From the NCBI GenBank assembly GCA_041651395.1, contig JBAZJI010000001.1, positions 251,920 through 315,919 on the forward strand: a stretch of 64,000 nucleotides of DNA, in the 5' to 3' direction. This DNA comes from Minisyncoccota bacterium (GTDB lineage: Bacteria > Patescibacteriota > Minisyncoccia > Minisyncoccales > JAGOPM01). The position numbers were made by a program, and so were the translations under genes. Below are positions 1-64,000 of the stretch, piece after piece (position 1 is the stretch's first letter; every line of letters starts with the position of its first letter). The notes under the pieces were generated by a model that saw only the letters and a list, made by a program, of their open reading frames with translations, did no database searches and was not told where the DNA came from.

Positions 1-356
1 TTGAAGAAAATATCAAAAAAGTCGGCGAGGTGCTTGTTGCCAATGGAGCAGAATGCCTTTTACCAACCATGGGGCTAGCCCAAGAGACTATAACGCCTCA
101 AATAGTTTCTAGCCTTGTCTTTGAGCATTTTGAAAAAATTAACGCGGCCGATATTGTTTTAGTGGTAAACCCGGGGGGATATTTTGGCAATTCAGTCAAA
201 ACTGAAATTGGCTACGCTAAGGGTGCGGGGAAGAAAGTGGTTTTCTTGGCCGCGACTGGCCAACCAGAGCTTGATTGTCTAGCTGACCAGATTATCCCCG
301 AGAATGATTTAAGCAATATTGGCACTATACTTGCCCAAAATAATCAAAAAGTATGA
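1..356 (+). CDS. nucleoside 2-deoxyribosyltransferase-like protein, 5' end outside window
   Basis: The frame is open from the window edge, and the track 'M' at 30 is an internal GTG. The C-terminal motif DIVLVVNPGGYFGNSVKTEIGYAKGAGKKVVFL resembles the nucleoside 2-deoxyribosyltransferase-like Rossmann family. Confidence 0.4.
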   Translation, partial: EENIKKVGEVLVANGAECLLPTMGLAQETITPQIVSSLVFEHFEKINAADIVLVVNPGGYFGNSVKTEIGYAKGAGKKVVFLAATGQPELDCLADQIIPENDLSNIGTILAQNNQKV

Positions 357-499
357 GTGATGATTTTGGAGAAGATGATGAGTTAGGCGAATTGATAGAG
401 GAACATGATTTAGATAGCGAACAGGCCGAGTACGCCCAGGAGCTGATTGATGAGGGCTTAAGTGAAGATGAGGCTGCGGAGATTGCTGGTAATGATTGA
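353..499 (+). CDS. small acidic protein (48 aa), absent from the ORF track
   Basis: The ATG at 353 overlaps the upstream stop (ATGA) and the ORF ends at TGA 497-499. The translation is MSDDFGEDDELGELIEEHDLDSEQAEYAQELIDEGLSEDEAAEIAGND, with 21 of 48 residues D/E. I recognise no homology. Confidence 0.3.
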   Translation: MSDDFGEDDELGELIEEHDLDSEQAEYAQELIDEGLSEDEAAEIAGND

Positions 500-610
500 G
501 GATATAGAATTTTTATAAAGGTAAAGCGAAACAGTTTGGCTGGGCCAAATTGGAAATAAAAATAGTTGAGTGAAAATGGCGCTTAGGCGCCATTTTGCTA
601 TAATTATCCT

Positions 611-1228
611 ATGATTATTGCCATTGATGGGCCGGCGGGATCAGGTAAAAGCACAGTCGCTAAACACTTGGCTGTGCGGCTGGGATTTTTTCATCTTAAC
701 TCGGGGCGGCTGTATCGTTGGGTAACATATAATGCACTTAAAAATAATTTAGACACTGCTGATATGGTGGTGGTAGAAAAGCTGGCTAATGGACTTTCTT
801 TTGAAAATATTCTTGACGAGGAATTACACAGCGAAACAATTAATAAACTGGTACCCTTGGTGGCAAAATTTGCGGGCGTAAGAAAAGCAGTATTGGCGCA
901 ACAAAGGCGCTTGGCTGCCGGCCGTGATACTGTGGCCGAGGGCCGGGATATAGGGTCGGTGGTTTTTCCTGAGGCGGAACTAAAAATATTTTTGTCGGCT
1001 AGCGTGGAGGAACGCGCCAAAAGGCGCTTGCAGGAATATGGCGCAATCGGGCGGCAGGAAAGCTTTGAGCAGGTTTTGGAAAAGATAAAAGAAAGGGATT
1101 TGCATGATAGTGAGCGCGAACATTCTCCTTTGGTTAAGGCTGAAGGGGGAATTGAAATTGATACAACCTCATTAAGTGTTGAGCAGGTTTTGGAAAAGAT
1201 AGAAAAATTAGTGGAAAATATCAAATAG
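611..1228 (+). CDS. cmk: cytidylate kinase
   Basis: It has the P-loop IAIDGPAGSGKSTVAK, the GRDIGSVVFPEAELKIFLSASVEERAKRR block, and a typical length of 205 aa. Confidence 0.9.
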   Translation: MIIAIDGPAGSGKSTVAKHLAVRLGFFHLNSGRLYRWVTYNALKNNLDTADMVVVEKLANGLSFENILDEELHSETINKLVPLVAKFAGVRKAVLAQQRRLAAGRDTVAEGRDIGSVVFPEAELKIFLSASVEERAKRRLQEYGAIGRQESFEQVLEKIKERDLHDSEREHSPLVKAEGGIEIDTTSLSVEQVLEKIEKLVENIK

Positions 1229-1392
1229 TTTTCCTTGATTTGATTATCGAGAATTTTTGTTTTTGATTTAATAGTGGGATATAATGGATTTTTGCTGTGA
1301 GTGGGCGTTACGGAGATGCCTTTTTTTATTGCGATTTTATGGTATAACAATGCCAGTTCACTAATAATATAGAACAGAAAGGAGGGGAAGGT

Positions 1393-2403
1393 ATGCCACT
1401 ATCGCAGCAGGAAAGAGGGGAGATAAACAGGCTTTTTGCCGAATTCCGGGAGACGAAAAATGTTGAGTCGATGCAGGAAATCGCACGGCGCTCGCAGGGG
1501 TTGGTAGGTTATACCATCCGCACCTATTTTTCCGCCTCGGCTAGACAGAGCGATTGGGATGATTATTTTCAAGAGGGGTGTTTGGCGCTTATTTTTGCCA
1601 TTAATTTTTGGGATGAGCAAAAAGGCAATTTTGAAGGTTACGCAATAAAAACAATTTACGGCCGGTTGATTCAGTTTTCTTGCCGTTTGGCGACTGGCTG
1701 GCTGGGTATTACATCCGGTGAGAGGGAAAAATTTGTTTCTTTGCGCAAAAAGTATTTGCCGCTTCAGGCTGCTAATTTGCCATTATGGTATATCTGTGAG
1801 CAACTAGATATTGACCGCCGGGGATTGTTTGAGCTGGAATATTATTTGGTAGCTACCAAGCATATCAGGTTGAGCGCTTGCCGCGATCCGGAGAAAATTG
1901 CAGCCTCGAGGCGCAATTTTGAGGAAGAAATGCTGGCCATTTTTGAAGGGGTCCAAGAAGAGCGAAATTATTCAGCCGAGATCGAAGCGGCTTTATTGGA
2001 ACTGCCGATTTCCGAGCGCGACCGGCAAATCTTTGCCAAGCGCTTTGGTCTGCTGGGATTCTTTCGGACTTCTTTGGCTGATATTTCTGCAGAGTATGGA
2101 GTGCAAAGCGTTGCCCAGACTATTCATCTGGTATATGAGCAAATGAAGAAAATATTGGAAATTCGCCAAGCCAAAGATTGGCTCAAAAACAAAATTATTG
2201 AGCTGCCTTTGTCCTTCCGTCGGGTTTTTACGGCTCGTTATGGATTGGATGGTTTGCCGCCCATGGGACATTTGGCGATTGCTAAACATTTTGGCCTCGG
2301 GCAGAAAACTTCTATCCAATATATTAAGCTAGGTTGGAAGCGGTTGGCTGATGACCCCCAAGCGCAGAAAATAAGGGCTATCCTTTGGTGGAAAGATATT
2401 TAA
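1393..2403 (+). CDS. sigma-70 family-like protein with two region-4 HTH copies
   Basis: A strong SD (AAAGGAGGGG) precedes the gene. The region-2-like stretch is FQEGCLALIFAINFWDEQKGNFEGYAIKTIYGRLIQF. Two region-4-like segments follow: ERDRQIFAKRFGLLG...SLADISAEYGVQSVAQTIHLVYEQMKKI and LSFRRVFTARYGLDG...HLAIAKHFGLGQKTSIQYIKLGWKRL. Confidence 0.6.
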   Translation: MPLSQQERGEINRLFAEFRETKNVESMQEIARRSQGLVGYTIRTYFSASARQSDWDDYFQEGCLALIFAINFWDEQKGNFEGYAIKTIYGRLIQFSCRLATGWLGITSGEREKFVSLRKKYLPLQAANLPLWYICEQLDIDRRGLFELEYYLVATKHIRLSACRDPEKIAASRRNFEEEMLAIFEGVQEERNYSAEIEAALLELPISERDRQIFAKRFGLLGFFRTSLADISAEYGVQSVAQTIHLVYEQMKKILEIRQAKDWLKNKIIELPLSFRRVFTARYGLDGLPPMGHLAIAKHFGLGQKTSIQYIKLGWKRLADDPQAQKIRAILWWKDI

Positions 2404-2410
2404 TTTATTA

Positions 2411-2434
2411 CTGCCTCTCCCGGGGCAGTTTTTT
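2411..2434 (+). terminator. rho-independent terminator
   Basis: The stem CTGCCTC/GGGGCAG has a 4-nt loop and is followed by TTTTTT. Confidence 0.7.
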
Positions 2435-2504
2435 CTTGCCAAAACCGCCAATTAAGGGTAGCGTAAAATATCTTTAATAATCTAATCGGGAAAGGAGGAT
2501 TGCG

Positions 2505-3278
2505 ATGAAAAGCTATAGAGGGCTGGGGCCGCTGAAAGTAGAGGAGGAAGAGGAGGCGGTTCGAGAGACTTTTGAATACTGGTCTCGCGCTAAAGAGGGG
2601 TCATTTCTTTGGCATTACGCAAGATTCCTGAAGGCGAGTTTGGCACATAATACAAAAGCGGAAAATGCGGCGATTGCCGCCATGGTTGAAGTTGCCTGCC
2701 CGGAAAACCATACAATAACGGAGACTTTTTGTAGTATTGGGAAGATTGCCTTCATTATCATTACTAGGATTGAAGACAATACATTGCCCAATGGTGCCCA
2801 GCTGCTGGAAAGAGTGATAGCACAAGCCGAGGCCACAAATCCTTCCGAGGAAGAGAAGGAGGTGGTTGAGCATTTCAAAAAGAAACTGGCGCGGATCTCG
2901 GAAAAGGGGAGAGGTGGCTTAACTTATGCCCAAGAGGAGCGCTTCCGAGATATTCAGGAGAAAAAGAACAGGATGCTCAACGGAATGTGCCGGTATCGGG
3001 AAAAACTGCAAGAGTTGATTTTCAAACATGCTTGGGAATGTGGCATTTCTCAAACCGAAATTGAGGTCGTCGAAAATCTTTATGGCCTTAATGGGAAAAA
3101 TTGTATTACTGTTAGCCAAATCAGCGAGTTGTTGAATTTGCGGAAGGTTGTTGTCAGCCTTAACATAAAGAGCTTTTGGGATAAGCTCCAAATTGTTAAT
3201 GATGACCAAAACATTCGGCATATCCTCACTAATATGATAAAGTCGATGCCCGGGAAGTATCGGCAGAGTTCAGAATAA
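2505..3278 (+). CDS. hypothetical protein with C-terminal sigma region-4-like HTH
   Basis: The SD is GGAAAGGAGGA. The C-terminal segment EIEVVENLYGLNGKNCITVSQISELLNLRKVVVSLNIKSFWDKL resembles the region-4 copies of the upstream gene. The N-terminal 170 aa are unrecognised. Confidence 0.45.
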   Translation: MKSYRGLGPLKVEEEEEAVRETFEYWSRAKEGSFLWHYARFLKASLAHNTKAENAAIAAMVEVACPENHTITETFCSIGKIAFIIITRIEDNTLPNGAQLLERVIAQAEATNPSEEEKEVVEHFKKKLARISEKGRGGLTYAQEERFRDIQEKKNRMLNGMCRYREKLQELIFKHAWECGISQTEIEVVENLYGLNGKNCITVSQISELLNLRKVVVSLNIKSFWDKLQIVNDDQNIRHILTNMIKSMPGKYRQSSE

Positions 3279-3290
3279 TAAAATATCAAT

Positions 3291-3317
3291 CCCGCTTAAC
3301 GGCGGGTTTTTGTTTTT
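3291..3317 (+). terminator. rho-independent terminator
   Basis: The stem CCCGC/GCGGG is followed by TTTTTGTTTTT. Confidence 0.7.
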
Positions 3318-3431
3318 GAAAAAGTTATTTTAATGGGTAGAAAGGACAAGTAAGTGTATTAATTGACAAACTATAAATATATGTTACTATATGAATAGCG
3401 AGAAACCGTATTAAAATTTTAAGGAGGATGG

Positions 3432-4058
3432 ATGAACATATTGCAGGAGCTGAGGAGTTGGCGAACAGAACAAAGAATGCAATTTGTAGATTCTTTTTTA
3501 CGCCTACAAATTGGCGGTTTAGCCAAGTGTTTGATGCAGCTGGAGCTTACCGAGGAGCAGAAAATCGAGATGACCGTGAAAAAAATGGTTATCAAAGGGT
3601 TGCTCCACTATTCGCAAACCGAGATTTCCGATACGCTATTTGCTTTGCAGTACATGTGCCAAGTTGGCGGTTGGGATTTCGAGGAGGCTTATAATTTTGG
3701 CAAGCCAAAGTTTGCCGCCAAATTCCCAGACGGTTGTGTAGAAGATGATGAAGAAAGGGTCTTTTTTTACATTGTGCTTTCTGCCTTCATTTCTGACATC
3801 AGCCGCCAGCTATCTCTGTTGCAGCTCTTGCGCGTTGCTCGAAAAAAGTACACGCAAGGGATGACCCGGGCAGCACTCATGAACCAGATTTATACAGACG
3901 TAGCCATGGCCATTGCCTGCACCAGAGAAATTTGCCACATCCTCGATCTTTCGTATTTCGAAACCCTGGAAATGGGCAAGAAGCGTTGGCTAGAAAGGGA
4001 CAATATACAAAAAGGCGTCCCCAGGTTCTTGCGTAACTTCCTCGATTTTCCGAAATGA
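3432..4058 (+). CDS. hypothetical protein (predicted all-alpha)
   Basis: This is a 208-aa ORF with the SD AAGGAGG 4 nt upstream. A promoter-like TTGACA (3363-3368) plus TGTTACTAT lies upstream. I recognise no family with confidence. Confidence 0.5.
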   Translation: MNILQELRSWRTEQRMQFVDSFLRLQIGGLAKCLMQLELTEEQKIEMTVKKMVIKGLLHYSQTEISDTLFALQYMCQVGGWDFEEAYNFGKPKFAAKFPDGCVEDDEERVFFYIVLSAFISDISRQLSLLQLLRVARKKYTQGMTRAALMNQIYTDVAMAIACTREICHILDLSYFETLEMGKKRWLERDNIQKGVPRFLRNFLDFPK

Positions 4059-4066
4059 CAACCAGA

Positions 4067-4091
4067 GCCCCCCGCAAAAGCGGGGCTTTTT
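4067..4091 (+). terminator. rho-independent terminator
   Basis: The stem CCCCGC/GCGGGG has an AAAA loop and is followed by CTTTTT. Confidence 0.75.
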
Positions 4092-4124
4092 CTTCACTTA
4101 AAATATGAGGTATAATCAAAATAT

Positions 4125-4598
4125 ATGAACAAAGATGAATGTTGCCCAAAGTTCGACCCAAGTGGTTGGGAAAATAAAACTCACACTTGGGAGAATAAGT
4201 TATTCATAACTAAAAGTATCCCGCAGTTTTTGCATATGCCCTTGCCTTGGGTTTTTGGGGCGGCGGTGACAAAACTTTGCACGCAAGCGGAAAAGGCTGG
4301 AGCTTTAATGAATGATTCTATGCTCTTGGCCTATGACCCCAGCCCTTGGAAGTCAGAGATATTTTTGAGTGTTTCAAAAGATGTCCCCGGAATGGAGAAC
4401 GTGAAATTAAGCGGAAACTTTATTACCAAAGTTTTTGACGGGCCATATCAGGACGTGCCCAAATGGATTGAGCAAACTGAAAAATATTTGGCCGGGATTA
4501 ATAAAAAATCGAAGAAGTATTATTTTTATTACACCAGCTGCCCAAAATGTGCTAAGAAATGGGGGCATAATTATGTGGTAATATTTGTGCAAGTGTAA
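4125..4598 (+). CDS. conserved hypothetical protein (Cys-containing, cytosolic)
   Basis: This is a 157-aa ORF containing CCPKFDPSGWENK and a C-terminal CPKCAKKWGHNY motif. The function is not recognised. Confidence 0.5.
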   Translation: MNKDECCPKFDPSGWENKTHTWENKLFITKSIPQFLHMPLPWVFGAAVTKLCTQAEKAGALMNDSMLLAYDPSPWKSEIFLSVSKDVPGMENVKLSGNFITKVFDGPYQDVPKWIEQTEKYLAGINKKSKKYYFYYTSCPKCAKKWGHNYVVIFVQV

Positions 4599-4704
4599 AG
4601 CGAAACGGGACCTTAAAAGGGCAGAATAAGCTGCTTTATAGGGCTTGACATGTATGTTAGAATTATATAACATAAATAATGTTAGAAAAATATAACTCTA
4701 AAAT

Positions 4705-5169
4705 ATGACATTCAAACAATATAAAACAGTTCAAATAGCCGTATTAATTCTCATCTCTATTATTTTTAGCCAGACCTTTGCTGCTAACAGCTTGGCACTC
4801 AGCTTGGGCGTGCTTTTGGCCGGAAGTTTATTGCTCTTATTTTTGCGTAAAAGAGTTAAGGAGGTAATCTTGGACGAAATGAGCTATGCGATTGGCGGTA
4901 AGGCAGCATTGGCCGCCATACAAATTTTCTGTTGGTTGGCGGTAATTATGATGCTCGCAGCTAATGCGATGAAGCATTTTAATCCAATTTATGGCACGGT
5001 TTGCAACATCATGGCTTTTTCTGCCTGCCTGCTTATGTTGATTTATTCAGCCTCTTACCAATTTTTCGCTAAAATAAGCTGGAAGGACCCGAAATTGATT
5101 ATTACCTTATTGTTAGTTCTGATATTTTTCTCATTTTTCATTCTTAGCGTATTCGTTAAGCCATTATGA
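4705..5169 (+). CDS. small integral membrane protein (DUF2178-like)
   Basis: It has four hydrophobic segments. Its stop overlaps the start of the downstream XRE regulator, the usual pairing for this membrane-protein family. Confidence 0.55.
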
Positions 5170-5360
5170 AAAATATAATCAAAGAGTTAAGACAAAAGTT
5201 CGGAATAACCCAAGAGCAATTGGCGCAAAAAGTTAGGGTTCGCCGTGAGACGATAGTATTTTTAGAACAAGGAAAATATAACCCGTCCTTGAAACTGGCT
5301 CATGATATTGCCAATTACTTTAATCTAGCAGTAGAGGATGTTTTTATTTTTGGCAGATGA
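5166..5360 (+). CDS. XRE-family helix-turn-helix transcriptional regulator
   Basis: The segment [45 protein letters not shown] is a canonical short Cro/C1 HTH. It has a 4-nt ATGA overlap with the upstream gene. Confidence 0.85.
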
Positions 5361-5520
5361 TTTTGGACCCGAGCTATAATTGGCGATGAAGATAAGCCTT
5401 ACCAAAAAGCCTATCAGAAATTTTGTTAAAAGCCGGATATATTTGTCCGGCTTTTGATGTTTTTGGGGTAAGGCCATTATTATTGCTTTACGCTGAGAGG
5501 TGCTATAATTTAAGAAAAAT

Positions 5521-5907
5521 ATGGTGAAAAAAATTATTATCATAGTTTTGGTTCTGGCCGTGGTAATTTTTCTTGGTGGCAGATATCTGAAACAACCATC
5601 CTCGGTGGCGCCAAATAAGCCGGAGGTGCCCGAGAGCCCAAAAGAGAGCGCTTCGCCTAATATAATTTTAGCAGTTTTTAATTGTGATGGAGGAGTGAGT
5701 ATTAAGGCTGAGTTTAATAATAACGAGCCGCAAAAAGTTTCTTTGGAGATAAGCGATGGGCGCAAAATCGAGCTGCCCAGAGCCATGTCTGGCTCAGGTG
5801 CGCGTTATGCCGATGCTCAGGAAAGTTTTGTTTTTTGGAATAAGGGTGACACAGCCTTTATCGAAGAAAATGGGACAACCACAATAAGCGGCTGTCTTGC
5901 AAAATAA
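5521..5907 (+). CDS. MliC-family (lysozyme inhibitor-like) exported protein
   Basis: It has an N-terminal TM/signal segment and a MSGSGARYAD motif matching the SxSGAxY signature of MliC/COG3895, followed by FWNKGDTAFIEENG. Confidence 0.55.
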   Translation: MVKKIIIIVLVLAVVIFLGGRYLKQPSSVAPNKPEVPESPKESASPNIILAVFNCDGGVSIKAEFNNNEPQKVSLEISDGRKIELPRAMSGSGARYADAQESFVFWNKGDTAFIEENGTTTISGCLAK

Positions 5908-6127
5908 TCAAAAGAACATGGAAAAACGGGAGATAGATAAATATTATTTAGGCAAAACCGAAGATATTTATGGCACAGTTCTGGCTGTAACTTGCCCGGT
6001 TTGCGGCAAGGTCTTTATAACCAACGGTGCGACCGATACGGAGGGGCGCCTTTGCCCGGCCTGTAATCGCTCAACCGCTTTTATTGATCAATACGGCGGC
6101 TCCCCCAGGGTGGAATGGGAGGCTTGA
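5897..6127 (+). CDS. small zinc-ribbon protein
   Basis: It has two CxxC pairs (CPVCGKVF ... CPACNRS). The start may instead be the internal ATG at 5918. Confidence 0.45.
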   Translation: MQNNQKNMEKREIDKYYLGKTEDIYGTVLAVTCPVCGKVFITNGATDTEGRLCPACNRSTAFIDQYGGSPRVEWEA

Positions 6128-6132
6128 TTTAG

Positions 6133-6158
6133 AAAAACAGCGCTCAAGCGCTGTTTTT
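6133..6158 (+). terminator. rho-independent terminator
   Basis: The stem CAGCGC/GCGCTG has a TCAA loop, A/T extensions and a TTTTT tail. Confidence 0.8.
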
Positions 6159-6278
6159 GTATATTTACAAAAGCGGGAAAATATCGTAAAAGTAACAAAG
6201 CTTGCCCGAATGCCAAATGGCCGGGAGAACTAAAAGGAGCTTTGGAATCCGTTCTTTTATTTCAGAAAAGGAGGAAAT

Positions 6279-7556
6279 TTGGTCAGGAAATCAAGAGAGT
6301 TTATTGCCCGCGCCTTAGAATCCGTCGGTGAGCGCCTAACGGTCAAAGATTGGATTGCCATTGGTCTCGCAGTTTCCCTCGGTATGGTATTTTTAATAAC
6401 CGGTGGCGCTGCGGCGGGATTTTGGCCATTTCAAGTGGCGCTGCTCGTTCTGGCAGTTTTTTTGCTGATGTATGGATCTGATTGGGTTATTCAGGGTGCT
6501 TCAGTAATTGGTTTGATTTTTGGCATGACCTTGTTTGCTATTGGGGTTTTATTCGTATCTCCCGGGACAACCTTTCCGGAGTTATTTACTAATCTAACCT
6601 CAGTATCAGCGGGCGTTGATAACATTGACTTCGCAATAGGTAATGCGGTCGGAAGCTATACCTTTAATACTCTAGGTATTGTTGGTTGTGCCTCCATGAT
6701 TGTTCTTTGGCCCTTTTTTAGTGAGCGCATCAAGATTTGGTTAAAGAACCGCCGGAGATTGGGCCATAAAAGGCACTCAAAGGAAGCAGAGCAAATTGAG
6801 GGGCCGGCTCAAGTTGATGTTCCGCCGCATGCGGCTACTAAGACATGGTTTGCAATGGGCTCTATTGTTTTGCTCGTGCTCCTAAGTTGGGATGGAATGC
6901 TTACATGGCTTGATGGTCTTATCTTGATTGTGTTTTTTGGTCTTTGGTTATGGTATGTCGCTTGTGACATGAGGCGCGAACAGCGAGGAAAGCCCGCAGA
7001 GGAAAATGAATACCGCCATTTGAGTAAAGAGCAGAAAGGTAAGAAAATTTCCGGAGCAATTTTTGTAATGATTGCCGGATTTGTGTCATTGGTGTTTGGA
7101 GCAAAATTCTTGGTTTCTTCCGCTGCGAGCTTGGCGAAGATGGCTGGCTTTACCGATACTTTTATTGGTCTAACTATTGTGGCAATGGGAACATCCGCTC
7201 CGGAGTTTGCTGTTTCTGTTTCTGCTGTAGCCAAGAAGCGTTATGCTTTAGGTATCGGCAATATTATTGGGGCGGATATCCTTGATATCCTGATGGTTTT
7301 AGGGGCCAGTGCGATCGTGCGCACTTTCATCAGTAAAGCCGGCGTGCCCTTTAATACCAATGCCTTGATTGACTGCGCTGCGGCTTTTGTCGCCATGTTT
7401 CTTTTGTGGCTTTCCTTGGCGGTGCTTAGGCCAAAGTATAAACTTACTTGGCAAAAGGGATTGTTTCTCTTTTTGCCTTATGTAGTCTATGTGCTTTATT
7501 TGCTTGAACGCGATGGCTCGATCAATTTGCTTAAAGGATTAATCGGTCCGTTATAG
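6279..7556 (+). CDS. Ca2+/Na+ antiporter (CaCA / YrbG-like) family membrane protein
   Basis: It has a TTG start 6 nt after AAAGGAGGA. The two alpha-repeat motifs are GTTFPELFTNL and GTSAPEFAVSVSAV, followed by GNIIGADILDILMVLG. It is multi-pass hydrophobic. Confidence 0.8.
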   Translation: MVRKSREFIARALESVGERLTVKDWIAIGLAVSLGMVFLITGGAAAGFWPFQVALLVLAVFLLMYGSDWVIQGASVIGLIFGMTLFAIGVLFVSPGTTFPELFTNLTSVSAGVDNIDFAIGNAVGSYTFNTLGIVGCASMIVLWPFFSERIKIWLKNRRRLGHKRHSKEAEQIEGPAQVDVPPHAATKTWFAMGSIVLLVLLSWDGMLTWLDGLILIVFFGLWLWYVACDMRREQRGKPAEENEYRHLSKEQKGKKISGAIFVMIAGFVSLVFGAKFLVSSAASLAKMAGFTDTFIGLTIVAMGTSAPEFAVSVSAVAKKRYALGIGNIIGADILDILMVLGASAIVRTFISKAGVPFNTNALIDCAAAFVAMFLLWLSLAVLRPKYKLTWQKGLFLFLPYVVYVLYLLERDGSINLLKGLIGPL

Positions 7557-7576
7557 GCGCAAACGCGCCTTTTTTG
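7555..7576 (+). terminator. rho-independent terminator
   Basis: AGGCGC-AAAC-GCGCCT is followed by TTTTTT and overlaps the stop codon. Confidence 0.8.
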
Positions 7577-7588
7577 TTATGATTAGTT

Positions 7589-7831
7589 ATGTATTTTATT
7601 TATATCGTAGAATGTAAAGATAAAACTTTATATTGCGGTATAACCACTGATTTACAGCGCCGCCTTGCTGAGCATAATAATTCTAAATTGGGGGCCAAAT
7701 ATACGAGGGCCCGCCGGCCCGTAAAATTAGTTTATTCGCGGAAATTCAAAACCCGCGCGGCGGCTTGCCGCGAGGAGGCTAGAATCAAGTCTTTGGATAG
7801 GCAAAGCAAAATTGCGCTTTTGCGCTTTTGA
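7589..7831 (+). CDS. GIY-YIG nuclease superfamily protein
   Basis: The sequence YFIYIVECKDKTLYCGITTDLQRRLAEHN is a textbook GIY-YIG/URI N-terminus, and the 80-aa length fits. Confidence 0.85.
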   Translation: MYFIYIVECKDKTLYCGITTDLQRRLAEHNNSKLGAKYTRARRPVKLVYSRKFKTRAAACREEARIKSLDRQSKIALLRF

Positions 7832-7920
7832 AAATATTTTTTTATGATATCCTTATTGAACCGTTATTATTATGAAAACGGCCCAAGGTTACTTTGGTCC
7901 TAAAACGCGACTCTTTATTA

Positions 7921-8277
7921 ATGGAAAGTGATTTTTTTGTCAGTAAAAAACAAATAAGGCCCGGCAAAAAACTTTCCTTGCTTAAGGATAAGGTTTTTAA
8001 TTTTTTGAAAAAAATTCCCAGAGGTAGGGTGGTGACTTATGGCCTGGTGGCCAGATATTGCCAGGTGCCCAACCCGCGCAATGTCGGGTGGATTTTGCAG
8101 CAAAATGTTGATGAAAAAATTCCTTGTTATAAAGTCGTGGGCTCGCTTGGGCGCCTGACCTATGGCTATAAGTTTGGCGGCAAAACTTGGCAGAAAAAGT
8201 ATCTGGCTGAAGAAGGAATAGAATTTAATGAAGATGATTCAATAAAAAATTTCAAAAGTATCGTTTGGAAACCATGA
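7921..8277 (+). CDS. MGMT-family (methylated-DNA-protein-cysteine methyltransferase DNA-binding domain) protein
   Basis: It contains IPRGRVVTYGLVA and a PCYKVV motif corresponding to the PCHRV active-site region. I prefer the ATG at 7921 to the track's TTG at 7894. Confidence 0.7.
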   Translation: MESDFFVSKKQIRPGKKLSLLKDKVFNFLKKIPRGRVVTYGLVARYCQVPNPRNVGWILQQNVDEKIPCYKVVGSLGRLTYGYKFGGKTWQKKYLAEEGIEFNEDDSIKNFKSIVWKP

Positions 8278-8280
8278 AAA

Positions 8281-8300
8281 AATCCGCGGAAAGGCGGATT
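8281..8300. terminator. hairpin between convergent genes (best as terminator for the minus-strand gene)
   Basis: The hairpin is AATCCGC-GGAAAG-GCGGATT. An A-run on the plus side gives a T-run on the minus strand. Confidence 0.6.
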
Positions 8301-8301
8301 A

Positions 8302-9150
8302 TTAAATTAGATACGAGAGAGGGGCGGCCATGAGCTTAGAAGAGTTATGCAGGTAGCAGTGAGTGTCCCAGAAGCCGTGCTTGAGCGCCCAGTCGCGGAG
8401 TCCCTTGTCGTAGCCGGTTTCAAAACCATCAAAGTATTGGGCGCGCGGGTCTTCGCATTTTACGCCTAGTTCTTTTGGAGTGTAGCCCTCTTTTCTGGCG
8501 CCAAGTTCGGTAATTTTTTTGCACCAGAATTTGGCTTCGTCTGTATTCGATTTGTTGGATATAAGGAAGATGGCAATAGCTTTGTTGGTTGGCAGGGAAT
8601 GTTTTTGGAAGGCGTCTTGTGTTTTTTCTAAAAGACGGTAGAAAATCCGATTAAGGTATTGGCAATTTTGGTGATGGTAGCGGTTGCTTTTCGACTCCAT
8701 TCCAAAGTGGATGTTAGCAAAGTCCATAACGAAGCTGTGCTGCATTCCTTGGTCAATGGGGAGTTCGGAAAAGGGTAGAAGTGCCAGGACTTCCGGCTCA
8801 TTGGAGCGCTGATTTACAGCTTTGGCATAGAGATAATGCTGTGGAGCGATCTCGTCGAAGCGATAGGCTTTACCAGCCATGAAACCGATGAGGTTTGCTT
8901 CCTTTCCAGGAACATCAAAAAATTGGTCTTGGCTGTAGGCGACAGAAAAGTTTCCACCGCGATTGATTGGTTTTCCATCAAACAATTTTTCTGAAATGAC
9001 ATCTTCAATGCTGTGGCTAAAGTTTTTTTCCATCAGATCATTGAATTCCTTTCGATCAAGGTTCGAATATTGTCTATTTCCCAACTCGCGCAAAACATCG
9101 TTATTTGGCCAAACATCCACAAAAATGGGGTGTGACTCTTTGCAAAACAT
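8302..9150 (-). CDS. hypothetical protein
   Basis: The start is reassigned to the ATG at 9150 (MFCKESHPIF...), which is preceded by GAGAGGTAAAAAG. The longer track start lacks an RBS. I recognise no family. Confidence 0.5.
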   Translation of the reverse strand: MFCKESHPIFVDVWPNNDVLRELGNRQYSNLDRKEFNDLMEKNFSHSIEDVISEKLFDGKPINRGGNFSVAYSQDQFFDVPGKEANLIGFMAGKAYRFDEIAPQHYLYAKAVNQRSNEPEVLALLPFSELPIDQGMQHSFVMDFANIHFGMESKSNRYHHQNCQYLNRIFYRLLEKTQDAFQKHSLPTNKAIAIFLISNKSNTDEAKFWCKKITELGARKEGYTPKELGVKCEDPRAQYFDGFETGYDKGLRDWALKHGFWDTHCYLHNSSKLMAAPLSYLI

Positions 9151-9263
9151 CTTTTTACCTCTCAAATTCAATTGTTTAGTACTAAATATATCATACATTA
9201 TAAAGGTAGTTATGTCAACTAGACTAAATAAAAAAAAGACCGCCAATAGTAGGCGGATATTAA

Positions 9264-10505
9264 TTATTTGATAAGGGTAATGGTGCTTTCGCGGTCGGGG
9301 CCAACGCCAATGGTGTTGATTTGTTGATCAAGGTTTTTATTGATGTATTGAATATAACTCCAGAGTTCGAGTGGCAGATCGCCAGAATCTTTGCATCGGG
9401 AAACATCGGGCCAGGGTGGAAAATCATGATAAAGCGGCGCGACAAACGGAGTGTCAAATTCATCTTTGGCTATCGGATAAATATTGGGTCCGCCTCCAAT
9501 TATGGAAGAGGCGGCGTATTGATACCAATAGCAGGCTTGGACTTTGGGTGAAACAGCAGAAAGACAATCAGCTTTGGTCATATGCAAGTGAGTAACGCCA
9601 TCAATAAGTATGGCGCGTTTAAGGGCGACAAGATCCAGCCAGCCGATTCTTCTTTGTCGGCCAGTGGTGGTGCCAAATTCTGCCCCGGCTTGGCCAAATT
9701 CTCCCTGTAATGCTTTACGGTTAGGATTATTAGCTTCCAGCTCAGTCAAAAATGGACCACTGCCAACACGAGTGGAAAAAGCCTTAAAGACTCCATGCAC
9801 CTCATCGGCTCGCGGCAAACCGCAACCAGCTAAGAGCCCCGGAGTAGTAGTGTTGGAACTGGTCACAAAGGGGTAAGTGCCGTGATCAATGTCGAGCATG
9901 GCACCTTGGGCGCCTTCGAGCAAAATGTTTTTGCCCTCTTGCCAAGCTTGGTGCAGGATGCGCACTGTGTCTCGAAAAATTGATCTTTGTCGGAAAGTTT
10001 CAAAGGCGTGTCCGAAATCTGCCCGGAGTTTTTCCGGCAGGAAATCGAAATTTTTATCGTGGCAAAAGTCGGCGCAGCGCAAGCCATGTCGGCCGATTTT
10101 GTCCCGATAGCAGGGGCCAATTCCTCTTCCGGTAGTGCCGATGAATTTATTTTCCGCATCAGCCTCCATATCGATATGCTTGGGTAAAACCAGATGGGCG
10201 GCCTTAGAAACATAAAGACGGCTCAAAACATCAATGCCTTTGGTTTGTAAATCCTCTACTTCTTTGTAGAGAGCCAGTAGGTCAACAACTGCCCCATTGC
10301 CGATTATACAAACGGCTTTGGGATTCAAGATGGCGGAGGGGATTTGGTGGAAATGGTATTCCTTCCCATCGCGCCAAACGCTGTGCCCGGCATTGGCTCC
10401 GCCTTGGCAGCGCACGGCATAATCAGCCCAATCTCCCATGATGTCGGCTAGTTTTCCTTTGCCTTCATCTCCCCATTGCAAACCAACAATCGCTTTTACC
10501 GGCAT
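9264..10505 (-). CDS. purA: adenylosuccinate synthase
   Basis: It carries QWGDEGKGK and GTTGRGIGP motifs, is 413 aa long, and has the SD AAGGAGG upstream. Confidence 0.92.
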   Translation of the reverse strand: MPVKAIVGLQWGDEGKGKLADIMGDWADYAVRCQGGANAGHSVWRDGKEYHFHQIPSAILNPKAVCIIGNGAVVDLLALYKEVEDLQTKGIDVLSRLYVSKAAHLVLPKHIDMEADAENKFIGTTGRGIGPCYRDKIGRHGLRCADFCHDKNFDFLPEKLRADFGHAFETFRQRSIFRDTVRILHQAWQEGKNILLEGAQGAMLDIDHGTYPFVTSSNTTTPGLLAGCGLPRADEVHGVFKAFSTRVGSGPFLTELEANNPNRKALQGEFGQAGAEFGTTTGRQRRIGWLDLVALKRAILIDGVTHLHMTKADCLSAVSPKVQACYWYQYAASSIIGGGPNIYPIAKDEFDTPFVAPLYHDFPPWPDVSRCKDSGDLPLELWSYIQYINKNLDQQINTIGVGPDRESTITLIK

Positions 10506-10560
10506 TATTAACCTCCTTATTAAATGTTAAATTTTTCAAGTGCAATAAAGGTTAGCACAG

Positions 10561-10591
10561 AAAATAAAAAAGCCAAGCGCGGGGCTTGGCT
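10561..10591 (-). terminator. rho-independent terminator of the MATE gene
   Basis: The stem AGCCAAGC/GCTTGGCT has a T-run on the minus strand. Confidence 0.7.
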
Positions 10592-10598
10592 TGGATTA

Positions 10599-11948
10599 TC
10601 AAGCGGTTTTGGCTATGAGCTTATCGAAGCGTTTGAGTTCCCTTAACAGAATATATCCGACAATTATAACTCCAAAAATATCCGCCAAGGGGAAAGAATA
10701 CCAAATGCCATTTAAGCCCCAGAACTTCGATAAAACCACGATTAAGGGGATTAAGATAAATAACTGGCGGATTAGGGGCAGGATTGTGGCTTGCTTGGCT
10801 TTGCCCAAAGCTTGAAAAATACCTCCAGAAATCATTTGGATAGCGGTTAGCGGATTAGTAATAGAAAAAAGAATGAGGGCAAAGGCGGTCATTTCGATTA
10901 AGGCTTGGTCGGTCGTAAAAATAGCAAGGATATTTTTCGGAAAGGCAATAAGGAGCAAAGAAACAATAGTAATGAAGATCGTGCCCCATTTAAGCGTTAA
11001 GATCATGGATTCTTTGGCGCGCTTATAGAGCTTGGCGCCATAATTGTATCCCAAGATGGGCTGCATGCCCTGCATCAAGCCGGAAATCGGAATAGCGATA
11101 AACATAAAAATATTCATTAAGATGCCATAGGCGGCTATGGCCAAGTCGCCGCCATAAAAGGCCAACAAATGGTTTAGTATCGCGGCGCGACCGCTGTTGA
11201 CGAATTGGGCTGTAAAGGTGGAAAAACCAACCTTAAAAATATTTTTGCTTATTTGTGGATCAAGTCGGAAATGGGCTTCGGCTAGATTAATTTTTGTTTT
11301 AATGCGGGCAAAATAATAAATATTGGCGACAAAGAGCATAACGCCGGCCAATAGGGTTGCCAAAGCTGCACCCGTGACTCCCATTTTTAAGGGCACCATA
11401 AAATACCAATCAAGGAAGACATTGGTTAAAGAGGAAATAATAATCCAAGTCATGGTGTATTTGGCGCCGCCCTCGGAGCGGATTATGGCGTTGCTCGAAT
11501 CCCCAAACATAAAAAAGAGCGCGCCGGCAAAAATGATGCGCATATACTCCATGGAAAAGGGCAAGGTGCTGCTACTGGCTCCGAAGACCTGTAAAATCGG
11601 CTTCATAAAAACCAAGCTAACGGTGGTCACGAAAATTGCGCTCGCAAATACCAGGAGTAAGTAATTACCAAATGCCTTTTTTACGCCTTCGAGGTTTTTT
11701 TCTCCCAAGAAGCGCGAAATCATTGAAGCGGCGCCCAGGCCCAGCATATTAGAGAAAGAAGTCATTATCATATAGGCCGGGAAGGTTATAAAAACTCCAG
11801 CTAGGGCTGTGGTGCCACAGTTGCGCTCAATAAATATGGCATCGGTAATCATATAAAGGCTAAAAACCAGCGAGCCCATAATGGAAGGCAAAGCCAGTTT
11901 GAAGAGCAGTGATATTACATTGTCCTTACCTAATTTTTCAGAATCCAT
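10599..11948 (-). CDS. MATE family efflux transporter
   Basis: This 449-aa protein has about 12 hydrophobic helices. The N-terminal LLFKLALPSIMGSLVFSLYMITDAIFIER...TALAGV is typical of MATE/NorM-like proteins. Confidence 0.8.
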   Translation of the reverse strand: MDSEKLGKDNVISLLFKLALPSIMGSLVFSLYMITDAIFIERNCGTTALAGVFITFPAYMIMTSFSNMLGLGAASMISRFLGEKNLEGVKKAFGNYLLLVFASAIFVTTVSLVFMKPILQVFGASSSTLPFSMEYMRIIFAGALFFMFGDSSNAIIRSEGGAKYTMTWIIISSLTNVFLDWYFMVPLKMGVTGAALATLLAGVMLFVANIYYFARIKTKINLAEAHFRLDPQISKNIFKVGFSTFTAQFVNSGRAAILNHLLAFYGGDLAIAAYGILMNIFMFIAIPISGLMQGMQPILGYNYGAKLYKRAKESMILTLKWGTIFITIVSLLLIAFPKNILAIFTTDQALIEMTAFALILFSITNPLTAIQMISGGIFQALGKAKQATILPLIRQLFILIPLIVVLSKFWGLNGIWYSFPLADIFGVIIVGYILLRELKRFDKLIAKTA

Positions 11949-12017
11949 AACGTTTCAAATTGTAACACATTATTTTATTTTCGGGAATTTATACTTGGGT
12001 TTTTTGAGCCTAGCATC

Positions 12018-12049
12018 AAGCAAAAGAGCTGCCCAGCCGAGCAGCTCTT
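12018..12049 (-). terminator. rho-independent terminator
   Basis: The stem AAGAGCTGC/GCAGCTCTT is followed by TTTTG on the minus strand. Confidence 0.65.
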
Positions 12050-12061
12050 GAAGCGTGCGGG

Positions 12062-13387
12062 TTATTCGAATAATTTATCCGAGGAATAAAAATGGCCTTG
12101 GCTTAGCGCGTATATTTTCTTTTCTTTATTGCTGTAATATATTCTCGGGTTATCAAGCTCGCCGATGTCGTAGAAATTGATTTTATCCCGGTTGTCGATT
12201 TCGGCTATCCGGATTGTGTTGTTGGCTACTAGGGCCACATAGTCATTATTTAGCCAAATAGCCTGTTTGATATTTTCCGAAAATCTTTCCAAGAAAACCA
12301 GTTGATATTTTTTTCTTAAGGGTTGGTCGTTATCATCGGCCAAATAGAGAATGGAAAGTTCATGCGCGTTCCAGATAAGAACTTTTTTAGGGTCGGACGG
12401 GGAGAGTTCAAAGCCGGTGACGTCTGAAGAAATCTTTTTGAAGTTTTTTTCACTGCTATCCAAATAATATAGCTTACTGGAATCTCTTAAGATGAATTCC
12501 GAATAATATTCCACCATTTCCGCATTTTCCGGGGAAAAACTCAGCGGTTCCTGATTGTAAATTTTGGTGTCGCGCCCCGAGAAATCTGATTTGTGGACAT
12601 AGCCATCGTCTTCAATCCAGATAATGCCATCAATCATGAGCTTCCAAGGCCGGCTATTTTGCGCCACTGAATTGAATTTGTCGTGCGTAACGCTGGTAAA
12701 TTTGGAGAAAGCTTTAGTAAAATCCGTGGTAGTGGCTTCTTTGATATCGGCCATCGGATTGATAAACATGTAAGTTGTGGTCGCCCGGCTTTTTATGTGG
12801 CTCAAGATATTGCGGGACAGATAAGTGAAATCCGCTTTTTCAAAAGTGTATTTCTTGGAATTAAGCCAATTATGCAAAGGGACGGCGCTTTGGGTTTCCG
12901 AGTTAAACCAAACCAATCGCCACTGCTGGCCTTGAGATTCGATAAAATAAAGTTCGTGCGTATAGGGAGAAAAGAAAAAAGATTCAACAGTGCTAGAGGT
13001 TGTCGCTACGGACAGGGGGGAAAAATTTATCGTTTGGGGCAGAAGGAAAATATTTTTGGCCGTTGTCACTATCGTGCCTTGGACTTCGAGTTTTTTCTTC
13101 CAATTCCGGTAGCCATCCTTTTTAATTTCAATATTATATTCTTTGGGCAAGAATCCGGTCAAATAAACTTCGCCGGAGAGGAAGTTTGTTTTTTTGACGT
13201 CGCGCCCATTAATTGCCACCATCGCTTCTCGCGGGGAGGATTTGAAAAATAGCCCGCCCGTTTTTATCATTTTGCGCGCTTGCCAATCAAAAGCATATCC
13301 TTGGGTGTAAAGGATAACCATTGGGGTGACAATTAGAAATAAAGCTGTAAGAAAATACAGCAATAATCGGTTCTTTTTTGGTGCCAT
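12062..13387 (-). CDS. membrane-anchored PEGA-domain protein with beta-propeller-like C-terminal region
   Basis: It has an N-terminal TM (LLLYFLTALFLIVTPMVILY) and a PEGA-like segment (PREAMVAINGRDV...YNIEIKKDGYRNWKKKLEV). I prefer the ATG at 13387 to the TTG at 13423. Confidence 0.55.
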   Translation of the reverse strand: MAPKKNRLLLYFLTALFLIVTPMVILYTQGYAFDWQARKMIKTGGLFFKSSPREAMVAINGRDVKKTNFLSGEVYLTGFLPKEYNIEIKKDGYRNWKKKLEVQGTIVTTAKNIFLLPQTINFSPLSVATTSSTVESFFFSPYTHELYFIESQGQQWRLVWFNSETQSAVPLHNWLNSKKYTFEKADFTYLSRNILSHIKSRATTTYMFINPMADIKEATTTDFTKAFSKFTSVTHDKFNSVAQNSRPWKLMIDGIIWIEDDGYVHKSDFSGRDTKIYNQEPLSFSPENAEMVEYYSEFILRDSSKLYYLDSSEKNFKKISSDVTGFELSPSDPKKVLIWNAHELSILYLADDNDQPLRKKYQLVFLERFSENIKQAIWLNNDYVALVANNTIRIAEIDNRDKINFYDIGELDNPRIYYSNKEKKIYALSQGHFYSSDKLFE

Positions 13388-13447
13388 TATTAAGATAATA
13401 GCGCAAAAAACTTCACTTGCCAACCTTTCAATGCCTGCTATTATTAT

Positions 13448-14722
13448 ATGAACTATATGGCAGAAAAATTCATTATTAACGGGGAGCGAAAGCTCGAAGG
13501 CGCTATTGAGGTGCGGGGCTCAAAAAATGCGGCCTTTCCGATTATCATGGCTACTCTTTTGACTCAGGAGGACTGCATTATAGATAATATACCGCTAATT
13601 GAAGATATTCAGAGGATTTTTGATATTTTGAAAAGCATGGATGTGGAAGTTCAGTGGCTGGCAGAACGAAAAGTCAGGATAAATGCGAAAAATTTGGATT
13701 CCTCGAAAATCCGGGAAGATATCGTGCGTAAGCTCCGCGGTTCGATTTTGCTTTTTGGCGCGCTTTTGGCGCGCGAAGGGAAAGCTAAGTTGCCCCAACC
13801 GGGCGGTTGCGTTATTGGGGCTCGGCCTATATCTACCCATTTGGATGCTTTTGCTCAGTTAGGGGTAAAAATTTCTCCGCAACACAATAAATTTAAGATG
13901 GAAGTCGGCCCACGGCTTGGCGGGGAAGTTTTGCTCAATGAATTTTCCGTAACCGGCACATGCAATGTGATGATTTTTTCCGCCCTACAAGAAGAGGCGA
14001 CTATTATAAAATGTGCCGATCAGGACTACCAAGTCCAGGAATTGGCGGCAGTTTTGAAAAAAATGGGAGCAGGCATCAGGCTTTTGCCTATGCACATGAT
14101 TGAAATAAAGGGGGCTAAGAAATTAAAGGGGTTTACTGTCAAATTAATACCCGATCCCATCGAGGCCGGAACTTTTATTTTGATGGCGGCCGCCACCAAG
14201 AGCAAGGTTTTGGTTAAAAATGTTCCCTATCAATATTTGGAATACCCGCTGAAAAGGATTAGGGATTTTGGCATTGTTTGGGAGCGGCCAGCCAAGGATG
14301 AGATTTTGGTTTTGCCGGCCCATAATATTAAGATTGAAAAAGTCCAAGCCTTACCGTATCCTGGAATGCCCACTGACCTGCTTCCGCTTTTTGGTGTGCT
14401 TTCCACTCAGTTGCAGGGGCTCACACTTTTGCATGATCCGCTTTATGAAGGCCGGTTGAAATATTTGGAAGAGCTTAATAAGATGGGGGCCAATATTATT
14501 TTTGCCGACCCGCACCGGGCTATAGTTTCGGGTCCCACTCCCTTATACGGGGTGGAAATCAATTCGCCGGATTTGCGCGGAGGAGCTTCTCTAATCGTTG
14601 GCGCTCTTATTGCCAGCGGTAGTACAACTATTGGCAACATTTACCAAGTGGATCGCGGTTATGAAAAAATTGACGAGAGGTTAAGGGCTATCGGTGCGGA
14701 CATCCAACGCATTAATACTTGA
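13448..14722 (+). CDS. murA: UDP-N-acetylglucosamine 1-carboxyvinyltransferase
   Basis: It has the motif KLEGAIEVRGSKNAA and EPSP-synthase-like fold length. PGGCVIGARPI carries the active-site Cys. Confidence 0.9.
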   Translation: MNYMAEKFIINGERKLEGAIEVRGSKNAAFPIIMATLLTQEDCIIDNIPLIEDIQRIFDILKSMDVEVQWLAERKVRINAKNLDSSKIREDIVRKLRGSILLFGALLAREGKAKLPQPGGCVIGARPISTHLDAFAQLGVKISPQHNKFKMEVGPRLGGEVLLNEFSVTGTCNVMIFSALQEEATIIKCADQDYQVQELAAVLKKMGAGIRLLPMHMIEIKGAKKLKGFTVKLIPDPIEAGTFILMAAATKSKVLVKNVPYQYLEYPLKRIRDFGIVWERPAKDEILVLPAHNIKIEKVQALPYPGMPTDLLPLFGVLSTQLQGLTLLHDPLYEGRLKYLEELNKMGANIIFADPHRAIVSGPTPLYGVEINSPDLRGGASLIVGALIASGSTTIGNIYQVDRGYEKIDERLRAIGADIQRINT

Positions 14723-14811
14723 TGGAATTGAAGTTTGAATTTATAAGAAGTGAAGATGAAAAATATCAGGATTGGGAGTTCAATTACGAATTTCATATTC
14801 TGAATTAATCT

Positions 14812-15822
14812 ATGATGCTTGTCAGCAAAATAGGAATAGATCTAGGCACAGCTAATTCTTTGGTTTTTATTCCCAAAAAGGGGATTGTTTTGAATGAGCC
14901 TTCGGTGGTGGCAGTTTCTATGTCCGATAACCATATTTTGGCCGTGGGGCGGGAGGCTAAAGAAATGATCGGGCGCACTCCTGATACTATTAATGTTTAT
15001 CGGCCGCTTAAAGATGGCGTGATTGCGGATTTCCGTGTGACCCAAGCCATGATTCGTTATTTTATTACAAGAGTCATGGGCAATTTCCGCCCCTTTAAGC
15101 CCGAACTTTTAATTGCCGTACCGGCCGGGATTAATTCTACGGAAAAACGCGCCGTGTTGCAGGCCGGGATTTTGGCCGGAGCTAAATCCGTCTATTTGGC
15201 CAAGGAGCCGATTTTGGCCGCTATTGGCGCGGGTATTCCGATAAATTCTTGTGCCGGGCATATGATCGTGGATATGGGTGGCGGGACAACCGAGGTGGCG
15301 GTAATTTCTTTGGGAGGCATTGTGACTTTTGATTCTTTGCGCGTGGCCGGAGATAAGCTCAATTCTGCCATTGCCGATTATATCCGTAAAAAATATAATT
15401 TGGCCGTGGGTATGGAAACAGCCGAGAAGGTAAAGACCGAAATAGGTACAGCCATTCCCGATAAGAAGGAGCGGGAAATCGAAATCCGGGGCCGTGATTT
15501 GATTTTAGGTCTGCCGCGCAACATCCGTATCTCTTCCAATGAGGTTAGCGAAGCCATTGCTGACCGCTTGGAGGAAGTCATCCAAACCATTAAAAATGTT
15601 TTGCGCGATACTCCGCCGGAACTTTCGGCTGATATTATGGATAAAGGCATGTTTCTGTCCGGAGGCGGGGCCTTATTAACAAATTTGGACCAGTTAATCT
15701 CGCGCGAAACCGGTGTGCCTTGCTATGTGGCTAAAGACCCGCTCTCTTGCGTGGCCCGCGGCACGGGAATTATCCTAGAGAATTTGGAGGTTTATAAAAA
15801 ATCAATAATGGTAAAGTCATAA
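14812..15822 (+). CDS. mreB: rod-shape-determining actin homolog MreB (copy 1)
   Basis: It contains IGIDLGTANSLVF, DMGGGTTEVAVISLGG and SGGGALL motifs. Confidence 0.9.
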   Translation: MMLVSKIGIDLGTANSLVFIPKKGIVLNEPSVVAVSMSDNHILAVGREAKEMIGRTPDTINVYRPLKDGVIADFRVTQAMIRYFITRVMGNFRPFKPELLIAVPAGINSTEKRAVLQAGILAGAKSVYLAKEPILAAIGAGIPINSCAGHMIVDMGGGTTEVAVISLGGIVTFDSLRVAGDKLNSAIADYIRKKYNLAVGMETAEKVKTEIGTAIPDKKEREIEIRGRDLILGLPRNIRISSNEVSEAIADRLEEVIQTIKNVLRDTPPELSADIMDKGMFLSGGGALLTNLDQLISRETGVPCYVAKDPLSCVARGTGIILENLEVYKKSIMVKS

Positions 15823-15902
15823 AAAATATCTAATGACTAAATCCTGAAAAATTAGATATCAAGATTTAGAACTTGATTAGTTATTTGAGCTTAGTTATTT
15901 TT

Positions 15903-16730
15903 ATGGATTCTTATTCAAAACAATGGGAATTTTTGGCCAAAGCGGCCAGCGAAGAAAAGGTTTTTAACGCCTATCTTTTTTATGGCGGCGCGGCGGTTGA
16001 GGGTATCGCCTTAGATTTTGTCGAGGCGATAAATTCCCCCGATAAGGAAGCGCGGTTTATCCTGGAAAAAAAGTTCAAAAATTTACAGCCTAAGGCGCAA
16101 ACTTTGGGTAATATCCTTTTTGTGGAGCCGCTTTTAGAGGATTCCAAAGGTAATGAGAAAAAGGGTAATGAAATATCCATTGCGCAGGTGAGGGAGTTTT
16201 CGGCTTTTTGCTCGCTGACTTCCTTGAACAACGCCAGTAAAGCCGTTATCATAAGGCAAGCGCATTGCCTAAATACTGATGCGCAGGATGCTTTTTTGAA
16301 AATTTTGGAAGAACCACGGGGCAATGTTGTTTTTCTGTTGCTGACAGAACAGCCTGATAGGCTGCTGCCAACGGTTCTTTCGCGCTGCTGCAAAATATTT
16401 TTTCCGAACAATAATTTATTCGAGGTCGGGGAGGATAAGGCCAGCCTTTTTCAAGAAATCATTAAAGGTAATTTGGCTAAACGTTTTGCTTATGCGCAAA
16501 ATTTGTTGGCCGCGGAAGAAAAATCCGAGCAATATAACGGACTGAAAAGGGAATTAGGCGATTGGGTGGCGTTTTTGCGAGCCAGTCTGGTAAGTGAAAA
16601 ATATGCTTTGGGCTATAAACCCGAGCAAGCCGTCAAAGCCATTGAGGCGGCGCAGCGGGCCATTTATCTCTTGGAAAATACAAATGCAAATCAAAAATTA
16701 AATTTAGAAAATTTTTTAATCGAGTTATGA
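15903..16730 (+). CDS. holB: DNA polymerase III delta' subunit
   Basis: The segment AQDAFLKILEEPRGNVVFLLLTEQPDRLLPTVLSRC is typical of the family. I prefer the ATG at 15903 to the track's TTG. Confidence 0.75.
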   Translation: MDSYSKQWEFLAKAASEEKVFNAYLFYGGAAVEGIALDFVEAINSPDKEARFILEKKFKNLQPKAQTLGNILFVEPLLEDSKGNEKKGNEISIAQVREFSAFCSLTSLNNASKAVIIRQAHCLNTDAQDAFLKILEEPRGNVVFLLLTEQPDRLLPTVLSRCCKIFFPNNNLFEVGEDKASLFQEIIKGNLAKRFAYAQNLLAAEEKSEQYNGLKRELGDWVAFLRASLVSEKYALGYKPEQAVKAIEAAQRAIYLLENTNANQKLNLENFLIEL

Positions 16731-17284
16731 ATTATAAAGATATCTTCAAGAAGTATCAGCCGGAATTCGAAAAATCGGTAGCATTTTTTAAGTCAGAGCT
16801 GGCGAAAATCCGCGCCGGTTTGGCTTCCCCGAGCTTGGTTGATTCTTTGATTGTTGACTATATGGGTACAAAATTACCCATGAAGCAGATTGGTTCAATC
16901 TCTTGCCCGGAACCTCGCCAAATTTTGATCCAGCCATGGGATAAAAGTTGTTTGGAGTCTATTGAACGGGCTGTGCGCGACGCGGATCTCGGGCTTTCGC
17001 CAGTCGTGGATAAGGATTGCGTGCGCATCAATATGCCAGTAATGACTGAGGAATTCAGGCTGGAAATGAAAAAAAATATTTCTGAAAAAAAGGAGCAGTG
17101 TCGCCAAACCGTCAGGCGCTGGCGGGAAGAATGTTGGCGCGAGGTGGAAAGCAAATTCAAAGCCAAGGAAATAACCGAAGATGATAAATTCCGCGCCAAA
17201 GACGAGTTGCAAAAAATAGTAGACGACGCCAATAAAAAAATTGACGATATAGCTTCACAAAAAGAAAAAGAAATAATGGGTTGA
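16727..17284 (+). CDS. frr: ribosome recycling factor
   Basis: The 185-aa protein contains KIRAGLASPSLVDSLIVDYMGTKLPMKQIGSISCPEPRQILIQPWD. Confidence 0.9.
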   Translation: MNYKDIFKKYQPEFEKSVAFFKSELAKIRAGLASPSLVDSLIVDYMGTKLPMKQIGSISCPEPRQILIQPWDKSCLESIERAVRDADLGLSPVVDKDCVRINMPVMTEEFRLEMKKNISEKKEQCRQTVRRWREECWREVESKFKAKEITEDDKFRAKDELQKIVDDANKKIDDIASQKEKEIMG

Positions 17285-17288
17285 TATT

Positions 17289-18473
17289 ATGTGGATTTTT
17301 GATTTATTGATATTTATAGTTGGGATTAATCTCGTGGCTTTTGTGCATGAGTTCGGGCATTACTTTTTTACCCGCCGAGCCGGGGCCAGAGTAATAGAAT
17401 TCGGTTTCGGCTTCCCGCCGCGACTCTTTGGTTTTTATAAAGAAAACGGGAAATGGAATTTTGTTCGGGGCAACAAGAAGGTGGAGACGCAATCTACCAT
17501 CATTTCGGTTTGCCGTTTTCCGGTCGGGGCTTTTGTAAATATCAAATCCAGTCGGGAAGATGGCCAAGAATGGCAAGGGGACTCCGATGATTTTGATAAT
17601 AAGCCTATCGGTAAAAGATTTTTGGCTTTGTTGGGCGGAGTCTTGGCTAATTTTTTGCTGGCAGCCCTGATTTTTCAAATAATTTTTGCCGTTAATGGAT
17701 ATACTTTGGAGCAGACTTTTTTCGGTAATTTTAGTTTTCCATTTTATCAAACCGCCCATGGGGTAATGATCGGGCAAGTGGCGACTTCTTCGCCGGCTTT
17801 GAAGAGTGGTATCCGCGAAGAAGATATTGTCGTTTCAATCAATGGAGAAAAAGTTAAAGGGGCTGATAATTTCAAAGATTTTATTGATGCCAATAAGGGC
17901 AAGGAAATAGTTTTGGGTGTTAAAAAATATCCCGATGGCCAGTTACGGGAAGTAAAGGTTACGCCCAGGCTTAACCCACCGCCCGGGCAGGGGTCGCTAG
18001 GAGTTTCCTTTGGGAATTTTGCTAAGCTCGATTATTCGCAAAGCTTCCTTTCTAAAGCTTTTGCCGGCTTGGCGCATTCTTATAATATGTGCGCCCTACT
18101 GCTTTCCTCACTTGGCTACATTTTCCAAAGGGCTTTTGCTACGGGTAATCCGGCCATGATTGCCGGAGCGGTTGGCGGACCGGTGGCTATTTATGCTGCC
18201 ACTAAAATGTCCTTGGCGGCCGGTTTCATAACTTACTTGAATCTTATGGCGCTGGTTTCTTTGGCCTTGGCTGTTACCAACATTTTGCCTCTGCCGGCTT
18301 TAGATGGTGGCCGTTTAGTTTTTTTGCTCTATGAGCTTGTGACGGGCAAAAAAGCGCCGGTTAAAGTGGAGGCCACTATCAATGGCGTTGGTTTTATTTT
18401 AATGCTGATTTTGGCCGTGGCGATAATTTTCAAAGATCTTGCCCAATTCGGGAAAATAATATTTTCTCCATGA
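17289..18473 (+). CDS. rseP: site-2 (M50) RIP metalloprotease RseP-like with PDZ domain
   Basis: It has the HEFGHYF zinc motif, a PDZ-like GQVATSSPALKSGIREEDIVVSINGEKV, and a C-terminal NILPLPALDGG. Confidence 0.85.
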   Translation: MWIFDLLIFIVGINLVAFVHEFGHYFFTRRAGARVIEFGFGFPPRLFGFYKENGKWNFVRGNKKVETQSTIISVCRFPVGAFVNIKSSREDGQEWQGDSDDFDNKPIGKRFLALLGGVLANFLLAALIFQIIFAVNGYTLEQTFFGNFSFPFYQTAHGVMIGQVATSSPALKSGIREEDIVVSINGEKVKGADNFKDFIDANKGKEIVLGVKKYPDGQLREVKVTPRLNPPPGQGSLGVSFGNFAKLDYSQSFLSKAFAGLAHSYNMCALLLSSLGYIFQRAFATGNPAMIAGAVGGPVAIYAATKMSLAAGFITYLNLMALVSLALAVTNILPLPALDGGRLVFLLYELVTGKKAPVKVEATINGVGFILMLILAVAIIFKDLAQFGKIIFSP

Positions 18474-19786
18474 AGCAATCATCACTATTTTATACTGCGC
18501 ACAAGGATGCGCCCAAAGACGAGCAGAGCATTAATGCCCAGCTTTTAATCCGCGCCGGGTTCATCGACAAGCTGAGCGCGGGCGTTTATTCTTACCTGCC
18601 TCTGGGCTTGCGCGTCTGTAATAAAATTGAAAATATTATCCGGGAGGAATTATTAAAAATCGGCGCTCAGGAGCTTATAATGCCGGCCATGCACCCTAAA
18701 GAGAATTGGCAGGTTACCGGCCGTTGGGACTCCATGACTGATCTATACAAAATTTCCGAAGGGGAAAAAGAATTGGCTTTAGGCCCCACGCATGAGGAAA
18801 TTATCGTTCCTTTGGCAAAAAAATATATCCACTCTTGGCAAGATTTGCCGCTGACTAATACAACTGTCGGAGAATTTCCGCTTTCGCTTTTTCAATTTCA
18901 AACAAAATTCCGCAAAGAGTTGCGGGCTAAATCGGGTATTTTACGCACGCGCGAATTTTTGATGAAGGATTTGTATTCTTTTCACCGCGATGAGGCGGAT
19001 TTGGAAAAATTTTATGCCGTGGTGGAGAACGCTTATGAAAATATTTTCCGCCGCTTGGGAATAATCGATAAGGTTTATTATACTTATGCATCCGGCGGGA
19101 CATTTTCCAAATATTCCCACGAGTATCAGCTGTTAACCCCTTCGGGCGAGGATACCATTTATGTTTGCGAAAATTGTGAAGCAGCGGCGGCCCAGGGCGA
19201 ATCAAGCGTTGGCGTGGCTATCAATAAAGAAATCAAGCCGGATTTATTGGAATGCCCTAAATGTCACAAAACAGTTTTTCGGGAAGAGAAATCTATTGAG
19301 ATTGCCAATATTTTTAAGTTGATTACAAAGTTTTCTTCGCCTTTTGAGCTAAGCTATACCGACGAAAATAGTGAGAAAAAATTGGTTATCATGGGCTGCT
19401 ATGGTATCGGCATTGGCCGGCTGATGGGCTCAATCGCCGAGGTTTTTCACGATGAGAAGGGGGTAATTTGGCCCAAGAGTGTGGCGCCTTTTGATGTGCA
19501 CTTGATTAGGATCGATAGCGCCAAGGAAAATGGCCAGACGCTTCTTAATGAAGCGCAGAGGCTTTATCAAGAATTGCAAAGCCAAGGATTTTCAGTATTA
19601 TATGATGACCGGTTGGACAGTGCCGGCAAGAAGCTCATCGATGCAGATTTATTGGGTATTCCTGTGCGTGTGGTAATTAGCCCTAAAACACTAGAGAAGA
19701 ATGGCGTGGAAATAAAATTGCGCAATCATCCCGAGATGAAGGTAATTGCCACAAGCGAGCTGCTTGGTTTTTTAAGAGAAAGCTGA
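18470..19786 (+). CDS. proS: prolyl-tRNA synthetase (short form with Cys4 insertion)
   Basis: It has SINAQLLIRAGFIDKLSAGVYSYLPLG and class II motifs. At 438 aa it has no editing INS domain. It carries a CENC...CPKC insertion. Confidence 0.85.
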   Translation: MKQSSLFYTAHKDAPKDEQSINAQLLIRAGFIDKLSAGVYSYLPLGLRVCNKIENIIREELLKIGAQELIMPAMHPKENWQVTGRWDSMTDLYKISEGEKELALGPTHEEIIVPLAKKYIHSWQDLPLTNTTVGEFPLSLFQFQTKFRKELRAKSGILRTREFLMKDLYSFHRDEADLEKFYAVVENAYENIFRRLGIIDKVYYTYASGGTFSKYSHEYQLLTPSGEDTIYVCENCEAAAAQGESSVGVAINKEIKPDLLECPKCHKTVFREEKSIEIANIFKLITKFSSPFELSYTDENSEKKLVIMGCYGIGIGRLMGSIAEVFHDEKGVIWPKSVAPFDVHLIRIDSAKENGQTLLNEAQRLYQELQSQGFSVLYDDRLDSAGKKLIDADLLGIPVRVVISPKTLEKNGVEIKLRNHPEMKVIATSELLGFLRES

Positions 19787-19787
19787 T

Positions 19788-20861
19788 ATGAAAAATCCTT
19801 TGCACAAGCTATTCCCGAATTTTTCTAGAGATATGGCCATTGATTTAGGCACGGCCAACTCTTTGGTTTATTTGCGGGGCAAGGGGATTATAACTTCGGA
19901 ACCCTCAGTAGTGGCCATTAACCAGAAGACCGGCAAGATTTTAGCCGTGGGCTTTGAGGCTGAAAAAATGGTTGGCCGTACGCCCGGTTTTATTACGGCC
20001 ATTTATCCGTTGGTGGGCGGGGTAATTTCTGATTTTGAGGCTACCGAGCAAATGCTGCATTATTTTATCAGCAAAGTGCATAAAGGAAATTTTTTCTTAA
20101 GCCCCAGGATCAGGGTGGTGGTGGGTGTGCCTTGCGGCGTGACCGAGGTGGAGAAAAAAGCCGTTATTGATGCGGCTAAAAATGCCGGGGCTTCGGAGGT
20201 TTATTTAATTGAAGAGCCTATGGCCTCGGCCATTGGGGCTAAATTGCCGGTTAACGATGCGGGAGGCAATATGGTGGTGGATATCGGCGGGGGAACTTGC
20301 GAAATTGTAGCCATTTCTTTGGGCGGCATTGTTCATGCCCGCTCACTGAAGACTGCCGGCAATAAATTTGATTACGATATTGTCAATTACTGCCAAAATG
20401 AATTCAAATTATTAATCGGGAAGCGCACAGCCGAAAGGGTAAAAATCGGCATTGGAACGGTTTTGCCTTCCAATGGGCAAGGCAAAGAGCGGCGGGAAAT
20501 GCCCGTGCGCGGCCGCAATTTGGTCACGGGTTTGCCTGAACAAATAATTTTATCAGAAGAGGATGTGCGCCGGGCTATGGAGCGCTCGGTCCGTGAAATA
20601 ATTGATGCAATAAAACTTTCCATTGAGCAGACACCGCCCGAACTTTTAGCTGATATTATGAATAGAGGGATACATCTTTCCGGCGGCGGCGCGCTTTTAC
20701 GCGGTTTAGATACCCTGATTCAGAAAGAAACCAAAATCCCAACAAAAGTTATTGATGATCCTTTGACTGCCGTAGTCAGGGGGGCAGGTTCGGTCGTGGA
20801 GAATATCGATCGTTGGGTGGAAGTTTTGCTCGATACTGATGAGTTAGCACCGCTCAGATAA
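19788..20861 (+). CDS. mreB: MreB (copy 2)
   Basis: It contains MAIDLGTANSLVY, DIGGGTCEIVAISLGG and SGGGALLRGL motifs and is collinear with copy 1. Confidence 0.9.
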   Translation: MKNPLHKLFPNFSRDMAIDLGTANSLVYLRGKGIITSEPSVVAINQKTGKILAVGFEAEKMVGRTPGFITAIYPLVGGVISDFEATEQMLHYFISKVHKGNFFLSPRIRVVVGVPCGVTEVEKKAVIDAAKNAGASEVYLIEEPMASAIGAKLPVNDAGGNMVVDIGGGTCEIVAISLGGIVHARSLKTAGNKFDYDIVNYCQNEFKLLIGKRTAERVKIGIGTVLPSNGQGKERREMPVRGRNLVTGLPEQIILSEEDVRRAMERSVREIIDAIKLSIEQTPPELLADIMNRGIHLSGGGALLRGLDTLIQKETKIPTKVIDDPLTAVVRGAGSVVENIDRWVEVLLDTDELAPLR

Positions 20862-20962
20862 GCTCAAAATTCGAATGCCAAATATCAAATAGTGTATTTT
20901 AGGATTTTGAAATTTGGTTTTGATTTGGAATAATTTTGATTTTGAAATTTGAATTTTATTCT

Positions 20963-21259
20963 ATGATTTCCAAAGAACAAATATCGCACATTGCCAAATT
21001 AGCTAAGCTCAAACTAACGGTGCAGGAAATGGACGCGCTCCAAAAAGACTTGGGCTCGGTTTTGAATTATGTGGAAAGGTTAAAGGCAGTGGATGTGGAT
21101 AATGTCATTCCCATGAGCCATTGCGTGGAAATTTCCAATCAGGTGCGCCCGGATTTGGCCAAAGAAAGTAATAAAGAAGAGCAGATTATCGCTCAATTTC
21201 CTGAGCGTGAAGGCCGGCTCAATAAAGTAAAAGCTGTTTTTAATCATGGATCTAGGTAA
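20963..21259 (+). CDS. gatC: Asp/Glu-tRNA amidotransferase subunit C
   Basis: It contains ISKEQISHIAKLAKLKLTVQEMDALQKDLGSVLNYVERL. The ATG at 20963 is preferred because the track's TTG start lies in a repeat-rich spacer. Confidence 0.85.
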   Translation: MISKEQISHIAKLAKLKLTVQEMDALQKDLGSVLNYVERLKAVDVDNVIPMSHCVEISNQVRPDLAKESNKEEQIIAQFPEREGRLNKVKAVFNHGSR

Positions 21260-22676
21260 TTTAAGCGTGGCCAAAATCCGCCAAGCCCTGCAAGCCGGGG
21301 AGGTAACCGCCCTAGAGGTGGTCAAAGCTTATTTGGCGGAAATAAAAAAGCAGGATAAAGAAATCAACGCTTGGCTTTTTGTTGATGAACAGGGCGCGCT
21401 CCGGCAGGCTCAAGCCATAGACATTAAAAGCGAAAAGGGTGTACTAGCTGGCACGGTTGTGGGCGTTAAGGATAATATCATGGTTGAAGGCTTGCCCTGC
21501 ACGGCCGGCTCAAAAATTTTAGAAAATTACAAAGCCACCTATGATGCGACGGTTATAAAAAAGCTCAAGGACGCCGGGGCTATCATTTTAGGAAAATTAA
21601 ATCTCGACGAGTTTGCCATGGGTAGTTCGGGAGAATATTCGGCCTTTGGGGCAACCAAAAATCCTCGCAATAAAAATTTAGTTCCGGGCGGCTCGTCTTC
21701 TGGACCCGCTGCCGCCGTAGCGGCTAATATGTGTACTGTGGCTCTTGGTTCTGATACGGCCGGCTCCATCCGCCAGCCGGCAAGTTTTTGCGGGATCGTG
21801 GGGCTAAAGCCGACTTATGGAGCAATTTCACGTTTTGGTTTGGTGGCCCTAGCTTCTTCCTTAGATGTAATCGGGCCAATGGCGAAAAATATCGAAGATG
21901 CTCAAGCGGTTTATGATGTGATTTACGGCCACGATGATAATGATGCGACTACCATAGACCAAAAGTGGGTTAAACCGATTTTAGAATTAAAAGGCCTTAA
22001 TATCGGAGTGCCTAAAGAATTTTTTGGCCCGGGGTTAGAGCCGGGCGTCAGAGATTCTTTAGAAAGAGCTATCTATGACTATAAAAAGGCTGGGGCCAAC
22101 ATTGTGGAAATCACATTACCCAATGCCGAATTTGGTGTGGCCGATTATCAAATAATAATGACCGCCGAAGCTTCATCTAATTTAGCCAGATATGATGGCA
22201 TCCGCTACGGTTTAAGCAAAACAAGTGACAATGAAAATGAAACTGAGCTTTCGGGGGTATATTTAGGTAGCCGTAGCGCGGGTTTTTCTAAGGAAGTGCG
22301 CCGGCGCATTATTTTGGGAACCTATGTACTTTCTGCCGGGTATTATGATGCTTATTATGCTCGGGCGCAAAAAGTGCGCCGCTTGATAAAAAATGATTTT
22401 GATCGGGCGTTTCAAAAGGTGGAGGTGATTTTAACGCCCACCAGCCCAACCGTGCCTTTTGCCTTCGGAGAAAAGTTAACCGATCCAGTGACAATGTATT
22501 TGGCCGATATTTATACTGTGCCTGTGAATTTGGCAGGACTGCCCGCCATCTCAATTCCTTGTTATAATGCACAAGAGCTCCCTGTGGGTTTGCAACTGAT
22601 TGGCAAACCATTTGAAGAGCAGAAACTTTTTGCGATAGCAAAAATATTCCAAGAACAGCGTGATCGACAATCTTGA
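21246..22676 (+). CDS. gatA: Asp/Glu-tRNA amidotransferase subunit A
   Basis: It has the amidase signature GGSSSGPAAAVAA and GSDTAGSIRQPA, and overlaps gatC. Confidence 0.92.
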   Translation: MDLGNLSVAKIRQALQAGEVTALEVVKAYLAEIKKQDKEINAWLFVDEQGALRQAQAIDIKSEKGVLAGTVVGVKDNIMVEGLPCTAGSKILENYKATYDATVIKKLKDAGAIILGKLNLDEFAMGSSGEYSAFGATKNPRNKNLVPGGSSSGPAAAVAANMCTVALGSDTAGSIRQPASFCGIVGLKPTYGAISRFGLVALASSLDVIGPMAKNIEDAQAVYDVIYGHDDNDATTIDQKWVKPILELKGLNIGVPKEFFGPGLEPGVRDSLERAIYDYKKAGANIVEITLPNAEFGVADYQIIMTAEASSNLARYDGIRYGLSKTSDNENETELSGVYLGSRSAGFSKEVRRRIILGTYVLSAGYYDAYYARAQKVRRLIKNDFDRAFQKVEVILTPTSPTVPFAFGEKLTDPVTMYLADIYTVPVNLAGLPAISIPCYNAQELPVGLQLIGKPFEEQKLFAIAKIFQEQRDRQS

Positions 22677-23247
22677 TAAAATTTTCCAAACCTGTTTTGC
22701 CCAAAATTTGCCGCAGGGCGTTGAGCCATCCAGCTATGCGGGCTATTTTCAGCATGTTATTTTTTGTGACCAGTTGCAGGATTTTCTCTTGCCGGTTAAA
22801 GCTTGGTTTATTTTTCTTTCCATTGTTTATGCCGCTTCGATAGTTTATTTTTTGAAAACTTCTTTGCGCATGGAGATAATGTATCTGGGGGACTTCCGTG
22901 AGTTTTTGATGTATAAACCCAGTAACGTGGTGCAGCGCAACCAAAAGTGGGCCAAAATAGCGAAGCGGATGGATTCTAAATTAGAGCCGGAATGGAAAAT
23001 GGCCATTATCGAGGGATTTGAAATGGTGGAAGAATGTTTTTTTGAGATGTTTCCCCGCGGAGAAACTTTTGAGGAGCAATTAGCTTCCTCGCGCAATACT
23101 CTGCCCGAATATCATGCCGAATTGACCAAAGTTCAAGAATTACACCAAAGGATAATCGATGACCCGGAAACGCACTTGGAATATAATGTGGCCAAGGTGG
23201 CCATGGATACTATGCGGTCGGTTTTGAAAAAAATGAAGTGGCTATGA
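22660..23247 (+). CDS. hypothetical membrane-associated protein
   Basis: This 195-aa ORF overlaps the end of gatA. It has one hydrophobic helix (AWFIFLSIVYAASIVYFL). The family is not recognised. Confidence 0.45.
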   Translation: MIDNLDKIFQTCFAQNLPQGVEPSSYAGYFQHVIFCDQLQDFLLPVKAWFIFLSIVYAASIVYFLKTSLRMEIMYLGDFREFLMYKPSNVVQRNQKWAKIAKRMDSKLEPEWKMAIIEGFEMVEECFFEMFPRGETFEEQLASSRNTLPEYHAELTKVQELHQRIIDDPETHLEYNVAKVAMDTMRSVLKKMKWL

Positions 23248-23268
23248 AAATCCCCGAAAGGGGATTTT
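23246..23268 (+). terminator. rho-independent terminator
   Basis: AAAATCCCC-GAAA-GGGGATTTT overlaps the stop codon. Confidence 0.8.
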
Positions 23269-23533
23269 TAAGTTCTAAATTTTATTGCCTCTTTAATAAT
23301 GCAAAATGCTTTGGCGTTTTGCAGAAACATTAGCGGCGCCCTGCAGCAGAGCCTTCGGCACGCTGCGGCGAATGAGCCACGCTTCGCGTGGATACAAGAT
23401 GATTCAAAGTTCGCTTTACTCGCTAAGAATATCTAAATAATTCGAAGGTGTTGCCCCTGCCTGCCGGTAGGCAAGCGAAGGCTCCGCCAACTGGCGGATC
23501 GGGGGGTGGGTTCTCACCACTCGCCGCAAAACA

Positions 23534-23560
23534 AAAATGCCCACAGAAGTGGACATTTTT
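23534..23560. terminator. bidirectional hairpin, likely terminator of the minus-strand tRNA operon
   Basis: ATGCCCAC-AGAA-GTGGACAT is flanked by an A-run and a T-run, directly downstream (minus sense) of tRNA-Asp. Confidence 0.6.
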
Positions 23561-23563
23561 GTT

Positions 23564-23641
23564 TGGCGCGGCGAATGGGATTCGAACCCACGATCTCCTC
23601 CGTGACAGGGAGGCGCATTAAACCAACTATGCTACCGCCGC
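23564..23641 (-). tRNA. tRNA-Asp (GTC), CCA encoded
   Basis: I folded the cloverleaf by hand: acceptor GCGGCGG/TCGCCGC, D arm GCAT/ATGC with a GG loop, anticodon stem CCTCC/GGAGG with loop CTGTCAC, T arm GTGGG-TTCGAAT-CCCAT, and a 3' GCCA. Confidence 0.85.
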
Positions 23642-23642
23642 A

Positions 23643-23719
23643 TGGTGCCTGGGGGCGGGATTGAACCGCCGACCTTGGGCTTATGAGTCCCACGCTCTGG
23701 CCAACTGAGCTACCCAGGC
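23643..23719 (-). tRNA. tRNA with CAT anticodon (elongator Met or Ile2/lysidine type), CCA encoded
   Basis: The cloverleaf has acceptor GCCTGGG/CCCAGGC, D arm GCTC/GAGC with a GG loop, anticodon loop CTCATAA, and T arm GGCGG-TTCAATC-CCGCC. The G1-C72 pair argues against an initiator. It starts 1 nt after tRNA-Asp. Confidence 0.8.
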
Positions 23720-23795
23720 AGCTGGCCCGGGCCCCGCCCGCTCGACTTGCAAACTCGCCTGTCGGGCATGGCCTGGCAGGCCAATATCTTTCTAG

Positions 23796-23866
23796 TCGGG
23801 GGACCAGGAATTGCACCTGGACCTCGGGCTTATGGGACCCGCAACCTACTATTGGTCCATCCCCCA
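23796..23866 (-). tRNA. non-canonical tRNA-like gene, CAT anticodon, no encoded CCA
   Basis: The 71-nt cloverleaf is TGGGGGA TG GACC AATAGTA GGTT G CGGGT CCCATAA GCCCG AGGT CCAGG TGCAATT CCTGG TCCCCCG A. All four stems form. However, position 33 is C, the D loop lacks GG, the T loop is TGCAATT rather than TTCRANY, and there is a U1-G72 pair. Confidence 0.4.
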
Positions 23867-23991
23867 ATATTGTACCTGCATATTATAAGCAATGAAACGG
23901 ATTTAATCAAGGGGAGATTTGACCGATAGGGAACTTTGAATTATAACTTGTTTGGAACAATTAAAATTAAGGTATAAGAAAGGAGTGTGTT

Positions 23992-24381
23992 ATGCAAGGA
24001 CTGGGGCAGAAAAATACGACCCGCCAAGAAAGTGCGATAAGGTATATGGAGGAAAATCCGCTGACATTCTTTACTCTTTGCCGGGCCTGGAATATGTGCG
24101 ATGCAGACATGATGGATATGCGCGAGGATATTGCCGGAAAAATCCTTGAGCTTTGCAAAAACATTCATGATATGCAGCTAGCCGCTTTTCATAGTGCCCG
24201 CTCCGGCACAAAATCTCTTAGGGCCTTTTTGGGCAAGTTGGCTCAAATGGTGCGCCAAGATGCCAGTATTGCTAGCCGAGCCGCGGACTTGGGTTACCAA
24301 GCTTACAAAGATGCCGGATACCCAAAAGACTGCCAAGAAATTTTTGAACTTTTCAAAGCGCAACAAAGCGCAAAGAGTTAG
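23992..24381 (+). CDS. hypothetical protein
   Basis: This 129-aa ORF has the SD AAAGGAG 6 nt upstream and its own terminator. It is unrecognised. Confidence 0.5.
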   Translation: MQGLGQKNTTRQESAIRYMEENPLTFFTLCRAWNMCDADMMDMREDIAGKILELCKNIHDMQLAAFHSARSGTKSLRAFLGKLAQMVRQDASIASRAADLGYQAYKDAGYPKDCQEIFELFKAQQSAKS

Positions 24382-24399
24382 GCCTCCAAGGCCTTTTTT
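24380..24399 (+). terminator. rho-independent terminator
   Basis: The stem AGGCC/GGCCT is followed by TTTTTT. Confidence 0.65.
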
Positions 24400-24460
24400 A
24401 TTTGTAGTGGAAAACTACGCTTGGGAATAGGGGAGAAACCCGTTATTATTTAGATGGGAT

Positions 24461-25546
24461 ATGCGAAGTTTCGCCCAGAAAATCAAGGAATTTTTTTTGG
24501 TTTGTCCGGAAAATAAATGCCGGCCGGGAATACTGTTTTCCAGCTTTTTGTTTTGGCTTTCTTTAATACTCTTGGCCTTGCATGTTTTGCCGATTTTTTT
24601 CTTTACCTTTTTTCAAAATGATCCGCTTTTTGGCGATATTACCAGAACATCTATTGTGGCCTTAACCAATCAAGAGCGCGCCGGGCTAGGCCTTAACGAA
24701 TTAACGGTTAATGCGCAATTGGAAACTGCGGCCAGAAAAAAGGCCAATGATATGTTTGCCAATGGCTATTTTGCCCACGAGAGCCCAAAGGGGATAGCTC
24801 CTTGGTATTGGTTTAGTGAGGCAGGCTATGATTATGAATATGCCGGCGAGAATTTAGCCATCGGTTTTTTGGAGCCAGAGGAAGTTTACGGTGGCTGGGT
24901 GCATTCCTTTACGCATCATCAAAATTTGCTCAACCCGAATTTTAAGGAGATTGGCGTGGCTGTGGTTGGCGGGAATTTTAATGGGAATTATACGACTATC
25001 GTTGTTCAGCTCTTCGGCTCCTCCAAGCCCAAAGGGGCTATTGCTATCCAAGGCATTCCCAAAATCAACCATACGGTTGTTAAAAAGCCGGAAACTTTGC
25101 CCCAAAACCCTTCCTCGACGCCTATGGCTCTGACTGAAAAAACGCCTACAACGGCGGCACCTTTGGTTAATGGCCAAACTAATGGAAAAGCCGAACCCTC
25201 CTCATCCAAGACCGCTGCTCCTTTAGTGGCTGGTCGAGAATATGTCATTTTTGATGATTCGGCTTTAGCGGCGCAGGGCAATACCGTTTTACAAAAACCC
25301 AGCTTGAAAATGCGGCTTTATTCTTTTTTGATTTTTCAATATAATGACATTTTGAAAATGGTGACCTTTTGGATATTGTTGGCCGTGTGCGCTTTGCTTT
25401 TAATTTCCATGAGCTTTGCCCCCGAAGTGCGCGAGCCAAATATTATTTTCAAGTCGGTTTTCTTTTTGATTGTTTTAATCGCTTTTGCCGTGACTGACAA
25501 AAAGACTCTCATTGAATTAATTCCGCATAGTTTTGATATCAATTAA
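24461..25546 (+). CDS. membrane-anchored CAP/SCP (YkwD-like) domain protein
   Basis: It has an N-terminal TM. The CAP-domain blocks are LTNQERAGLGLNELTVNAQLETAARKKANDM, YFAHESPKG, AGENLA and HHQNLLNPNFKEIGVAV. These are followed by a P/T/S-rich linker with a repeated TAAPLV(N/A)G and C-terminal TM helices. Confidence 0.8.
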   Translation: MRSFAQKIKEFFLVCPENKCRPGILFSSFLFWLSLILLALHVLPIFFFTFFQNDPLFGDITRTSIVALTNQERAGLGLNELTVNAQLETAARKKANDMFANGYFAHESPKGIAPWYWFSEAGYDYEYAGENLAIGFLEPEEVYGGWVHSFTHHQNLLNPNFKEIGVAVVGGNFNGNYTTIVVQLFGSSKPKGAIAIQGIPKINHTVVKKPETLPQNPSSTPMALTEKTPTTAAPLVNGQTNGKAEPSSSKTAAPLVAGREYVIFDDSALAAQGNTVLQKPSLKMRLYSFLIFQYNDILKMVTFWILLAVCALLLISMSFAPEVREPNIIFKSVFFLIVLIAFAVTDKKTLIELIPHSFDIN

Positions 25547-25665
25547 TACCAAACTCAAATTCCAAATATCAAATCAATTAATAAAATCCAAATGGGGTAA
25601 AGTTTTTTCGAAATTTTAAGTTTTGGATTTGATTTGAAATTTATCATTTGGTTTTTCATCCTTCT

Positions 25666-26376
25666 ATGGATTGGGACGATATTCCGCCATCAAAACCTTC
25701 ATATTATGCCCATTATATTAAGCCATTAGTTGCGCCGTTTTTTATTTTATTTGCGTTGGCATTTTTTGCGATAAATTTTGAAAACGTCATTTGGATTTTT
25801 AATAAAAAAGCCTTGGAGCAAAGCATTAAAGATCGGACCGGGGAATTGGTTTTAGATGCCCAAGGGGAAATTGGTTCCGTGGTTTTACCAACCCCAACTA
25901 CAACCGCAACTAGCGCTTTGCCCGCGCAAAATCCTACCTCGAATTTTCCTTCTAACGGGGAGGTATCCAAAATGGCCATTGAAAAGATTAATTTGGATAA
26001 AAAAGTAGAATACCCGGCAACCACAGACACAAAGCTCATGGATGCCGCCTTAATGGGCAAGGTGATGCATTATCCCGGAACGCCCTTGCCGGGTGAAGCC
26101 GGCAGTGGGGTATTTTTGGCGCACAGTGCCCCTATCACTTGGGGGCCGGATTACCGCGTTTTTAATAAGATAGATAAATTAATTGCCGGGGATAGTATTA
26201 TCATAAACTATAAAGGCATACCCTATGTTTATTTGGTGCAGCAAAGTTTTCTGATAAATCCCGGGGACAAGCTACCCGACAATCCTTTTAATGAAAAACG
26301 GGCTTATCTTTTAACATGTTGGCCGCCCAATACCGGCAAGCAAAGAATGGTGGTGGAGGCCAAATTAAAGGAGTAG
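25666..26376 (+). CDS. sortase family transpeptidase
   Basis: It has an N-terminal TM (LVAPFFILFALAFFAINF), a His motif (VFLAHSAP), a catalytic Cys motif (YLLTCWPP, TLxTC-like), and a conserved Arg region (KQRMVVEAK). I prefer the ATG at 25666. Confidence 0.7.
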   Translation: MDWDDIPPSKPSYYAHYIKPLVAPFFILFALAFFAINFENVIWIFNKKALEQSIKDRTGELVLDAQGEIGSVVLPTPTTTATSALPAQNPTSNFPSNGEVSKMAIEKINLDKKVEYPATTDTKLMDAALMGKVMHYPGTPLPGEAGSGVFLAHSAPITWGPDYRVFNKIDKLIAGDSIIINYKGIPYVYLVQQSFLINPGDKLPDNPFNEKRAYLLTCWPPNTGKQRMVVEAKLKE

Positions 26377-26542
26377 GAAAGGGAGAGTAAGCAAATCCAA
26401 ATAATAAGCCACAATTACAAATTTCTAACCTCAAATATCCCCCTCCTAAAATAGCTATTAGGAGGGTATTTTTGTATGGCCAAAAATCAAATACTGGCTG
26501 AAAAGCCTATATTTATAAGGGTAAGAGAGAAGTGGTAGGGTA

Positions 26543-26571
26543 TTGACTTTTTTGAAAGTCCATGATATAAT
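26543..26571 (+). promoter_or_regulatory. sigma-70-type promoter, TTGACT-17 nt-TGATATAAT
   Basis: The hexamers and the 17-nt spacing were read directly from the sequence. An extended -10 TG is present. It lies 100 nt upstream of the 26671 gene. Confidence 0.7.
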
Positions 26572-26670
26572 ATTTGCAAGCATATAGCCAAAACTTAGGT
26601 TATGTGTGCGAGAGACTCCCTGAATTTTTACAAATTAATAAGGGAAAAACAACATAAGGAGGAAACATAG

Positions 26671-28770
26671 ATGAAGAGATTTGCAGTCGTTGCAATCGCG
26701 GTGGTAATGCTTATTGCAGGTTCGGTGGTACCAACATCACCGGCCACAGCAGCAGGTGCTGGATCCTTTGATCATCTTGGCAAAGCGTTTGACTTCAAGC
26801 CGATCGCTTTCTACCAAGGCAAAGATTTTAGCCTAGACAACTGGTCTAGAACACCGATCAAAAATACGTCTGGCACATCAAGTGCATACTATGGCGTATT
26901 GGAGACAACTGACCTGACGCAAGATGGCGTTTGGGGCATGGCAAGATTTTGCTTTGCTGACCTGTCATCGGCGGCTGGAGTTGTTGGAAAAACAGGATCG
27001 TTTATCCCGGCTAACGGGACTCAGGAAGCCAAAGTTACCTTTGAACCCAATGATGCGATAACCGGTCCGCGTTTTTACGAGCTGGGCATTGCCTCGTTCA
27101 AAGTTTGGCCTGATGGCGATCCGGATGGTTATTCTGAATTCAAAGTTGGCGCAATACTTGTCCCGATGGGCATTTATAATCTGACTTTGGGTAGTAAAGA
27201 ACTAACTCGTAAGAGAGTCCTTTCTTGGGACCGCACCAATACTGATGCTGCCAGCCGCTTCAAGTGGACAACTGATACAATCAGCACTACGGCTCCGGCA
27301 ATAATCAAAGGTGCAAGCTATCTGCCTTTGAGGGATGTGGGCGAATCGATTTTTGGCTGCGAGGTATTATGGGACCCCGACACCAAAACCGCGACCTACG
27401 CTTACATTTCAGGCGTATCTTCTTACAGAGTCAGCTTCACTATCGACAAGGCTGAGGCCACTGGAGTGCTCACTGATGGGAATGGCGAATCACTTACCAT
27501 CGTCGAAAAGATGGATGGATCCGCTCAGCTCATCGATGGCAAGACAATGGTTCCACTCAGAGCGATCAGCAAGCTGATGAAGGCAACAGTGGAATTTGAC
27601 AGCAGGACAAAGAAGATAACAATCACTTATCCTGAAAAGAAAACAAATTTCACAGACGTCAACAAGCCATACTCGGCTCCCAAGCCGGCCATGGAAATGA
27701 CAACCATGTCCGCCAATCAGCTTCCAACAGTTATTGATCAGGTTCAGTCAACGAGTGCCGCTGCCGGCACACTGAAGAGCTTCCTGAAGGATGTCAAATT
27801 CTTCACAGCTGTGCGCACGGGCGGCAAAACAGCCAATGTAGCACTTAACTTCGGTTATCCTTTCATGCAAGACATACAGTATGCAGACGCTTATATCATC
27901 ATGTCGCCATCGCGTTCCAAAGTTTATGCTTGGGACAGGATTCACAAGTTCCTGGGTAGGATAGAATTCGGCGGAGCCTCAAGGCCCCCGGTCTCTGATC
28001 CGGAATCACCATGGTTCAAAAAATTCATGGTAAGTACCCCAAGCGAACCCAATCCGTATAGAGAGCTGTTCAACAGCGTCTCTTGGCCATGGTATGACAC
28101 GGTCTATGACGGTTGCACTTACGACTTGTATATGCTTGACGCATCAAGGTATTTCATTGCCATTGAACTTGTTGATCCGCTGACTGGCGAAAAGATAACA
28201 GTTACGCCTTTCACTCAGCAGCAAATCTACAATGGTCAAACCGGCGTCTACGCAAAGGATAAACTCGGCAAGTATATCGTCGACATGTTTAACCTCAACG
28301 AATGGGCCAACAACCGTTACAAGGTGGACTCCCGCAAGGAATTCCTTTATGACGGCAAAGAGTTCAGCATCGGCGACACCATCACCATTGATAATATCAA
28401 TCTGAAAGGTGTTGACGAAAATACGCCAGTGGAGATCTGTATTGGCTATCAGAAGAACACGAAGGAAGTTATTCCAAATACTCCTTTCATCGGCGAATGG
28501 CTTGCTGGACCGTTTACCTACGGGACTCTGAAGGCTGAAGGTTTTTCCTTCACCCTCAAACAGACTCAGTTGGATAAGTTCGAAGAGCGCCTCATCAATG
28601 AATACAAAAAAGGCTACATCGAATCCGGCAAAAAAGTTGAAGATTACGGACCTTACAGTTCGTACGGATACTTTATTGTCGTCAGAGAAGTAGGCAGAAA
28701 AGACAACAAGGTTGTCTCTGAGGGTTACCTCAAATTTGAAGGAGCCGTCACCTACAGCCAGTATCCCTGA
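26671..28770 (+). CDS. secreted protein with copper-amine-oxidase-N-like 'stalk' domain
   Basis: It has a signal peptide (MKRFAVVAIAVVMLIAGSVVPTSPATAAGA). The stalk-domain halves are ASYLPLRDVGESIFGCEVLWDPDTKTATY and IDGKTMVPLRAISKLMKATVEFDSRTKKITITY. It has a strong SD (AAGGAGGA). The remaining roughly 450 aa are unrecognised. Confidence 0.7.
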   Translation: MKRFAVVAIAVVMLIAGSVVPTSPATAAGAGSFDHLGKAFDFKPIAFYQGKDFSLDNWSRTPIKNTSGTSSAYYGVLETTDLTQDGVWGMARFCFADLSSAAGVVGKTGSFIPANGTQEAKVTFEPNDAITGPRFYELGIASFKVWPDGDPDGYSEFKVGAILVPMGIYNLTLGSKELTRKRVLSWDRTNTDAASRFKWTTDTISTTAPAIIKGASYLPLRDVGESIFGCEVLWDPDTKTATYAYISGVSSYRVSFTIDKAEATGVLTDGNGESLTIVEKMDGSAQLIDGKTMVPLRAISKLMKATVEFDSRTKKITITYPEKKTNFTDVNKPYSAPKPAMEMTTMSANQLPTVIDQVQSTSAAAGTLKSFLKDVKFFTAVRTGGKTANVALNFGYPFMQDIQYADAYIIMSPSRSKVYAWDRIHKFLGRIEFGGASRPPVSDPESPWFKKFMVSTPSEPNPYRELFNSVSWPWYDTVYDGCTYDLYMLDASRYFIAIELVDPLTGEKITVTPFTQQQIYNGQTGVYAKDKLGKYIVDMFNLNEWANNRYKVDSRKEFLYDGKEFSIGDTITIDNINLKGVDENTPVEICIGYQKNTKEVIPNTPFIGEWLAGPFTYGTLKAEGFSFTLKQTQLDKFEERLINEYKKGYIESGKKVEDYGPYSSYGYFIVVREVGRKDNKVVSEGYLKFEGAVTYSQYP

Positions 28771-28793
28771 AACAAATAGCCCGAAAGGGTTTT

Positions 28794-28817
28794 CGCCCCA
28801 TCGCAAGATGGGGCTTT
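28794..28817 (+). terminator. rho-independent terminator
   Basis: GCCCCATC-GCAA-GATGGGGC is followed by TTTT. Confidence 0.8.
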
Positions 28818-28951
28818 TACATAAATCAAATATCAAATAATAAAAAGTGGCAACGGGCAGGGCAAACATGTCCGATAATCGGCATAAGGGACAATAGACA
28901 AAGGGGACATTTTGGGCTTATATTGAAAGAAGAAAAAGGGTTAAGTCTCTA

Positions 28952-28980
28952 TTGACATTTTAGGTAATCTGTGATATAAT
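28952..28980 (+). promoter_or_regulatory. perfect-consensus sigma-70 promoter, TTGACA-17 nt-TGATATAAT
   Basis: This is an exact TTGACA and TATAAT with a 17-nt spacer and an extended -10 TG. A 5' UTR hairpin follows at 28990-29015 (GCAAAAGG/CCTTTTGC). Confidence 0.75.
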
Positions 28981-29038
28981 ATAGATATCGCAAAAGGTGC
29001 ATTTTTGCCTTTTGCAACCAATAAAAAAATATAAAAAT

Positions 29039-32000
29039 ATGAACAAAAATATCAAAAATATTTTGTTTGCAGTCGGTGCCATCTTGGTGCTTGCTTTGGG
29101 CTATATGGCCTTTGGCGGCAAATTGGCTGGTGCCGAATCTTTAATCCAGCCCGTCCCGATGCTCGACGGTTCTGCGCAGGTTGGCGCTACCACTGCCATG
29201 GTTAAAGGCAATGTTATCGTCAATGCCAGCACCGACTCGGCTGAGGTGTATTTTGTGGCCCAGCCTAATAGCGGCGGCTCCACCATCATCTCTAACAAGA
29301 CGATTGTGGCCAGCTCTCAAGGCGCAACTTTGGGTGTGACTGGTATTTTAACCGGGCTCAATCCGGCAACAGCCTACACTTATTATTTGCAGGCTGATTT
29401 CCGCGGCCAGAATGTGAAAAGCCCCGTGGCATCTTTTACCACTTTGGAGGCTCAGGCCGGTAAAAGCGATTATTATGCTTGTATCGGTAATTCTTGCCAA
29501 TGGGTTGGCTTGACCACTCAAGCTGAATGTAACGCTAGTTACTCCGCTTGCAGCACTGTCCCCGGATGCAATAGCTCCTGTGCCAGCACTGACGGCGGCA
29601 GCGGTACTAATACCAGCGCCGGAGATGAGCGGACCGATTATTACACTTGCCAAGGCAATACCTGCCAATGGGTTGGTATTATGACTAAGGCTCAGTGTGA
29701 TAAATTATATTCCATTTGCAGCGCCAGTCGCGATTGCGGTGGAGTTTGTAATTCCAATACTACCGGCTCAGGCACGGAAAGCTCCCAAAAGAGGGATTTC
29801 TATTCCTGCGAAAATAATGCTTGCACTTGGAAAGGTTTTATGACCCCGGCGGCCTGCGCCCAGCTTTATGGTGCGGCCAACTGCCATATTACCCCGAACT
29901 GTGATGGAACTTGTTCAAATAGTTCAACCAGCTCTGAGCAGAGCACTGCCAAATACGATTTCTACGGTTGTGTCAGCAATACCTGCCAATGGTTGGGTTT
30001 AATGAGCGAGGCTAATTGCCACGCTACCAACGGTTCTAATTGTTACAGAAATATTAATTGTGATAATGTTTGCTCGACCTCTAATGGCGGCTCCAATAAT
30101 GATTCTGCCGCTAAATACGATTTCTATGGTTGCGTCAGCAACACCTGCCAATGGTTGGGCAATATGACCCAAGCCAGATGCAATGAGCTTAATGGTTCTA
30201 ATTGTTATAGGAGTAATGTCTGTGACAACGTTTGTTCTGGTACTAGCGGCGGCTCCAATAATGATTCTGCCGCTAAATACGATTTCTATGGTTGCGTCAG
30301 CAACACCTGCCAATGGTTGGGCAACATGACTTTGGCCAACTGCCAATCAGTCTATGGTTCTAACTGTTCTCACAACAATTATTGCGACAATCGCTGCACC
30401 CAGACCTCTAATGGCGGGGGCACCGATATTTATACTAAATACGATTTCTACGGCTGTGTTGGTAATGCCTGCCAATGGTTGGGCAACATGACTTTCCCGC
30501 AATGCCAATCAGTCTACGGTTATAATTGTTCTCGCAATAACTATTGCGACAATCGCTGCACTTCTGGTTCAAACGGCGGCAGCACTGAGACTAATACTAA
30601 ATACGATTTCTATGGTTGTGTCAGCAATACTTGCCAATGGTTGGGCAACATGACTTTGGCCAACTGCCAATCAGTTTATGGCTCTAACTGTTCTCGCAAT
30701 AACTATTGCGACAATCGCTGCACCTCGAACTCCAATGGCGGCGGCACAACTGATACCCAAAATAAATATGATTTTTATTCTTGCCAAGGAAACACTTGCC
30801 AGTGGTCTGGTTACATGACTTTGGCCAACTGCCAAGCGCTTTATGGCTCTAACTGTTCTCGTAACACCAGCTGTGATAATCGCTGCGTTTCCACCCCCAG
30901 TAATGGTGGCGGTTCAAACGATACTGCTACGAAGCAGAATTTCTACGGCTGCCAAGGCGATACTTGCCAATGGTTAGGTTACATGACTTTAGCCAAATGC
31001 AATGAGCTTTACGGTGGAAATTGTTACGCTTCACAAACCTGCAATTTGCAGTGTGCCGCTGACCAAAAGTTTAATTTGTATGCTTGCAAGGATAATTCTT
31101 GCGGTTCAGCCGGTTACATGAGTATGGCCGAATGTAAGGCCAAATATGGTGATTGTTACAAGACTTCTAATTGCGATAACAAATGCACTATTGAACAAAC
31201 CAAACGGGATTTCTATGGTTGTATCGGCAACACCTGCCAATGGTTGGGCTACATGACTTTGACTAACTGCCAAAATCTTTATGGCAGCGCCAACTGCAGC
31301 CTCACCAACAACTGTGATAATCGCTGTAGCGGTTCGACCACTGATAAATATGATTTCTATGGTTGTTCCAACAACACTTGTGTCTGGTGGGGCAATCTGA
31401 CCCAAGAGCAGTGCAACTCTGCCCATGGTTCAAGCAACTGTTACAAGGTTTCTAATTGCAATAGCCAGTGTTCCAATTCCGGAATCTATAATCCTTCTAT
31501 TATCACGAGGAGCGCTAGCAATATTAACTATCACAACGCCACTCTTAATGCTGATTTGACCAGTATGGGCAACAGCGATTACGTTGTGGTCTGGTTCGAA
31601 TATGGTAATTCTCAAAGCAATACGCGCCAGAGCATTCACCGCTCACGCTATGCCACCGGCTACTTTGGCATTGATGTCGATGACCTAAATGAGGGCTATA
31701 CCTATTGGTATCGCGCCGTGGCCAGAAACAACAATGGCACTTATGTCTATGGCGATTGGATGACTTTTGTCTCCAGCGGCACCGGATATAATTCTAATAG
31801 GCCTTATGTGAATACTTTAAGCGCTACGGATGTGGATTATAATTCAGCTACTTTGCGCGGAGACTTAATCAACCTTGGTGGTTCAACGGTGATGAATTTC
31901 ATCCAAACTGCCAATGCCGATGAAAATGCTTTAGTGTGGTTTGAGTGGGGCCGCGATACGGACTACGACTATACCACTACCAAACGCAGCCGCTCTTATA

Positions 32001-32776
32001 CCGGAACTTTCAGCCATGAGCTGACCGGCTTGGACGAAGGCGTCACTTATCACTATCGGGCTTGCGCTTCCAATAGCTACGGCACTTATTGTGATGATGA
32101 CATGACTTTCCGCACTGGCGGTTACAACGGCTACAATAGCACTTCTGAACAAGATTTCACCACTTGGATTTGGGCTCGCAATTTGAGCGAGAATCAAACC
32201 AAATGGCAAAAGGATTTGGTTTATGCCAAGCCCGGAGACCGGATCGCTTTCATTGTCCAAATTAAGAACAATACTGATTCGACCATTCGCAATATCATTG
32301 TCCGCAATTATTTGCCCAATGGTTTGACCTATAGCGGCATTACCAAGTTTGAAGACTTGCAACTTGACCGCAATATGGGACAAAACATCAATATCGGTAA
32401 TTTGTCTATTGATCAAACCCGCACCTTGATCTTTGAGGCCACAGTGACCGGAAATTTCAATTATGGCAATACCGAGTTGAAGGACATTGTCAGGTCTAGC
32501 AATAGCAATCTTGCTTCTTCCGATTCCATTATCATCAATGTGGCCAAAGCCCGGGTTTTGGGTACATATAACCAACCCAGCTCCATGAGCACCGGCTTGT
32601 CCTCTAATATCATTGATTTCGTTTTACTTCCGATTATTCTTGCCATCATCGTTTTGTTCGTTTTCCGTAACCAAATAATGGCCTTTGTCGCCACTTGGGA
32701 CAAAAGCGAATATTCTGCCCAAGCCAAGCTTGCTCAGAAAAAGCTGATGGAAAAGATTTCTATTTTAAGGAGATAA
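29039..32776 (+). CDS. large surface protein: FN3-like + 13 six-Cys modules + 2 FN3-like + DUF11-like + C-terminal TM anchor
   Basis: The ATG at 29039 (MNKNIKNILFAVGAILVLAL, signal/TM) is preferred because the track's GTG at 28997 lies inside the 5' UTR hairpin. The FN3-like LNPATAYTYYLQA precedes 13 tandem modules. These are followed by EGYTYWYRAVARNNNG and EGVTYHYRACASNSYG FN3-like domains, the DUF11-like AKPGDRIAFIVQIKNNTDSTIRNIIVRNYLPNGLTY, and the C-terminal TM IIDFVLLPIILAIIVLFVF. Confidence 0.8.
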   Translation: MNKNIKNILFAVGAILVLALGYMAFGGKLAGAESLIQPVPMLDGSAQVGATTAMVKGNVIVNASTDSAEVYFVAQPNSGGSTIISNKTIVASSQGATLGVTGILTGLNPATAYTYYLQADFRGQNVKSPVASFTTLEAQAGKSDYYACIGNSCQWVGLTTQAECNASYSACSTVPGCNSSCASTDGGSGTNTSAGDERTDYYTCQGNTCQWVGIMTKAQCDKLYSICSASRDCGGVCNSNTTGSGTESSQKRDFYSCENNACTWKGFMTPAACAQLYGAANCHITPNCDGTCSNSSTSSEQSTAKYDFYGCVSNTCQWLGLMSEANCHATNGSNCYRNINCDNVCSTSNGGSNNDSAAKYDFYGCVSNTCQWLGNMTQARCNELNGSNCYRSNVCDNVCSGTSGGSNNDSAAKYDFYGCVSNTCQWLGNMTLANCQSVYGSNCSHNNYCDNRCTQTSNGGGTDIYTKYDFYGCVGNACQWLGNMTFPQCQSVYGYNCSRNNYCDNRCTSGSNGGSTETNTKYDFYGCVSNTCQWLGNMTLANCQSVYGSNCSRNNYCDNRCTSNSNGGGTTDTQNKYDFYSCQGNTCQWSGYMTLANCQALYGSNCSRNTSCDNRCVSTPSNGGGSNDTATKQNFYGCQGDTCQWLGYMTLAKCNELYGGNCYASQTCNLQCAADQKFNLYACKDNSCGSAGYMSMAECKAKYGDCYKTSNCDNKCTIEQTKRDFYGCIGNTCQWLGYMTLTNCQNLYGSANCSLTNNCDNRCSGSTTDKYDFYGCSNNTCVWWGNLTQEQCNSAHGSSNCYKVSNCNSQCSNSGIYNPSIITRSASNINYHNATLNADLTSMGNSDYVVVWFEYGNSQSNTRQSIHRSRYATGYFGIDVDDLNEGYTYWYRAVARNNNGTYVYGDWMTFVSSGTGYNSNRPYVNTLSATDVDYNSATLRGDLINLGGSTVMNFIQTANADENALVWFEWGRDTDYDYTTTKRSRSYTGTFSHELTGLDEGVTYHYRACASNSYGTYCDDDMTFRTGGYNGYNSTSEQDFTTWIWARNLSENQTKWQKDLVYAKPGDRIAFIVQIKNNTDSTIRNIIVRNYLPNGLTYSGITKFEDLQLDRNMGQNINIGNLSIDQTRTLIFEATVTGNFNYGNTELKDIVRSSNSNLASSDSIIINVAKARVLGTYNQPSSMSTGLSSNIIDFVLLPIILAIIVLFVFRNQIMAFVATWDKSEYSAQAKLAQKKLMEKISILRR
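29462..31485 (+). repeat. coding tandem array of 13 six-cysteine modules (module A, about 45-56 aa each)
   Basis: The unit consensus is KYDFYGC-x4-C-QWLGNMT-x3-C-x7-C-x5-C-DNRC followed by a G/S/N/T linker. A 77-bp exact DNA repeat lies at 30086-30162 and 30248-30324 (offset 162 bp). Confidence 0.85.
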
Positions 32777-32856
32777 AACGCCAGCCCCGTGAATATTAAA
32801 AAGCTTTAGGGCAACTTGGCCGCTAGTGGCCACGCCCCAGAGCTCCAATCTAGTTC

Positions 32857-32885
32857 GCAAACCCCGCCGCCAGGCGGGGCTTTGC
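32857..32885 (+). terminator. strong GC hairpin after the 1245-aa gene (terminator-like, weak T tract)
   Basis: GCAAACCCCGCC-GCCA-GGCGGGGCTTTGC forms a 12-bp stem with one bulge. Only TTT lies within the stem. Confidence 0.5.
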
Positions 32886-32915
32886 GTTAAGCGTGCCTCT
32901 CCACAGGCGCGCTTT

Positions 32916-32944
32916 TTGTTTTTTTGATAATGGAAAACTATAAT
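32916..32944 (+). promoter_or_regulatory. promoter candidate, TTGTTT-17 nt-TATAAT
   Basis: The -10 TATAAT lies at 32939-32944. The 15-mer CTATAATTAAAGCAA (32938-32952) recurs exactly at 39668-39682. Confidence 0.55.
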
Positions 32945-32984
32945 TAAAGCAAGGCGGATATCGTCACCGCCGTATTCCCCAATT

Positions 32985-35120
32985 ATGGGAAAAATACAAA
33001 AGGTTATTTTAAGCGTAATTTTAGCAGGCATTTGCTTGCCGGTTTTGGTTTTGGCCCAAGCGGCTCCAAAATACAAAATCGAAAATATTAAAACGCGCTA
33101 CGATGGCAAAAATACCATCGTGACTGGCAAAATTTCCACTTCGGAAAAAATTTCCGACCATTTGATTTATGTGAAGTTTTTCGATCGGGCCAAACCTAAC
33201 AATACTTTAACTTTTAATACCGGGAAAAAACCGGCTTTAGGGAATTTTTCCGTGACGATTTTGGATTTCAAAATACCGATAGGCTATTCGACCAATGTGT
33301 ATTTGCAAAAAATCGCCAAGCCGGAAATTTTAAGCGTTCGTTTTGCTAATTTGCCGCGCAATGCTTCGGAGGGTGTTTACACGGGGGAAAAAATTTCCAT
33401 CGTTTGGAGTACGCGCAATATGCCCGCTGACGCCACAATGACGATCATGATGTATCCGATTAATGAAGGAGGCAGAAAGGGAACTCCGACTATTTTGGCT
33501 ACCGGCGAGCCCGACGACGGGCTTTTCGAGTTTAATATTCCAACCGGCCTCTTAAAAACCACCGAACCTGATTACAAGCCCTATATGGCCAGCGTGCAAT
33601 ATCTAAATACGGCCAAAGATGCAGAGGGTTTTATTTATATCAAACACATTGGTTGCCCGATTTTTTCTTTTTTCGATCCGCTTTATGAAAATACCAGCCT
33701 CGTTCAAAAGGTTTCTATTATTGACCCCGGGGACGCGGTTACTGGTAATGTTGGTTTGCGCCTTTTTGAATATCGAAATAATGTTTTGTCCCGCGATCCG
33801 ATAGAGTGGGATAGCGGCAATAGAATTAAAGTTGACTTTTCCAGTGCGGAATTTTCTATAAAAACCAAAAGCCAGCTCGATTCCAATAGCAAATATTATG
33901 GATATTTGCGCGGAGATTTCTGGGACGCCAATGGGGACCTTTTGGAATGCGTGGCCCGCCGGTTTTATTTTTTAACGCCTAAGAATTTTTACCTCGGCCA
34001 AAAAAAGACCATTGAGGTCCTGCCGGTGGCCGAGGCGGCCAAAACCTTGAAGGCCGGGGATAAAATTACTGCCAAATGGGAGACCATCGGTATTAGCCCC
34101 AAAGAGCGTGTTTATATCAGGGTCAGCGAGCCTAAAGATTTGATTTATAAACAAGGTTATTCCCGGCCGCCGGGCACGCCGGTCGTTAATAATGGTTTGG
34201 CTGTTATTAAAATACCCTCTGTCTACAAGGATATGTTGGCTAATCTCCAAGTGGCTTTTCAGGATAGTGAAACAAAATCAATTATCAGAGGGGTTGGCAA
34301 GGGTTTTTATGTGGGCAAGAATCAATGCCCGATTGTTACTATCAGTAGTTTTGAGCCCAGATATTACGGCTTGGTAGCGGAGGCGGCTTTGGAAAATCCG
34401 CAGAATTATAAAAATGCCAAGATTTGGTTTAATAGCAAACGATTGCGAAACGACAGCAATACTTTCCCGGGAGAAAACGAGCAGAATATGTATGACGATG
34501 GCAAGACCTACAAGGATATCGGCTTTAATTCGGAAGAGCGGAATTTTGACCCCAAGACTAAAAAGGCGACGATTTATTTTCCACGAAACGAGACAAAAAA
34601 TTATCCGGGAAAAATTTTATTCAGGCCCAACTCTCATTATTTGGCGGTTTTTTATTTTTCCTCCGACAAGCTGGAAACACCCTGCCAAGTTGCCGCTTTT
34701 GATTATTGGTCAAAAAGCGACAAGGGCGTATCGCGCGCCAGTGTTGCGGATTTGGGTTACGTGATGCTGGATAAAAATACTTTTGAGGTGTCGGGCCAAG
34801 TTGATTCGCAAGGTTTTTCCGAGGAGGGCGTGGTTCCTTACGTGGAGGTTACTGCTAGCCAATGGGATTATGATGAAGGCACGGAGGGCAAAAATTTTGT
34901 CTTTTACGCCAAAGGGTCTAAAGAGCTTTCGCCCAAGAAAGTAAAAGAGGGCAACAGGTTTTATATCAGGGCTTTTGCGTCGGAAATTGATTTATCCAAG
35001 AGCTCTTGGCTATACCGTTTGTGCGCCAAAGATGCCGGAGATTCCTTTATGAAAATGTCCAATAATTGCCAGCCATTTTCGGCCCTGCCAATAATGAAAG
35101 AATTAAATTTCGGCTATTAG
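32985..35120 (+). CDS. secreted protein of unknown function (711 aa)
   Basis: It has a signal peptide (MGKIQKVILSVILAGICLPVLVLAQA). I recognise no domain. It probably consists of repeated Ig-like beta modules. Confidence 0.65.
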   Translation: MGKIQKVILSVILAGICLPVLVLAQAAPKYKIENIKTRYDGKNTIVTGKISTSEKISDHLIYVKFFDRAKPNNTLTFNTGKKPALGNFSVTILDFKIPIGYSTNVYLQKIAKPEILSVRFANLPRNASEGVYTGEKISIVWSTRNMPADATMTIMMYPINEGGRKGTPTILATGEPDDGLFEFNIPTGLLKTTEPDYKPYMASVQYLNTAKDAEGFIYIKHIGCPIFSFFDPLYENTSLVQKVSIIDPGDAVTGNVGLRLFEYRNNVLSRDPIEWDSGNRIKVDFSSAEFSIKTKSQLDSNSKYYGYLRGDFWDANGDLLECVARRFYFLTPKNFYLGQKKTIEVLPVAEAAKTLKAGDKITAKWETIGISPKERVYIRVSEPKDLIYKQGYSRPPGTPVVNNGLAVIKIPSVYKDMLANLQVAFQDSETKSIIRGVGKGFYVGKNQCPIVTISSFEPRYYGLVAEAALENPQNYKNAKIWFNSKRLRNDSNTFPGENEQNMYDDGKTYKDIGFNSEERNFDPKTKKATIYFPRNETKNYPGKILFRPNSHYLAVFYFSSDKLETPCQVAAFDYWSKSDKGVSRASVADLGYVMLDKNTFEVSGQVDSQGFSEEGVVPYVEVTASQWDYDEGTEGKNFVFYAKGSKELSPKKVKEGNRFYIRAFASEIDLSKSSWLYRLCAKDAGDSFMKMSNNCQPFSALPIMKELNFGY

Positions 35121-35137
35121 TAAAATCGTTATAAAAA

Positions 35138-38100
35138 ATGAAAAAATATTTTTTATTACTAACATTATCATTTTTAGTTTGCCTGCCTCTTTGGGCTAGA
35201 GCCGTAACTGTCAGTGGGGTGGATATCCTAAATGATAATGGCGGCGGAACATACTTTATCGGTAATGTTTCGGGCTTGGATCCGAAAAAATATTATGATG
35301 CGGTTGTCTCTCTGCGTTATCCGGCGCAAAATCCAGTTTTTAGCGTGGGCTTGGGCGGCCGGGGCGATGTGGTTAACAATAAGTTCAAAGTTTTTATCAA
35401 AGACGTAAATTTGACGCCGACTTTGAGGCCTAATTATAAAATCGAGGTGGCTATCAGAGAGGATTATTGCCCTATCCGTAATGAAAAACAATGTTGTTAC
35501 TTTAGCGCTGATAGGCGAAAAAGCGCTTTGATTTTTTATACCGATAATGCCTGCAAAGATCCGGCCAGAATTGCCGGCCAGAGCGTGGGCGGGGCTAAGA
35601 ATTTTTCTGGTTTATCTGAGGCTAAAACATATTTGAATAGCATTTTTGCCGGAAAGAATTTTAGTCCCTTGCAGTGCGTGGCACAGGGCACTAAGAAAAA
35701 ATTAGCTATTGCTATGGCCATTGATAATTCCGGATCCATGGCTTTTGACAATAAGCTCAGTTTGGCTAAATTGACCTTTTTAGATGTGGTGGATTTTGGC
35801 AGCAAGCTGATTTCTTCTCAGGATAAAATTGCTATTGAGGGGATTTCTTTTGACACAAAAACAACTATCTTATCGCCGACCGGCGATTTGGCCAAAGTCA
35901 GCACGGCTATCAATGGCCTAAAAGCGCAAGGCGACACGGCGCTTTTTGACGCAGCCAAGCGGGCAATTTATCAGGTGGCGCGCCAAAACGGTTATCAAAA
36001 GGTGGTTATTTTGTTTACTGATGGCAATGAGAACAGCTCTTTGATTTGCAAAAAAGGAAGTTTTTATTTTTGCGCCAATCGCAGCCAAATGATAAGTGTG
36101 GCCAAGCAGATTGCCGCTTTGGCCAAGGCTAACAATACCAGAGTTTATACCATTGGTTTAGGCGTCATACCCAAAGCTGGGGAGGCGCCTAAAATGGCTT
36201 GGTATACTGACCCGCGGAGTAAAAAAAGTTTTTTAACTCCGATTAGTATTGATGGGGAAGTAATGTCCTCTTTATCGCTTGGTTCGGGTGGGGCGTTTTA
36301 TAATATTAAAAAAATCGATGAGCTTTTTGAGCGCATTCGCGATATTTTACAAAAGGAAGCGGGCGCGCCCAACGCCTATGCCGATTGCGCAATTACTCCA
36401 ACAGTACCCAAACGTTTCGTGGAAAAGCAGCCGGAATTTTATCTGCCCAAGACGCAGGTTACGGCGACATGCCGCAATATTGATCCGTGCACTTTCGAGA
36501 TATGCGAAACCGGGTCTTGCTTTGATAAAGTGCCCGACGAATTATCCAATGCGAAGCTGGCCAGCCGCGAGTGCGCAGGTTGGCAATCGCATTATTCTAT
36601 TTTTAACGGTCTGACCGTAACAAAAAATGACAATACAGCGGAAATAAAATGGAACAATTCCATTAATCGCACGGATGTGGCTATGCCCTGGGTGGTTAAT
36701 AAAGAAATCGGCGAGGCGGAGCAGAAGAGGTGTTTTACCCTTAAGGCGCAAAGCGCTTTTACCGGCGCAGCTGAGAAGAGCGAGGGCCAGCCTTATCTTA
36801 ATTTGTATTTGCCTAATGGTGAGGTTGCCCTGCCTTCGCCCATCGAATTTGACGATCAATGTTTTTCTGAATCCGGTTGTGCGAACCAAAAGCCCAGCAT
36901 CAGCCTGAAGTGTTTTGATTCGAAATTTGAGCAGTGCGCTACCAAAGTCGAGGCCTCTTTGGAAATTACCTGCAATGCCAATTTAGGAAAAGAATGTAAA
37001 GATTTTACGGCTATCGTGGAACTGCCCGAATATGTTTATTGGGAGATAGGCTCTTTGGCGTATTTTGGCGATCAGAAGCTTGAAGCTAAAAATGTCTCCT
37101 TTGATGCTACTTCGAGAAAGTTGAAATTTTTTGTGCCTTATTCTTTGCCCGAAAAAGCCTCCCAGGTGCTAAAATATTCTCTGCAATTTGCAAAGCCAAC
37201 CATAATGGGTAATAACACCACGACAATGGCGGCCACCTTGGCCATGGATAAACTGAGCGCCGGTTTTGGCCGGGACAAAGCCTGCTATGCCTTAAATGAG
37301 TTTAATTGTCGGCAGGGCGTGCTGGCGCCGGAAGTGGAAATAAAAAAGAGCGTGACGCCTTTTGCCGATTGTTCCAATAAGGCTAAAGTTTCAGTCGAAA
37401 TCAAATGCAAAGACCCCGCGGGCAAAGCTTGTGATGGCGTCTCTATCAGCGATTATTTTTTTGCCTTCAATGAAAACGATCTGGCTTACAAAACTTCCCT
37501 TGCCCGGGTATATAAAAAATTACCGGCCCGCTATATCCCCGGAACGCTTAAAGGCATTCCCGAGAGGATCGATCACGAGATAAATTATTGGGAAGCGATG
37601 AATGGGGGGAGCTTGAAATATTTGCAGCTCAATCTTTTGGATAAAACCTTCCTGGATGGCCAAACCATATCTTATGAATATGATGTCGCTTTTGATATGC
37701 CCGGAGATGATATCCCTGTTAATCAGGATAAATCGCAAGTAATGTTTGGCGGCCGGGCTTATTCACTCTACCAAACGAGCAGTTTTTCCAATCAAGATTG
37801 CCAAACTTGCGAACCCAAAATTAAGCGGACAATTACGCCCGTAAAATGCAAAAATGAATATGACATCGAGGTGGCAGTTTCTTGTTTTGGCCCGGGCCAA
37901 ACGCTCATTAAACAGGTTTATGACGTTTTGCGTTCCGACGTAGAAATTGTCGGCCCGCCAGTTTATCCGCCGGTTGGTAATTCGCAGGTAACTACAATTA
38001 ATCAAGGCAATACGGCCACAGGATTTGTGAATGTTAAGATTAGCGCCAAAACGCCTTATAAATTCAATTATAAAGTGAAATTCAAAGAGCCGGCGGCTTT

Positions 38101-39262
38101 AGAGCGACCGATTATTAACGATTTAGCCTCCAAGGCGATTTTTACCAGCCCTAAAGATGGTCGCGACTATTTTATCGAGAAAGACAGCTTATCAATGGGA
38201 GAGAATAGTAAGTTTAGCGCGGGTACTTGTTTGCAGATGAGTGTGCCTATAGAGTGTAAGACTCAAGCTAGCCAACCTTTAGATATTGCTGTTGTTGTCG
38301 ATACTTCCGGGACAATGGTCAATAACGGATCTTTATGCAATGCCAATCGTTCAATCGGGCAATTCCTTAACAGTCTTTCTCTTTACAACCAAAAGACCAA
38401 TTTATATAGTGCCTCTTTGGTTTATTTTTGTAATCTTTCTTACATGGCCAGCCAGCTTAGTAATAATATTCCACAGGTTCAAATTTCTATTGACCGGGGC
38501 ATGAATGAAATTTTTGGCAATCAGACCGATTGTTCAAAAATTACCAGCGCTGATTACAAGGGCACCTATCAGTCCAATACCAATATATGCTCCGGCTTAA
38601 AAGCTGCTTATAACACTTTGCAGAGTTCTCGGAATAATAAATTGGTTATTTTGCTTTCCGACGGTGCTTCCAATACTACCTGTGATGGCCTGCACAATCC
38701 GGCCCAGGCTTTAGAAGATGCTTATGGGCGGATTATTTGGCTGACCGATGTCTTAAAGGCTAAAGTTGTAGTTATTAAATATAATGTGCCGACTTCGGAA
38801 AGGGTAACGGCTGACGAGTTTTTTGAACGAATCCAAGCAATGATGCGCGAGAACAATAAAGAAATTTTGGTTCTTGAAGCCGCGGATACCGATGGTTCCA
38901 GCTTGGTGCAAAAATTACTTGAGGCCAAACGCTATGCCGATGTTGGCGGTGAGTGCCAAGACGCAAAATTACTCGGGTATCATCCTGCGGAATTTTTCGG
39001 ATTTTCTGCCGACCCGTATGCATTAAAAACTATTACTTATCCGGCCCGAGGGTTTGAGGTGATTTTGGGTAAAACATATAAGTCTGGTGAGGCCGATAAG
39101 GTTAACATTCAATACCAAAGTTCTTTGCCAAAGTTGCAAGCCATAGATGTTTATAAAAAATATTTAGAAGCTTTTCCTTTCCAATTCAAATTCAACGATT
39201 CTTTTAGACAACCCCAAACCCAAACAATTCAAAATAGTTCTGTAAATTTTGCTATTAAATAA
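35138..39262 (+). CDS. secreted protein with two von Willebrand factor A domains (1374 aa)
   Basis: It has a signal peptide (MKKYFLLLTLSFLVCLPLWARA). vWA 1 is LAIAMAIDNSGSM...GDTALFDAAK...VVILFTDGNENSS. vWA 2 is LDIAVVVDTSGTM...LVILLSDGASNTT, and both carry DxSxS MIDAS motifs. About 700 aa of unrecognised Cys-containing sequence lies between them. It starts 17 nt after the 711-aa gene. Confidence 0.8.
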   Translation: MKKYFLLLTLSFLVCLPLWARAVTVSGVDILNDNGGGTYFIGNVSGLDPKKYYDAVVSLRYPAQNPVFSVGLGGRGDVVNNKFKVFIKDVNLTPTLRPNYKIEVAIREDYCPIRNEKQCCYFSADRRKSALIFYTDNACKDPARIAGQSVGGAKNFSGLSEAKTYLNSIFAGKNFSPLQCVAQGTKKKLAIAMAIDNSGSMAFDNKLSLAKLTFLDVVDFGSKLISSQDKIAIEGISFDTKTTILSPTGDLAKVSTAINGLKAQGDTALFDAAKRAIYQVARQNGYQKVVILFTDGNENSSLICKKGSFYFCANRSQMISVAKQIAALAKANNTRVYTIGLGVIPKAGEAPKMAWYTDPRSKKSFLTPISIDGEVMSSLSLGSGGAFYNIKKIDELFERIRDILQKEAGAPNAYADCAITPTVPKRFVEKQPEFYLPKTQVTATCRNIDPCTFEICETGSCFDKVPDELSNAKLASRECAGWQSHYSIFNGLTVTKNDNTAEIKWNNSINRTDVAMPWVVNKEIGEAEQKRCFTLKAQSAFTGAAEKSEGQPYLNLYLPNGEVALPSPIEFDDQCFSESGCANQKPSISLKCFDSKFEQCATKVEASLEITCNANLGKECKDFTAIVELPEYVYWEIGSLAYFGDQKLEAKNVSFDATSRKLKFFVPYSLPEKASQVLKYSLQFAKPTIMGNNTTTMAATLAMDKLSAGFGRDKACYALNEFNCRQGVLAPEVEIKKSVTPFADCSNKAKVSVEIKCKDPAGKACDGVSISDYFFAFNENDLAYKTSLARVYKKLPARYIPGTLKGIPERIDHEINYWEAMNGGSLKYLQLNLLDKTFLDGQTISYEYDVAFDMPGDDIPVNQDKSQVMFGGRAYSLYQTSSFSNQDCQTCEPKIKRTITPVKCKNEYDIEVAVSCFGPGQTLIKQVYDVLRSDVEIVGPPVYPPVGNSQVTTINQGNTATGFVNVKISAKTPYKFNYKVKFKEPAALERPIINDLASKAIFTSPKDGRDYFIEKDSLSMGENSKFSAGTCLQMSVPIECKTQASQPLDIAVVVDTSGTMVNNGSLCNANRSIGQFLNSLSLYNQKTNLYSASLVYFCNLSYMASQLSNNIPQVQISIDRGMNEIFGNQTDCSKITSADYKGTYQSNTNICSGLKAAYNTLQSSRNNKLVILLSDGASNTTCDGLHNPAQALEDAYGRIIWLTDVLKAKVVVIKYNVPTSERVTADEFFERIQAMMRENNKEILVLEAADTDGSSLVQKLLEAKRYADVGGECQDAKLLGYHPAEFFGFSADPYALKTITYPARGFEVILGKTYKSGEADKVNIQYQSSLPKLQAIDVYKKYLEAFPFQFKFNDSFRQPQTQTIQNSSVNFAIK

Positions 39263-39270
39263 TATTTATT

Positions 39271-39429
39271 ATGGCCAAAATACCATCAACATTGCATCCT
39301 TTGTCTCCTAAAGGCAAATTTTCTAACAATACGCGTTATCAACAGACCGCTAAACCGCCCCGGCAAAGCCAGGGGATATCGCATATGAGCAAAAGATCAT
39401 TGGCCAAAAGGGGAAATATTAAGAAATAG
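39271..39429 (+). CDS. possible small basic protein (52 aa), absent from the ORF track
   Basis: The ATG lies 8 nt after the upstream stop. The translation is MAKIPSTLHPLSPKGKFSNNTRYQQTAKPPRQSQGISHMSKRSLAKRGNIKK. It has no SD and no homology, so it could be non-coding. Confidence 0.2.
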   Translation: MAKIPSTLHPLSPKGKFSNNTRYQQTAKPPRQSQGISHMSKRSLAKRGNIKK

Positions 39430-39510
39430 AGGACAGAGGACAAAAATTAAATCCTAATTTCGAATGTCACGCAGAGGACAGGGGACAAGATAGATTAAAG
39501 ATAGGGGACA
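39429..39510 (+). repeat. cluster of five (G/A)GGACA boxes in the 3' UTR or spacer
   Basis: GAGGACA occurs in tandem at 39429-39442 and again at 39474-39480. GGGGACA occurs at 39481-39487 and 39504-39510. A related pair (AGGGACA 28887-28893, GGGGACA 28903-28909) lies upstream of the 28952 promoter. Confidence 0.5.
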
Positions 39511-39536
39511 AAGACAAATAGCCAATAGTAAATTGT

Positions 39537-39569
39537 AAAAGAGCTGAGAATACTCGGCTCTTTTGTTTT
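39537..39569 (+). terminator. rho-independent terminator ending the 32985-39262 operon
   Basis: GAGCTGAG-AATA-CTCGGCTC is followed by TTTTGTTTT. Confidence 0.85.
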
Positions 39570-39645
39570 GTAGTTAGCTAGCCTTGGAAAATTTTGGTAT
39601 TGCTAGCGAGGAGTTATTTTTTAGCAGTTTTCCACTGCTAATTGT

Positions 39646-39674
39646 TTGTTGTCTTGGAAAAATTTCTCTATAAT
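39646..39674 (+). promoter_or_regulatory. promoter candidate, TTGTTG-17 nt-TATAAT
   Basis: The -10 lies at 39669-39674 within the shared 15-mer CTATAATTAAAGCAA. This places the track's TTG start (39646) upstream of the likely transcription start. Confidence 0.5.
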
Positions 39675-39690
39675 TAAAGCAAATATATAC

Positions 39691-41853
39691 ATGTGGGGGA
39701 TTAACATTCCGAAAATTTTTTTCGCGTTGGCGATATTTGGTTTTATGGTATTCCCAAAAACCTCTTTGGGTTTTGGCGGAACCTTAAATAACTATATCTC
39801 CTCAATCCAGATTGGAAATGAAATCAGGGATGTTTCCATCTCTACGGCTGCGACAAAATACAAAGCCCTCGATGGCTGTGCTTATAACGGGCAGAATTTC
39901 GTTAAGTTTAATCTTAAGAAGCCGCTGCCTTTCAAAAATATCCAGTTTCGTCTGGCCTGCGTGAATAGCAGCTACTTTGCTTTGAATGGTGATGTGGCGA
40001 GTGAAAAAGTTTTATTCCAATCTAATTACTCTTTTCCGGGGAATTTTACCAGCCCCGAATTTAATTTGAATTTTGAGGATTTTGCCGGGCAGGTATGTAA
40101 GGTTTGGTTAGTGGATCGGGGTAGTAACAAATATTTTGAAAATACCCGGCCATTTTATATTTGTGCCAACGGGGAACCGGAGATCGAGGTGGTTCGCTAT
40201 TGGAGCGGCTCGGCCGGGACAGAAATCAATGCCGATGCGCGCAACATCAAAGCCGGGCAGGACGTGGAGGCGGAGCTGAGCGTGAAGCCTTTGGATAAAA
40301 CAAGTTTAGTTTTTTCTTTGGGCAAAAGAATTTTCCGCCAAAACGGCAAAGTGGAGATTTTCTATCCCAATTTATTTTTGAAAAGCAAATATTTAATTGA
40401 TGTTCAGATTAAAAAGACTACCAAAGAACAGGCCGGGATAGTCCCAAAACCCGCGAGTGCGAAATTCGGAGATATAAAGTGTTCGGCTAGCGGTACGACA
40501 ATTTCGGTGCAGGGCAACATCGAGAATCCCGGCTCCGGTACTCCGGCTAAGGCTTGGATTCTGGGTTATCTTTGCAGCCAGCCGCAAAACGAGAAGTTTT
40601 ATAAGTATCTCGGGGTAAAGGACAAGCTGAATGCTTCGGCCAATTTGTCCGGCGTGGCCGAGGGGTTGCCCACTGATGCCAGGTATTGCTTTGAAATAAG
40701 GCTGCAGGATAAAACAGGAAAGGTTTCCAAGGGTTCGGATCAGGGCAAGATTGACGATTGCACTACTGGAAAAAATATTCCATCAAAACCAACTAATGTA
40801 ATTGCTTTCGAAAATATTAACGAGAGTGGGCTCTCGGGAAGATATATAGTTATAGATAATTCTGACAAGGCAAGTGCCGAAATTGGCTTGTGGCTTGTGG
40901 AAAATAGGCTCTTTAAGGGGGCGGCTCCGGGGACAATTGCCCGCAATGCCGGCGTGGACGCAGGCATGACCGGATTATTTTTTAATAATAATTTCCGCTC
41001 GGATTATTATTTATTGCCGGATGGCACCTTTGCCCGCAATGGGAAGCTTATTCGTTATTACCGTGGCGGCAGTGCATTTTGCATGCATCAAGACGGAACA
41101 TTTGAAATCGCCAGATTCCGGGTTTCTTTGGGCCTGAAAATTAATTCCCCCAATTTCCCGGCAAGCAAAAATAATATTGGCGCCTCCGACATCAATGCGC
41201 AACTGGGGCCAACCGACGTGAATGTTTACACCGAGGAATGGGGCAATGCCACGCCTTCAAACGTAAGGCACACCTGCATTTCGGTTGCTAATGGAAAAAT
41301 TACGGCTGTCAAAGTCGGCCCTTGCTCAATTCCCAAGGGTGGCTATGCCATGGCTTTCAGCGGGGGGTATTCTTCCAAAACAGATTGTTCCAAAGACAGC
41401 AAAGGGTGTTTAAGGGTTGGTATGCCGGTTTCTTTGGAATGGAATCCCGCCCAATACAATGAGGCGAATTTGGCTAAATGGAAAACCTGCAAATATATTT
41501 TTAGCGGTCAGCCGACCTTGTTAAAAAATGGCCAAACGATTTTAAGCTCCAATAATCCCAGCTCGGCCGACGGCTTGATTAATACCGATGCGCTTGGGTA
41601 TCCGGCGCCGCGCTCGGTATTTGGAATAAATCGCAACAAAAATACGGCCTATTTTGTTTATGTCTCTACGGAAACCTACCCCTATTTATTGGTTCCATTC
41701 TTAAAAAAGATAGGAATAACCGATGCCTTTGATATGGACGGCGGCGGGTCTTCCTTTGTTTATCGCGGTGGGCAAGTGTATACGGGAAGTAACGGATATA
41801 CCAATGCCAACTTGCGAAGCCTTCCGACAATAATTTTTGCAAACGTCAAATAA
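39691..41853 (+). CDS. secreted protein: novel N-terminal domain + phosphodiester glycosidase (NAGPA-like) C-terminal domain
   Basis: The ATG at 39691 gives the signal peptide MWGINIPKIFFALAIFGFMVFPKTSLGFGG. The C-terminal SGQPTLLKNGQTIL...PRSVFGINRNKNTAYFVYV...AFDMDGGGSSFVY matches the phosphodiester glycosidase family signature. Confidence 0.75.
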   Translation: MWGINIPKIFFALAIFGFMVFPKTSLGFGGTLNNYISSIQIGNEIRDVSISTAATKYKALDGCAYNGQNFVKFNLKKPLPFKNIQFRLACVNSSYFALNGDVASEKVLFQSNYSFPGNFTSPEFNLNFEDFAGQVCKVWLVDRGSNKYFENTRPFYICANGEPEIEVVRYWSGSAGTEINADARNIKAGQDVEAELSVKPLDKTSLVFSLGKRIFRQNGKVEIFYPNLFLKSKYLIDVQIKKTTKEQAGIVPKPASAKFGDIKCSASGTTISVQGNIENPGSGTPAKAWILGYLCSQPQNEKFYKYLGVKDKLNASANLSGVAEGLPTDARYCFEIRLQDKTGKVSKGSDQGKIDDCTTGKNIPSKPTNVIAFENINESGLSGRYIVIDNSDKASAEIGLWLVENRLFKGAAPGTIARNAGVDAGMTGLFFNNNFRSDYYLLPDGTFARNGKLIRYYRGGSAFCMHQDGTFEIARFRVSLGLKINSPNFPASKNNIGASDINAQLGPTDVNVYTEEWGNATPSNVRHTCISVANGKITAVKVGPCSIPKGGYAMAFSGGYSSKTDCSKDSKGCLRVGMPVSLEWNPAQYNEANLAKWKTCKYIFSGQPTLLKNGQTILSSNNPSSADGLINTDALGYPAPRSVFGINRNKNTAYFVYVSTETYPYLLVPFLKKIGITDAFDMDGGGSSFVYRGGQVYTGSNGYTNANLRSLPTIIFANVK

Positions 41854-41871
41854 CATTGTGGATAATAATTT

Positions 41872-41900
41872 TTGAGAAAATAAATATATAGCTTTATAAT
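41872..41900 (+). promoter_or_regulatory. promoter candidate, TTGAGA-17 nt-TATAAT
   Basis: The hexamers and spacing were read directly from the sequence. It lies 26 nt upstream of the giant gene's ATG, and no SD is visible. Confidence 0.6.
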
Positions 41901-41925
41901 AAAAATCAATACATTAAAATTAAAT

Positions 41926-44900
41926 ATGCAAAATATTTTTAAGCAAATAGCAAAGATAACTTTGCTGATTGTTGCGTTGTGGATTTTGCCACAAACCGCT
42001 TTAGGTTTCGGGGGAGTCGACTCAACCCTGAAATCCGGATTCAAGGGATTTAATATCGGGCAATCCAATATGGTTGACTCGGCTATTAATACGGCCAGCA
42101 CCAATAAGGGCTTAATGAGTTCTGGCTGCGTACCCATTCCTAGCTCTGGCGGAAGAGGTGTGGCAATCAGTTTTGCTAATCCCCTTAAAGATTCGGCAGG
42201 CTATACGCTTAAAGCAGCCAATGTTTGGTATACTTGCGTGCCCGGCTCCTCTTTTTGGGACGCGACCGAAAGCTATTTGACTTATTATGGCGATGGGTCT
42301 TATTCCGGGCAAATAGGCAGCTGTCAAAAATTGGGGACGGCCACCAGTTTGTCTTATAATTGGAGCATAAACAATTATGCCGGCTATGTGTGCAAGATTT
42401 GGGTGGCTTTTTCTAGGACTGAAACTTGCGCCGCCCAGCCTTCCGATGTGGCCAACATCTACTCCAGGCCTTTTCGTATCTGTGGCGCTCCGCTTGTCAA
42501 AAATAAGTCCTACTCCAATGCGCTTGGCACGTGCAATACCCAGACCGGCAAGGTGGATAGCGTAGAGGTTTGCGGCTATATCACCGATACGGGTAATGGC
42601 GGATCTATAAGTTCCTGTAAGATTGTTTTTGGCGGTGTATCTTATACTGGCACTTATGACAGTGTGGCCAAGGATTGCTGCGCGGCCATTAAGGGGCTGC
42701 AAAAAGGCTCCACTTATAAGTTTAGAGCCTATGCTACTAATAATTCCGGAACAGAAGGCAATGCGGGAACTGATACGATCATTACGACTATCTCTACTTG
42801 CTCAATCGCGAGTAAGTCGGTCAAAGTTACAACGCCTTTAATTTCCAATGTTACCAAAACATCCGCTCATTTTGAGGCTGATGCTTGGCTGGAAGATAGC
42901 ACTGGCGCCAAGAGCGCCCTGACCAGTGATTATAGTGGATTATTTAGGGTTATTGGCGGCGGAAAAACTCTTGATTTTGACTCAACGAAGAAATCCGGAA
43001 CTTCTTACACCTATCAAAGTGACGGTAGTAACCTTGCGGCCGGCACTTCTTATGAAGTTTATTTTGTAGTTAAGGAGATTAGTACGGGCAAGGTCACACT
43101 ATCTTCAGCTGGGAAATTTAATACTCCGCAAGCGGCTGGCCCGAGCCTTTCCATTGCTGCTGTTGGCACACCTACCTGCGGAACTTATCCGAACTGCAAT
43201 TATTCCGGCCAATTCAAAATCACCTTGAAGGACGGCAGCGGTAATCCGCTGAGCGGTTATGTGACCGTGACAACACCTAGAGGTTCTTCTTATGAAGTAA
43301 AAACCGCCTCTGATGGCACTTATACCATTACAATTACCAATTTGGCGAGCTTAACAACTACTTATACGGTTAAGGTGGATTACGGCACAGCTACAGCTCA
43401 GGCCACCATTGACCCGAGAACGGTTTGCGCTAATTGCAAAGAGGCCCCGCCCACAGACACTTATTATTCTTGCTATAATTATGCCGATGGTAATGGCCAG
43501 TATTGCGACAAGATTGCTTTAGCTTCTTGCACTGGTCGCACTTGTTATAAAAACGATTCTACTTGCGCTAATACCTGCAAAAAGCCAACAACTTGCGACA
43601 AGAATGGCATTTGTGATGCCGGAGAGACCCAAACTAACTGCCCGTCGGATTGCAATAAGTATTACGGGTGCTCCAATACAAACGGTTGCCAGCTGATTAC
43701 GAGCCTAAACGACAAGTTATTGTGCGCGAGCAATGGCCTTTCAAGCACGAATCAGATTTGTTACGCAAACGATTCTACTTGCCAGAATGCCTGCGCAAAA
43801 GATATGTCTTGGTGTGATGTTTCGGGGGTTTGTAAAACTTCTTTTATTAGTGAACAGGCTTGCCGCAACGAATATGGCACATGCTATGCCGGAAAATATT
43901 GCGGTGGCACCTCTTACTACGACAAGGATTCTAGGTGTGTTATCAAAAAGGATCTTTCTTGGTGCGATACCAATGGTATTTGCCAAACCGCCTATCTGGC
44001 CGAGGGCACTTGCCGGGACGAACATGGTTCCTGCATCTTAGGCAAATATTGCGGCGGCACTTCCTACTACGATAAAAATTCCAAGTGTGTCCAGAAAGGA
44101 AACTATTCATATTGTAGTGCCAGTGGAGCTTGTATTCCGATGCAAAATGTTGCCAAGGCCGCTTGCGAAGACGAAGCCGGCGCTGGCAACTGCAAGGATG
44201 GTTTATACTGTGGCGGCACTTCTTACACCGCCAATTCAATGTGTGTTCAGAAAGCCAATTACTCCTATTGCAGTTCTTTGGGCACTTGTGTGCAAATGCC
44301 CAATGTCTTGAAAGCCGCCTGCGAAGATGAGGCGGGTGTTGGTAATTGCAAAACAGGCTTATATTGCGGCGGCACTTCCAACTATGATAAGGATTCCAAG
44401 TGTGTTGTTAAAAAGGATATGTCTTGGTGCGCTAGCGGTATTTGTCAAACTGCCTATATAGCTGAGGGCACTTGCCGGGACGAACATGGTTCCTGCATCT
44501 TAGGCAAATATTGCGGCGGCACTTCCTACTATGACAAGGACTCTAAATGCGTCCAAAAAGGAAATTATTCCTATTGCAATACTGCTGGCGGCTGTGTCCC
44601 CATGGCTAATGTCATAAAGAAGGCTTGCGAAGACGAAGCCGGCGCTGGCAACTGCAAGGATGGTTTATACTGCGGCGGAACATTATATACAGCTAGTTCA
44701 ATGTGTGTTCAGAAAGCCAATTATTCTTATTGCAACATTAGTGGCGTTTGCGTACAGATGCCCAATGTCATAAAGAAGGCTTGCGAAGACGAAGCCGGCG
44801 TGGGTAACTGCAAAGACGGTTTATATTGCGGTGGCACCTCTTACACTGCCAATTCAATGTGCGCCCAGAAAGCCAATTATTCTTATTGCAGCGTTAACGG

Positions 44901-47900
44901 TACCTGTGTCCCCATGTCTAATGTTTTGAAAAAGGCCTGTGAAGACGAGGCAGGTGTGGGTAATTGCAAAACAGGCTTATATTGCGGCGGCACGAGCCAG
45001 TATGATATGAATGCGGCTTGTGAGTCTCCTAAATTATTATCTTGGTGCCAATACGATGCATCTTTGGGGAAAACCCAATGCAAGAGCGCAACCATCCGCG
45101 AGAGCCTTTGCAGAAACGAGCATGGCACTTGTTGGCCGGGACAATATTGCTCCAAAATAAGTGCGGTTGACCCTAATGCGCAATGCTCTGGCGAGCAAAA
45201 AGGCGATTATTCATATTGCGCTTCGACTGGGAAATGTATTTCCATGCCCGGGGTTTATAAGATTGCCTGCGAAGACGAGGCGGGCAAGGGAAATTGCATC
45301 AATGGTTTGTACTGCGGTGGAAGCTCTTCCGATAAGGATTTAAGATGCGGCGGAGGATATTCCATAAAGATTACGCGCGATCCGGCTTTTGCCGAAAAGT
45401 GTACGCGGTGCAAATTTGAGGGCTGGTATGTCATTACCTTAACCAAAGGAACTCAGCCGGTTGGCGGCGGTTACGTGAAGATTTCCATGCCAGATAATCC
45501 TTCGTATTATCCGACAAACATTCCGACCGATTACCAAGGCCAAGCCAAAGTTTATATTACCGATATAAAAGATTTTACTCGGACTTATACATTTAAGGCC
45601 GAATATGGGCCAGACAATGCCACGATTACCATTGACCCACGCAATCTTTGTGGAGGGTGTGCTTCGTTAGGAAATTATTCCTATTGCGATGCTTACGGCA
45701 AATGCCTTGTCATGAATAATGTCTACAAGAAGGCCTGCGAAGACGAAGCCGGGGCGGGCAACTGTAAAGACGGTTCTTATTGTGGCGGCACAAGTTTTGC
45801 TGATGCCAATAGCAAATGCACGGGATATTTTGCTTGCGGCCCGAAGTGTATGCAGGTTTATGATTTGAGCGCAATTAATTCGTGTAAGGCAACCGGCAAG
45901 CTTCCTGATGGCAATAAATGTTACACTAACGGTTCCTGCAATAAGGAATGCCGCGTCCCCGGAGGAGTAGTGGTTAATGTTGATGCCACGAAAACCGGCG
46001 ATTGTACGGCTGATGTTAAATTATCATTTGCTTGCGAGGGCGAGGATTCCATTTGCCAAGGGCAAACCAAGGGCACCGGATTAATTTCTAATTTTGTCCT
46101 TTATGGCGGGCGCAGCATCGCTTATGATGGCGCCGCGCCAAGTGGAGCCACTTTGATTCCCAGCGGCCAAGATACAATTATTGCGCAAAATATCGGAATA
46201 TTGACTAGCGATAGCGCGGCAAAGACCGTTATTTATAAGGTAAAATGTACCAGTGATTTTTGTCGGTTCCCCGGTCAAATATTTTATGAGCCGGGCAGCT
46301 CGGTCTTGGGCAATGTGCTTGGGCGAAGATATATTTCTTCCCCGGTGGAATTTGAAAATTGCGCCCAAAGGGGAAACTATTCTTATTGCAATGCCCAAGG
46401 CAGTTGCATCAATATGCCCAATGTCTATAAGAAGGCCTGTGAAGATGAGGCAGGTGTGGGTAATTGTATGCCCGTGGCTTATTGCGGCGGATCAGTCGCT
46501 TCTCCGAATGGAATTTGCAGACAGGAGCAAAAGGGAAATTACTCATATTGCAATTCTTTAGGCAGCTGCATACAGATGTCTAATGTTTACAAAAAAGCCT
46601 GCGAAGACGAAGCGGGTGTGGGCAACTGCAAAGACGGCCTCTACTGCGGTGGTAATTCTATAACAGCCAATCAGCAGTGCGGGAACAAGGGTCCCATGGC
46701 ATTTTCCAAGTGCATCGTGCAGAACCACTGCATTGATATAACCGAAAAGCCCGGGGTGGACATTTATTGCGATGTTTTAACCATGGGTAAGTATACTCTT
46801 GATAATGCAGTCGTTAATATTACGCTTTTTGATGCGCAGGGCCGGAAAATCGCTACAAAGCGAGCTGGCGAAACGATTGGTAATCCGACCCAATACACGG
46901 CCAGATTCAGCGATTTGGCTCTCAATACTAAATATTTATACGAGCTCGATGCTAATAATGAAGGAGGTTTGAGCTCTAATTTCACTACACCGGCTGATTG
47001 CAAAACTACTGGCGAATGCCAAGTGGCCTCAGGTATGAATCTTTCAACTAATTGCAAGGTTCCGCTAGGCAGTGAAGCGACCGGTAGATGCGTCAAAGTT
47101 TTGATGAAGTTTGTCCCATTCAATGGCAAGCCAATTTTTGGCCAGAATGTTTCAATGGATGTGCTTTATATGCAAAACGGCAGAATCGTTAGGACTACGG
47201 CGCCGGCATTCTGGAATATTAATACCCAGACCCCGGGATATTCCATTACAATTTCCGGTATTAGTGTTGCTTCGGGCGAAACCATCAATGTCAGGCTGCC
47301 CAATTACACCATTGGGACAACGCCAAACATTTTGACTTCCAACCCATTCACTTTCAGCTTTGGTAAATATACAGTGCAAACATTTACTTCTGACACCGGT
47401 AGAACCGTGGTTAGCGGTACGGCTTTCTTGCCTCTAAGCATGAGGATTAAGCATTGCTGCGGTAACGGTATTTGCGATGCGGCCAAAGGCGAAACTGCGG
47501 CTAATTGCAGTAAGGATTGTGCGAATCAACCTAACCTACATATGACGGCCAGCTTTAGTGATATTCGCTGCGCCGACGGAAAGAATTTCAGTGCTAAAGT
47601 TAATGTCAATTTGAAGGAGGCGGCAATTGCCGAGAAATTTATTTCCGGAGCCAAGATTTCCTATGCAATTCCTGGGACAATATTTTCTAATTTCGTCGAG
47701 ATCAGCTCTCCGACCGATTCGTTGGGCAATACTTGGATATCCATGAGCGCTCCTATTACCACTTATACCGGTAAAGAAATCCAATTCAAATATAATGATG
47801 CTCAGACCAATCTTTCCTTTGCGGCTATTGAGGAAGCTTGTAAGAATTGGCAGGGTAATTATACAATCAAGGCTTGGATGACGGATGTGAAGTGCTTGGA

Positions 47901-50547
47901 CACTCAAACGGGGAAATACCAAGCCAATATTAAGGCGCAGGTGTTCGATGCCAATGGGAAGCTGGTGCAAGACGCTTGGCCGGAGTTCAACCTTGGACCT
48001 TCAAGATTCCAAGGCATTGAACATCCAACCGTTTCTAATGGATATACTTCAACTCTGCTTGGATTAGTCAATGATGATGCGTCCATATCAGTTGATGTTT
48101 CGTATAAGAATGCCAAAGTTTCTGTTAATCCGTCCCTTGAGGCAAAGAATTGTTTAAGCGCTTGTGTAGGGGATTTTGATAATGAAGCTTTGCAGATCAA
48201 AGCCATTGCCCCGGCTACTTGCATTAATGGCAAGCTTACCCTTACTGGTGAAGTGATTTCTGCTACTGGCAAAATCAAAGATGCCTGGTTTAATGTTTCT
48301 GGTTTTACGGGCCGGGCCATGGAGCCACTGCATGTAAGCCAAATGCCCACCAAGGCCAACCCCGTTTTCACTTATACCGGTGATTGCTCTAATTTGAAGG
48401 AAGGCCAATTATACTTCGTGGAAGCGGCAGCCCAAGATTGCAAGACAGCGGTCGCAAAGGGCGGCATCCAGTTTATCCCCAAAAAAGAAGGAGCGTCTGT
48501 CTTGTTGAAATTTGTTGGCTCAAAGATTGATAAAGTCAGCGCAGCAGGTATTAAGCCAGAAAGCGCCGAAGGAAGTATTACATTCTCTATTACTGCTATC
48601 GGCGGGGATGCTTATCTCCCAATAAGGGCATCGGTGGCGCCTAGCGCCTATTCATTTTCAGTTAAAACGTCAAGTGGCGAGAATCATCCGAAGTTCGATT
48701 CGACTATTGGTTGTGATGCTGAAATCAAAGGAGATTATTATTTAGTCCGCGAGGGTACAACTAAGAAATGTGCGGTCGCATTTGCCTTTACGGCTTTCAA
48801 GAATGCATTTTATCAAGCTACCATTGATCATATTTCTTGGAATACTGGTGCAACTGATTTGTTCTATCAAGAGTCAACCCTTAAGGACTCCCTTGGAACC
48901 TTCCCGCTTAATTCCCAATTCAAGACGCAGATGATTTACTTAGTTTCCGGAGCGGCCGAGGCTAGCGGCAAAATTGTTCGTGCCGATGTAGTAACTTTTG
49001 GCAAGGACGATTGCACCCAAGAACTGAATATCAGCTTGACCTGTTCACTCAAAGCCGATACATGCCGCAATACGAGCATAAAACTTTTCCTTAATCCTGA
49101 TGTCGTAGACACAAGCGCCAGTGGAAATATTGTGGAAGTGCCGGTTAATGATTTTCAAGATCAAACGATTGTTAAATATCAGGTAAAGGTGAAGAAAAAT
49201 AGTGGAGCGATACTTTTAGCTGGCAAATCATCGGCGGCGGCCAGTGGCCAAACGGTTGTCCAATTAGTCAACGGTGCCACTAATTTTAATGCGCAGGGCT
49301 GTGAGATCATAAGGCAATGCATTAAAGAAGGCGAGGCCAAGGTGGTGGGCGCGGGTGATGATTTACCATGCTGCACAGGATTGGTGGAGTTTTACAACGA
49401 TAGTGATGTTGTTTGCGAAAAATGCGGTAAAGATGGCCAATCTCCTTTGACTGGTGCTGGAAAGTGTTGCGAAGGGTTTGAATTAAAGAATGATGTTTGT
49501 GTTAAGAAGGTTGATATTTCCGCTTGCATCAAGGAGGGAGAAGTGGTGAAAGCCAATCAAACTTGCTGTGAAAAATTAGCTCCCATTGCGCAGGGATTAA
49601 CCGGTATCAAGAAATGCACCAACACTTGCGGTCATGGCGACCGGGATAATGTTTGGCAGCAGATTGACGGATTCAAAGCTTCGCAGCGTTGCCACAATAA
49701 GACATCGTATTTTTTGGAATATAATCCCGTGTGCAATGAATATGCGGTGTCGATATCCGGTCCCAATCTTGACCAAATGAAAACGGCCCAAACAAGCTTT
49801 AGGAGCGAAGAAGAGGCGGATAAAAAAGCTAGGGAAGTCGTGAGCGCATGGTCAAACAATCCTAATTACAATACTATTCCTAGTTGTGAATGTTATAATG
49901 GAGTCGGTATTTTTTACGGATACCAACCGGTCAATTTTGGTGCGAATTATTCCTTGAAATTCAAAGGGGGCAACGACCGGTTCGGTTTTGATCGCGAGCA
50001 TTCTCAGTTAAATTATTTGAAGAAGAACATAATCGACGCCTTGCCCGATGAATTTGAGCACAATCAATGCGGTGCGGGCGTGGAAACTAAACCGGATTGT
50101 GGTTGCAGTAAGGGTTGCAGCCAGGTTTGTGGCAAGGTGCTTAGCAGCGCAGGCTCCTATGATTACCAAACCTTTGATGACAAATGCCAGATGGAAACGG
50201 CCAAATACATTCTTTCCAATGAGGGGCCATGCCTTGAGGCCGGTGGTTTAAGAGTTGTAATTAAGAGTGCTATCTCCGGGGATAGCGGTTCCAAGATGCA
50301 AGCCCAAATCATTGGGGCCAAAGCCGGAACAGCGGCAAGCTATAAGCCACAATTCATCTTGTATCCTTGTGACAATAAAGCCATTGCCATTGAAATGGGC
50401 CGCGCCGGGACCAAAGTTGACTCTAAGGGAATTTATAGCTTTAATCCTGACTATTTATTCCTAAAGAACAGCGGATTTTGTGTCGGAGCGCGTATCTATA
50501 TTAACGGCAAGCCAGTTGATTCAGCTAATCCGATACCTTTCAAATAA
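41926..50547 (+). CDS. giant secreted mosaic protein (2873 aa) with 13 six-Cys modules (module B) plus 2 module-A copies
   Basis: This is a single uninterrupted ORF with the signal peptide MQNIFKQIAKITLLIVALWILPQTALGFGG. Its N-terminal domain is paralogous to that of the 39691 gene. It has FN3-like segments (GSTYKFRAYATNNSG), two prealbumin/CarboxypepD_reg-like segments (ITLKDGSGNPLSGYVTVTT...DGTYTITI), and two CxxGICDAxxGETxxNCxxDC motifs. Its Cys-rich C-terminal third is unrecognised. Confidence 0.85.
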   Translation: MQNIFKQIAKITLLIVALWILPQTALGFGGVDSTLKSGFKGFNIGQSNMVDSAINTASTNKGLMSSGCVPIPSSGGRGVAISFANPLKDSAGYTLKAANVWYTCVPGSSFWDATESYLTYYGDGSYSGQIGSCQKLGTATSLSYNWSINNYAGYVCKIWVAFSRTETCAAQPSDVANIYSRPFRICGAPLVKNKSYSNALGTCNTQTGKVDSVEVCGYITDTGNGGSISSCKIVFGGVSYTGTYDSVAKDCCAAIKGLQKGSTYKFRAYATNNSGTEGNAGTDTIITTISTCSIASKSVKVTTPLISNVTKTSAHFEADAWLEDSTGAKSALTSDYSGLFRVIGGGKTLDFDSTKKSGTSYTYQSDGSNLAAGTSYEVYFVVKEISTGKVTLSSAGKFNTPQAAGPSLSIAAVGTPTCGTYPNCNYSGQFKITLKDGSGNPLSGYVTVTTPRGSSYEVKTASDGTYTITITNLASLTTTYTVKVDYGTATAQATIDPRTVCANCKEAPPTDTYYSCYNYADGNGQYCDKIALASCTGRTCYKNDSTCANTCKKPTTCDKNGICDAGETQTNCPSDCNKYYGCSNTNGCQLITSLNDKLLCASNGLSSTNQICYANDSTCQNACAKDMSWCDVSGVCKTSFISEQACRNEYGTCYAGKYCGGTSYYDKDSRCVIKKDLSWCDTNGICQTAYLAEGTCRDEHGSCILGKYCGGTSYYDKNSKCVQKGNYSYCSASGACIPMQNVAKAACEDEAGAGNCKDGLYCGGTSYTANSMCVQKANYSYCSSLGTCVQMPNVLKAACEDEAGVGNCKTGLYCGGTSNYDKDSKCVVKKDMSWCASGICQTAYIAEGTCRDEHGSCILGKYCGGTSYYDKDSKCVQKGNYSYCNTAGGCVPMANVIKKACEDEAGAGNCKDGLYCGGTLYTASSMCVQKANYSYCNISGVCVQMPNVIKKACEDEAGVGNCKDGLYCGGTSYTANSMCAQKANYSYCSVNGTCVPMSNVLKKACEDEAGVGNCKTGLYCGGTSQYDMNAACESPKLLSWCQYDASLGKTQCKSATIRESLCRNEHGTCWPGQYCSKISAVDPNAQCSGEQKGDYSYCASTGKCISMPGVYKIACEDEAGKGNCINGLYCGGSSSDKDLRCGGGYSIKITRDPAFAEKCTRCKFEGWYVITLTKGTQPVGGGYVKISMPDNPSYYPTNIPTDYQGQAKVYITDIKDFTRTYTFKAEYGPDNATITIDPRNLCGGCASLGNYSYCDAYGKCLVMNNVYKKACEDEAGAGNCKDGSYCGGTSFADANSKCTGYFACGPKCMQVYDLSAINSCKATGKLPDGNKCYTNGSCNKECRVPGGVVVNVDATKTGDCTADVKLSFACEGEDSICQGQTKGTGLISNFVLYGGRSIAYDGAAPSGATLIPSGQDTIIAQNIGILTSDSAAKTVIYKVKCTSDFCRFPGQIFYEPGSSVLGNVLGRRYISSPVEFENCAQRGNYSYCNAQGSCINMPNVYKKACEDEAGVGNCMPVAYCGGSVASPNGICRQEQKGNYSYCNSLGSCIQMSNVYKKACEDEAGVGNCKDGLYCGGNSITANQQCGNKGPMAFSKCIVQNHCIDITEKPGVDIYCDVLTMGKYTLDNAVVNITLFDAQGRKIATKRAGETIGNPTQYTARFSDLALNTKYLYELDANNEGGLSSNFTTPADCKTTGECQVASGMNLSTNCKVPLGSEATGRCVKVLMKFVPFNGKPIFGQNVSMDVLYMQNGRIVRTTAPAFWNINTQTPGYSITISGISVASGETINVRLPNYTIGTTPNILTSNPFTFSFGKYTVQTFTSDTGRTVVSGTAFLPLSMRIKHCCGNGICDAAKGETAANCSKDCANQPNLHMTASFSDIRCADGKNFSAKVNVNLKEAAIAEKFISGAKISYAIPGTIFSNFVEISSPTDSLGNTWISMSAPITTYTGKEIQFKYNDAQTNLSFAAIEEACKNWQGNYTIKAWMTDVKCLDTQTGKYQANIKAQVFDANGKLVQDAWPEFNLGPSRFQGIEHPTVSNGYTSTLLGLVNDDASISVDVSYKNAKVSVNPSLEAKNCLSACVGDFDNEALQIKAIAPATCINGKLTLTGEVISATGKIKDAWFNVSGFTGRAMEPLHVSQMPTKANPVFTYTGDCSNLKEGQLYFVEAAAQDCKTAVAKGGIQFIPKKEGASVLLKFVGSKIDKVSAAGIKPESAEGSITFSITAIGGDAYLPIRASVAPSAYSFSVKTSSGENHPKFDSTIGCDAEIKGDYYLVREGTTKKCAVAFAFTAFKNAFYQATIDHISWNTGATDLFYQESTLKDSLGTFPLNSQFKTQMIYLVSGAAEASGKIVRADVVTFGKDDCTQELNISLTCSLKADTCRNTSIKLFLNPDVVDTSASGNIVEVPVNDFQDQTIVKYQVKVKKNSGAILLAGKSSAAASGQTVVQLVNGATNFNAQGCEIIRQCIKEGEAKVVGAGDDLPCCTGLVEFYNDSDVVCEKCGKDGQSPLTGAGKCCEGFELKNDVCVKKVDISACIKEGEVVKANQTCCEKLAPIAQGLTGIKKCTNTCGHGDRDNVWQQIDGFKASQRCHNKTSYFLEYNPVCNEYAVSISGPNLDQMKTAQTSFRSEEEADKKAREVVSAWSNNPNYNTIPSCECYNGVGIFYGYQPVNFGANYSLKFKGGNDRFGFDREHSQLNYLKKNIIDALPDEFEHNQCGAGVETKPDCGCSKGCSQVCGKVLSSAGSYDYQTFDDKCQMETAKYILSNEGPCLEAGGLRVVIKSAISGDSGSKMQAQIIGAKAGTAASYKPQFILYPCDNKAIAIEMGRAGTKVDSKGIYSFNPDYLFLKNSGFCVGARIYINGKPVDSANPIPFK
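43798..46680 (+). repeat. coding array of six-cysteine module B (10 tandem copies at 43798-45347, plus copies at 45670-45819 and 46372-46680)
   Basis: The unit is (K/G)(G/A)NYSYC-x5-C-x10-ACEDEAGxGNC-x4-YCGG-x9-C. There are 9 copies of this type and 4 of a SWC...CR(D/N)EHG(S/T)C variant. Exact DNA repeats of 68 bp (44002-44069 and 44464-44531) and 50 bp (44161-44210 and 44623-44672) are each offset by 462 bp. This points to a 3-module higher-order duplication. Confidence 0.85.
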
Positions 50548-50550
50548 GTA

Positions 50551-50580
50551 AAAACCGCCCTGTGGAGGGGCGGTTTTTTT
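50551..50580 (+). terminator. rho-independent terminator
   Basis: CCGCCC-TGTGGAG-GGGCGG is flanked by AAAA and TTTTTTT. Confidence 0.85.
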
Positions 50581-50617
50581 CTTGGAAAAACTAATGCTAA
50601 AATAGGGATAAGTGAAT

Positions 50618-52576
50618 ATGGATAAGCGCCTTTATCTGGTGTTTTTTGTGTTGGTATTGGCCTTCAGTCCATTGGCTAAAACAACGGCTGAGGATGTTTT
50701 TGCATATAAAAATTTCACTATCCAAAAAGACGCTTCGAGCAGTTATTATTATTTTCAAGAAAAGATCGACGGATATGATTTTATTTATTCGGCCAAAGAT
50801 GAGCGAACGGCTAAGAATTTAGTTGACCGTGTTCGCGATATGTACGAGTTTGGAGAATATCGGGAAACTCCAAGTACTATGTACTATTGCCAAGGTGATA
50901 TGGGTGAATGTGTTGAAACTGACAATAAATTCAACGATATTCACTCCTGTGATTTAGCGCTGGTCCAAGACGAGCAGGGCCTTGGCGGTAATTGTTATTT
51001 TGATAAGGATCAGTGCGATCAAGCCTGCGCCCAAGCGCTTATCGAAAAGAATTCCCAGGAAGAATATTTTGGCAGCGTGGGCAGTGAACAAATTTATCCG
51101 GCCATTCCTGATGATCTTTTCGGTAACCCCAAATATCGCCTGCCAAATACCGCCGGCCTTCCTGTAGTTTTAGGGGATTCTTTTGCGCCCTTTGAGGCTA
51201 GCGGGGTCAGCGGCTCAGACGGGGATAAAATTGCCGTGGTTACGGAGAGCGCCCGGTATTTTCCCAAGGTGCAAAAGGCCATTTTAGATGCCAGTTTTTT
51301 AGTGAGCAATAAAGATCGTTATTTTGGTTACGGATTTTTTTGGTGGAAGGATGATGGTGTGCCCAATCTAGTTGTCTTAAATTCTAAGGTTAAGGGTGGT
51401 TCAAAATATCATCAGGCTTTTGGCTATATCCCTATTGTCCAGCAACCGGAGAAAGTAATCGGGCGCAACGATTATTGGTGTATGCAGCCCTTCGCCACTT
51501 ATCTAAACCCCATAAAAGTCACCTGGGGGCAAAAGGTTTGTTTTCCGAATATTCCCATGGTAAAAACCATGCCGCCCTCTGAAGTCAAGGCCAATGCTGT
51601 GCAGCTTCAAGCTAAGGCTATGCCGTATTTTGCGGATAAAAAGTATTATCTGCAATTTCGTTGGATAGAGGCGGCTAAGCCATCAAAAATTAATTATTCT
51701 GAAAAAATTTATTTAACCGGACCGCAGAATAAAACCTTGCAGATAAATACCAAACCCGGAACTGAATATTGTTATCGGGCTATTGTCGGTATTACAGATA
51801 ATAAAGTTGAAAAGCAAAATGAGGGGCAGCGGGTTTGTTTTAAGACCCCCAAATATAGTAATGTTTGCTCCGTAAAGAGGCTAGAAGTCGGGAAAGTTAA
51901 ATTAGGCCGAGCCTTGCAGATTGCTCGCCAGATTTCCGAGAGGGTGGCTATTCGTCCGGGATTTTTATTGGGCATTGCCTCGCAGGAGAGCGGCCTAAAC
52001 CATAAGCCGACCACTGATTATTATCCAATGCACGAGCTGTGTTTTGAGCTTGGCCAAGTAGGCGGTTGGCAATGCGATACTTTTTATAAGATTACCTCTT
52101 TATTAGGGCTCAAACGCGGTGAAGTCGGCGTTTCGGCTCCGGCTGACGGCGTCTATGGCGGGGCTATGGGAATTTCCCAATTTATGCCTGGAACTTGGAT
52201 GGCCAATCGGGTGGCGGCCCGCGAGAATATCAAAAAATTATGGAATTATACTGTCGAGCCCAGTCCTTGGAATATTTGCGAGGGTTTGACTTTTTCCGCC
52301 ACGAAACTTTCCGGAGATGGTGCAGATAAGAAAACCGAATGCGCCGAAAAAATGGCCGCACAAACATATTATCACGGCCATATACATTGGCTATTTAAGC
52401 CCCTTTGCTTGTTTATTGATTATGGGAATTATTCCTCGGGTGTTTCGGATTTCACTTTTTGTTTTAATGAACTCTATCGAAAAAGGGTTTGGTCTTCGAA
52501 AAACGGATCAAATTACTGTTACTATAAGACCGGCTATTCTTATGAGGACGTAATTCAAGCTATTAAAGAAATATAA
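50618..52576 (+). CDS. secreted lytic transglycosylase (SLT/MltB-like C-terminal domain) with one six-Cys module and FN3-like middle domain
   Basis: It has a signal peptide (MDKRLYLVFFVLVLAFSPLAKTTA) and a single module A copy (YYCQGDMGEC...SC...GGNCYFDKDQCDQAC). The FN3-like segment is PGTEYCYRAIVG. The catalytic region is GFLLGIASQESGLNH ... GGAMGISQFMPGTW. Confidence 0.7.
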   Translation: MDKRLYLVFFVLVLAFSPLAKTTAEDVFAYKNFTIQKDASSSYYYFQEKIDGYDFIYSAKDERTAKNLVDRVRDMYEFGEYRETPSTMYYCQGDMGECVETDNKFNDIHSCDLALVQDEQGLGGNCYFDKDQCDQACAQALIEKNSQEEYFGSVGSEQIYPAIPDDLFGNPKYRLPNTAGLPVVLGDSFAPFEASGVSGSDGDKIAVVTESARYFPKVQKAILDASFLVSNKDRYFGYGFFWWKDDGVPNLVVLNSKVKGGSKYHQAFGYIPIVQQPEKVIGRNDYWCMQPFATYLNPIKVTWGQKVCFPNIPMVKTMPPSEVKANAVQLQAKAMPYFADKKYYLQFRWIEAAKPSKINYSEKIYLTGPQNKTLQINTKPGTEYCYRAIVGITDNKVEKQNEGQRVCFKTPKYSNVCSVKRLEVGKVKLGRALQIARQISERVAIRPGFLLGIASQESGLNHKPTTDYYPMHELCFELGQVGGWQCDTFYKITSLLGLKRGEVGVSAPADGVYGGAMGISQFMPGTWMANRVAARENIKKLWNYTVEPSPWNICEGLTFSATKLSGDGADKKTECAEKMAAQTYYHGHIHWLFKPLCLFIDYGNYSSGVSDFTFCFNELYRKRVWSSKNGSNYCYYKTGYSYEDVIQAIKEI

Positions 52577-52577
52577 T

Positions 52578-54155
52578 ATGAAAAAAATCTTATCAGTTAT
52601 CTTCTTGGCGGGAATATTTTTGGGAGGAGGTATTTTGGCGGCGGAAGATTTGCTCAGTGGTTTTACTTATAATAAAACCAAAGTCAGCTATGACTCGATA
52701 AATAAAGTTTATTACGCCACTGGGCCCAATAACAGCCAAATATCTTCAGAAACAGTTTCGGGCATTAAAAGCGCCCTCGACCGCCTGGGTCAGCAAAAGA
52801 CTTTAGCTCAAGAAAGCAGCGGTATTTATACTGATATTAACCATGACAGTTTTGGTATTCATTTGATAAGCCCAAAATATGATATCAAAACCAAGAAGGT
52901 GACGTTCGGCTATAAAATGATTTCTAATAATCCCAAAGCCGAATATTATATAAAATTAGGCTATCACTCCGAGCGGAACCTTAATAATGTTTCAACCATT
53001 CAGAGAATAGAACAAAGCCAATACATTATTACCCATCCAGGGAAAACCAAATATTCGGTTAAGGATGGCGGCACAGTCATGGTTTCTACGGTTTTTAATG
53101 GTTTGATGCCCAATGAAAGCATTTGTATTGGCGCTACGGCCTTTAATGTTGAGGGCGGGCTAGCCATAGGTTCAGATGATGTTTGTTTGCCTTTTTCCCC
53201 AGTTCCGGAGTTTTATTACTTCACTAAAAAAGACACTAAAAATCCCGTAATTAATGGGCGGGTGAATGCTTGGACTAGCGATGAATATGAATTGCTAGTG
53301 GAGTATTATGGGGATAATATTGCTAAGAAGGAGATAAGCTATGGCAAGCGCAAGGGCTCTCAGGAATTCAGTATCCCATTGAAATTTAATGTTTCGCCCG
53401 GCCAAAAATATGAACTAAGAGTTTTTACCCGGCAGAAAAGGCCGTGGCAAAGCTTACCCATTGAAAATAGCACGGAATATGTGTATTTGATACCTGACAA
53501 ACCCACCCCGACGAATTTGAGTGTTTTGTGTAGCAATGCCATCACTGAAGGGTATAAAGTCAATGCGGATCGGGCTTATGCGATTGCTAAAAAGATTTCC
53601 CAATATTTGCCGATTAGGCCGGAATTTTTAGCCGCGATTTCCGCCCAGGAGACAAAGCTTGGCCGGGATATGGGCGGTTATGCCATCGGGAATTGCTCTC
53701 CCTCCATAAGATCCGATCGGCAGGATTTTTACTACATCTGCGATAAGGCGCCCATACCTGCTAGCAAGTGTCGAACAATGCCTATGTCGTATAATTGTGC
53801 AGTAGGGCAGGTGCAATTTATTCCCTCCACCTATCGTTCTAAAATGGAGGCCACGGCCGCTTCAGCCAAATATATCTTTGGCGTGACAACGGCCAAATAC
53901 AGCCCCTTTAATGTCTGCACCAATTTTGTTGCGGCAGCCAAGTATCTGATTGCTTTAGGGGCAAACAAAAAGACAGAATATGCGGAGAATTTGGCCGCTT
54001 GCCGTTATTGGGCCGGGCCTAACTCTGGTATTGGTTCGGTTTGCGAATATTCTACCCAGATGAGCCCTCGGCGGGCATGCTTTCAGAAGTTTGCCAAAAA
54101 TCTTAAATTGACTAAGGATTGTTATGATGATCTTTACGGCTGGTATGGGGAATAG
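52578..54155 (+). CDS. secreted lytic transglycosylase paralog (SLT/MltB-like)
   Basis: It starts 2 nt after the previous stop and has a signal peptide (MKKILSVIFLAGIFLGGGILAA). The catalytic region is EFLAAISAQETKLGRDMGG ... CAVGQVQFIPSTYRS. The N-terminal AEDLLSGFTYNK parallels AEDVFAYKNFT of the upstream paralog. Confidence 0.65.
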   Translation: MKKILSVIFLAGIFLGGGILAAEDLLSGFTYNKTKVSYDSINKVYYATGPNNSQISSETVSGIKSALDRLGQQKTLAQESSGIYTDINHDSFGIHLISPKYDIKTKKVTFGYKMISNNPKAEYYIKLGYHSERNLNNVSTIQRIEQSQYIITHPGKTKYSVKDGGTVMVSTVFNGLMPNESICIGATAFNVEGGLAIGSDDVCLPFSPVPEFYYFTKKDTKNPVINGRVNAWTSDEYELLVEYYGDNIAKKEISYGKRKGSQEFSIPLKFNVSPGQKYELRVFTRQKRPWQSLPIENSTEYVYLIPDKPTPTNLSVLCSNAITEGYKVNADRAYAIAKKISQYLPIRPEFLAAISAQETKLGRDMGGYAIGNCSPSIRSDRQDFYYICDKAPIPASKCRTMPMSYNCAVGQVQFIPSTYRSKMEATAASAKYIFGVTTAKYSPFNVCTNFVAAAKYLIALGANKKTEYAENLAACRYWAGPNSGIGSVCEYSTQMSPRRACFQKFAKNLKLTKDCYDDLYGWYGE

Positions 54156-54200
54156 GGTTTTGACTTTTAAGGTTAAATTTGCTAAAATTCATTGTAATAT

Positions 54201-55232
54201 ATGGACAAAATGGCAATCGAAGAACTGAAAAAGCAGTTCGAAATTGATTTGGAAAACGTAAAAAGCTCCGGCGATTTGGCCGCGGTTTTTAACAAATACC
54301 TGAGCAAAGAAACAGGCTTGGTAACGAAAATTTTGCGTGGCTTAAAAGATTTGTCTGCTGAGGAAAAAGTAGCAATCGGCGGACTGGCCAATAATTTGAA
54401 TAAACAAATCAGGCAAGCGCTTTTTGAAAAAGAAAATAGTTTGAAAGCGGGCCAAATTTCTGTAAAAAAAATCGATGTTACTGTCCCGGTCAAGAAGAGA
54501 ATCAAAGGGCACATCCATCCGCTGTCCCGGGTTCTAAAGCAGGCGCAGGAAATTTTTGAGCAGATGGGTTTTGCCATAGTGGATGGACCGGAGATTGAAA
54601 CACCTTGGTATAATTTTGATGCGCTTAACATTCCCAAAGACCATCCGGCTCGCGATAAATGGGATACATTTTGGTTGAAGGATAAAAGTATTAAGGGTGA
54701 GCCATTGCTTTTAAGGACGCACACCAGCCCGATGCAGGTGCGCTATATGGAAAGCCATAATCCGCCATTGCGGATAATTGTTCCGGGTAAGGTTTTCAGG
54801 CATGAGGCTACTGATGCCAGCCACGAATTTGATATTTGCCAGATTGAAGGCCTGATGATCGGCGAGAACATTTCGGTAGCTAATTTGAAAACCGTTATTT
54901 TGGAGTTTTTGAAAAAGTTTTTTGGCCGCGAGGTGAAAATTCGTCTCCGTCCCAGTTTTTTCCCTTTCACCGAGCCCAGTTTTGAAGTGGATATGAGTTG
55001 TTTGACGTGCGGCGGGAAGGGTTGCCCGGTTTGCAAGCAAAACGGTTGGGTAGAAATCATGGGCGCGGGTATGGTGCACCCCAATGTTTTTAATTCCGCC
55101 AAGCTTGATTTGCGCCAGTGGCAAGGTTTTGCTTTTGGCATGGGGGCCGACAGGCTCGCCATGATGAAATACAAGATTAATGACATCAGGCTTTTTAGGC
55201 AGAATGACGCGAGATTTTTAGAGCAGTTTTAA
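54201..55232 (+). CDS. pheS: phenylalanyl-tRNA synthetase alpha subunit
   Basis: It has HPLSRVLKQAQEIFEQMGF, the class II motifs FRHEATDASHEFDICQIEGL, and GFAFGMGADRLAM. Confidence 0.92.
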   Translation: MDKMAIEELKKQFEIDLENVKSSGDLAAVFNKYLSKETGLVTKILRGLKDLSAEEKVAIGGLANNLNKQIRQALFEKENSLKAGQISVKKIDVTVPVKKRIKGHIHPLSRVLKQAQEIFEQMGFAIVDGPEIETPWYNFDALNIPKDHPARDKWDTFWLKDKSIKGEPLLLRTHTSPMQVRYMESHNPPLRIIVPGKVFRHEATDASHEFDICQIEGLMIGENISVANLKTVILEFLKKFFGREVKIRLRPSFFPFTEPSFEVDMSCLTCGGKGCPVCKQNGWVEIMGAGMVHPNVFNSAKLDLRQWQGFAFGMGADRLAMMKYKINDIRLFRQNDARFLEQF

Positions 55233-55284
55233 GTTTTTAATTTCTAAAAAGGATTATTCGATGTTAGCAACTAGATATTAATAT

Positions 55285-57339
55285 ATGAAGTTTTCTTATA
55301 ATTTCCTCCAATCTTATTTCAAGAAAAAGCTGCCCCCGCCCGAAAAATTGGCGCAAGAGATTGCTTTGCATGTTTTTGAAATCGACGGACTGCAAAAACA
55401 AGGTAAAGATTTTGCCATTGATATTGATATTCTTCCCAATCGGCCGGATTGCTTGTCGCATGTGGGGATTGCTTGGGAGGTGGCCGCTATTTTGAATCAA
55501 AAAATCACCTTAGTTGCGCCCAAGCTTAAAGAGGACGGCAAACTCAAGGTTAACAGCTTCCTTTCTGTCACTTCTGAAGATAAAAAGGCTAATCCGCGTT
55601 ATTGTGCACGGGTAATTACTGGGGTCAAAGTAGGCCCCTCGCCGCGTTGGCTCTGTGAGGTTTTGGAAACCTGCGGCTTGCGCCCGATTAATAATATTGT
55701 CGATGCCGCTAATTATGTGATGCTACAATATGGTCAGCCTTTGCATTGCTTTGATTATGACAAGATTGTAGGTCGCACTAAAAAAGAAATAATTGTCCGC
55801 TATGCCAAGAAGGGAGAGAAAATTTCTTGCCTTGACGATAAGGAATATTCTTTGAATGAAAGAATTCTGCTTATTGCTGATGCGCAAAAACCTTTAGCCA
55901 TTGCTGGCATCAAGGGCGGCAAAGCAGCAGAAATCGATGCCAATACTAAAACGGTTGTCATCGAATCGGCCAATTTTGAGCAACACTTGATAAGGGGAGC
56001 GTCGCGCGATTTAGGTTTGCGCACCGATGCTTCTTCTCGTTTTGAACACGGTTTAGACCCGATGTTTGCCCAGACTGGCGCCAATGCTTTGGCTGAGCTT
56101 ATCTTAAAAGTGGCGGGCGGCAAATTGGTAACAGGTATGATTGATACGGCTAAAACTAAAGAAAAAAAACAAACAGTTCGCTTAACAATCGAAAAAGTCG
56201 CCAAAGTATTGGGGATAAATGTGCCGGAAAAAGAAATTGTCGCCACTTTAGGTCGCTTGGGTTTTGCCTGCAAAAAGGTTAAGCCCGGGGTTTTGGATGT
56301 CGGCGTTCCATTTTGGCGGCAGGATATCGAGTGGCCGGAAGATTTAATCGAGGAGATAATCAGAATTTGGGGTTATGAGAAAATCGAACCGCAATTTCCC
56401 AAAGAAATTGTTGCGCCGGCTCACCAGATTGACCAATTTGTCTGGCCTAATGTTTTGCGCCAAGAAATGAAAGCTTTGGGCTGGCTAGAAACGATTAACT
56501 ACAGTTTTATCGGCGAAGATGATAATAAGAGTTGGCTCCTAAAAGATGAGGATCTTATTTTACTTGAGAACCCTCTCTCTTCGGAGTTTCGGGCTTTGCG
56601 CCCCCGTTTGCTTATTAATTTGGTAAAGGTTCTTGCAGCCAATCAAACCGCAACAGAGAATCTGCGTTTTTATGAAATCGGCAAGGAATTCCGTCGCCAT
56701 GGCAAGCTTATCGATCAAGCCAAGGATGAATGCATAATTTTTGCCGGTGTTTGCGCTAAACCCGACGCCCACGAAGCATTTTTAGAGGCGAAGCAGGCAT
56801 TAAATGCGAGTTTGGAGGGTTTGTCAATTACTGATATCCATTATATTCCTTGCCAAGAAGCTCCGGACTCTTATGTTTTAGGCAATTGCGCCATAATTGA
56901 AACCGAAGGGCAAAAAATCGGCTTTTTGGGGCAGCTGAATCCCGAGGTTGGTAAGCGTAGGGGCCTCAATCAGAACGTTGCCGCCTTTGAAGTTGATTTT
57001 GCCGCGATTTGTAAATTGGCGGATTTTGACAACCAATATCAAGAAGTTTCCCGTTTCCCCTCAATTGTCCGCGATCTTTCCGTTTTAGTTCCCGAGGAAA
57101 TTTTGGTGGATAATGTTATCTTCGAAATACAACAGGGGGCCAATGCTTTTGTTAAAAATGTGGAGCTTTTTGATATTTATGAAGGAAAAAATAATCCATC
57201 TGGCAAAAAATCGCTTTCTTTCCATATAATCCTGCAGTCCAAAGAGAAAACTTTGTCCTCGCAGGATGCCGATAATGTTTTGAATAATATTATCGCCAGA
57301 ATTAAAGCAAAAGGGTGGGAGATAAAAGGGAGGGATTAG
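55285..57339 (+). CDS. pheT: phenylalanyl-tRNA synthetase beta subunit (short form)
   Basis: It has a MKFSYNFLQSYF start, B3_4/B5 blocks (NNIVDAANYVMLQYGQPLHCFD) and a C-terminal FDX-ACB-like domain. At 684 aa it lacks the N-terminal tRNA-binding domain. Confidence 0.88.
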   Translation: MKFSYNFLQSYFKKKLPPPEKLAQEIALHVFEIDGLQKQGKDFAIDIDILPNRPDCLSHVGIAWEVAAILNQKITLVAPKLKEDGKLKVNSFLSVTSEDKKANPRYCARVITGVKVGPSPRWLCEVLETCGLRPINNIVDAANYVMLQYGQPLHCFDYDKIVGRTKKEIIVRYAKKGEKISCLDDKEYSLNERILLIADAQKPLAIAGIKGGKAAEIDANTKTVVIESANFEQHLIRGASRDLGLRTDASSRFEHGLDPMFAQTGANALAELILKVAGGKLVTGMIDTAKTKEKKQTVRLTIEKVAKVLGINVPEKEIVATLGRLGFACKKVKPGVLDVGVPFWRQDIEWPEDLIEEIIRIWGYEKIEPQFPKEIVAPAHQIDQFVWPNVLRQEMKALGWLETINYSFIGEDDNKSWLLKDEDLILLENPLSSEFRALRPRLLINLVKVLAANQTATENLRFYEIGKEFRRHGKLIDQAKDECIIFAGVCAKPDAHEAFLEAKQALNASLEGLSITDIHYIPCQEAPDSYVLGNCAIIETEGQKIGFLGQLNPEVGKRRGLNQNVAAFEVDFAAICKLADFDNQYQEVSRFPSIVRDLSVLVPEEILVDNVIFEIQQGANAFVKNVELFDIYEGKNNPSGKKSLSFHIILQSKEKTLSSQDADNVLNNIIARIKAKGWEIKGRD

Positions 57340-57482
57340 GTTATAATTTAGAAGTCACAATCCGGAATTTAATTATAAATTCAAAAGTTAGAATATAGGG
57401 CAGACTTAATTACTTTTAATTTTAACTTCCGGCTTATGTCTTATGGCTTATAGTTTCAGCGACAAATTATAAATTATTTTAT

Positions 57483-59414
57483 ATGGCGAAAGACGAAACA
57501 AAACCGAAGAAAGAATCATATACAGCTTCCGATATTTATGTGCTTAAAGGATTGGAGCCGGTGCGCATGCGCCCAGGCATGTATATCGGATCAACCGGGC
57601 CCGACGGTTTACACCATTTAATTTGGGAAATCGTGGACAATTCCATTGATGAGGCAATCGGTGGCTATGCCAAAAATATTACCGTAACGCTTTTACCAAA
57701 TAATCGTGTTGCCGAGGAAGATGATGGCCGCGGTATTCCCGTGGATATTCATCCCCAAACCAAGAAATCTGCTTTGGAGACAATTTTGACTACCTTGCAT
57801 GCCGGCGGAAAATTTAATAACAGTGCTTACAAAGTTTCGGGCGGTCTGCACGGCGTGGGCAGCTCGGTTGTCTGCGCTCTTTCGACATGGATGCGCGCCG
57901 AAGTTTGTCGTGATGGTTATAGGTATTTCCAAGAATATAAAATTGGCAAGCCGCAGGGGCAGGTAGAAAAAGATGGCAAGTGCGGGGACAAGCATGGAAC
58001 CAAGATTTATTTTGATGCTGATCCGACAATTTTTCCGGAAATCAAATACGACGCCAAGAAAATTTTGCAGCATTTGCGCCAGCAGGCTTATTTGACTTCT
58101 GGAGTCAGGGTAAAATTTATCGACGAGCGTAAGGAGGAATCTTTTGAATACACTTTTTATTTTGAAGGGGGGCTAAAAGCCTATTTGAGGCATATCACCC
58201 GCGGCGAAGAGATTTTGCAAAAAGAGCCATTTTATGCCAAAGGCGTAAAAAATGATATTGAAGTAGAGGTGGCTTTGCAATATACACAGAACCGTGAGCC
58301 GTTTGAAATTTCCTTTGCCAATAATATTCATACTGGGGAGGGCGGCACACATTTGGCGGGTATGCGTGGCGCATTGACACGTTGCCTGAATGATTACGCA
58401 CGTAAAAATGGTTATCTGAAGGAAAATGAAGATAATCTGACCGGGGACGATGTACGTGAAGGTTTTAATGGTGTCGTTTCCATTAAAATTAAAACCCCGC
58501 AATTCGAAGGCCAAACCAAAGCCAAATTAGGAAACGTGGAGGCCAAGACCGCGGTGGAGCAAGTGGTTTCCGAGGCTCTAGCCGATTTCTTAGAGCGCAA
58601 TCCCAGTGATGCCGGCTCAATTATCGATAATTGTTTACTGGCGGTGCGCGCCCGCAAGGCAGCTAAGGCAGCGCGGGAAACGGTTTTGCGCAAGGGAGTT
58701 CTGGAAGGGCTTTCGCTTCCCGGTAAGCTTACCGACTGTTCGAGCCGTGACGCTTCGGAATCTGAGCTGTATATCGTGGAGGGAGATTCAGCCGGTGGCT
58801 CGGCGAAAATGGGGCGCGATCGCAAATTCCAAGCCGTCCTTCCTTTGCGCGGAAAGATTATGAATGTGGAAAAAATGCGCTTGGATAAAATGCTTGATTC
58901 GCGCGAAGTAAAGTCTTTGGTTTTGGCTTTAGGGACTTCTATTGGCCAAGATTTTAATATTGAAAAATTGCGCTACCACAAAATTGTCATCATGACCGAT
59001 GCCGACGTGGACGGTGCGCATATCAGAACTTTGCTTTTGACATTGTTCTTTAGGCATTTCCCGCAACTGATAGAAGCCGGGTATATTTATATTGCCCAGC
59101 CGCCCCTGTATAAAATTTCTAATGCCCGAATTGCCGAGTATGCTTACTCGGATATAGAAAAGGAGCAGAAGCTAAAGAAATTGGAAAATGAGAAGGGAAT
59201 TTCTATCCAGCGTTATAAAGGTTTGGGAGAAATGAACCCTGAGCAATTGTGGGAAACAACCATGGATCCGGCTACCCGCTCTATGTTGCAAGTAACCATT
59301 GATGATGCCATGGAGGCGGATAAGATATTTGATGTTCTGATGGGGGAGGATGTGCCCAGCCGCAAGCGCTTTATCCAAACCCAAGCGCAATACGTTAAGA
59401 ATTTGGATATTTAA
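57483..59414 (+). CDS. gyrB: DNA gyrase subunit B
   Basis: It carries LEPVRMRPGMYIGST, EIVDNSIDEA, LYIVEGDSAGGSAK, IMTDADVDGAHI and QRYKGLGEM motifs. Confidence 0.95.
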   Translation: MAKDETKPKKESYTASDIYVLKGLEPVRMRPGMYIGSTGPDGLHHLIWEIVDNSIDEAIGGYAKNITVTLLPNNRVAEEDDGRGIPVDIHPQTKKSALETILTTLHAGGKFNNSAYKVSGGLHGVGSSVVCALSTWMRAEVCRDGYRYFQEYKIGKPQGQVEKDGKCGDKHGTKIYFDADPTIFPEIKYDAKKILQHLRQQAYLTSGVRVKFIDERKEESFEYTFYFEGGLKAYLRHITRGEEILQKEPFYAKGVKNDIEVEVALQYTQNREPFEISFANNIHTGEGGTHLAGMRGALTRCLNDYARKNGYLKENEDNLTGDDVREGFNGVVSIKIKTPQFEGQTKAKLGNVEAKTAVEQVVSEALADFLERNPSDAGSIIDNCLLAVRARKAAKAARETVLRKGVLEGLSLPGKLTDCSSRDASESELYIVEGDSAGGSAKMGRDRKFQAVLPLRGKIMNVEKMRLDKMLDSREVKSLVLALGTSIGQDFNIEKLRYHKIVIMTDADVDGAHIRTLLLTLFFRHFPQLIEAGYIYIAQPPLYKISNARIAEYAYSDIEKEQKLKKLENEKGISIQRYKGLGEMNPEQLWETTMDPATRSMLQVTIDDAMEADKIFDVLMGEDVPSRKRFIQTQAQYVKNLDI

Positions 59415-59415
59415 G

Positions 59416-59445
59416 GAAAAATCCCGAGCAATCGGGATTTTTTTA
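59416..59445 (+). terminator. rho-independent terminator of gyrB
   Basis: ATCCCGA-GCAA-TCGGGAT is followed by TTTTTT. Confidence 0.85.
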
Positions 59446-59454
59446 TAAAAATAG

Positions 59455-59476
59455 AGCCCCGAATTGCTTCGGGGCT
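59455..59476. terminator. second hairpin, likely terminator of the convergent minus-strand operon
   Basis: The hairpin is AGCCCCGAA-TTGC-TTCGGGGCT. It has a T-rich flank on the minus strand. Confidence 0.65.
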
Positions 59477-59498
59477 TTGTGTTGTTTGGTGAATATCC

Positions 59499-59702
59499 TC
59501 ACTCAAGAGGGATGATATAGTGGACTTCTGGCTTGTGAAAATCTTTGGCAAGGGGACTTATCGATTTTTCGTCTTCGTATATTCTCTTGGCTTCGATCAG
59601 CGCATCATTTTTATTTTGTGCTTTGAGCTCAAGGTGTTGGAATGTTGTTTGTTTCTTGAAATAGCCAAAGTGATAAAATACCAAATACCATTTTCCTTTC
59701 AT
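59499..59702 (-). CDS. small hypothetical protein (67 aa)
   Basis: It has the SD AAAGGAGAAGG upstream on the minus strand and is flanked by a terminator. It is unrecognised. Confidence 0.5.
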   Translation of the reverse strand: MKGKWYLVFYHFGYFKKQTTFQHLELKAQNKNDALIEAKRIYEDEKSISPLAKDFHKPEVHYIIPLE

Positions 59703-59719
59703 TCTAGCCTTCTCCTTTC

Positions 59720-59971
59720 TTAGTGTGCGAACTGTATCCTGGCATTTTTTCTGATGATCATTTTGAATTGGAATAGAAGATGGAGCTTTCTGAAAGTCTT
59801 AGCATATTTGCTCAGAATCCAGAAACCAATAGCCAATACAATGATGAAGGCGAGGCCGGAGAATGCAACATCTATCCACTTTCCAAGAATTGCGTATCCA
59901 AGTCCTTTGAAAACGGAAATGCCAGCAATGGCGCCGAACACAAAAGCAACAACTGTTCTAAAATAATTCAT
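59720..59971 (-). CDS. small membrane protein (83 aa, two TM helices)
   Basis: The SD AGGAGG lies 6 nt upstream. The hydrophobic segments are VVAFVFGAIAGISVF and AFSGLAFIIVLAIGFWIL. Confidence 0.55.
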   Translation of the reverse strand: MNYFRTVVAFVFGAIAGISVFKGLGYAILGKWIDVAFSGLAFIIVLAIGFWILSKYAKTFRKLHLLFQFKMIIRKNARIQFAH

Positions 59972-60157
59972 ATCATTCCTCCTATGGAATTTTTAAGTCC
60001 AAAATCCTTCTGGAAATTGGGGTAATCGCTTTTTGATTACATATATATTATAGCATAAAATTGTCTAAAAATCAATGGGCGGAGATTCTAAGAAAATCAA
60101 GGTGTTTTGGGCAGTATAACTTCCAGCGGCCTTGATAATACTGTGGTTTTGGCGTTA

Positions 60158-60186
60158 TTGACAAATATGGCAATATTGGCTATTAT
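60158..60186 (+). promoter_or_regulatory. promoter, TTGACA-17 nt-TATTAT, upstream of secE-nusG-rplK
   Basis: The hexamers and spacing were read directly from the sequence. Confidence 0.6.
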
Positions 60187-60216
60187 TTAGCAAGAGCCTG
60201 CGGGCTTTTTTAAGAT

Positions 60217-60420
60217 ATGGAAAAGAAAGGTTTTTGGGAAAGTTTGAAAGCGTATTTTTCCGATGTTAAAGCCGAGGTCAAAAAAGTGACTTGGCCCACC
60301 CGTTCGGAAATAATCAAGGACACTGTCGTGGTCTTGGTTTTTGCGTTTGCATTCGCGGCCGTTTTAGGTGGCTTGGATGCTTTGTTTCGCTTTGCAATCC
60401 AAAAATTTATAATCCATTAA
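60217..60420 (+). CDS. secE: preprotein translocase subunit SecE
   Basis: This is a 67-aa protein with KVTWPTRSEIIKDTVVVLVFAFAFAAVLG, located directly upstream of nusG. Confidence 0.85.
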   Translation: MEKKGFWESLKAYFSDVKAEVKKVTWPTRSEIIKDTVVVLVFAFAFAAVLGGLDALFRFAIQKFIIH

Positions 60421-60424
60421 AAAT

Positions 60425-60970
60425 ATGGCAAAACAAGAGCTTCAACAAGGCAGAAATTGGTTTGTAATCCATACCTATGCTGGCTATGAAGAGGCTGTTG
60501 CCAAATCACTTTTGCAGAGGGTTGAAAACCTCGGCATGCAGGATAAAATTTTTAATGTTTTGGTCCCGCACGAAAAGAAGGTGAAAATTAAGAATGGAAA
60601 GCGCAAAGTTGTGGAGGAAAAGATATATCCCGGCTATGTGCTCGTAGAAATGATGGTAACTGACGATTCTTGGTACGTGGTGCGCAATACGCCTAATGTT
60701 ACTGGGTTTGTCGGCAGCTCCACTACGCCTATTCCGGTGAGTCCGCAAGAAATTGAAATTCTCAAAAAGAGAATGGGCGGAGAGAATCCGGAATTTAACA
60801 TCGATTTTGAGCTTAATGAAAGGGTTAAAATTGTCGACGGAATATTTAAGGATTATGACGGCAAGATTTGCGAGATCGACAACGAACACGGCAAGATAAA
60901 AGTGTTAGTTAATATGTTTGGCCGCGATACCCCAGTGGAATTGGATACCTTACAGGTCAAGAAATTATAA
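60425..60970 (+). CDS. nusG: transcription termination/antitermination factor NusG
   Basis: It has WFVIHTYAGYEEAV (NGN domain) and a C-terminal KOW (VKIVDGIFKDYDGKICEID). Confidence 0.92.
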   Translation: MAKQELQQGRNWFVIHTYAGYEEAVAKSLLQRVENLGMQDKIFNVLVPHEKKVKIKNGKRKVVEEKIYPGYVLVEMMVTDDSWYVVRNTPNVTGFVGSSTTPIPVSPQEIEILKKRMGGENPEFNIDFELNERVKIVDGIFKDYDGKICEIDNEHGKIKVLVNMFGRDTPVELDTLQVKKL

Positions 60971-60996
60971 TTTAGTGAAATTGAAAGAGAAATAAT

Positions 60997-61425
60997 ATGG
61001 CTAAGAAAATAAAATCAATTGTAAAGCTTGCTATCAACGCTGGCGCCGCCAACCCCGCACCTCCAATCGGTCCGACTTTGGCACAACACGGTATTAACAT
61101 TGCTGACTTCTGCAAGAAGTTTAATGATGCTACCCGCCCGCAGATGGGATACAAAATCCCGGTTGAAATTACGGTTTTTGAAGACCGCACCTACGAATTC
61201 AAACTCAAACAGCCCATTTCTTCCCAGCTGATTAAGAAAGCCATCGGCTTAGAGAAAGGATCCGGTGAGCCCAATAAGCGCAAAGTGGGCAAGATAACCA
61301 TGAAGCAAATTGAGGAAGTAGCTAAGCGCAAGATGGTGGATATGAATACTGATAATCTGGAATCTGCCAAAAAGACCATTGCTGCTACTGCCAAAGCCAT
61401 GGGACTGGAAGTCATTGATAAATAA
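60997..61425 (+). CDS. rplK: 50S ribosomal protein L11
   Basis: It contains KLAINAGAANPAPPIGPTLAQHGINIADFCKKFN and is 142 aa long. Confidence 0.95.
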   Translation: MAKKIKSIVKLAINAGAANPAPPIGPTLAQHGINIADFCKKFNDATRPQMGYKIPVEITVFEDRTYEFKLKQPISSQLIKKAIGLEKGSGEPNKRKVGKITMKQIEEVAKRKMVDMNTDNLESAKKTIAATAKAMGLEVIDK

Positions 61426-61443
61426 TACTCGCTAAACTCGAAG

Positions 61444-61464
61444 CCCGCCGCAAGGCGGGTTTTT
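61444..61464 (+). terminator. rho-independent terminator after rplK
   Basis: CCCGCC-GCAA-GGCGGG is followed by TTTTT. Confidence 0.85.
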
Positions 61465-61565
61465 GTGTGCAAAATTGACAGAAATTTTATATATTTTATT
61501 TTGCGTGTGTGGATAACTTGCCTGTTGGTTTAAGGTCATTGGCTTGCTAGAATAACGGCACGTGT

Positions 61566-62117
61566 ATGCAAGATAACAAACCTGCTCGCCCCACAAAGGA
61601 CGAGTATTATCTAAATATCGCCGATCAGGTTGGGAAACGCTCTACCTGCTATCGTTCTCATGGCGGGGCGATAATTGTTCGGGACGACCAAATTGTAGCC
61701 ACTGGCTATATTGGCGCTCCGCGCAAGTCCAAAGATTGCTTTGAGCGTGGAAACTGCGTGCGCGACTTATTGCAGATTCCGCATGGTACCCGTTACGAAA
61801 TTTGCCGGAGCGTGCATGCCGAGCAGAATGCCATAATTAATGCTGCCCGAGCAGGGGTTTCGCTCTTGGGCGGGGACATGTTCATTTCTATCCGGTCGGC
61901 CAAAACCGGTCAAACAGTTGATAGCTTTCCTTGTTTTATCTGCAAAAAGATGATTATCAATTCCGGCTTGCAGCGCGTAGTTTGCACCACTTCGGAAGGC
62001 AAAATAAAAGTATTTTCGGTGGAAGATTGGGTAAATGATTGGCGCCAAAAAGATATTGTTGATGATGAGCACCAATATGGGGCAGAGCAAAATCATAAAG
62101 AAAATCTAAAAATATAA
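61566..62117 (+). CDS. dCMP deaminase (ComEB-like cytidine/deoxycytidylate deaminase)
   Basis: It has the zinc motifs HAEQNAI and PCFICKKMIINSG, and an N-terminal KDEYYLNIADQVGKRSTC. Confidence 0.85.
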   Translation: MQDNKPARPTKDEYYLNIADQVGKRSTCYRSHGGAIIVRDDQIVATGYIGAPRKSKDCFERGNCVRDLLQIPHGTRYEICRSVHAEQNAIINAARAGVSLLGGDMFISIRSAKTGQTVDSFPCFICKKMIINSGLQRVVCTTSEGKIKVFSVEDWVNDWRQKDIVDDEHQYGAEQNHKENLKI

Positions 62118-62674
62118 TGAAAGCGAAAGTTATAGGTATTACCGGGCAGACGGGCGCGGGCAAAGACGCTCTCTGTGAGCAGCTAAAAAAAATAAATAAG
62201 AAAGCGATTTTCTTGCGTTTTTCCACGCCACTGACCGAGGCGCTCAATATTTTTACCAACGAAATAAAAAAAGAAGATCAGCAGTGGTTGGGCCGGGTTT
62301 TGCGCGAGCATTTTGGGGAAGATATTTTGGCACGCTCCATTGAACGTAAAATCAAGAGCTTGAAGGGCGGGCTGATTATTCTAAATGGTATTCGTTATGA
62401 GAGCGAGCGCCAACTCTTAAAAAAGCTCGGAGGCAAGCTCGTTTATATCAAGGCTGATGCCAAGACGCGTTGGCAGCGGGTGCGCAGCCGTAAAGAAAAA
62501 AAGGACGATAACTCCTCGTTTGAAAAGTTTTTGGAAATGGATTCGGCTTCCACGGAGCGTTCAATTTTAGAAATTGGCCAGAAGGCGGATTTTATCATCG
62601 CTAACAATGGCAGTCTTGCCGAGCTCAAAGACCAGTTAAAAAGCGCAATGCGCTGTTTTAAGGTGAAATGCTAG
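62117..62674 (+). CDS. P-loop nucleotide kinase-like protein (dNMP kinase / dephospho-CoA-kinase-like fold)
   Basis: It has the Walker A motif GITGQTGAGKD. Its size and its position between dCMP deaminase and tmk suggest a nucleotide kinase, but the specificity is unknown. Confidence 0.4.
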   Translation: MKAKVIGITGQTGAGKDALCEQLKKINKKAIFLRFSTPLTEALNIFTNEIKKEDQQWLGRVLREHFGEDILARSIERKIKSLKGGLIILNGIRYESERQLLKKLGGKLVYIKADAKTRWQRVRSRKEKKDDNSSFEKFLEMDSASTERSILEIGQKADFIIANNGSLAELKDQLKSAMRCFKVKC

Positions 62675-62716
62675 GGTTTGCCACTTATCATTTTGGCCTT
62701 AGCTATCGGATATTTT

Positions 62717-63337
62717 ATGATTTCTAATACATTTGGCGGCAAATTTATTGTTTTTGAAGGTTTAGATGGCAGCGGTCAGACCACGCAGGCTCGGCTTTTG
62801 GGCCAATATTTTGCTTCACAAGGCCGAGAGGTTTTACTGACAAAAGAGCCCACCCAATTGGATGGCCAGTTTCCTTCTAGCGTGGCGCAAAGCCTTAGGG
62901 ATGTGTTGGATAAAAAAGTAAAGATGGAGGCTAAACCCTTACAGGAGCTTTTTGCCCAAGATCGTCGCGAGCATCTAGAGAGGGAGATTATTCCGGCACT
63001 TAAAAGCGGTAAACTGGTCATCTGTGACCGGTATTGTTTTTCTTCTTTTGCTTTTGGTGCAGCGCATGGCAATAGTATGGACTATTTAATATCTCTGAAT
63101 AAGGATTTTTTAATGCCCGATTTCACATTTTTGCTGATGGTGAGCCCAAAAATTTGTATGCAGCGCGTGGTTAAACGCAATGAGGGGGTAAAATTTTTTG
63201 AAGTGGAAGAAAAGTTGGCCAAAACTTGGCAGCAATATGAAGAAGTAGTAAGGCGCTTCCCGCAGCTGCAGGTAATAGATGGAGAGAGGAGTATTGAAGA
63301 AATACACGAGGAAATAAGATTTATAATAAATAAATAA
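62717..63337 (+). CDS. tmk: thymidylate kinase
   Basis: It contains FIVFEGLDGSGQTTQ, a DRY-like CDRYCFSS and a lid region. I prefer the ATG at 62717 to the TTG at 62678. Confidence 0.88.
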   Translation: MISNTFGGKFIVFEGLDGSGQTTQARLLGQYFASQGREVLLTKEPTQLDGQFPSSVAQSLRDVLDKKVKMEAKPLQELFAQDRREHLEREIIPALKSGKLVICDRYCFSSFAFGAAHGNSMDYLISLNKDFLMPDFTFLLMVSPKICMQRVVKRNEGVKFFEVEEKLAKTWQQYEEVVRRFPQLQVIDGERSIEEIHEEIRFIINK

Positions 63338-63342
63338 TTTTT

Positions 63343-64000
63343 ATGGCGGAAATATTAAAGAGTGCCGGTAGGCATAAAATTCTCGCAATAATGGCCGGCT
63401 TCAACGGGGAAAATCCTTTACGGTTAGTGGAGGAGGCTGGGCGTACTGCCTACCAGAGTCGGGATAAAATCGGCGAGGGTACGGCGGAGAAATTTTGCGA
63501 AATGATTAGGCGCTTGGGCCATGAGAGTGTCCTGGAGCATAGTTCCATGAGCGTGGAGTTTTCCGGATATTCACGGGGTATGACCCACGAGCTCGTGCGC
63601 CATCGCGTTGCTTCTTTTACGCAAGAAAGCACGCGCTACGTGGATGAGAAAGAATTTCGCGTTGTTTTGCCTCCGCATAAAGACGAAAATGAAAAATTAG
63701 TAGAGATAATTATCGGCGAGGCGCCGGTCAAAGCGGTTTTGAAACTTTCAGCTAAAGATTGGGTACAGCTTAATGAACAAATGTATCGGGGTTTGCGCCT
63801 TGCTGGCTGGTTGCCCGAGGATGCGCGCCAATTATTGCCCACTGGCATCGAATCCCAAATAGTTATGACGGCCAATTTGCGTGAGTGGCGGCACGTTTTT
63901 AAGCTTCGCTGCGATAAGAAAGCGCACTGGGAGATCAGGCACGCTATGGTTAATTTGTTAAAAGATGTAAAGCAAAGAATACCGGTTATTTTTGATGACT
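63343..64000 (+). CDS. thyX: FAD-dependent thymidylate synthase ThyX, 3' end outside window
   Basis: It is not in the track because it runs off the end of the window. My translation is MAEILKSAGRHKILAIMAGF...GHESVLEHSSMSVEF...ELVRHRVASFTQESTRY, which contains the ThyX RHR...S motif. Confidence 0.85.
   Translation, partial: MAEILKSAGRHKILAIMAGFNGENPLRLVEEAGRTAYQSRDKIGEGTAEKFCEMIRRLGHESVLEHSSMSVEFSGYSRGMTHELVRHRVASFTQESTRYVDEKEFRVVLPPHKDENEKLVEIIIGEAPVKAVLKLSAKDWVQLNEQMYRGLRLAGWLPEDARQLLPTGIESQIVMTANLREWRHVFKLRCDKKAHWEIRHAMVNLLKDVKQRIPVIFDD

Follow-up and report, generated by a model that had tools for sequence, protein, structure and literature searches.

A single-copy tRNA-Met gene of a Patescibacteria (CPR) bacterium, very probably the initiator, with a variant A18-G55 elbow

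The locus and its features

The window (the whole stretch of DNA analysed, 64,000 nucleotides) lies on the 957-kb main contig (C1) of an assembly of 1.25 Mb that is 94% complete. Three tRNA genes follow one another on its minus strand, with a promoter-like site in front and a terminator-like hairpin behind (Table 1).

Table 1. Features predicted at the three-tRNA locus (positions in the window).
Feature	Position	Strand	Basis and remarks
Promoter-like site, sigma-70-type (TTGATT, 17-nt spacer, TATAAT)	23882..23910	-	consensus scan, 10/12 matches
tRNA-Met (CAU), very probably the initiator	23796..23866	-	ARAGORN; Rfam RF00005; orthologue model R1; covariation in 19 orthologues
Spacer between initiator and elongator, 76 nt, G+C-rich	23720..23795	-	long hairpin, -35.3 kcal/mol, z = -2.4
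Elongator tRNA-Met (CAU)	23643..23719	-	ARAGORN; Rfam 65.5 bits
tRNA-Asp (GUC), last gene of the array	23564..23641	-	ARAGORN; Rfam 67.3 bits
Terminator-like hairpin (16-bp stem including A-run/U-run), then U-rich sequence	23527..23564	-	directly after tRNA-Asp

The first gene, read on the minus strand from 23866 to 23796 (UGGGGGA UG GACC AAUAGUA GGUU G CGGGU CCCAUAA GCCCG AGGU CCAGG UGCAAUU CCUGG UCCCCCG A), is a 71-nt cloverleaf with stems of 7/4/5/5 bp, the anticodon CAU in the loop CCCAUAA, a D loop of 7 nt (AAUAGUA), the T loop UGCAAUU and a variable loop of 4 nt. Its residues include U1·G72, G2:C71, G3:C70, A11:U24, A18, G19 and C33, the anticodon-stem pairs G28-30:C40-42 and U31·G39, and U54, G55, C56, A58 and A73. 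The gene was called as tRNA-Met(cat) by ARAGORN at 23795-23866, and was matched by the Rfam family RF00005 with 49.9 bits over its full length (1-71), i.e. above the gathering score of 29 across the full cloverleaf model; the covariance model R1, built from 19 orthologues, gave 91.3 bits. In a low-threshold Rfam search of the region, only sub-threshold chance matches were obtained apart from the three tRNAs.

A preliminary description of this DNA had reported the same cloverleaf, loop sequence (CCCATAA in DNA letters), U1-G72, C33, 4-nt variable loop and missing CCA, and had proposed an ARAGORN run as a check; these features are confirmed by the sequence, ARAGORN and Rfam. It had also stated that the D loop lacks G18-G19 and that the T loop has lost TPsiC, which holds in part. 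In the Rfam alignment the D loop reads A14 A15 U16 A18 G19 U20 A21, so that G18 alone is replaced (by A) and G19 is retained; the T loop does deviate, with G for U at position 55 as the sole change, and U54, C56 and A58 are kept.

The -10 hexamer of the promoter-like site ends 15 nt upstream of the 5' end of the first tRNA, and the site is identical in the congener G001. The hairpin after tRNA-Asp, which was missed by a simple consensus scan, has a predicted stability of -21.1 kcal/mol (z = -5.1; 0/200 shuffles were equally stable). The upstream site and the hairpin with its U-rich sequence fit a three-tRNA operon, which the promoter-like site probably drives. The spacer between the first two genes usually measures about 6-15 nt in relatives, versus 76 nt here.

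The neighbouring elongator tRNA-Met has G1:C72, C11:G24, canonical GG and UUC loops and an encoded CCA; an A31xG39 mismatch stands at the base of its anticodon stem. In several relatives (L017, L015 and L021 among them) ARAGORN places the elongator tRNA-Met one base early, with U...A ends and a U before the encoded CCA, so that these sequences may have an acceptor stem of 8 bp or an atypical discriminator.

The first tRNA of G001, a genome of the same genus, is an identical copy of the gene described here. Directly behind it G001 carries a 107-nt insert (L002:1568-1687) that has 13 nt of the tRNA 3' end (GGTCCCCCGACTA) as a direct repeat at its borders; the focal genome does not have this insert.

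tRNA inventory and identity of the gene

The main contig encodes a full tRNA set, in which exactly two genes have a CAT anticodon, i.e. the odd tRNA at 23796-23866 and its neighbour at 23643-23719. No tilS gene was found in the focal genome, and a tRNA-Ile(UAU) is encoded on the main contig (C1:807240-807314); AUA is thus apparently decoded by this tRNA, without lysidine, a tRNA-Ile2 with CAU is unneeded, and the two chromosomal CAT tRNAs must therefore be the initiator and the elongator.

Two other CAT tRNAs of the assembly lie in an eight-tRNA array (C2:35101-35992) on the contig C2 (85.5 kb, 38.9% G+C). With genes for a terminase large subunit, a tape-measure protein, NrdD and helicases, it is phage-like DNA outside the cell's core tRNA set. 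The preliminary description had proposed an inventory of CAT tRNAs, in which a full canonical set of three elsewhere would speak against the gene; such a set was not found in the assembly, where the only further CAT tRNAs are those of C2. The contig C2 carries nine tRNAs, including a tRNA-Gly(ACC), and its own CCA-adding-enzyme homologue. One of its two CAT tRNAs is initiator-like (68.9 bits with the model of CPR initiators), with U1:A72 and a canonical elbow.

Most tRNA genes of the main contig, like the odd tRNA, have no fully encoded CCA, and a CCA-adding-enzyme homologue is predicted at C1:879633-880007; the missing CCA, previously listed as an anomaly, is therefore uninformative here.

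The determinants of bacterial initiator tRNAs are a 1x72 mismatch, an anticodon stem with three G:C pairs, and the pairs G2:C71, C3:G70 and A11:U24 (PMC7949028). By these determinants the odd tRNA, with A11:U24 and a weak 1:72 pair, is the initiator, in contrast to its neighbour with G1:C72 and C11:G24. It has the CAU anticodon and the A73 discriminator of an initiator, and its A11:U24 recurs in 17/19 orthologues. Position 1:72, where no Watson-Crick pair is expected, is a U·G wobble, which, though weak, still counts as pairing; a mismatch stands here in 85 of 106 orthologues. The three G:C pairs of the anticodon stem (29:41, 30:40, 31:39) are represented by G29:C41 and G30:C40, and 31:39 is U·G. 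As to recognition by Fmt, the tRNA has G2:C71, and at 3:70 a G:C in place of C:G. The gene lies in the same array as its orthologues, has 91 bits to R1, and is the sole initiator candidate on the chromosome. The best explanation, which we hold with high confidence, is that 23796-23866 encodes the single-copy initiator tRNA-Met of this Patescibacteria (CPR) bacterium. An unusual initiator had been among the identities considered before, and it is the one upheld by inventory, determinants and orthology.

It would be very unlikely that the roles are swapped, with the neighbour as the initiator and the odd tRNA as the elongator tRNA-Met. Both tRNAs share the anticodon-stem run G28-30:C40-42, and the odd tRNA is able to pair at 1:72 as U·G; however, the neighbour has a strong G1:C72 together with C11:G24, and in its orthologues 1:72 stays paired as G:C or G·U, whereas the odd tRNA's orthologues mostly lack a pair at this position and carry A11:U24, which are established determinants (PMC7949028).

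Conservation among relatives

By BLAST, the initiator gene was found in 21/41 relatives of the same order (genomes of 0.3-1.0 Mb), and the covariance model R1 gave a match of at least 73 bits in 37/41. The array order of initiator, elongator Met and Asp is kept in most loci of relatives that were fetched with their flanks. Most orthologues start with CGCGGGG and end with CCCCGCAAC, i.e. they have the classic C1xA72 mismatch.

In the alignment of the 19 orthologues, 96.4% of the stem cells are in standard pairs, and changes on both sides were observed in 15/22 pairs. This covariation was reached by 0/500 shuffles, and the pairing drops to 33-47% when the partners are slid by 1-3 columns. The feature is far beyond chance, by its R1 score and by its stem covariation. 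The covariation check in relatives, which had been suggested for this locus, thus returned compensatory changes, and the pattern indicates that purifying selection maintains the tRNA fold of this gene and that the gene is not a decaying copy.

The pair G30:C40 and the tertiary pair G19:C56 are invariant among the 19 orthologues; 13 of them have A:U at 29:41 and 11 have U·G at 31:39, so that the lineage as a whole relaxes the three-G:C rule. For wider comparison, a sample of 106 initiators was drawn from the order and the class. Position 1:72 is C-A in 55 of these, A-A in 26, U-A in 12, U-G in four and A-U in four; the four U·G cases include two genomes with fmt (G152 and G124). A11:U24 is present in nearly all initiators examined. 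C33 occurs in about a third of the related initiators, and within the focal genome's tRNAs in the initiator only. In U1·G72, G3:C70 and C33, features of initiators take forms specific to this lineage, and the weak pair at 1:72 probably does the work for which initiators usually have C1xA72.

The gene is thereby an ordinary essential initiator in an unusual lineage-wide variant form. That it is instead a pseudogene in decay, or a regulatory RNA that derives from a tRNA and has left translation, is extremely improbable, and both candidates of the preliminary description can be set aside. The near-universal positions G18, U33 and U55 are indeed altered, and the Rfam score of the gene is below the 65-67 bits of its neighbours; yet it is the only initiator candidate that the chromosome offers, its position and sequence are conserved across order and class, compensatory changes are observed in every stem, the 'defects' are themselves conserved and coupled, and a near-consensus promoter stands directly upstream. 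The name 'tRNA-like', given to it beside two normal tRNAs, undersold an essential tRNA of standard function.

A tRNA-Ile2 that reads AUA after conversion of C34 to lysidine, also proposed before and suggested by the CAU anticodon and by the annotation of some Ile2 tRNAs as Met, has a negligible probability, given that neither a tilS gene nor the need for a second AUA decoder beside the dedicated tRNA-Ile(UAU) was found and that the acceptor and D-stem features are of the initiator type.

The A18-G55 elbow

The canonical tRNA elbow, with G18 and U55, is replaced in this initiator by A18 and G55, with G19:C56, U54 and A58 retained. The contact between G18 and Psi55 is taught as an invariant tertiary contact that locks the L-shape of tRNA.

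Only two elbow states were observed among the 106 initiators, A18/G55 in 71 and G18/U55 in 35, with no mixed case; the ratio is no frequency estimate, since the class-level sample is biased to A18/G55 by a search model that is mostly of that type, and since 57/151 genomes were without a match at E <= 1e-16. The two states alternate between families, and two species of one genus differ, G004 with AAUAGUA/UGCAAUU and G003 with AAUGGUA/UUCGACU (D loop/T loop). Two unmixed states that switch even within a genus point to a coordinated change, as had been surmised from the focal sequence. The canonical G18-U55 contact appears, from this comparison, to be replaced by a co-varying A18-G55 contact, and the best explanation, in our view highly likely, is that the A18-G55 elbow would be a working alternative to the standard elbow. 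With G19:C56 and U54-A58 retained, the L-shape and the stacking platform for RNase P and the ribosome should persist and are likely retained.

The two genes thought of as possible correlates of the elbow type, truB and fmt, were rejected as such. A18/G55 is found in genomes with truB as well (G012, G014, G018 and G021), and it is found in 47/74 genomes with fmt (64%) versus 24/32 without (75%).

The variant elbow is not restricted to the initiator: the focal tRNA-Cys(GCA) (C1:813281-813353) has A18/G55 too, with the D loop AAGUAGCAA and the T loop UGCAACU. In the relative G030, tRNA-Tyr and tRNA-Thr also have G at T-loop position 55. The initiators of G030 (L018:1506-1577) and G170 deviate further, with the T loop CGCACAU (C54, G55, C58), which would also break the U54-A58 pair.

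A large bacterial radiation thus swaps G18-Psi55 for a strictly co-varying A18-G55 in its sole essential initiator, and such initiators provide a natural test case for the real constraint on the tRNA elbow. They also carry a warning for annotation, as low-scoring A18/G55 initiator genes may be mistaken for pseudogenes.

Formylation, pseudouridylation and the proposed course of initiation

No candidate genes for fmt, def or truB were found in the focal genome (HMM search, and tblastn with the proteins of relatives), which at 94% completeness is to be read as 'not found' and not as proven absence for fmt and def. The same three genes were also not found in the four other genomes of the family (five genomes, 84-94% complete). 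In the order (41 genomes), fmt and def occur as a pair or not at all, and neither was found in about half; in the class, fmt is present in 136/151 genomes. This distribution suggests that N-formylation was lost repeatedly in one CPR order. Because fmt and def were not found in the genome or the family, the initiator methionine is probably unformylated; the gene described here would probably be an initiator tRNA-Met and not a formyl-Met tRNA, and protein synthesis probably begins with plain methionine in the focal genome, in its family and in about half of the order. The Psi55 synthase gene truB was found in only 7/41 genomes of the order, although U55 is retained in most tRNAs; as it was not found here, Psi55 is probably made in no tRNA of this cell.

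In the course that we propose, the initiator would head the initiator/elongator-Met/Asp operon, with transcription from a promoter of its own; its transcript would be trimmed and supplied with CCA by the CCA-adding enzyme; MetRS would charge it by means of the CAU anticodon and A73; and at start codons it would bring methionine, probably unformylated on delivery, into the P site of the ribosome.

The focal initiator appears to have drifted at two Fmt recognition positions. Among 105 initiators with a 3:70 assignment (one row of this tally was corrected by eye), C3:G70 is present in 74/74 genomes with fmt, and G3:C70 is confined to two lineages without fmt. Of the variant positions, only the swap at 3:70 hints at a relaxed recognition by Fmt, and it rests on two events.

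It has to be considered whether the A18/G55 elbow, the weak 1:72 pair and G3:C70 all arose through the loss of Fmt, as adaptations to formylation-independent initiation. The absence of detectable fmt and def here and in about half of the order is in line with this, and so are the two departures from C3:G70, a determinant of Fmt, both of which fall in fmt-less lineages; a claim for E. coli that formylation-free initiation benefits when the T loop has lost rT54 would point in the same direction, and is disputed (review, PMC7949028). We regard this explanation as unlikely, since the elbow type is unrelated to fmt by the counts given above, U·G at 1:72 occurs in the fmt-bearing G152 and G124, and the focal tRNA-Cys shares the elbow. 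The share of initiators with a paired 1:72 is not significantly higher in genomes without fmt (9/32) than in those with it (12/74; Fisher p = 0.19, with relatedness ignored), and fmt loss as the cause of the paired 1:72 is thus unsupported.

Comparison with known initiator tRNAs

The focal tRNA resembles E. coli tRNA-fMet (metZWV/metY) in CAU, A73, G2:C71, A11:U24, G29:C41, G30:C40, U54, A58 and G19:C56, and in that one dedicated initiator exists next to a distinct elongator tRNA-Met; its orthologues share C1xA72 with the E. coli tRNA. In contrast to E. coli tRNA-fMet it has U1·G72 for C1xA72, G3:C70 for C3:G70, U31·G39 for G31:C39, C33 for U33 and A18/G55 for G18/Psi55, no CCA is encoded, and it is probably unformylated.

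With the other CPR initiators of the A18:G55 elbow type it shares the D loop A-R-Y-A-G-U-A, the T loop UGCAAWU and the gene order with elongator Met and Asp. Most of these have C1xA72 or A1xA72 and C3:G70, unlike the focal genus with U1·G72 and G3:C70.

Eukaryotic cytoplasmic initiator tRNA-Met is likewise used without formylation (probably so in the focal case) and has initiator-specific deviations in the T loop; however, A1:U72, A54/A60 and the retained G18/Psi55 set the eukaryotic initiators apart, and there is no orthology. The eukaryotic-type A1:U72 occurs in 4/106 CPR initiators, the focal one not among them. C33 is known from some plant and fungal initiators.

Distribution of the variant design

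No description of the A18/G55 initiator design was found in the literature searched, the reach of which excluded most subscription journals. An exact search with the pattern AGTA-N10-CYCATAA-N13-GTGCAAWTC matched at least 120 species genomes. Among the matches listed, every record that names a lineage belongs to CPR/Patescibacteria; the lineages comprise Paceibacterota/Parcubacteria, records labelled Saccharibacteria, WWE3, Minisyncoccia and other CPR groups. For the 78 named CPR hits among the matches listed, 1:72 is A-A in 34, C-A in 32 and U-A in six, A11:U24 is present in 70, and C33 in 16.

It could be imagined that the A18:G55 elbow is a functional mark, read by CPR ribosomes, IF2 or RNase P to single out the initiator and a few other tRNAs, which would aid initiation without formylation or with a reduced machinery, and which phages would have copied for the acceptance of their own initiators; we consider this improbable. 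The variant pattern was also found on 42 viral contigs of IMG/VR.

What the first reader, a model, noticed from the sequence alone, without database searches (positions are those of the whole stretch)
43798..46680. The giant 2873-aa protein has a higher-order (3-module, 462-bp) duplication inside its module-B array and a mosaic architecture
Modules 2-3-4 (subtypes W, Y, Y) are repeated as modules 5-6-7. Exact DNA matches of 68 bp (44002-44069 and 44464-44531) and 50 bp (44161-44210 and 44623-44672) both show a 462-bp offset. Three further module-B copies are dispersed between unrelated domains downstream (45670-45819, 46372-46680). This indicates module shuffling within the gene. An uninterrupted 8.6-kb ORF in a presumably very small genome is a major investment. 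The two module subtypes alternate in a regular way (SWC...CRDEHGSC versus YSYC...ACEDEAGxGNC), which could reflect a two-module structural repeat.
Basis: seen in the sequence. Interest (0 to 1): 0.72.

Follow-up and report, generated by a model that had tools for sequence, protein, structure and literature searches.

The report
Repeat array in giant CPR surface protein
The repeat pattern is real: it is the central array of an undescribed six-cysteine module in a giant secreted protein of an ultra-small (CPR) bacterium, reshaped by ordinary recombination between repeats, so it is a well-documented example of a known kind, not a new mechanism.

Summary
ORF 41926-50547 (2873 aa) is intact, and the 68-bp and 50-bp exact matches at a 462-bp offset exist. 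The gene carries 13 copies of a ~50-aa six-Cys module. A ~463-bp, three-module block is repeated 2.1 times (43880-44852).

A 91%-identical ortholog from an independent assembly (L002, 2926 aa) keeps the order of modules 1-12 and has 14 modules. Whole-gene dN/dS is 0.069, so this is a real gene under purifying selection, not a mis-assembly.

The block duplication predates the split of the two strains (dS 0.81 against 0.40). The exact matches are later gene-conversion tracts. In the ortholog the 68-bp tract has 16 differences, and 10 of the 11 'concerted' sites lie inside the two tracts. Window module 13 is a chimera of ortholog modules 13 and 14, so one module was lost by in-register recombination.

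The claimed regular W/Y alternation is wrong. The order is W W Y Y W Y Y Y W Y | Y | Y Y.

The module has no match in Pfam, NCBIfam or PDB, and none among 1.84 billion representative proteins. Structure prediction failed. Function is inferred only from context: a stalk or adhesin in a 30-kb surface-protein island. Known kind, new member, modest interest.

The parts
41872..41900 (+). Promoter-like site TTGAGA-17-TATAAT, 26 bp upstream of the ATG
   Evidence: (11 of 12 matches, the best in the 15.5 kb scanned). This is a consensus match only.
41926..50547 (+). Giant gene, 2873 aa, 178 Cys (6.2%)
   Evidence: The protein is identical to P0001 / MFA5165940.1. Against the ortholog, dN/dS is 0.069.
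41926..42006 (+). Signal-peptide-like N-terminus (MQNIFKQIAKITLLIVALWILPQTALG)
   Evidence: Read from the translation. No signal-peptide predictor was run.
43195..43437 (+). Big_1/Invasin_D3-like Ig domain, copy 1 (aa 424-504)
   Evidence: E 6e-6, 26.7 bits, below the curated cut-off of 34.9; 37% identical to copy 2, E 6e-14.
43438..43803 (+). Cys-rich 'module A' region (aa 505-626) with an internal repeat (aa 534-563 ~ 606-636)
   Evidence: (family D4).
43804..45363 (+). Tandem array of module B, M1-M10. Order W W Y Y W Y Y Y W Y. Each module has six Cys and is 49-55 aa.
   Evidence: each copy scores 57-88 bits against the module HMM.
43880..44344 (+). Higher-order repeat, copy 1: M1 core and tail, M2, M3, M4 head
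   Evidence: (D2, D3).
44345..44806 (+). Higher-order repeat, copy 2: M4 core and tail, M5, M6, M7 head. It is 3 bp shorter than copy 1 because of a one-codon indel at the start of M5.
44807..44852 (+). Partial third copy of the higher-order repeat (M7 core)
   Evidence: identity at offset 462 persists up to 44390 paired with 44852.
44002..44069 (+). Gene-conversion tract 1, donor side (M2). It is identical to 44464-44531 (M5).
   Evidence: In the ortholog the two copies differ at 16 of 68 sites. Within the tract, window M5 differs from ortholog M5 at 18 sites, while M2 differs from ortholog M2 at 5.
44464..44531 (+). Gene-conversion tract 1, recipient side (M5)
44161..44210 (+). Gene-conversion tract 2 (M3), identical to 44623-44672 (M6). 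Seven 'concerted' sites lie inside it and an eighth, 44214, lies 4 bp beyond its end.
44623..44672 (+). Gene-conversion tract 2, partner copy (M6)
45409..45660 (+). Big_1-like Ig domain, copy 2 (aa 1162-1245)
45676..45834 (+). Dispersed module M11 (Y type)
46378..46695 (+). Dispersed pair M12-M13 (Y type). The ortholog has three modules here.
46626..46655 (+). Recombination breakpoint inside chimeric M13. The 5' part matches ortholog M13 and the 3' part matches ortholog M14. The switch lies in the conserved GNCKDGLYCGG core.
49486..50205 (+). C-terminal segment (aa ~2521-2760) with synonymous divergence 2-3 times the gene's baseline between the two strains
   Evidence: pS 0.58-0.79 against about 0.25.
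50551..50582 (+). Hairpin plus T-run (AAAAACCGCCC..GGGCGGTTTTTTT) 4 bp after the stop codon; terminator-like in both directions

Best explanation
The flagged region is the central repeat array of a genuine 8.6-kb gene. The gene encodes a secreted, disulfide-rich giant protein of a CPR (Patescibacteria/Minisyncoccota) bacterium.

The array is built from an undescribed ~50-aa module with six invariant cysteines. The module comes in two subtypes: W (SWC...CRDEHGSC) and Y (YSYC...ACEDEAGxGNC).

Its history is ordinary repeat dynamics in three steps.
(1) Before the two known strains diverged, an unequal crossover duplicated a three-module block of about 463 bp in tandem. The breakpoints lay in the conserved G-x-Y-C-G-G core.
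(2) Since then, short gene-conversion tracts have re-homogenised parts of the two blocks. The 68-bp and 50-bp exact matches are these tracts. In the first tract M2 overwrote M5 in this lineage.
(3) In-register recombination between two neighbouring modules fused ancestral M13 and M14 in this lineage, giving 13 modules against 14 in the ortholog.

Function is inferred, not shown. The protein is most likely exported by its N-terminal signal sequence. It would then form a disulfide-stiffened stalk or multivalent binding array on the cell surface, used by this presumably episymbiotic cell to contact a host. It acts within a 30-kb island of other secreted proteins: CAP, sortase, a second Cys-rich repeat protein, VWA, NAGPA and two lytic-transglycosylase-like proteins.
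For: Gene is real:
- The ORF is intact.
- The same protein occurs on two long contigs.
- A syntenic ortholog from a different MAG is 94% aa and 91% nt identical with a single 53-aa indel.
- dN/dS is 0.069 over the whole gene and 0.039 in the array.

Modules:
- There are 13 copies with six invariant Cys.

Higher-order repeat:
- Identity profiles at offsets 465 and 462.
- DNA identity is 85% for M2/M5 and 79% for M3/M6.
- The repeat is present in the ortholog too (O1/O2 71%).
- Paralog dS is 0.81, greater than ortholog dS of 0.40.

Gene conversion:
- The longest exact run is improbable, P about 1e-5.
- Of the 11 sites where both window copies agree against both ortholog copies, 10 lie inside the two exact tracts (P 1.3e-4).
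- Within the 68-bp tract, window M5 differs from ortholog M5 at 18 sites while M2 differs from ortholog M2 at 5.
- The ortholog has its own 41-bp exact run elsewhere.

Module loss:
- Window M13 is the 5' part of O13 joined to the 3' part of O14.
- O13 and O14 are only 61% identical, so this is not a recent duplication in the ortholog.

Surface role:
- The N-terminus looks like a signal peptide and the protein is 6.2% Cys.
- There are sub-threshold Ig-like Big_1/Invasin hits and weak matches to S-layer Ig domains.
- The neighbours are all secreted or surface types.
- Literature precedent exists for large Cys-rich extracellular CPR proteins with strain variation (PMC4736985) and for adhesins being required for epibiotic growth of Patescibacteria (PMC10633639).
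Against: - No experimental or structural evidence for function. AlphaFold2 gave pLDDT 42 for the triplet and 61 for one module, and the fold search found nothing.
- No known adhesive domain or cell-wall anchor was found. There is no LPxTG motif or C-terminal TM segment.
- The polarity of the 13-versus-14 difference rests on parsimony without an outgroup.
- Only two full-length sequences exist, so the conversion inference rests on a four-sequence comparison.
- The two long contigs that carry the identical window protein may derive from the same sample.
- No read-level validation was possible.
Confidence: 0.72

Rival explanations
1. Assembly artefact. The higher-order repeat or the module count results from collapse or mis-joining of repeats in a short-read metagenome assembly.
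For: The source is a metagenome assembly with k141 contig names. Repeats are a classic source of assembly error, and no reads were available to check.
Against: The longest exact repeats (68 and 50 bp) are shorter than the final k-mer and typical reads. A different population assembled independently (SPAdes-style NODE contig, 91% nt identity) has the same order for M1-M12 and the same block duplication. The frame is intact with dN/dS 0.069. At the M13 junction the parental modules are only 61% identical, so a collapse there is implausible.
Confidence: 0.03
2. The exact matches simply mark a very recent three-module duplication with no gene conversion. The rest of the divergence reflects relaxed or positive selection.
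For: Tandem duplication does produce identical stretches.
Against: The duplication is shared with the ortholog. Overall paralog dS is 0.81, twice the strain divergence. Mismatches are far from uniformly spread, P about 1e-5. In the ortholog the 68-bp tract has 16 differences, and the concerted sites cluster in the tracts.
Confidence: 0.07
3. The modules are ligand-binding units rather than passive stalk spacers. One possibility is small disulfide-rich lectins for host cell-wall glycans, so that the array is a multivalent binder. This overlaps with the best explanation and is not exclusive of it.
For: Purifying selection on the modules is very strong (omega 0.039). Aromatic and Gly/Ser positions are invariant (YSYC/SWC, Y-C-G-G-T-S), which from memory recalls small carbohydrate-binding Cys-rich domains. 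Neighbouring genes act on cell-wall glycans (NAGPA, SLT-like).
Against: No module matches any Pfam carbohydrate-binding family, even at E up to 10. There are no PDB hits. The resemblance to hevein-type motifs is from memory only and was not confirmed by any tool.
Confidence: 0.3
4. The protein is a structural envelope or S-layer-like component rather than a host adhesin.
For: There are weak matches of aa 355-488 to S-layer protein Ig-like domains (4uid, E 0.016). The gene has its own strong promoter-like site and terminator. CPR cells are reported to have S-layers (PMC4736985).
Against: The matches are not significant and cover one Ig-like domain only. S-layer proteins are usually abundant, smaller and poor in Cys. 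The family is restricted to two strains in a collection of about 15 billion proteins.
Confidence: 0.12
5. The protein is a polymorphic toxin or effector with a variable C-terminal domain delivered to the host.
For: The C-terminal segment aa ~2521-2760 is the most divergent part between strains (73% aa identity in bin 2601-2700; pS up to 0.79).
Against: No toxin domain was found in Pfam or NCBIfam. No small immunity-like gene follows; the next genes are 654-aa and 525-aa secreted SLT-like proteins. dN/dS stays at or below 0.2 in that segment.
Confidence: 0.04

Closest known systems
Large cysteine-rich extracellular proteins of CPR bacteria (Peribacteria genomes; Anantharaman et al. 2016, PMC4736985)
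   Same: CPR genome. Very large protein with a signal peptide. Very high Cys content. No functional annotation. Proposed attachment role. Strain-to-strain variation.
   Different: This is a descriptive category, not a homologous family. No sequence relationship was shown here. The six-Cys module found here has no detectable relatives.
Periscope Proteins (SasG, Rib, Sgo_0707; Whelan et al. 2021, PMC8201768)
   Same: Tandem array of similar folded modules in a surface protein. Module number changes between close strains by intragenic recombination. SasG also uses two alternating module types.
   Different: DNA identity between modules is 40-85%, not near-identical. Number variation is small (13 against 14). 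The two subtypes do not alternate regularly. No wall anchor or distal ligand-binding domain was identified. The modules are small disulfide-rich units rather than Ig-like or Rib folds.
Fibrillar adhesins (Monzon et al. 2021, PMC8286594)
   Same: Long single-chain protein with tandem repeated small domains and Ig-like (Big_1-like) domains, probably exported.
   Different: No recognised adhesive domain and no recognised anchor. The stalk module is not among the known stalk families.
Super-repeats (higher-order repeats) in modular proteins such as titin and nebulin, and concerted evolution of repeat arrays (from general knowledge)
   Same: A block of several modules is itself duplicated. Paralogous modules are homogenised by gene conversion or unequal crossover.
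   Different: Only 2.1 copies of the block exist here, with no evidence that the block is a structural unit.
Neighbouring gene 28997-32776 (DUF11-repeat protein with 13 'FYGC' six-Cys modules)
   Same: Same island. 6.4% Cys. Array of ~42-aa six-Cys modules. Similar C1-C5 spacing. hhalign aligns C2-C5 in register (P 0.009).
   Different: Similarity is not significant as a database-type hit (probability 4.5%). The last loop differs (x3 against x10-11). It has a C-terminal TM anchor that the giant lacks.

Membership tests
Fibrillar adhesin (sensu Monzon et al. 2021) | Long single-chain exported surface protein | tested here: met
   2873 aa with a signal-peptide-like N-terminus, judged by inspection. 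No predictor was run.
Fibrillar adhesin (sensu Monzon et al. 2021) | Multiple stalk domains, commonly in tandem | tested here: met
   Ten tandem and three dispersed copies of one module, plus two Big_1-like domains. The module is not a listed stalk family.
Fibrillar adhesin (sensu Monzon et al. 2021) | At least one recognised adhesive domain | tested here: not met
   Pfam and NCBIfam scans give no adhesive domain. The only hits are sub-threshold Big_1, Invasin_D3 and Filamin.
Fibrillar adhesin (sensu Monzon et al. 2021) | Cell-surface anchor (LPxTG, TM segment and so on) | tested here: not met
   No LPxTG-like motif or hydrophobic C-terminus. A sortase gene lies 16 kb upstream, but no sorting signal is seen in this protein.
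Periscope Proteins (Whelan et al. 2021) | Tandem array of highly identical repeats at the DNA level | tested here: not met
   Module DNA identity is 37-85%. The best adjacent pair, M6/M7, is 80%.
Periscope Proteins (Whelan et al. 2021) | Repeat-number variation between related strains | tested here: met
   13 against 14 modules in two populations that are 91% nt identical.
Periscope Proteins (Whelan et al. 2021) | The array forms a rod projecting a distal ligand-binding domain from an anchored end | not testable with these tools
   Structure predictions were of low confidence.
Large Cys-rich extracellular CPR proteins (descriptive class, PMC4736985) | CPR genome; more than 1000 aa; signal peptide; unusually high Cys; strain variation | tested here: met
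   The source label is Candidatus Paceibacterota, now Minisyncoccota. The protein is 2873 aa with 6.2% Cys, against 0.4-1.9% in the five housekeeping proteins tallied (pheS, pheT, gyrB, EPSP synthase, MreB, amidase). Strain variation is shown.
Pfam Big_1 / Invasin_D3 (basis of NCBI's name 'Ig-like domain-containing protein') | Score at or above the Pfam gathering threshold | tested here: not met
   Big_1 scores 26.7 bits against a cut-off of 34.9. Invasin_D3 scores 26.3 against 33. The E-values of 6e-6 and 1e-5 suggest a real but divergent Ig-like fold.
Any described Cys-rich domain family (EGF, disintegrin, hevein/CBM18, defensin and so on) | Profile match of the modules | tested here: not met
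   Each of the 13 modules was scanned against Pfam at E up to 10. Only scattered single hits appeared (Disintegrin in 2 of 13, best E 0.025). The PDB profile search found 0 hits at E up to 10. Foldseek found 0 hits.

The most novel reading that the evidence does not exclude
Module B, possibly together with the 'FYGC' module of the neighbouring gene and the giant's module A, defines an undescribed disulfide-rich domain superfamily restricted to this CPR lineage. It would form host-recognition arrays. Intragenic gene conversion and module gain or loss in these arrays would then be a functional diversification mechanism for host range, not neutral repeat turnover.
Probability: 0.15. Interest if true: 0.55.

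Novelty: new member of a known kind. Interest (0 to 1): 0.3.

Why it matters
CPR (Patescibacteria) bacteria make up a large share of bacterial diversity and appear to live attached to host cells, yet their attachment proteins are almost entirely uncharacterised. This gene takes up about 0.9% of a ~0.96-Mb contig and sits in a 30-kb island of secreted proteins, so it is a reasonable candidate host-contact protein. Its module is a domain type that no database describes. The two-strain comparison documents unequal crossover, gene conversion and module loss in a CPR surface gene. That is useful as an example, but it is expected behaviour for repeat-containing surface proteins and opens no new question on its own.

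Tried and rejected
- Whole-protein homology search of 5.8 billion clusters: only the protein's own cluster. Its members are the window protein, the 2926-aa ortholog and a 125-aa C-terminal fragment.
- Module-profile search by word index: nothing.
- Exhaustive hmmsearch of 1.84 billion representatives with the module profile: 0 hits at E up to 1e-3. The giant itself scores 904 bits with this profile, so it is evidently not in that library. Single divergent modules of about 25 bits would also be missed at this database size.
- C-terminal 503 aa alone: nothing.
- Two JGI metagenome scans, one with Y-module patterns and one with the whole protein: no relatives.
- Pfam on the whole protein and on every module separately, NCBIfam, PDB sequence search (profile and full length): nothing significant for the modules.
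- AlphaFold2 on the W-Y-Y triplet: pLDDT 42. On one Y module with 13 sequences: pLDDT 61. Only the N-terminal beta-hairpin plus helix reached about 70. Foldseek against PDB: no hits.
- BLASTP self-comparison returned only the trivial hit until the protein was cut into fragments.
- Homology between module B and the neighbour's FYGC module: alignment is in register but not significant (hhalign P 0.009, probability 4.5%; HMM scores around 0 bits). Kept as a lead only.
- A hevein-like reading of the 'YCGGTS' motif was considered from memory and not supported by any search. It is not claimed.

Full report
**1. The observation**

ORF 41926..50547 on the + strand is uninterrupted and encodes 2873 aa.

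Sliding identity at fixed offsets shows one continuous similarity. It runs at offset 465 from 43880 to about 43965, then at offset 462 from about 43970 to about 44390, at 70-100% identity. Outside that range identity is at background, 20-40%. The 3-bp change of offset is a one-codon indel at the start of module 5. The repeat is therefore a tandem higher-order unit of about 463 bp present about 2.1 times (43880-44852).

Given 89 mismatches in 421 aligned bases, random placement gives a longest exact run of 68 or more with P about 1e-5. The pattern is far beyond chance and is also non-uniform.

**2. Anatomy of the protein**

Anchoring on the Y-C-G-G core gives 13 modules of 49-55 aa, each with six cysteines at conserved spacing. 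A profile built from them finds exactly these 13 in the six-frame translation of the window and nothing else.

| Module | Coordinates | Type |
|---|---|---|
| M1 | 43804-43953 | W |
| M2 | 43954-44103 | W |
| M3 | 44104-44259 | Y |
| M4 | 44260-44418 | Y |
| M5 | 44419-44565 | W |
| M6 | 44566-44721 | Y |
| M7 | 44722-44877 | Y |
| M8 | 44878-45036 | Y |
| M9 | 45037-45201 | divergent W |
| M10 | 45208-45363 | Y |
| M11 | 45676-45834 | Y |
| M12 | 46378-46533 | Y |
| M13 | 46540-46695 | Y |

M4 and M8 are hybrids, with a Y-type head and a W-type tail (..YDKDSKC..). Each precedes a W module.

DNA identities:

| Pair | DNA identity |
|---|---|
| M2/M5 | 85% |
| M3/M6 | 79% |
| M6/M7 | 80% |
| M3/M7 | 77% |
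| M4/M8 | 71% |
| M4/M7 | 66% |

At offset 618 the 3' part of M4 matches M8 at 93-100%. So '2-3-4 repeated as 5-6-7' holds for modules 2 and 3 and for the head of module 4. The block boundaries lie inside modules, at the conserved core, not between them.

The rest of the protein is a mosaic:
- The N-terminus looks like a signal peptide.
- A Big_1/Invasin_D3-like Ig domain occurs twice, at aa 424-504 and 1162-1245. The two copies are 37% identical, E 6e-14. The Pfam hits are below the gathering score.
- A different Cys-rich 'module A' is repeated at aa 534-563 and 606-636.
- Beta-rich regions follow, then a Cys-rich C-terminus.
- The protein has 178 Cys in total, 6.2%.

**3. Is the gene real?**

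The exact protein is in public collections as MFA5165940.1, 'MAG: Ig-like domain-containing protein [Candidatus Paceibacterota bacterium]'. It lies on contigs of 957 kb and 952 kb. Candidatus Paceibacterota is now a synonym of Minisyncoccota, the CPR/Patescibacteria phylum.

Searching species-representative genomes with the upstream NAGPA-domain neighbour found one related genome, CAZQSQ010000001.1 (locus L002). Its neighbour protein is 96% identical. There the syntenic gene (L002 12236..21016) encodes 2926 aa. The two proteins are 94% identical in aligned columns and 91% at the nucleotide level. They differ by a single 53-aa indel, the size of one module.

Nei-Gojobori estimates are dS 0.40, dN 0.028 and omega 0.069 for the whole gene, and omega 0.039 for the array. 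No 120-codon window exceeds 0.20. The four upstream neighbours are syntenic and 94-97% identical.

An intact frame, strong purifying selection and independent recovery of the same module order from a distinct population argue strongly against mis-assembly. No reads could be examined.

**4. History of the array**

The ortholog has the same modules 1-12 in the same order, and it also carries the three-module block duplication. The duplication therefore predates the split of the two strains. Paralog dS (M2M3 against M5M6) is 0.81 with omega 0.12.

A four-way alignment compares window block 1, window block 2, ortholog block 1 and ortholog block 2:
- 73 sites separate the paralogs in both genomes.
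- 11 sites show the 'concerted' pattern, where both window copies agree with each other and differ from both ortholog copies.
- Ten of these 11 lie inside the two exact-match tracts, P 1.3e-4.

In the 68-bp tract the ortholog's two copies differ at 16 sites. Window M5 differs from ortholog M5 at 18 sites, whereas window M2 differs from ortholog M2 at only 5. The simplest reading is that M2 overwrote M5 in the window's lineage.

In the 50-bp tract both window copies differ from both ortholog copies at the same positions. The ortholog has its own 41-bp exact run a little further along. This points to independent homogenisation in each lineage.

The raised apparent synonymous divergence between orthologs in M5-M8 (pS 0.55-0.61 against about 0.25) fits this.

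**5. The 13-versus-14 difference**

The ortholog has three modules where the window has M12-M13. Window M13 follows ortholog M13 at informative sites up to about 46638. It follows ortholog M14 from about 46639 onward, with the switch in the GNCKDGLYCGG core.

Ortholog M13 and M14 are only 61% identical. A recent duplication in that lineage therefore cannot explain the difference. An in-register recombination that fused two neighbouring modules in the window's lineage is the parsimonious reading. An outgroup would be needed to be sure.

The breakpoints of the old block duplication (43880 and 44345) fall in the same conserved core. That core is probably the preferred site of recombination (inference).

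**6. What the module is**

Nothing known matches it:
- Pfam on the full protein and on each module at E up to 10.
- NCBIfam.
- PDB sequence profiles.
- Module-profile searches of the 5.8-billion-cluster collection and of 1.84 billion representatives.
- Two metagenome contig scans.

One caveat applies. A 53-position profile needs roughly 45 bits to be significant at that database size. Isolated divergent copies would be missed, and the giant itself is evidently absent from the representative library (compare).

AlphaFold2 gave unusable confidence for the W-Y-Y triplet (pLDDT 42). For a single Y module it gave 61, with only an N-terminal beta-hairpin plus helix near 70. Foldseek against the PDB returned nothing. 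The fold and the disulfide pattern remain unknown.

**7. Context and likely function**

From 24.4 to 54.2 kb the window encodes, all on the + strand:
- a CAP-domain protein;
- a sortase;
- a Cu_amine_oxidN1-domain protein;
- a 1259-aa Cys-rich DUF11-repeat protein with its own 13-module array and a C-terminal TM anchor;
- a 711-aa protein with no domain hit;
- a 1374-aa VWA protein;
- a 735-aa NAGPA (phosphodiester glycosidase) protein;
- the giant;
- two lytic-transglycosylase-like proteins.

Housekeeping genes (pheS, pheT, gyrB) follow. The giant has its own promoter-like site (11 of 12 matches) and a hairpin plus T-run immediately after the stop codon.

Large Cys-rich extracellular proteins with strain variation have been described in CPR genomes and proposed to mediate attachment (PMC4736985). 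Tn-seq in a cultivated Saccharibacterium showed that adhesins are required for epibiotic growth (PMC10633639).

On this basis I read the protein as an exported, disulfide-stiffened stalk or multivalent binding array used in host contact. This step is inference. No adhesive domain or anchor was found, so it does not meet the published definition of a fibrillar adhesin (PMC8286594). Its modules are also too divergent at the DNA level for the Periscope Protein class (PMC8201768). It nevertheless behaves like a slow version of one, with one module of difference between strains.

**8. Verdict**

The mosaic architecture, the recombination between modules and the large investment by a small genome all hold. 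The regular W/Y alternation and the implied two-module structural unit do not.

The phenomenon is tandem block duplication, concerted evolution and module loss in a repeat-rich surface protein, which is well known. What is new is the module family and the CPR setting. Interest is modest.

Noticed in passing
window 28997-32776 (+): A second Cys-rich giant in the same island: 1259 aa, 6.4% Cys, a DUF11 repeat near the C-terminus and a C-terminal TM anchor. It carries 13 copies of a different ~42-aa six-Cys module (DFYGC..NTCQWLG.MT.A.C..YGSNC.....CDNRC) at a 162-bp period, separated by G/S/T/N-rich linkers. Copies two units apart (30250-30423 and 30574-30747) are 86% identical, so this array also shows higher-order or mosaic similarity. 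Its C1-C5 spacing resembles module B of the giant, but profile comparison is not significant (hhalign P 0.009, probability 4.5%).
   Followed up: partly
window 49486-50205 (aa ~2521-2760 of the giant): Synonymous divergence from the ortholog is 2-3 times the gene's baseline (pS 0.58-0.79 against about 0.25), while dN/dS stays at or below 0.18. This looks like a segment imported by homologous recombination from a more distant strain. It is the Cys-rich C-terminal region, possibly the distal end.
   Followed up: partly
window 41872-41900 and 50551-50582: The giant gene appears to be its own transcription unit. The best promoter-like match in 15.5 kb lies 26 bp upstream of the ATG. A GC-rich hairpin flanked by an A-run and a T-run lies 4 bp after the stop codon, so it is terminator-like in both directions.
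   Followed up: partly
window 24461-54155: About 30 kb of consecutive + strand genes for secreted or surface proteins: CAP, sortase, Cu_amine_oxidN1, the DUF11 Cys-rich protein, a 711-aa unknown, VWA (1374 aa), NAGPA, the giant, and two SLT_2-like lytic transglycosylases. The five genes from the DUF11 protein to the giant (about 29.0-50.5 kb) are syntenic in the related genome L002, which does not extend to the rest of the island. It is a candidate host-interaction island.
   Followed up: partly
L002 (CAZQSQ010000001.1) versus the window: Source labels differ. The window protein is named Candidatus Paceibacterota bacterium, now Minisyncoccota. The contig holding the ortholog (the giant genes are 91% nt identical) is titled 'uncultured Candidatus Saccharibacteria bacterium'. 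At least one label is probably imprecise.
   Followed up: no
window 14812-15822 and 19788-20861 (+): Two full-length MreB/Mbl paralogs lie 4 kb apart in what is probably a ~1-Mb CPR genome.
   Followed up: no
window 43528-43593 (aa 535-556, KIALASCTGRTCYKNDSTCANT) and 47656-47721 (aa 1911-1932): The second stretch (aa 1911-1932, CCGNGICDAAKGETAANCSKDC) and a sibling at aa ~556-578 (TCDKNGICDAGETQTNCPSDC, about 43591-43659) are two copies of a short motif, C-x-x-N-G-I-C-D-A-x-x-G-E-T-x-x-N-C-x-x-D-C. From memory it resembles the 'Myxococcus cysteine-rich repeat' type mentioned for Peribacteria proteins in PMC4736985. Not tested.
   Followed up: no
P0002 (ENA, 602-bp contig): A 125-aa fragment about 93% identical to the giant's C-terminus (aa ~2735-2860). 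It indicates a third population carrying this gene. It does not cover the module array.
   Followed up: partly
window 23564-23866 (-): A tRNA cluster, Asp(GTC)-Met(CAT)-Met(CAT), lies immediately upstream of the surface-protein island.
   Followed up: no
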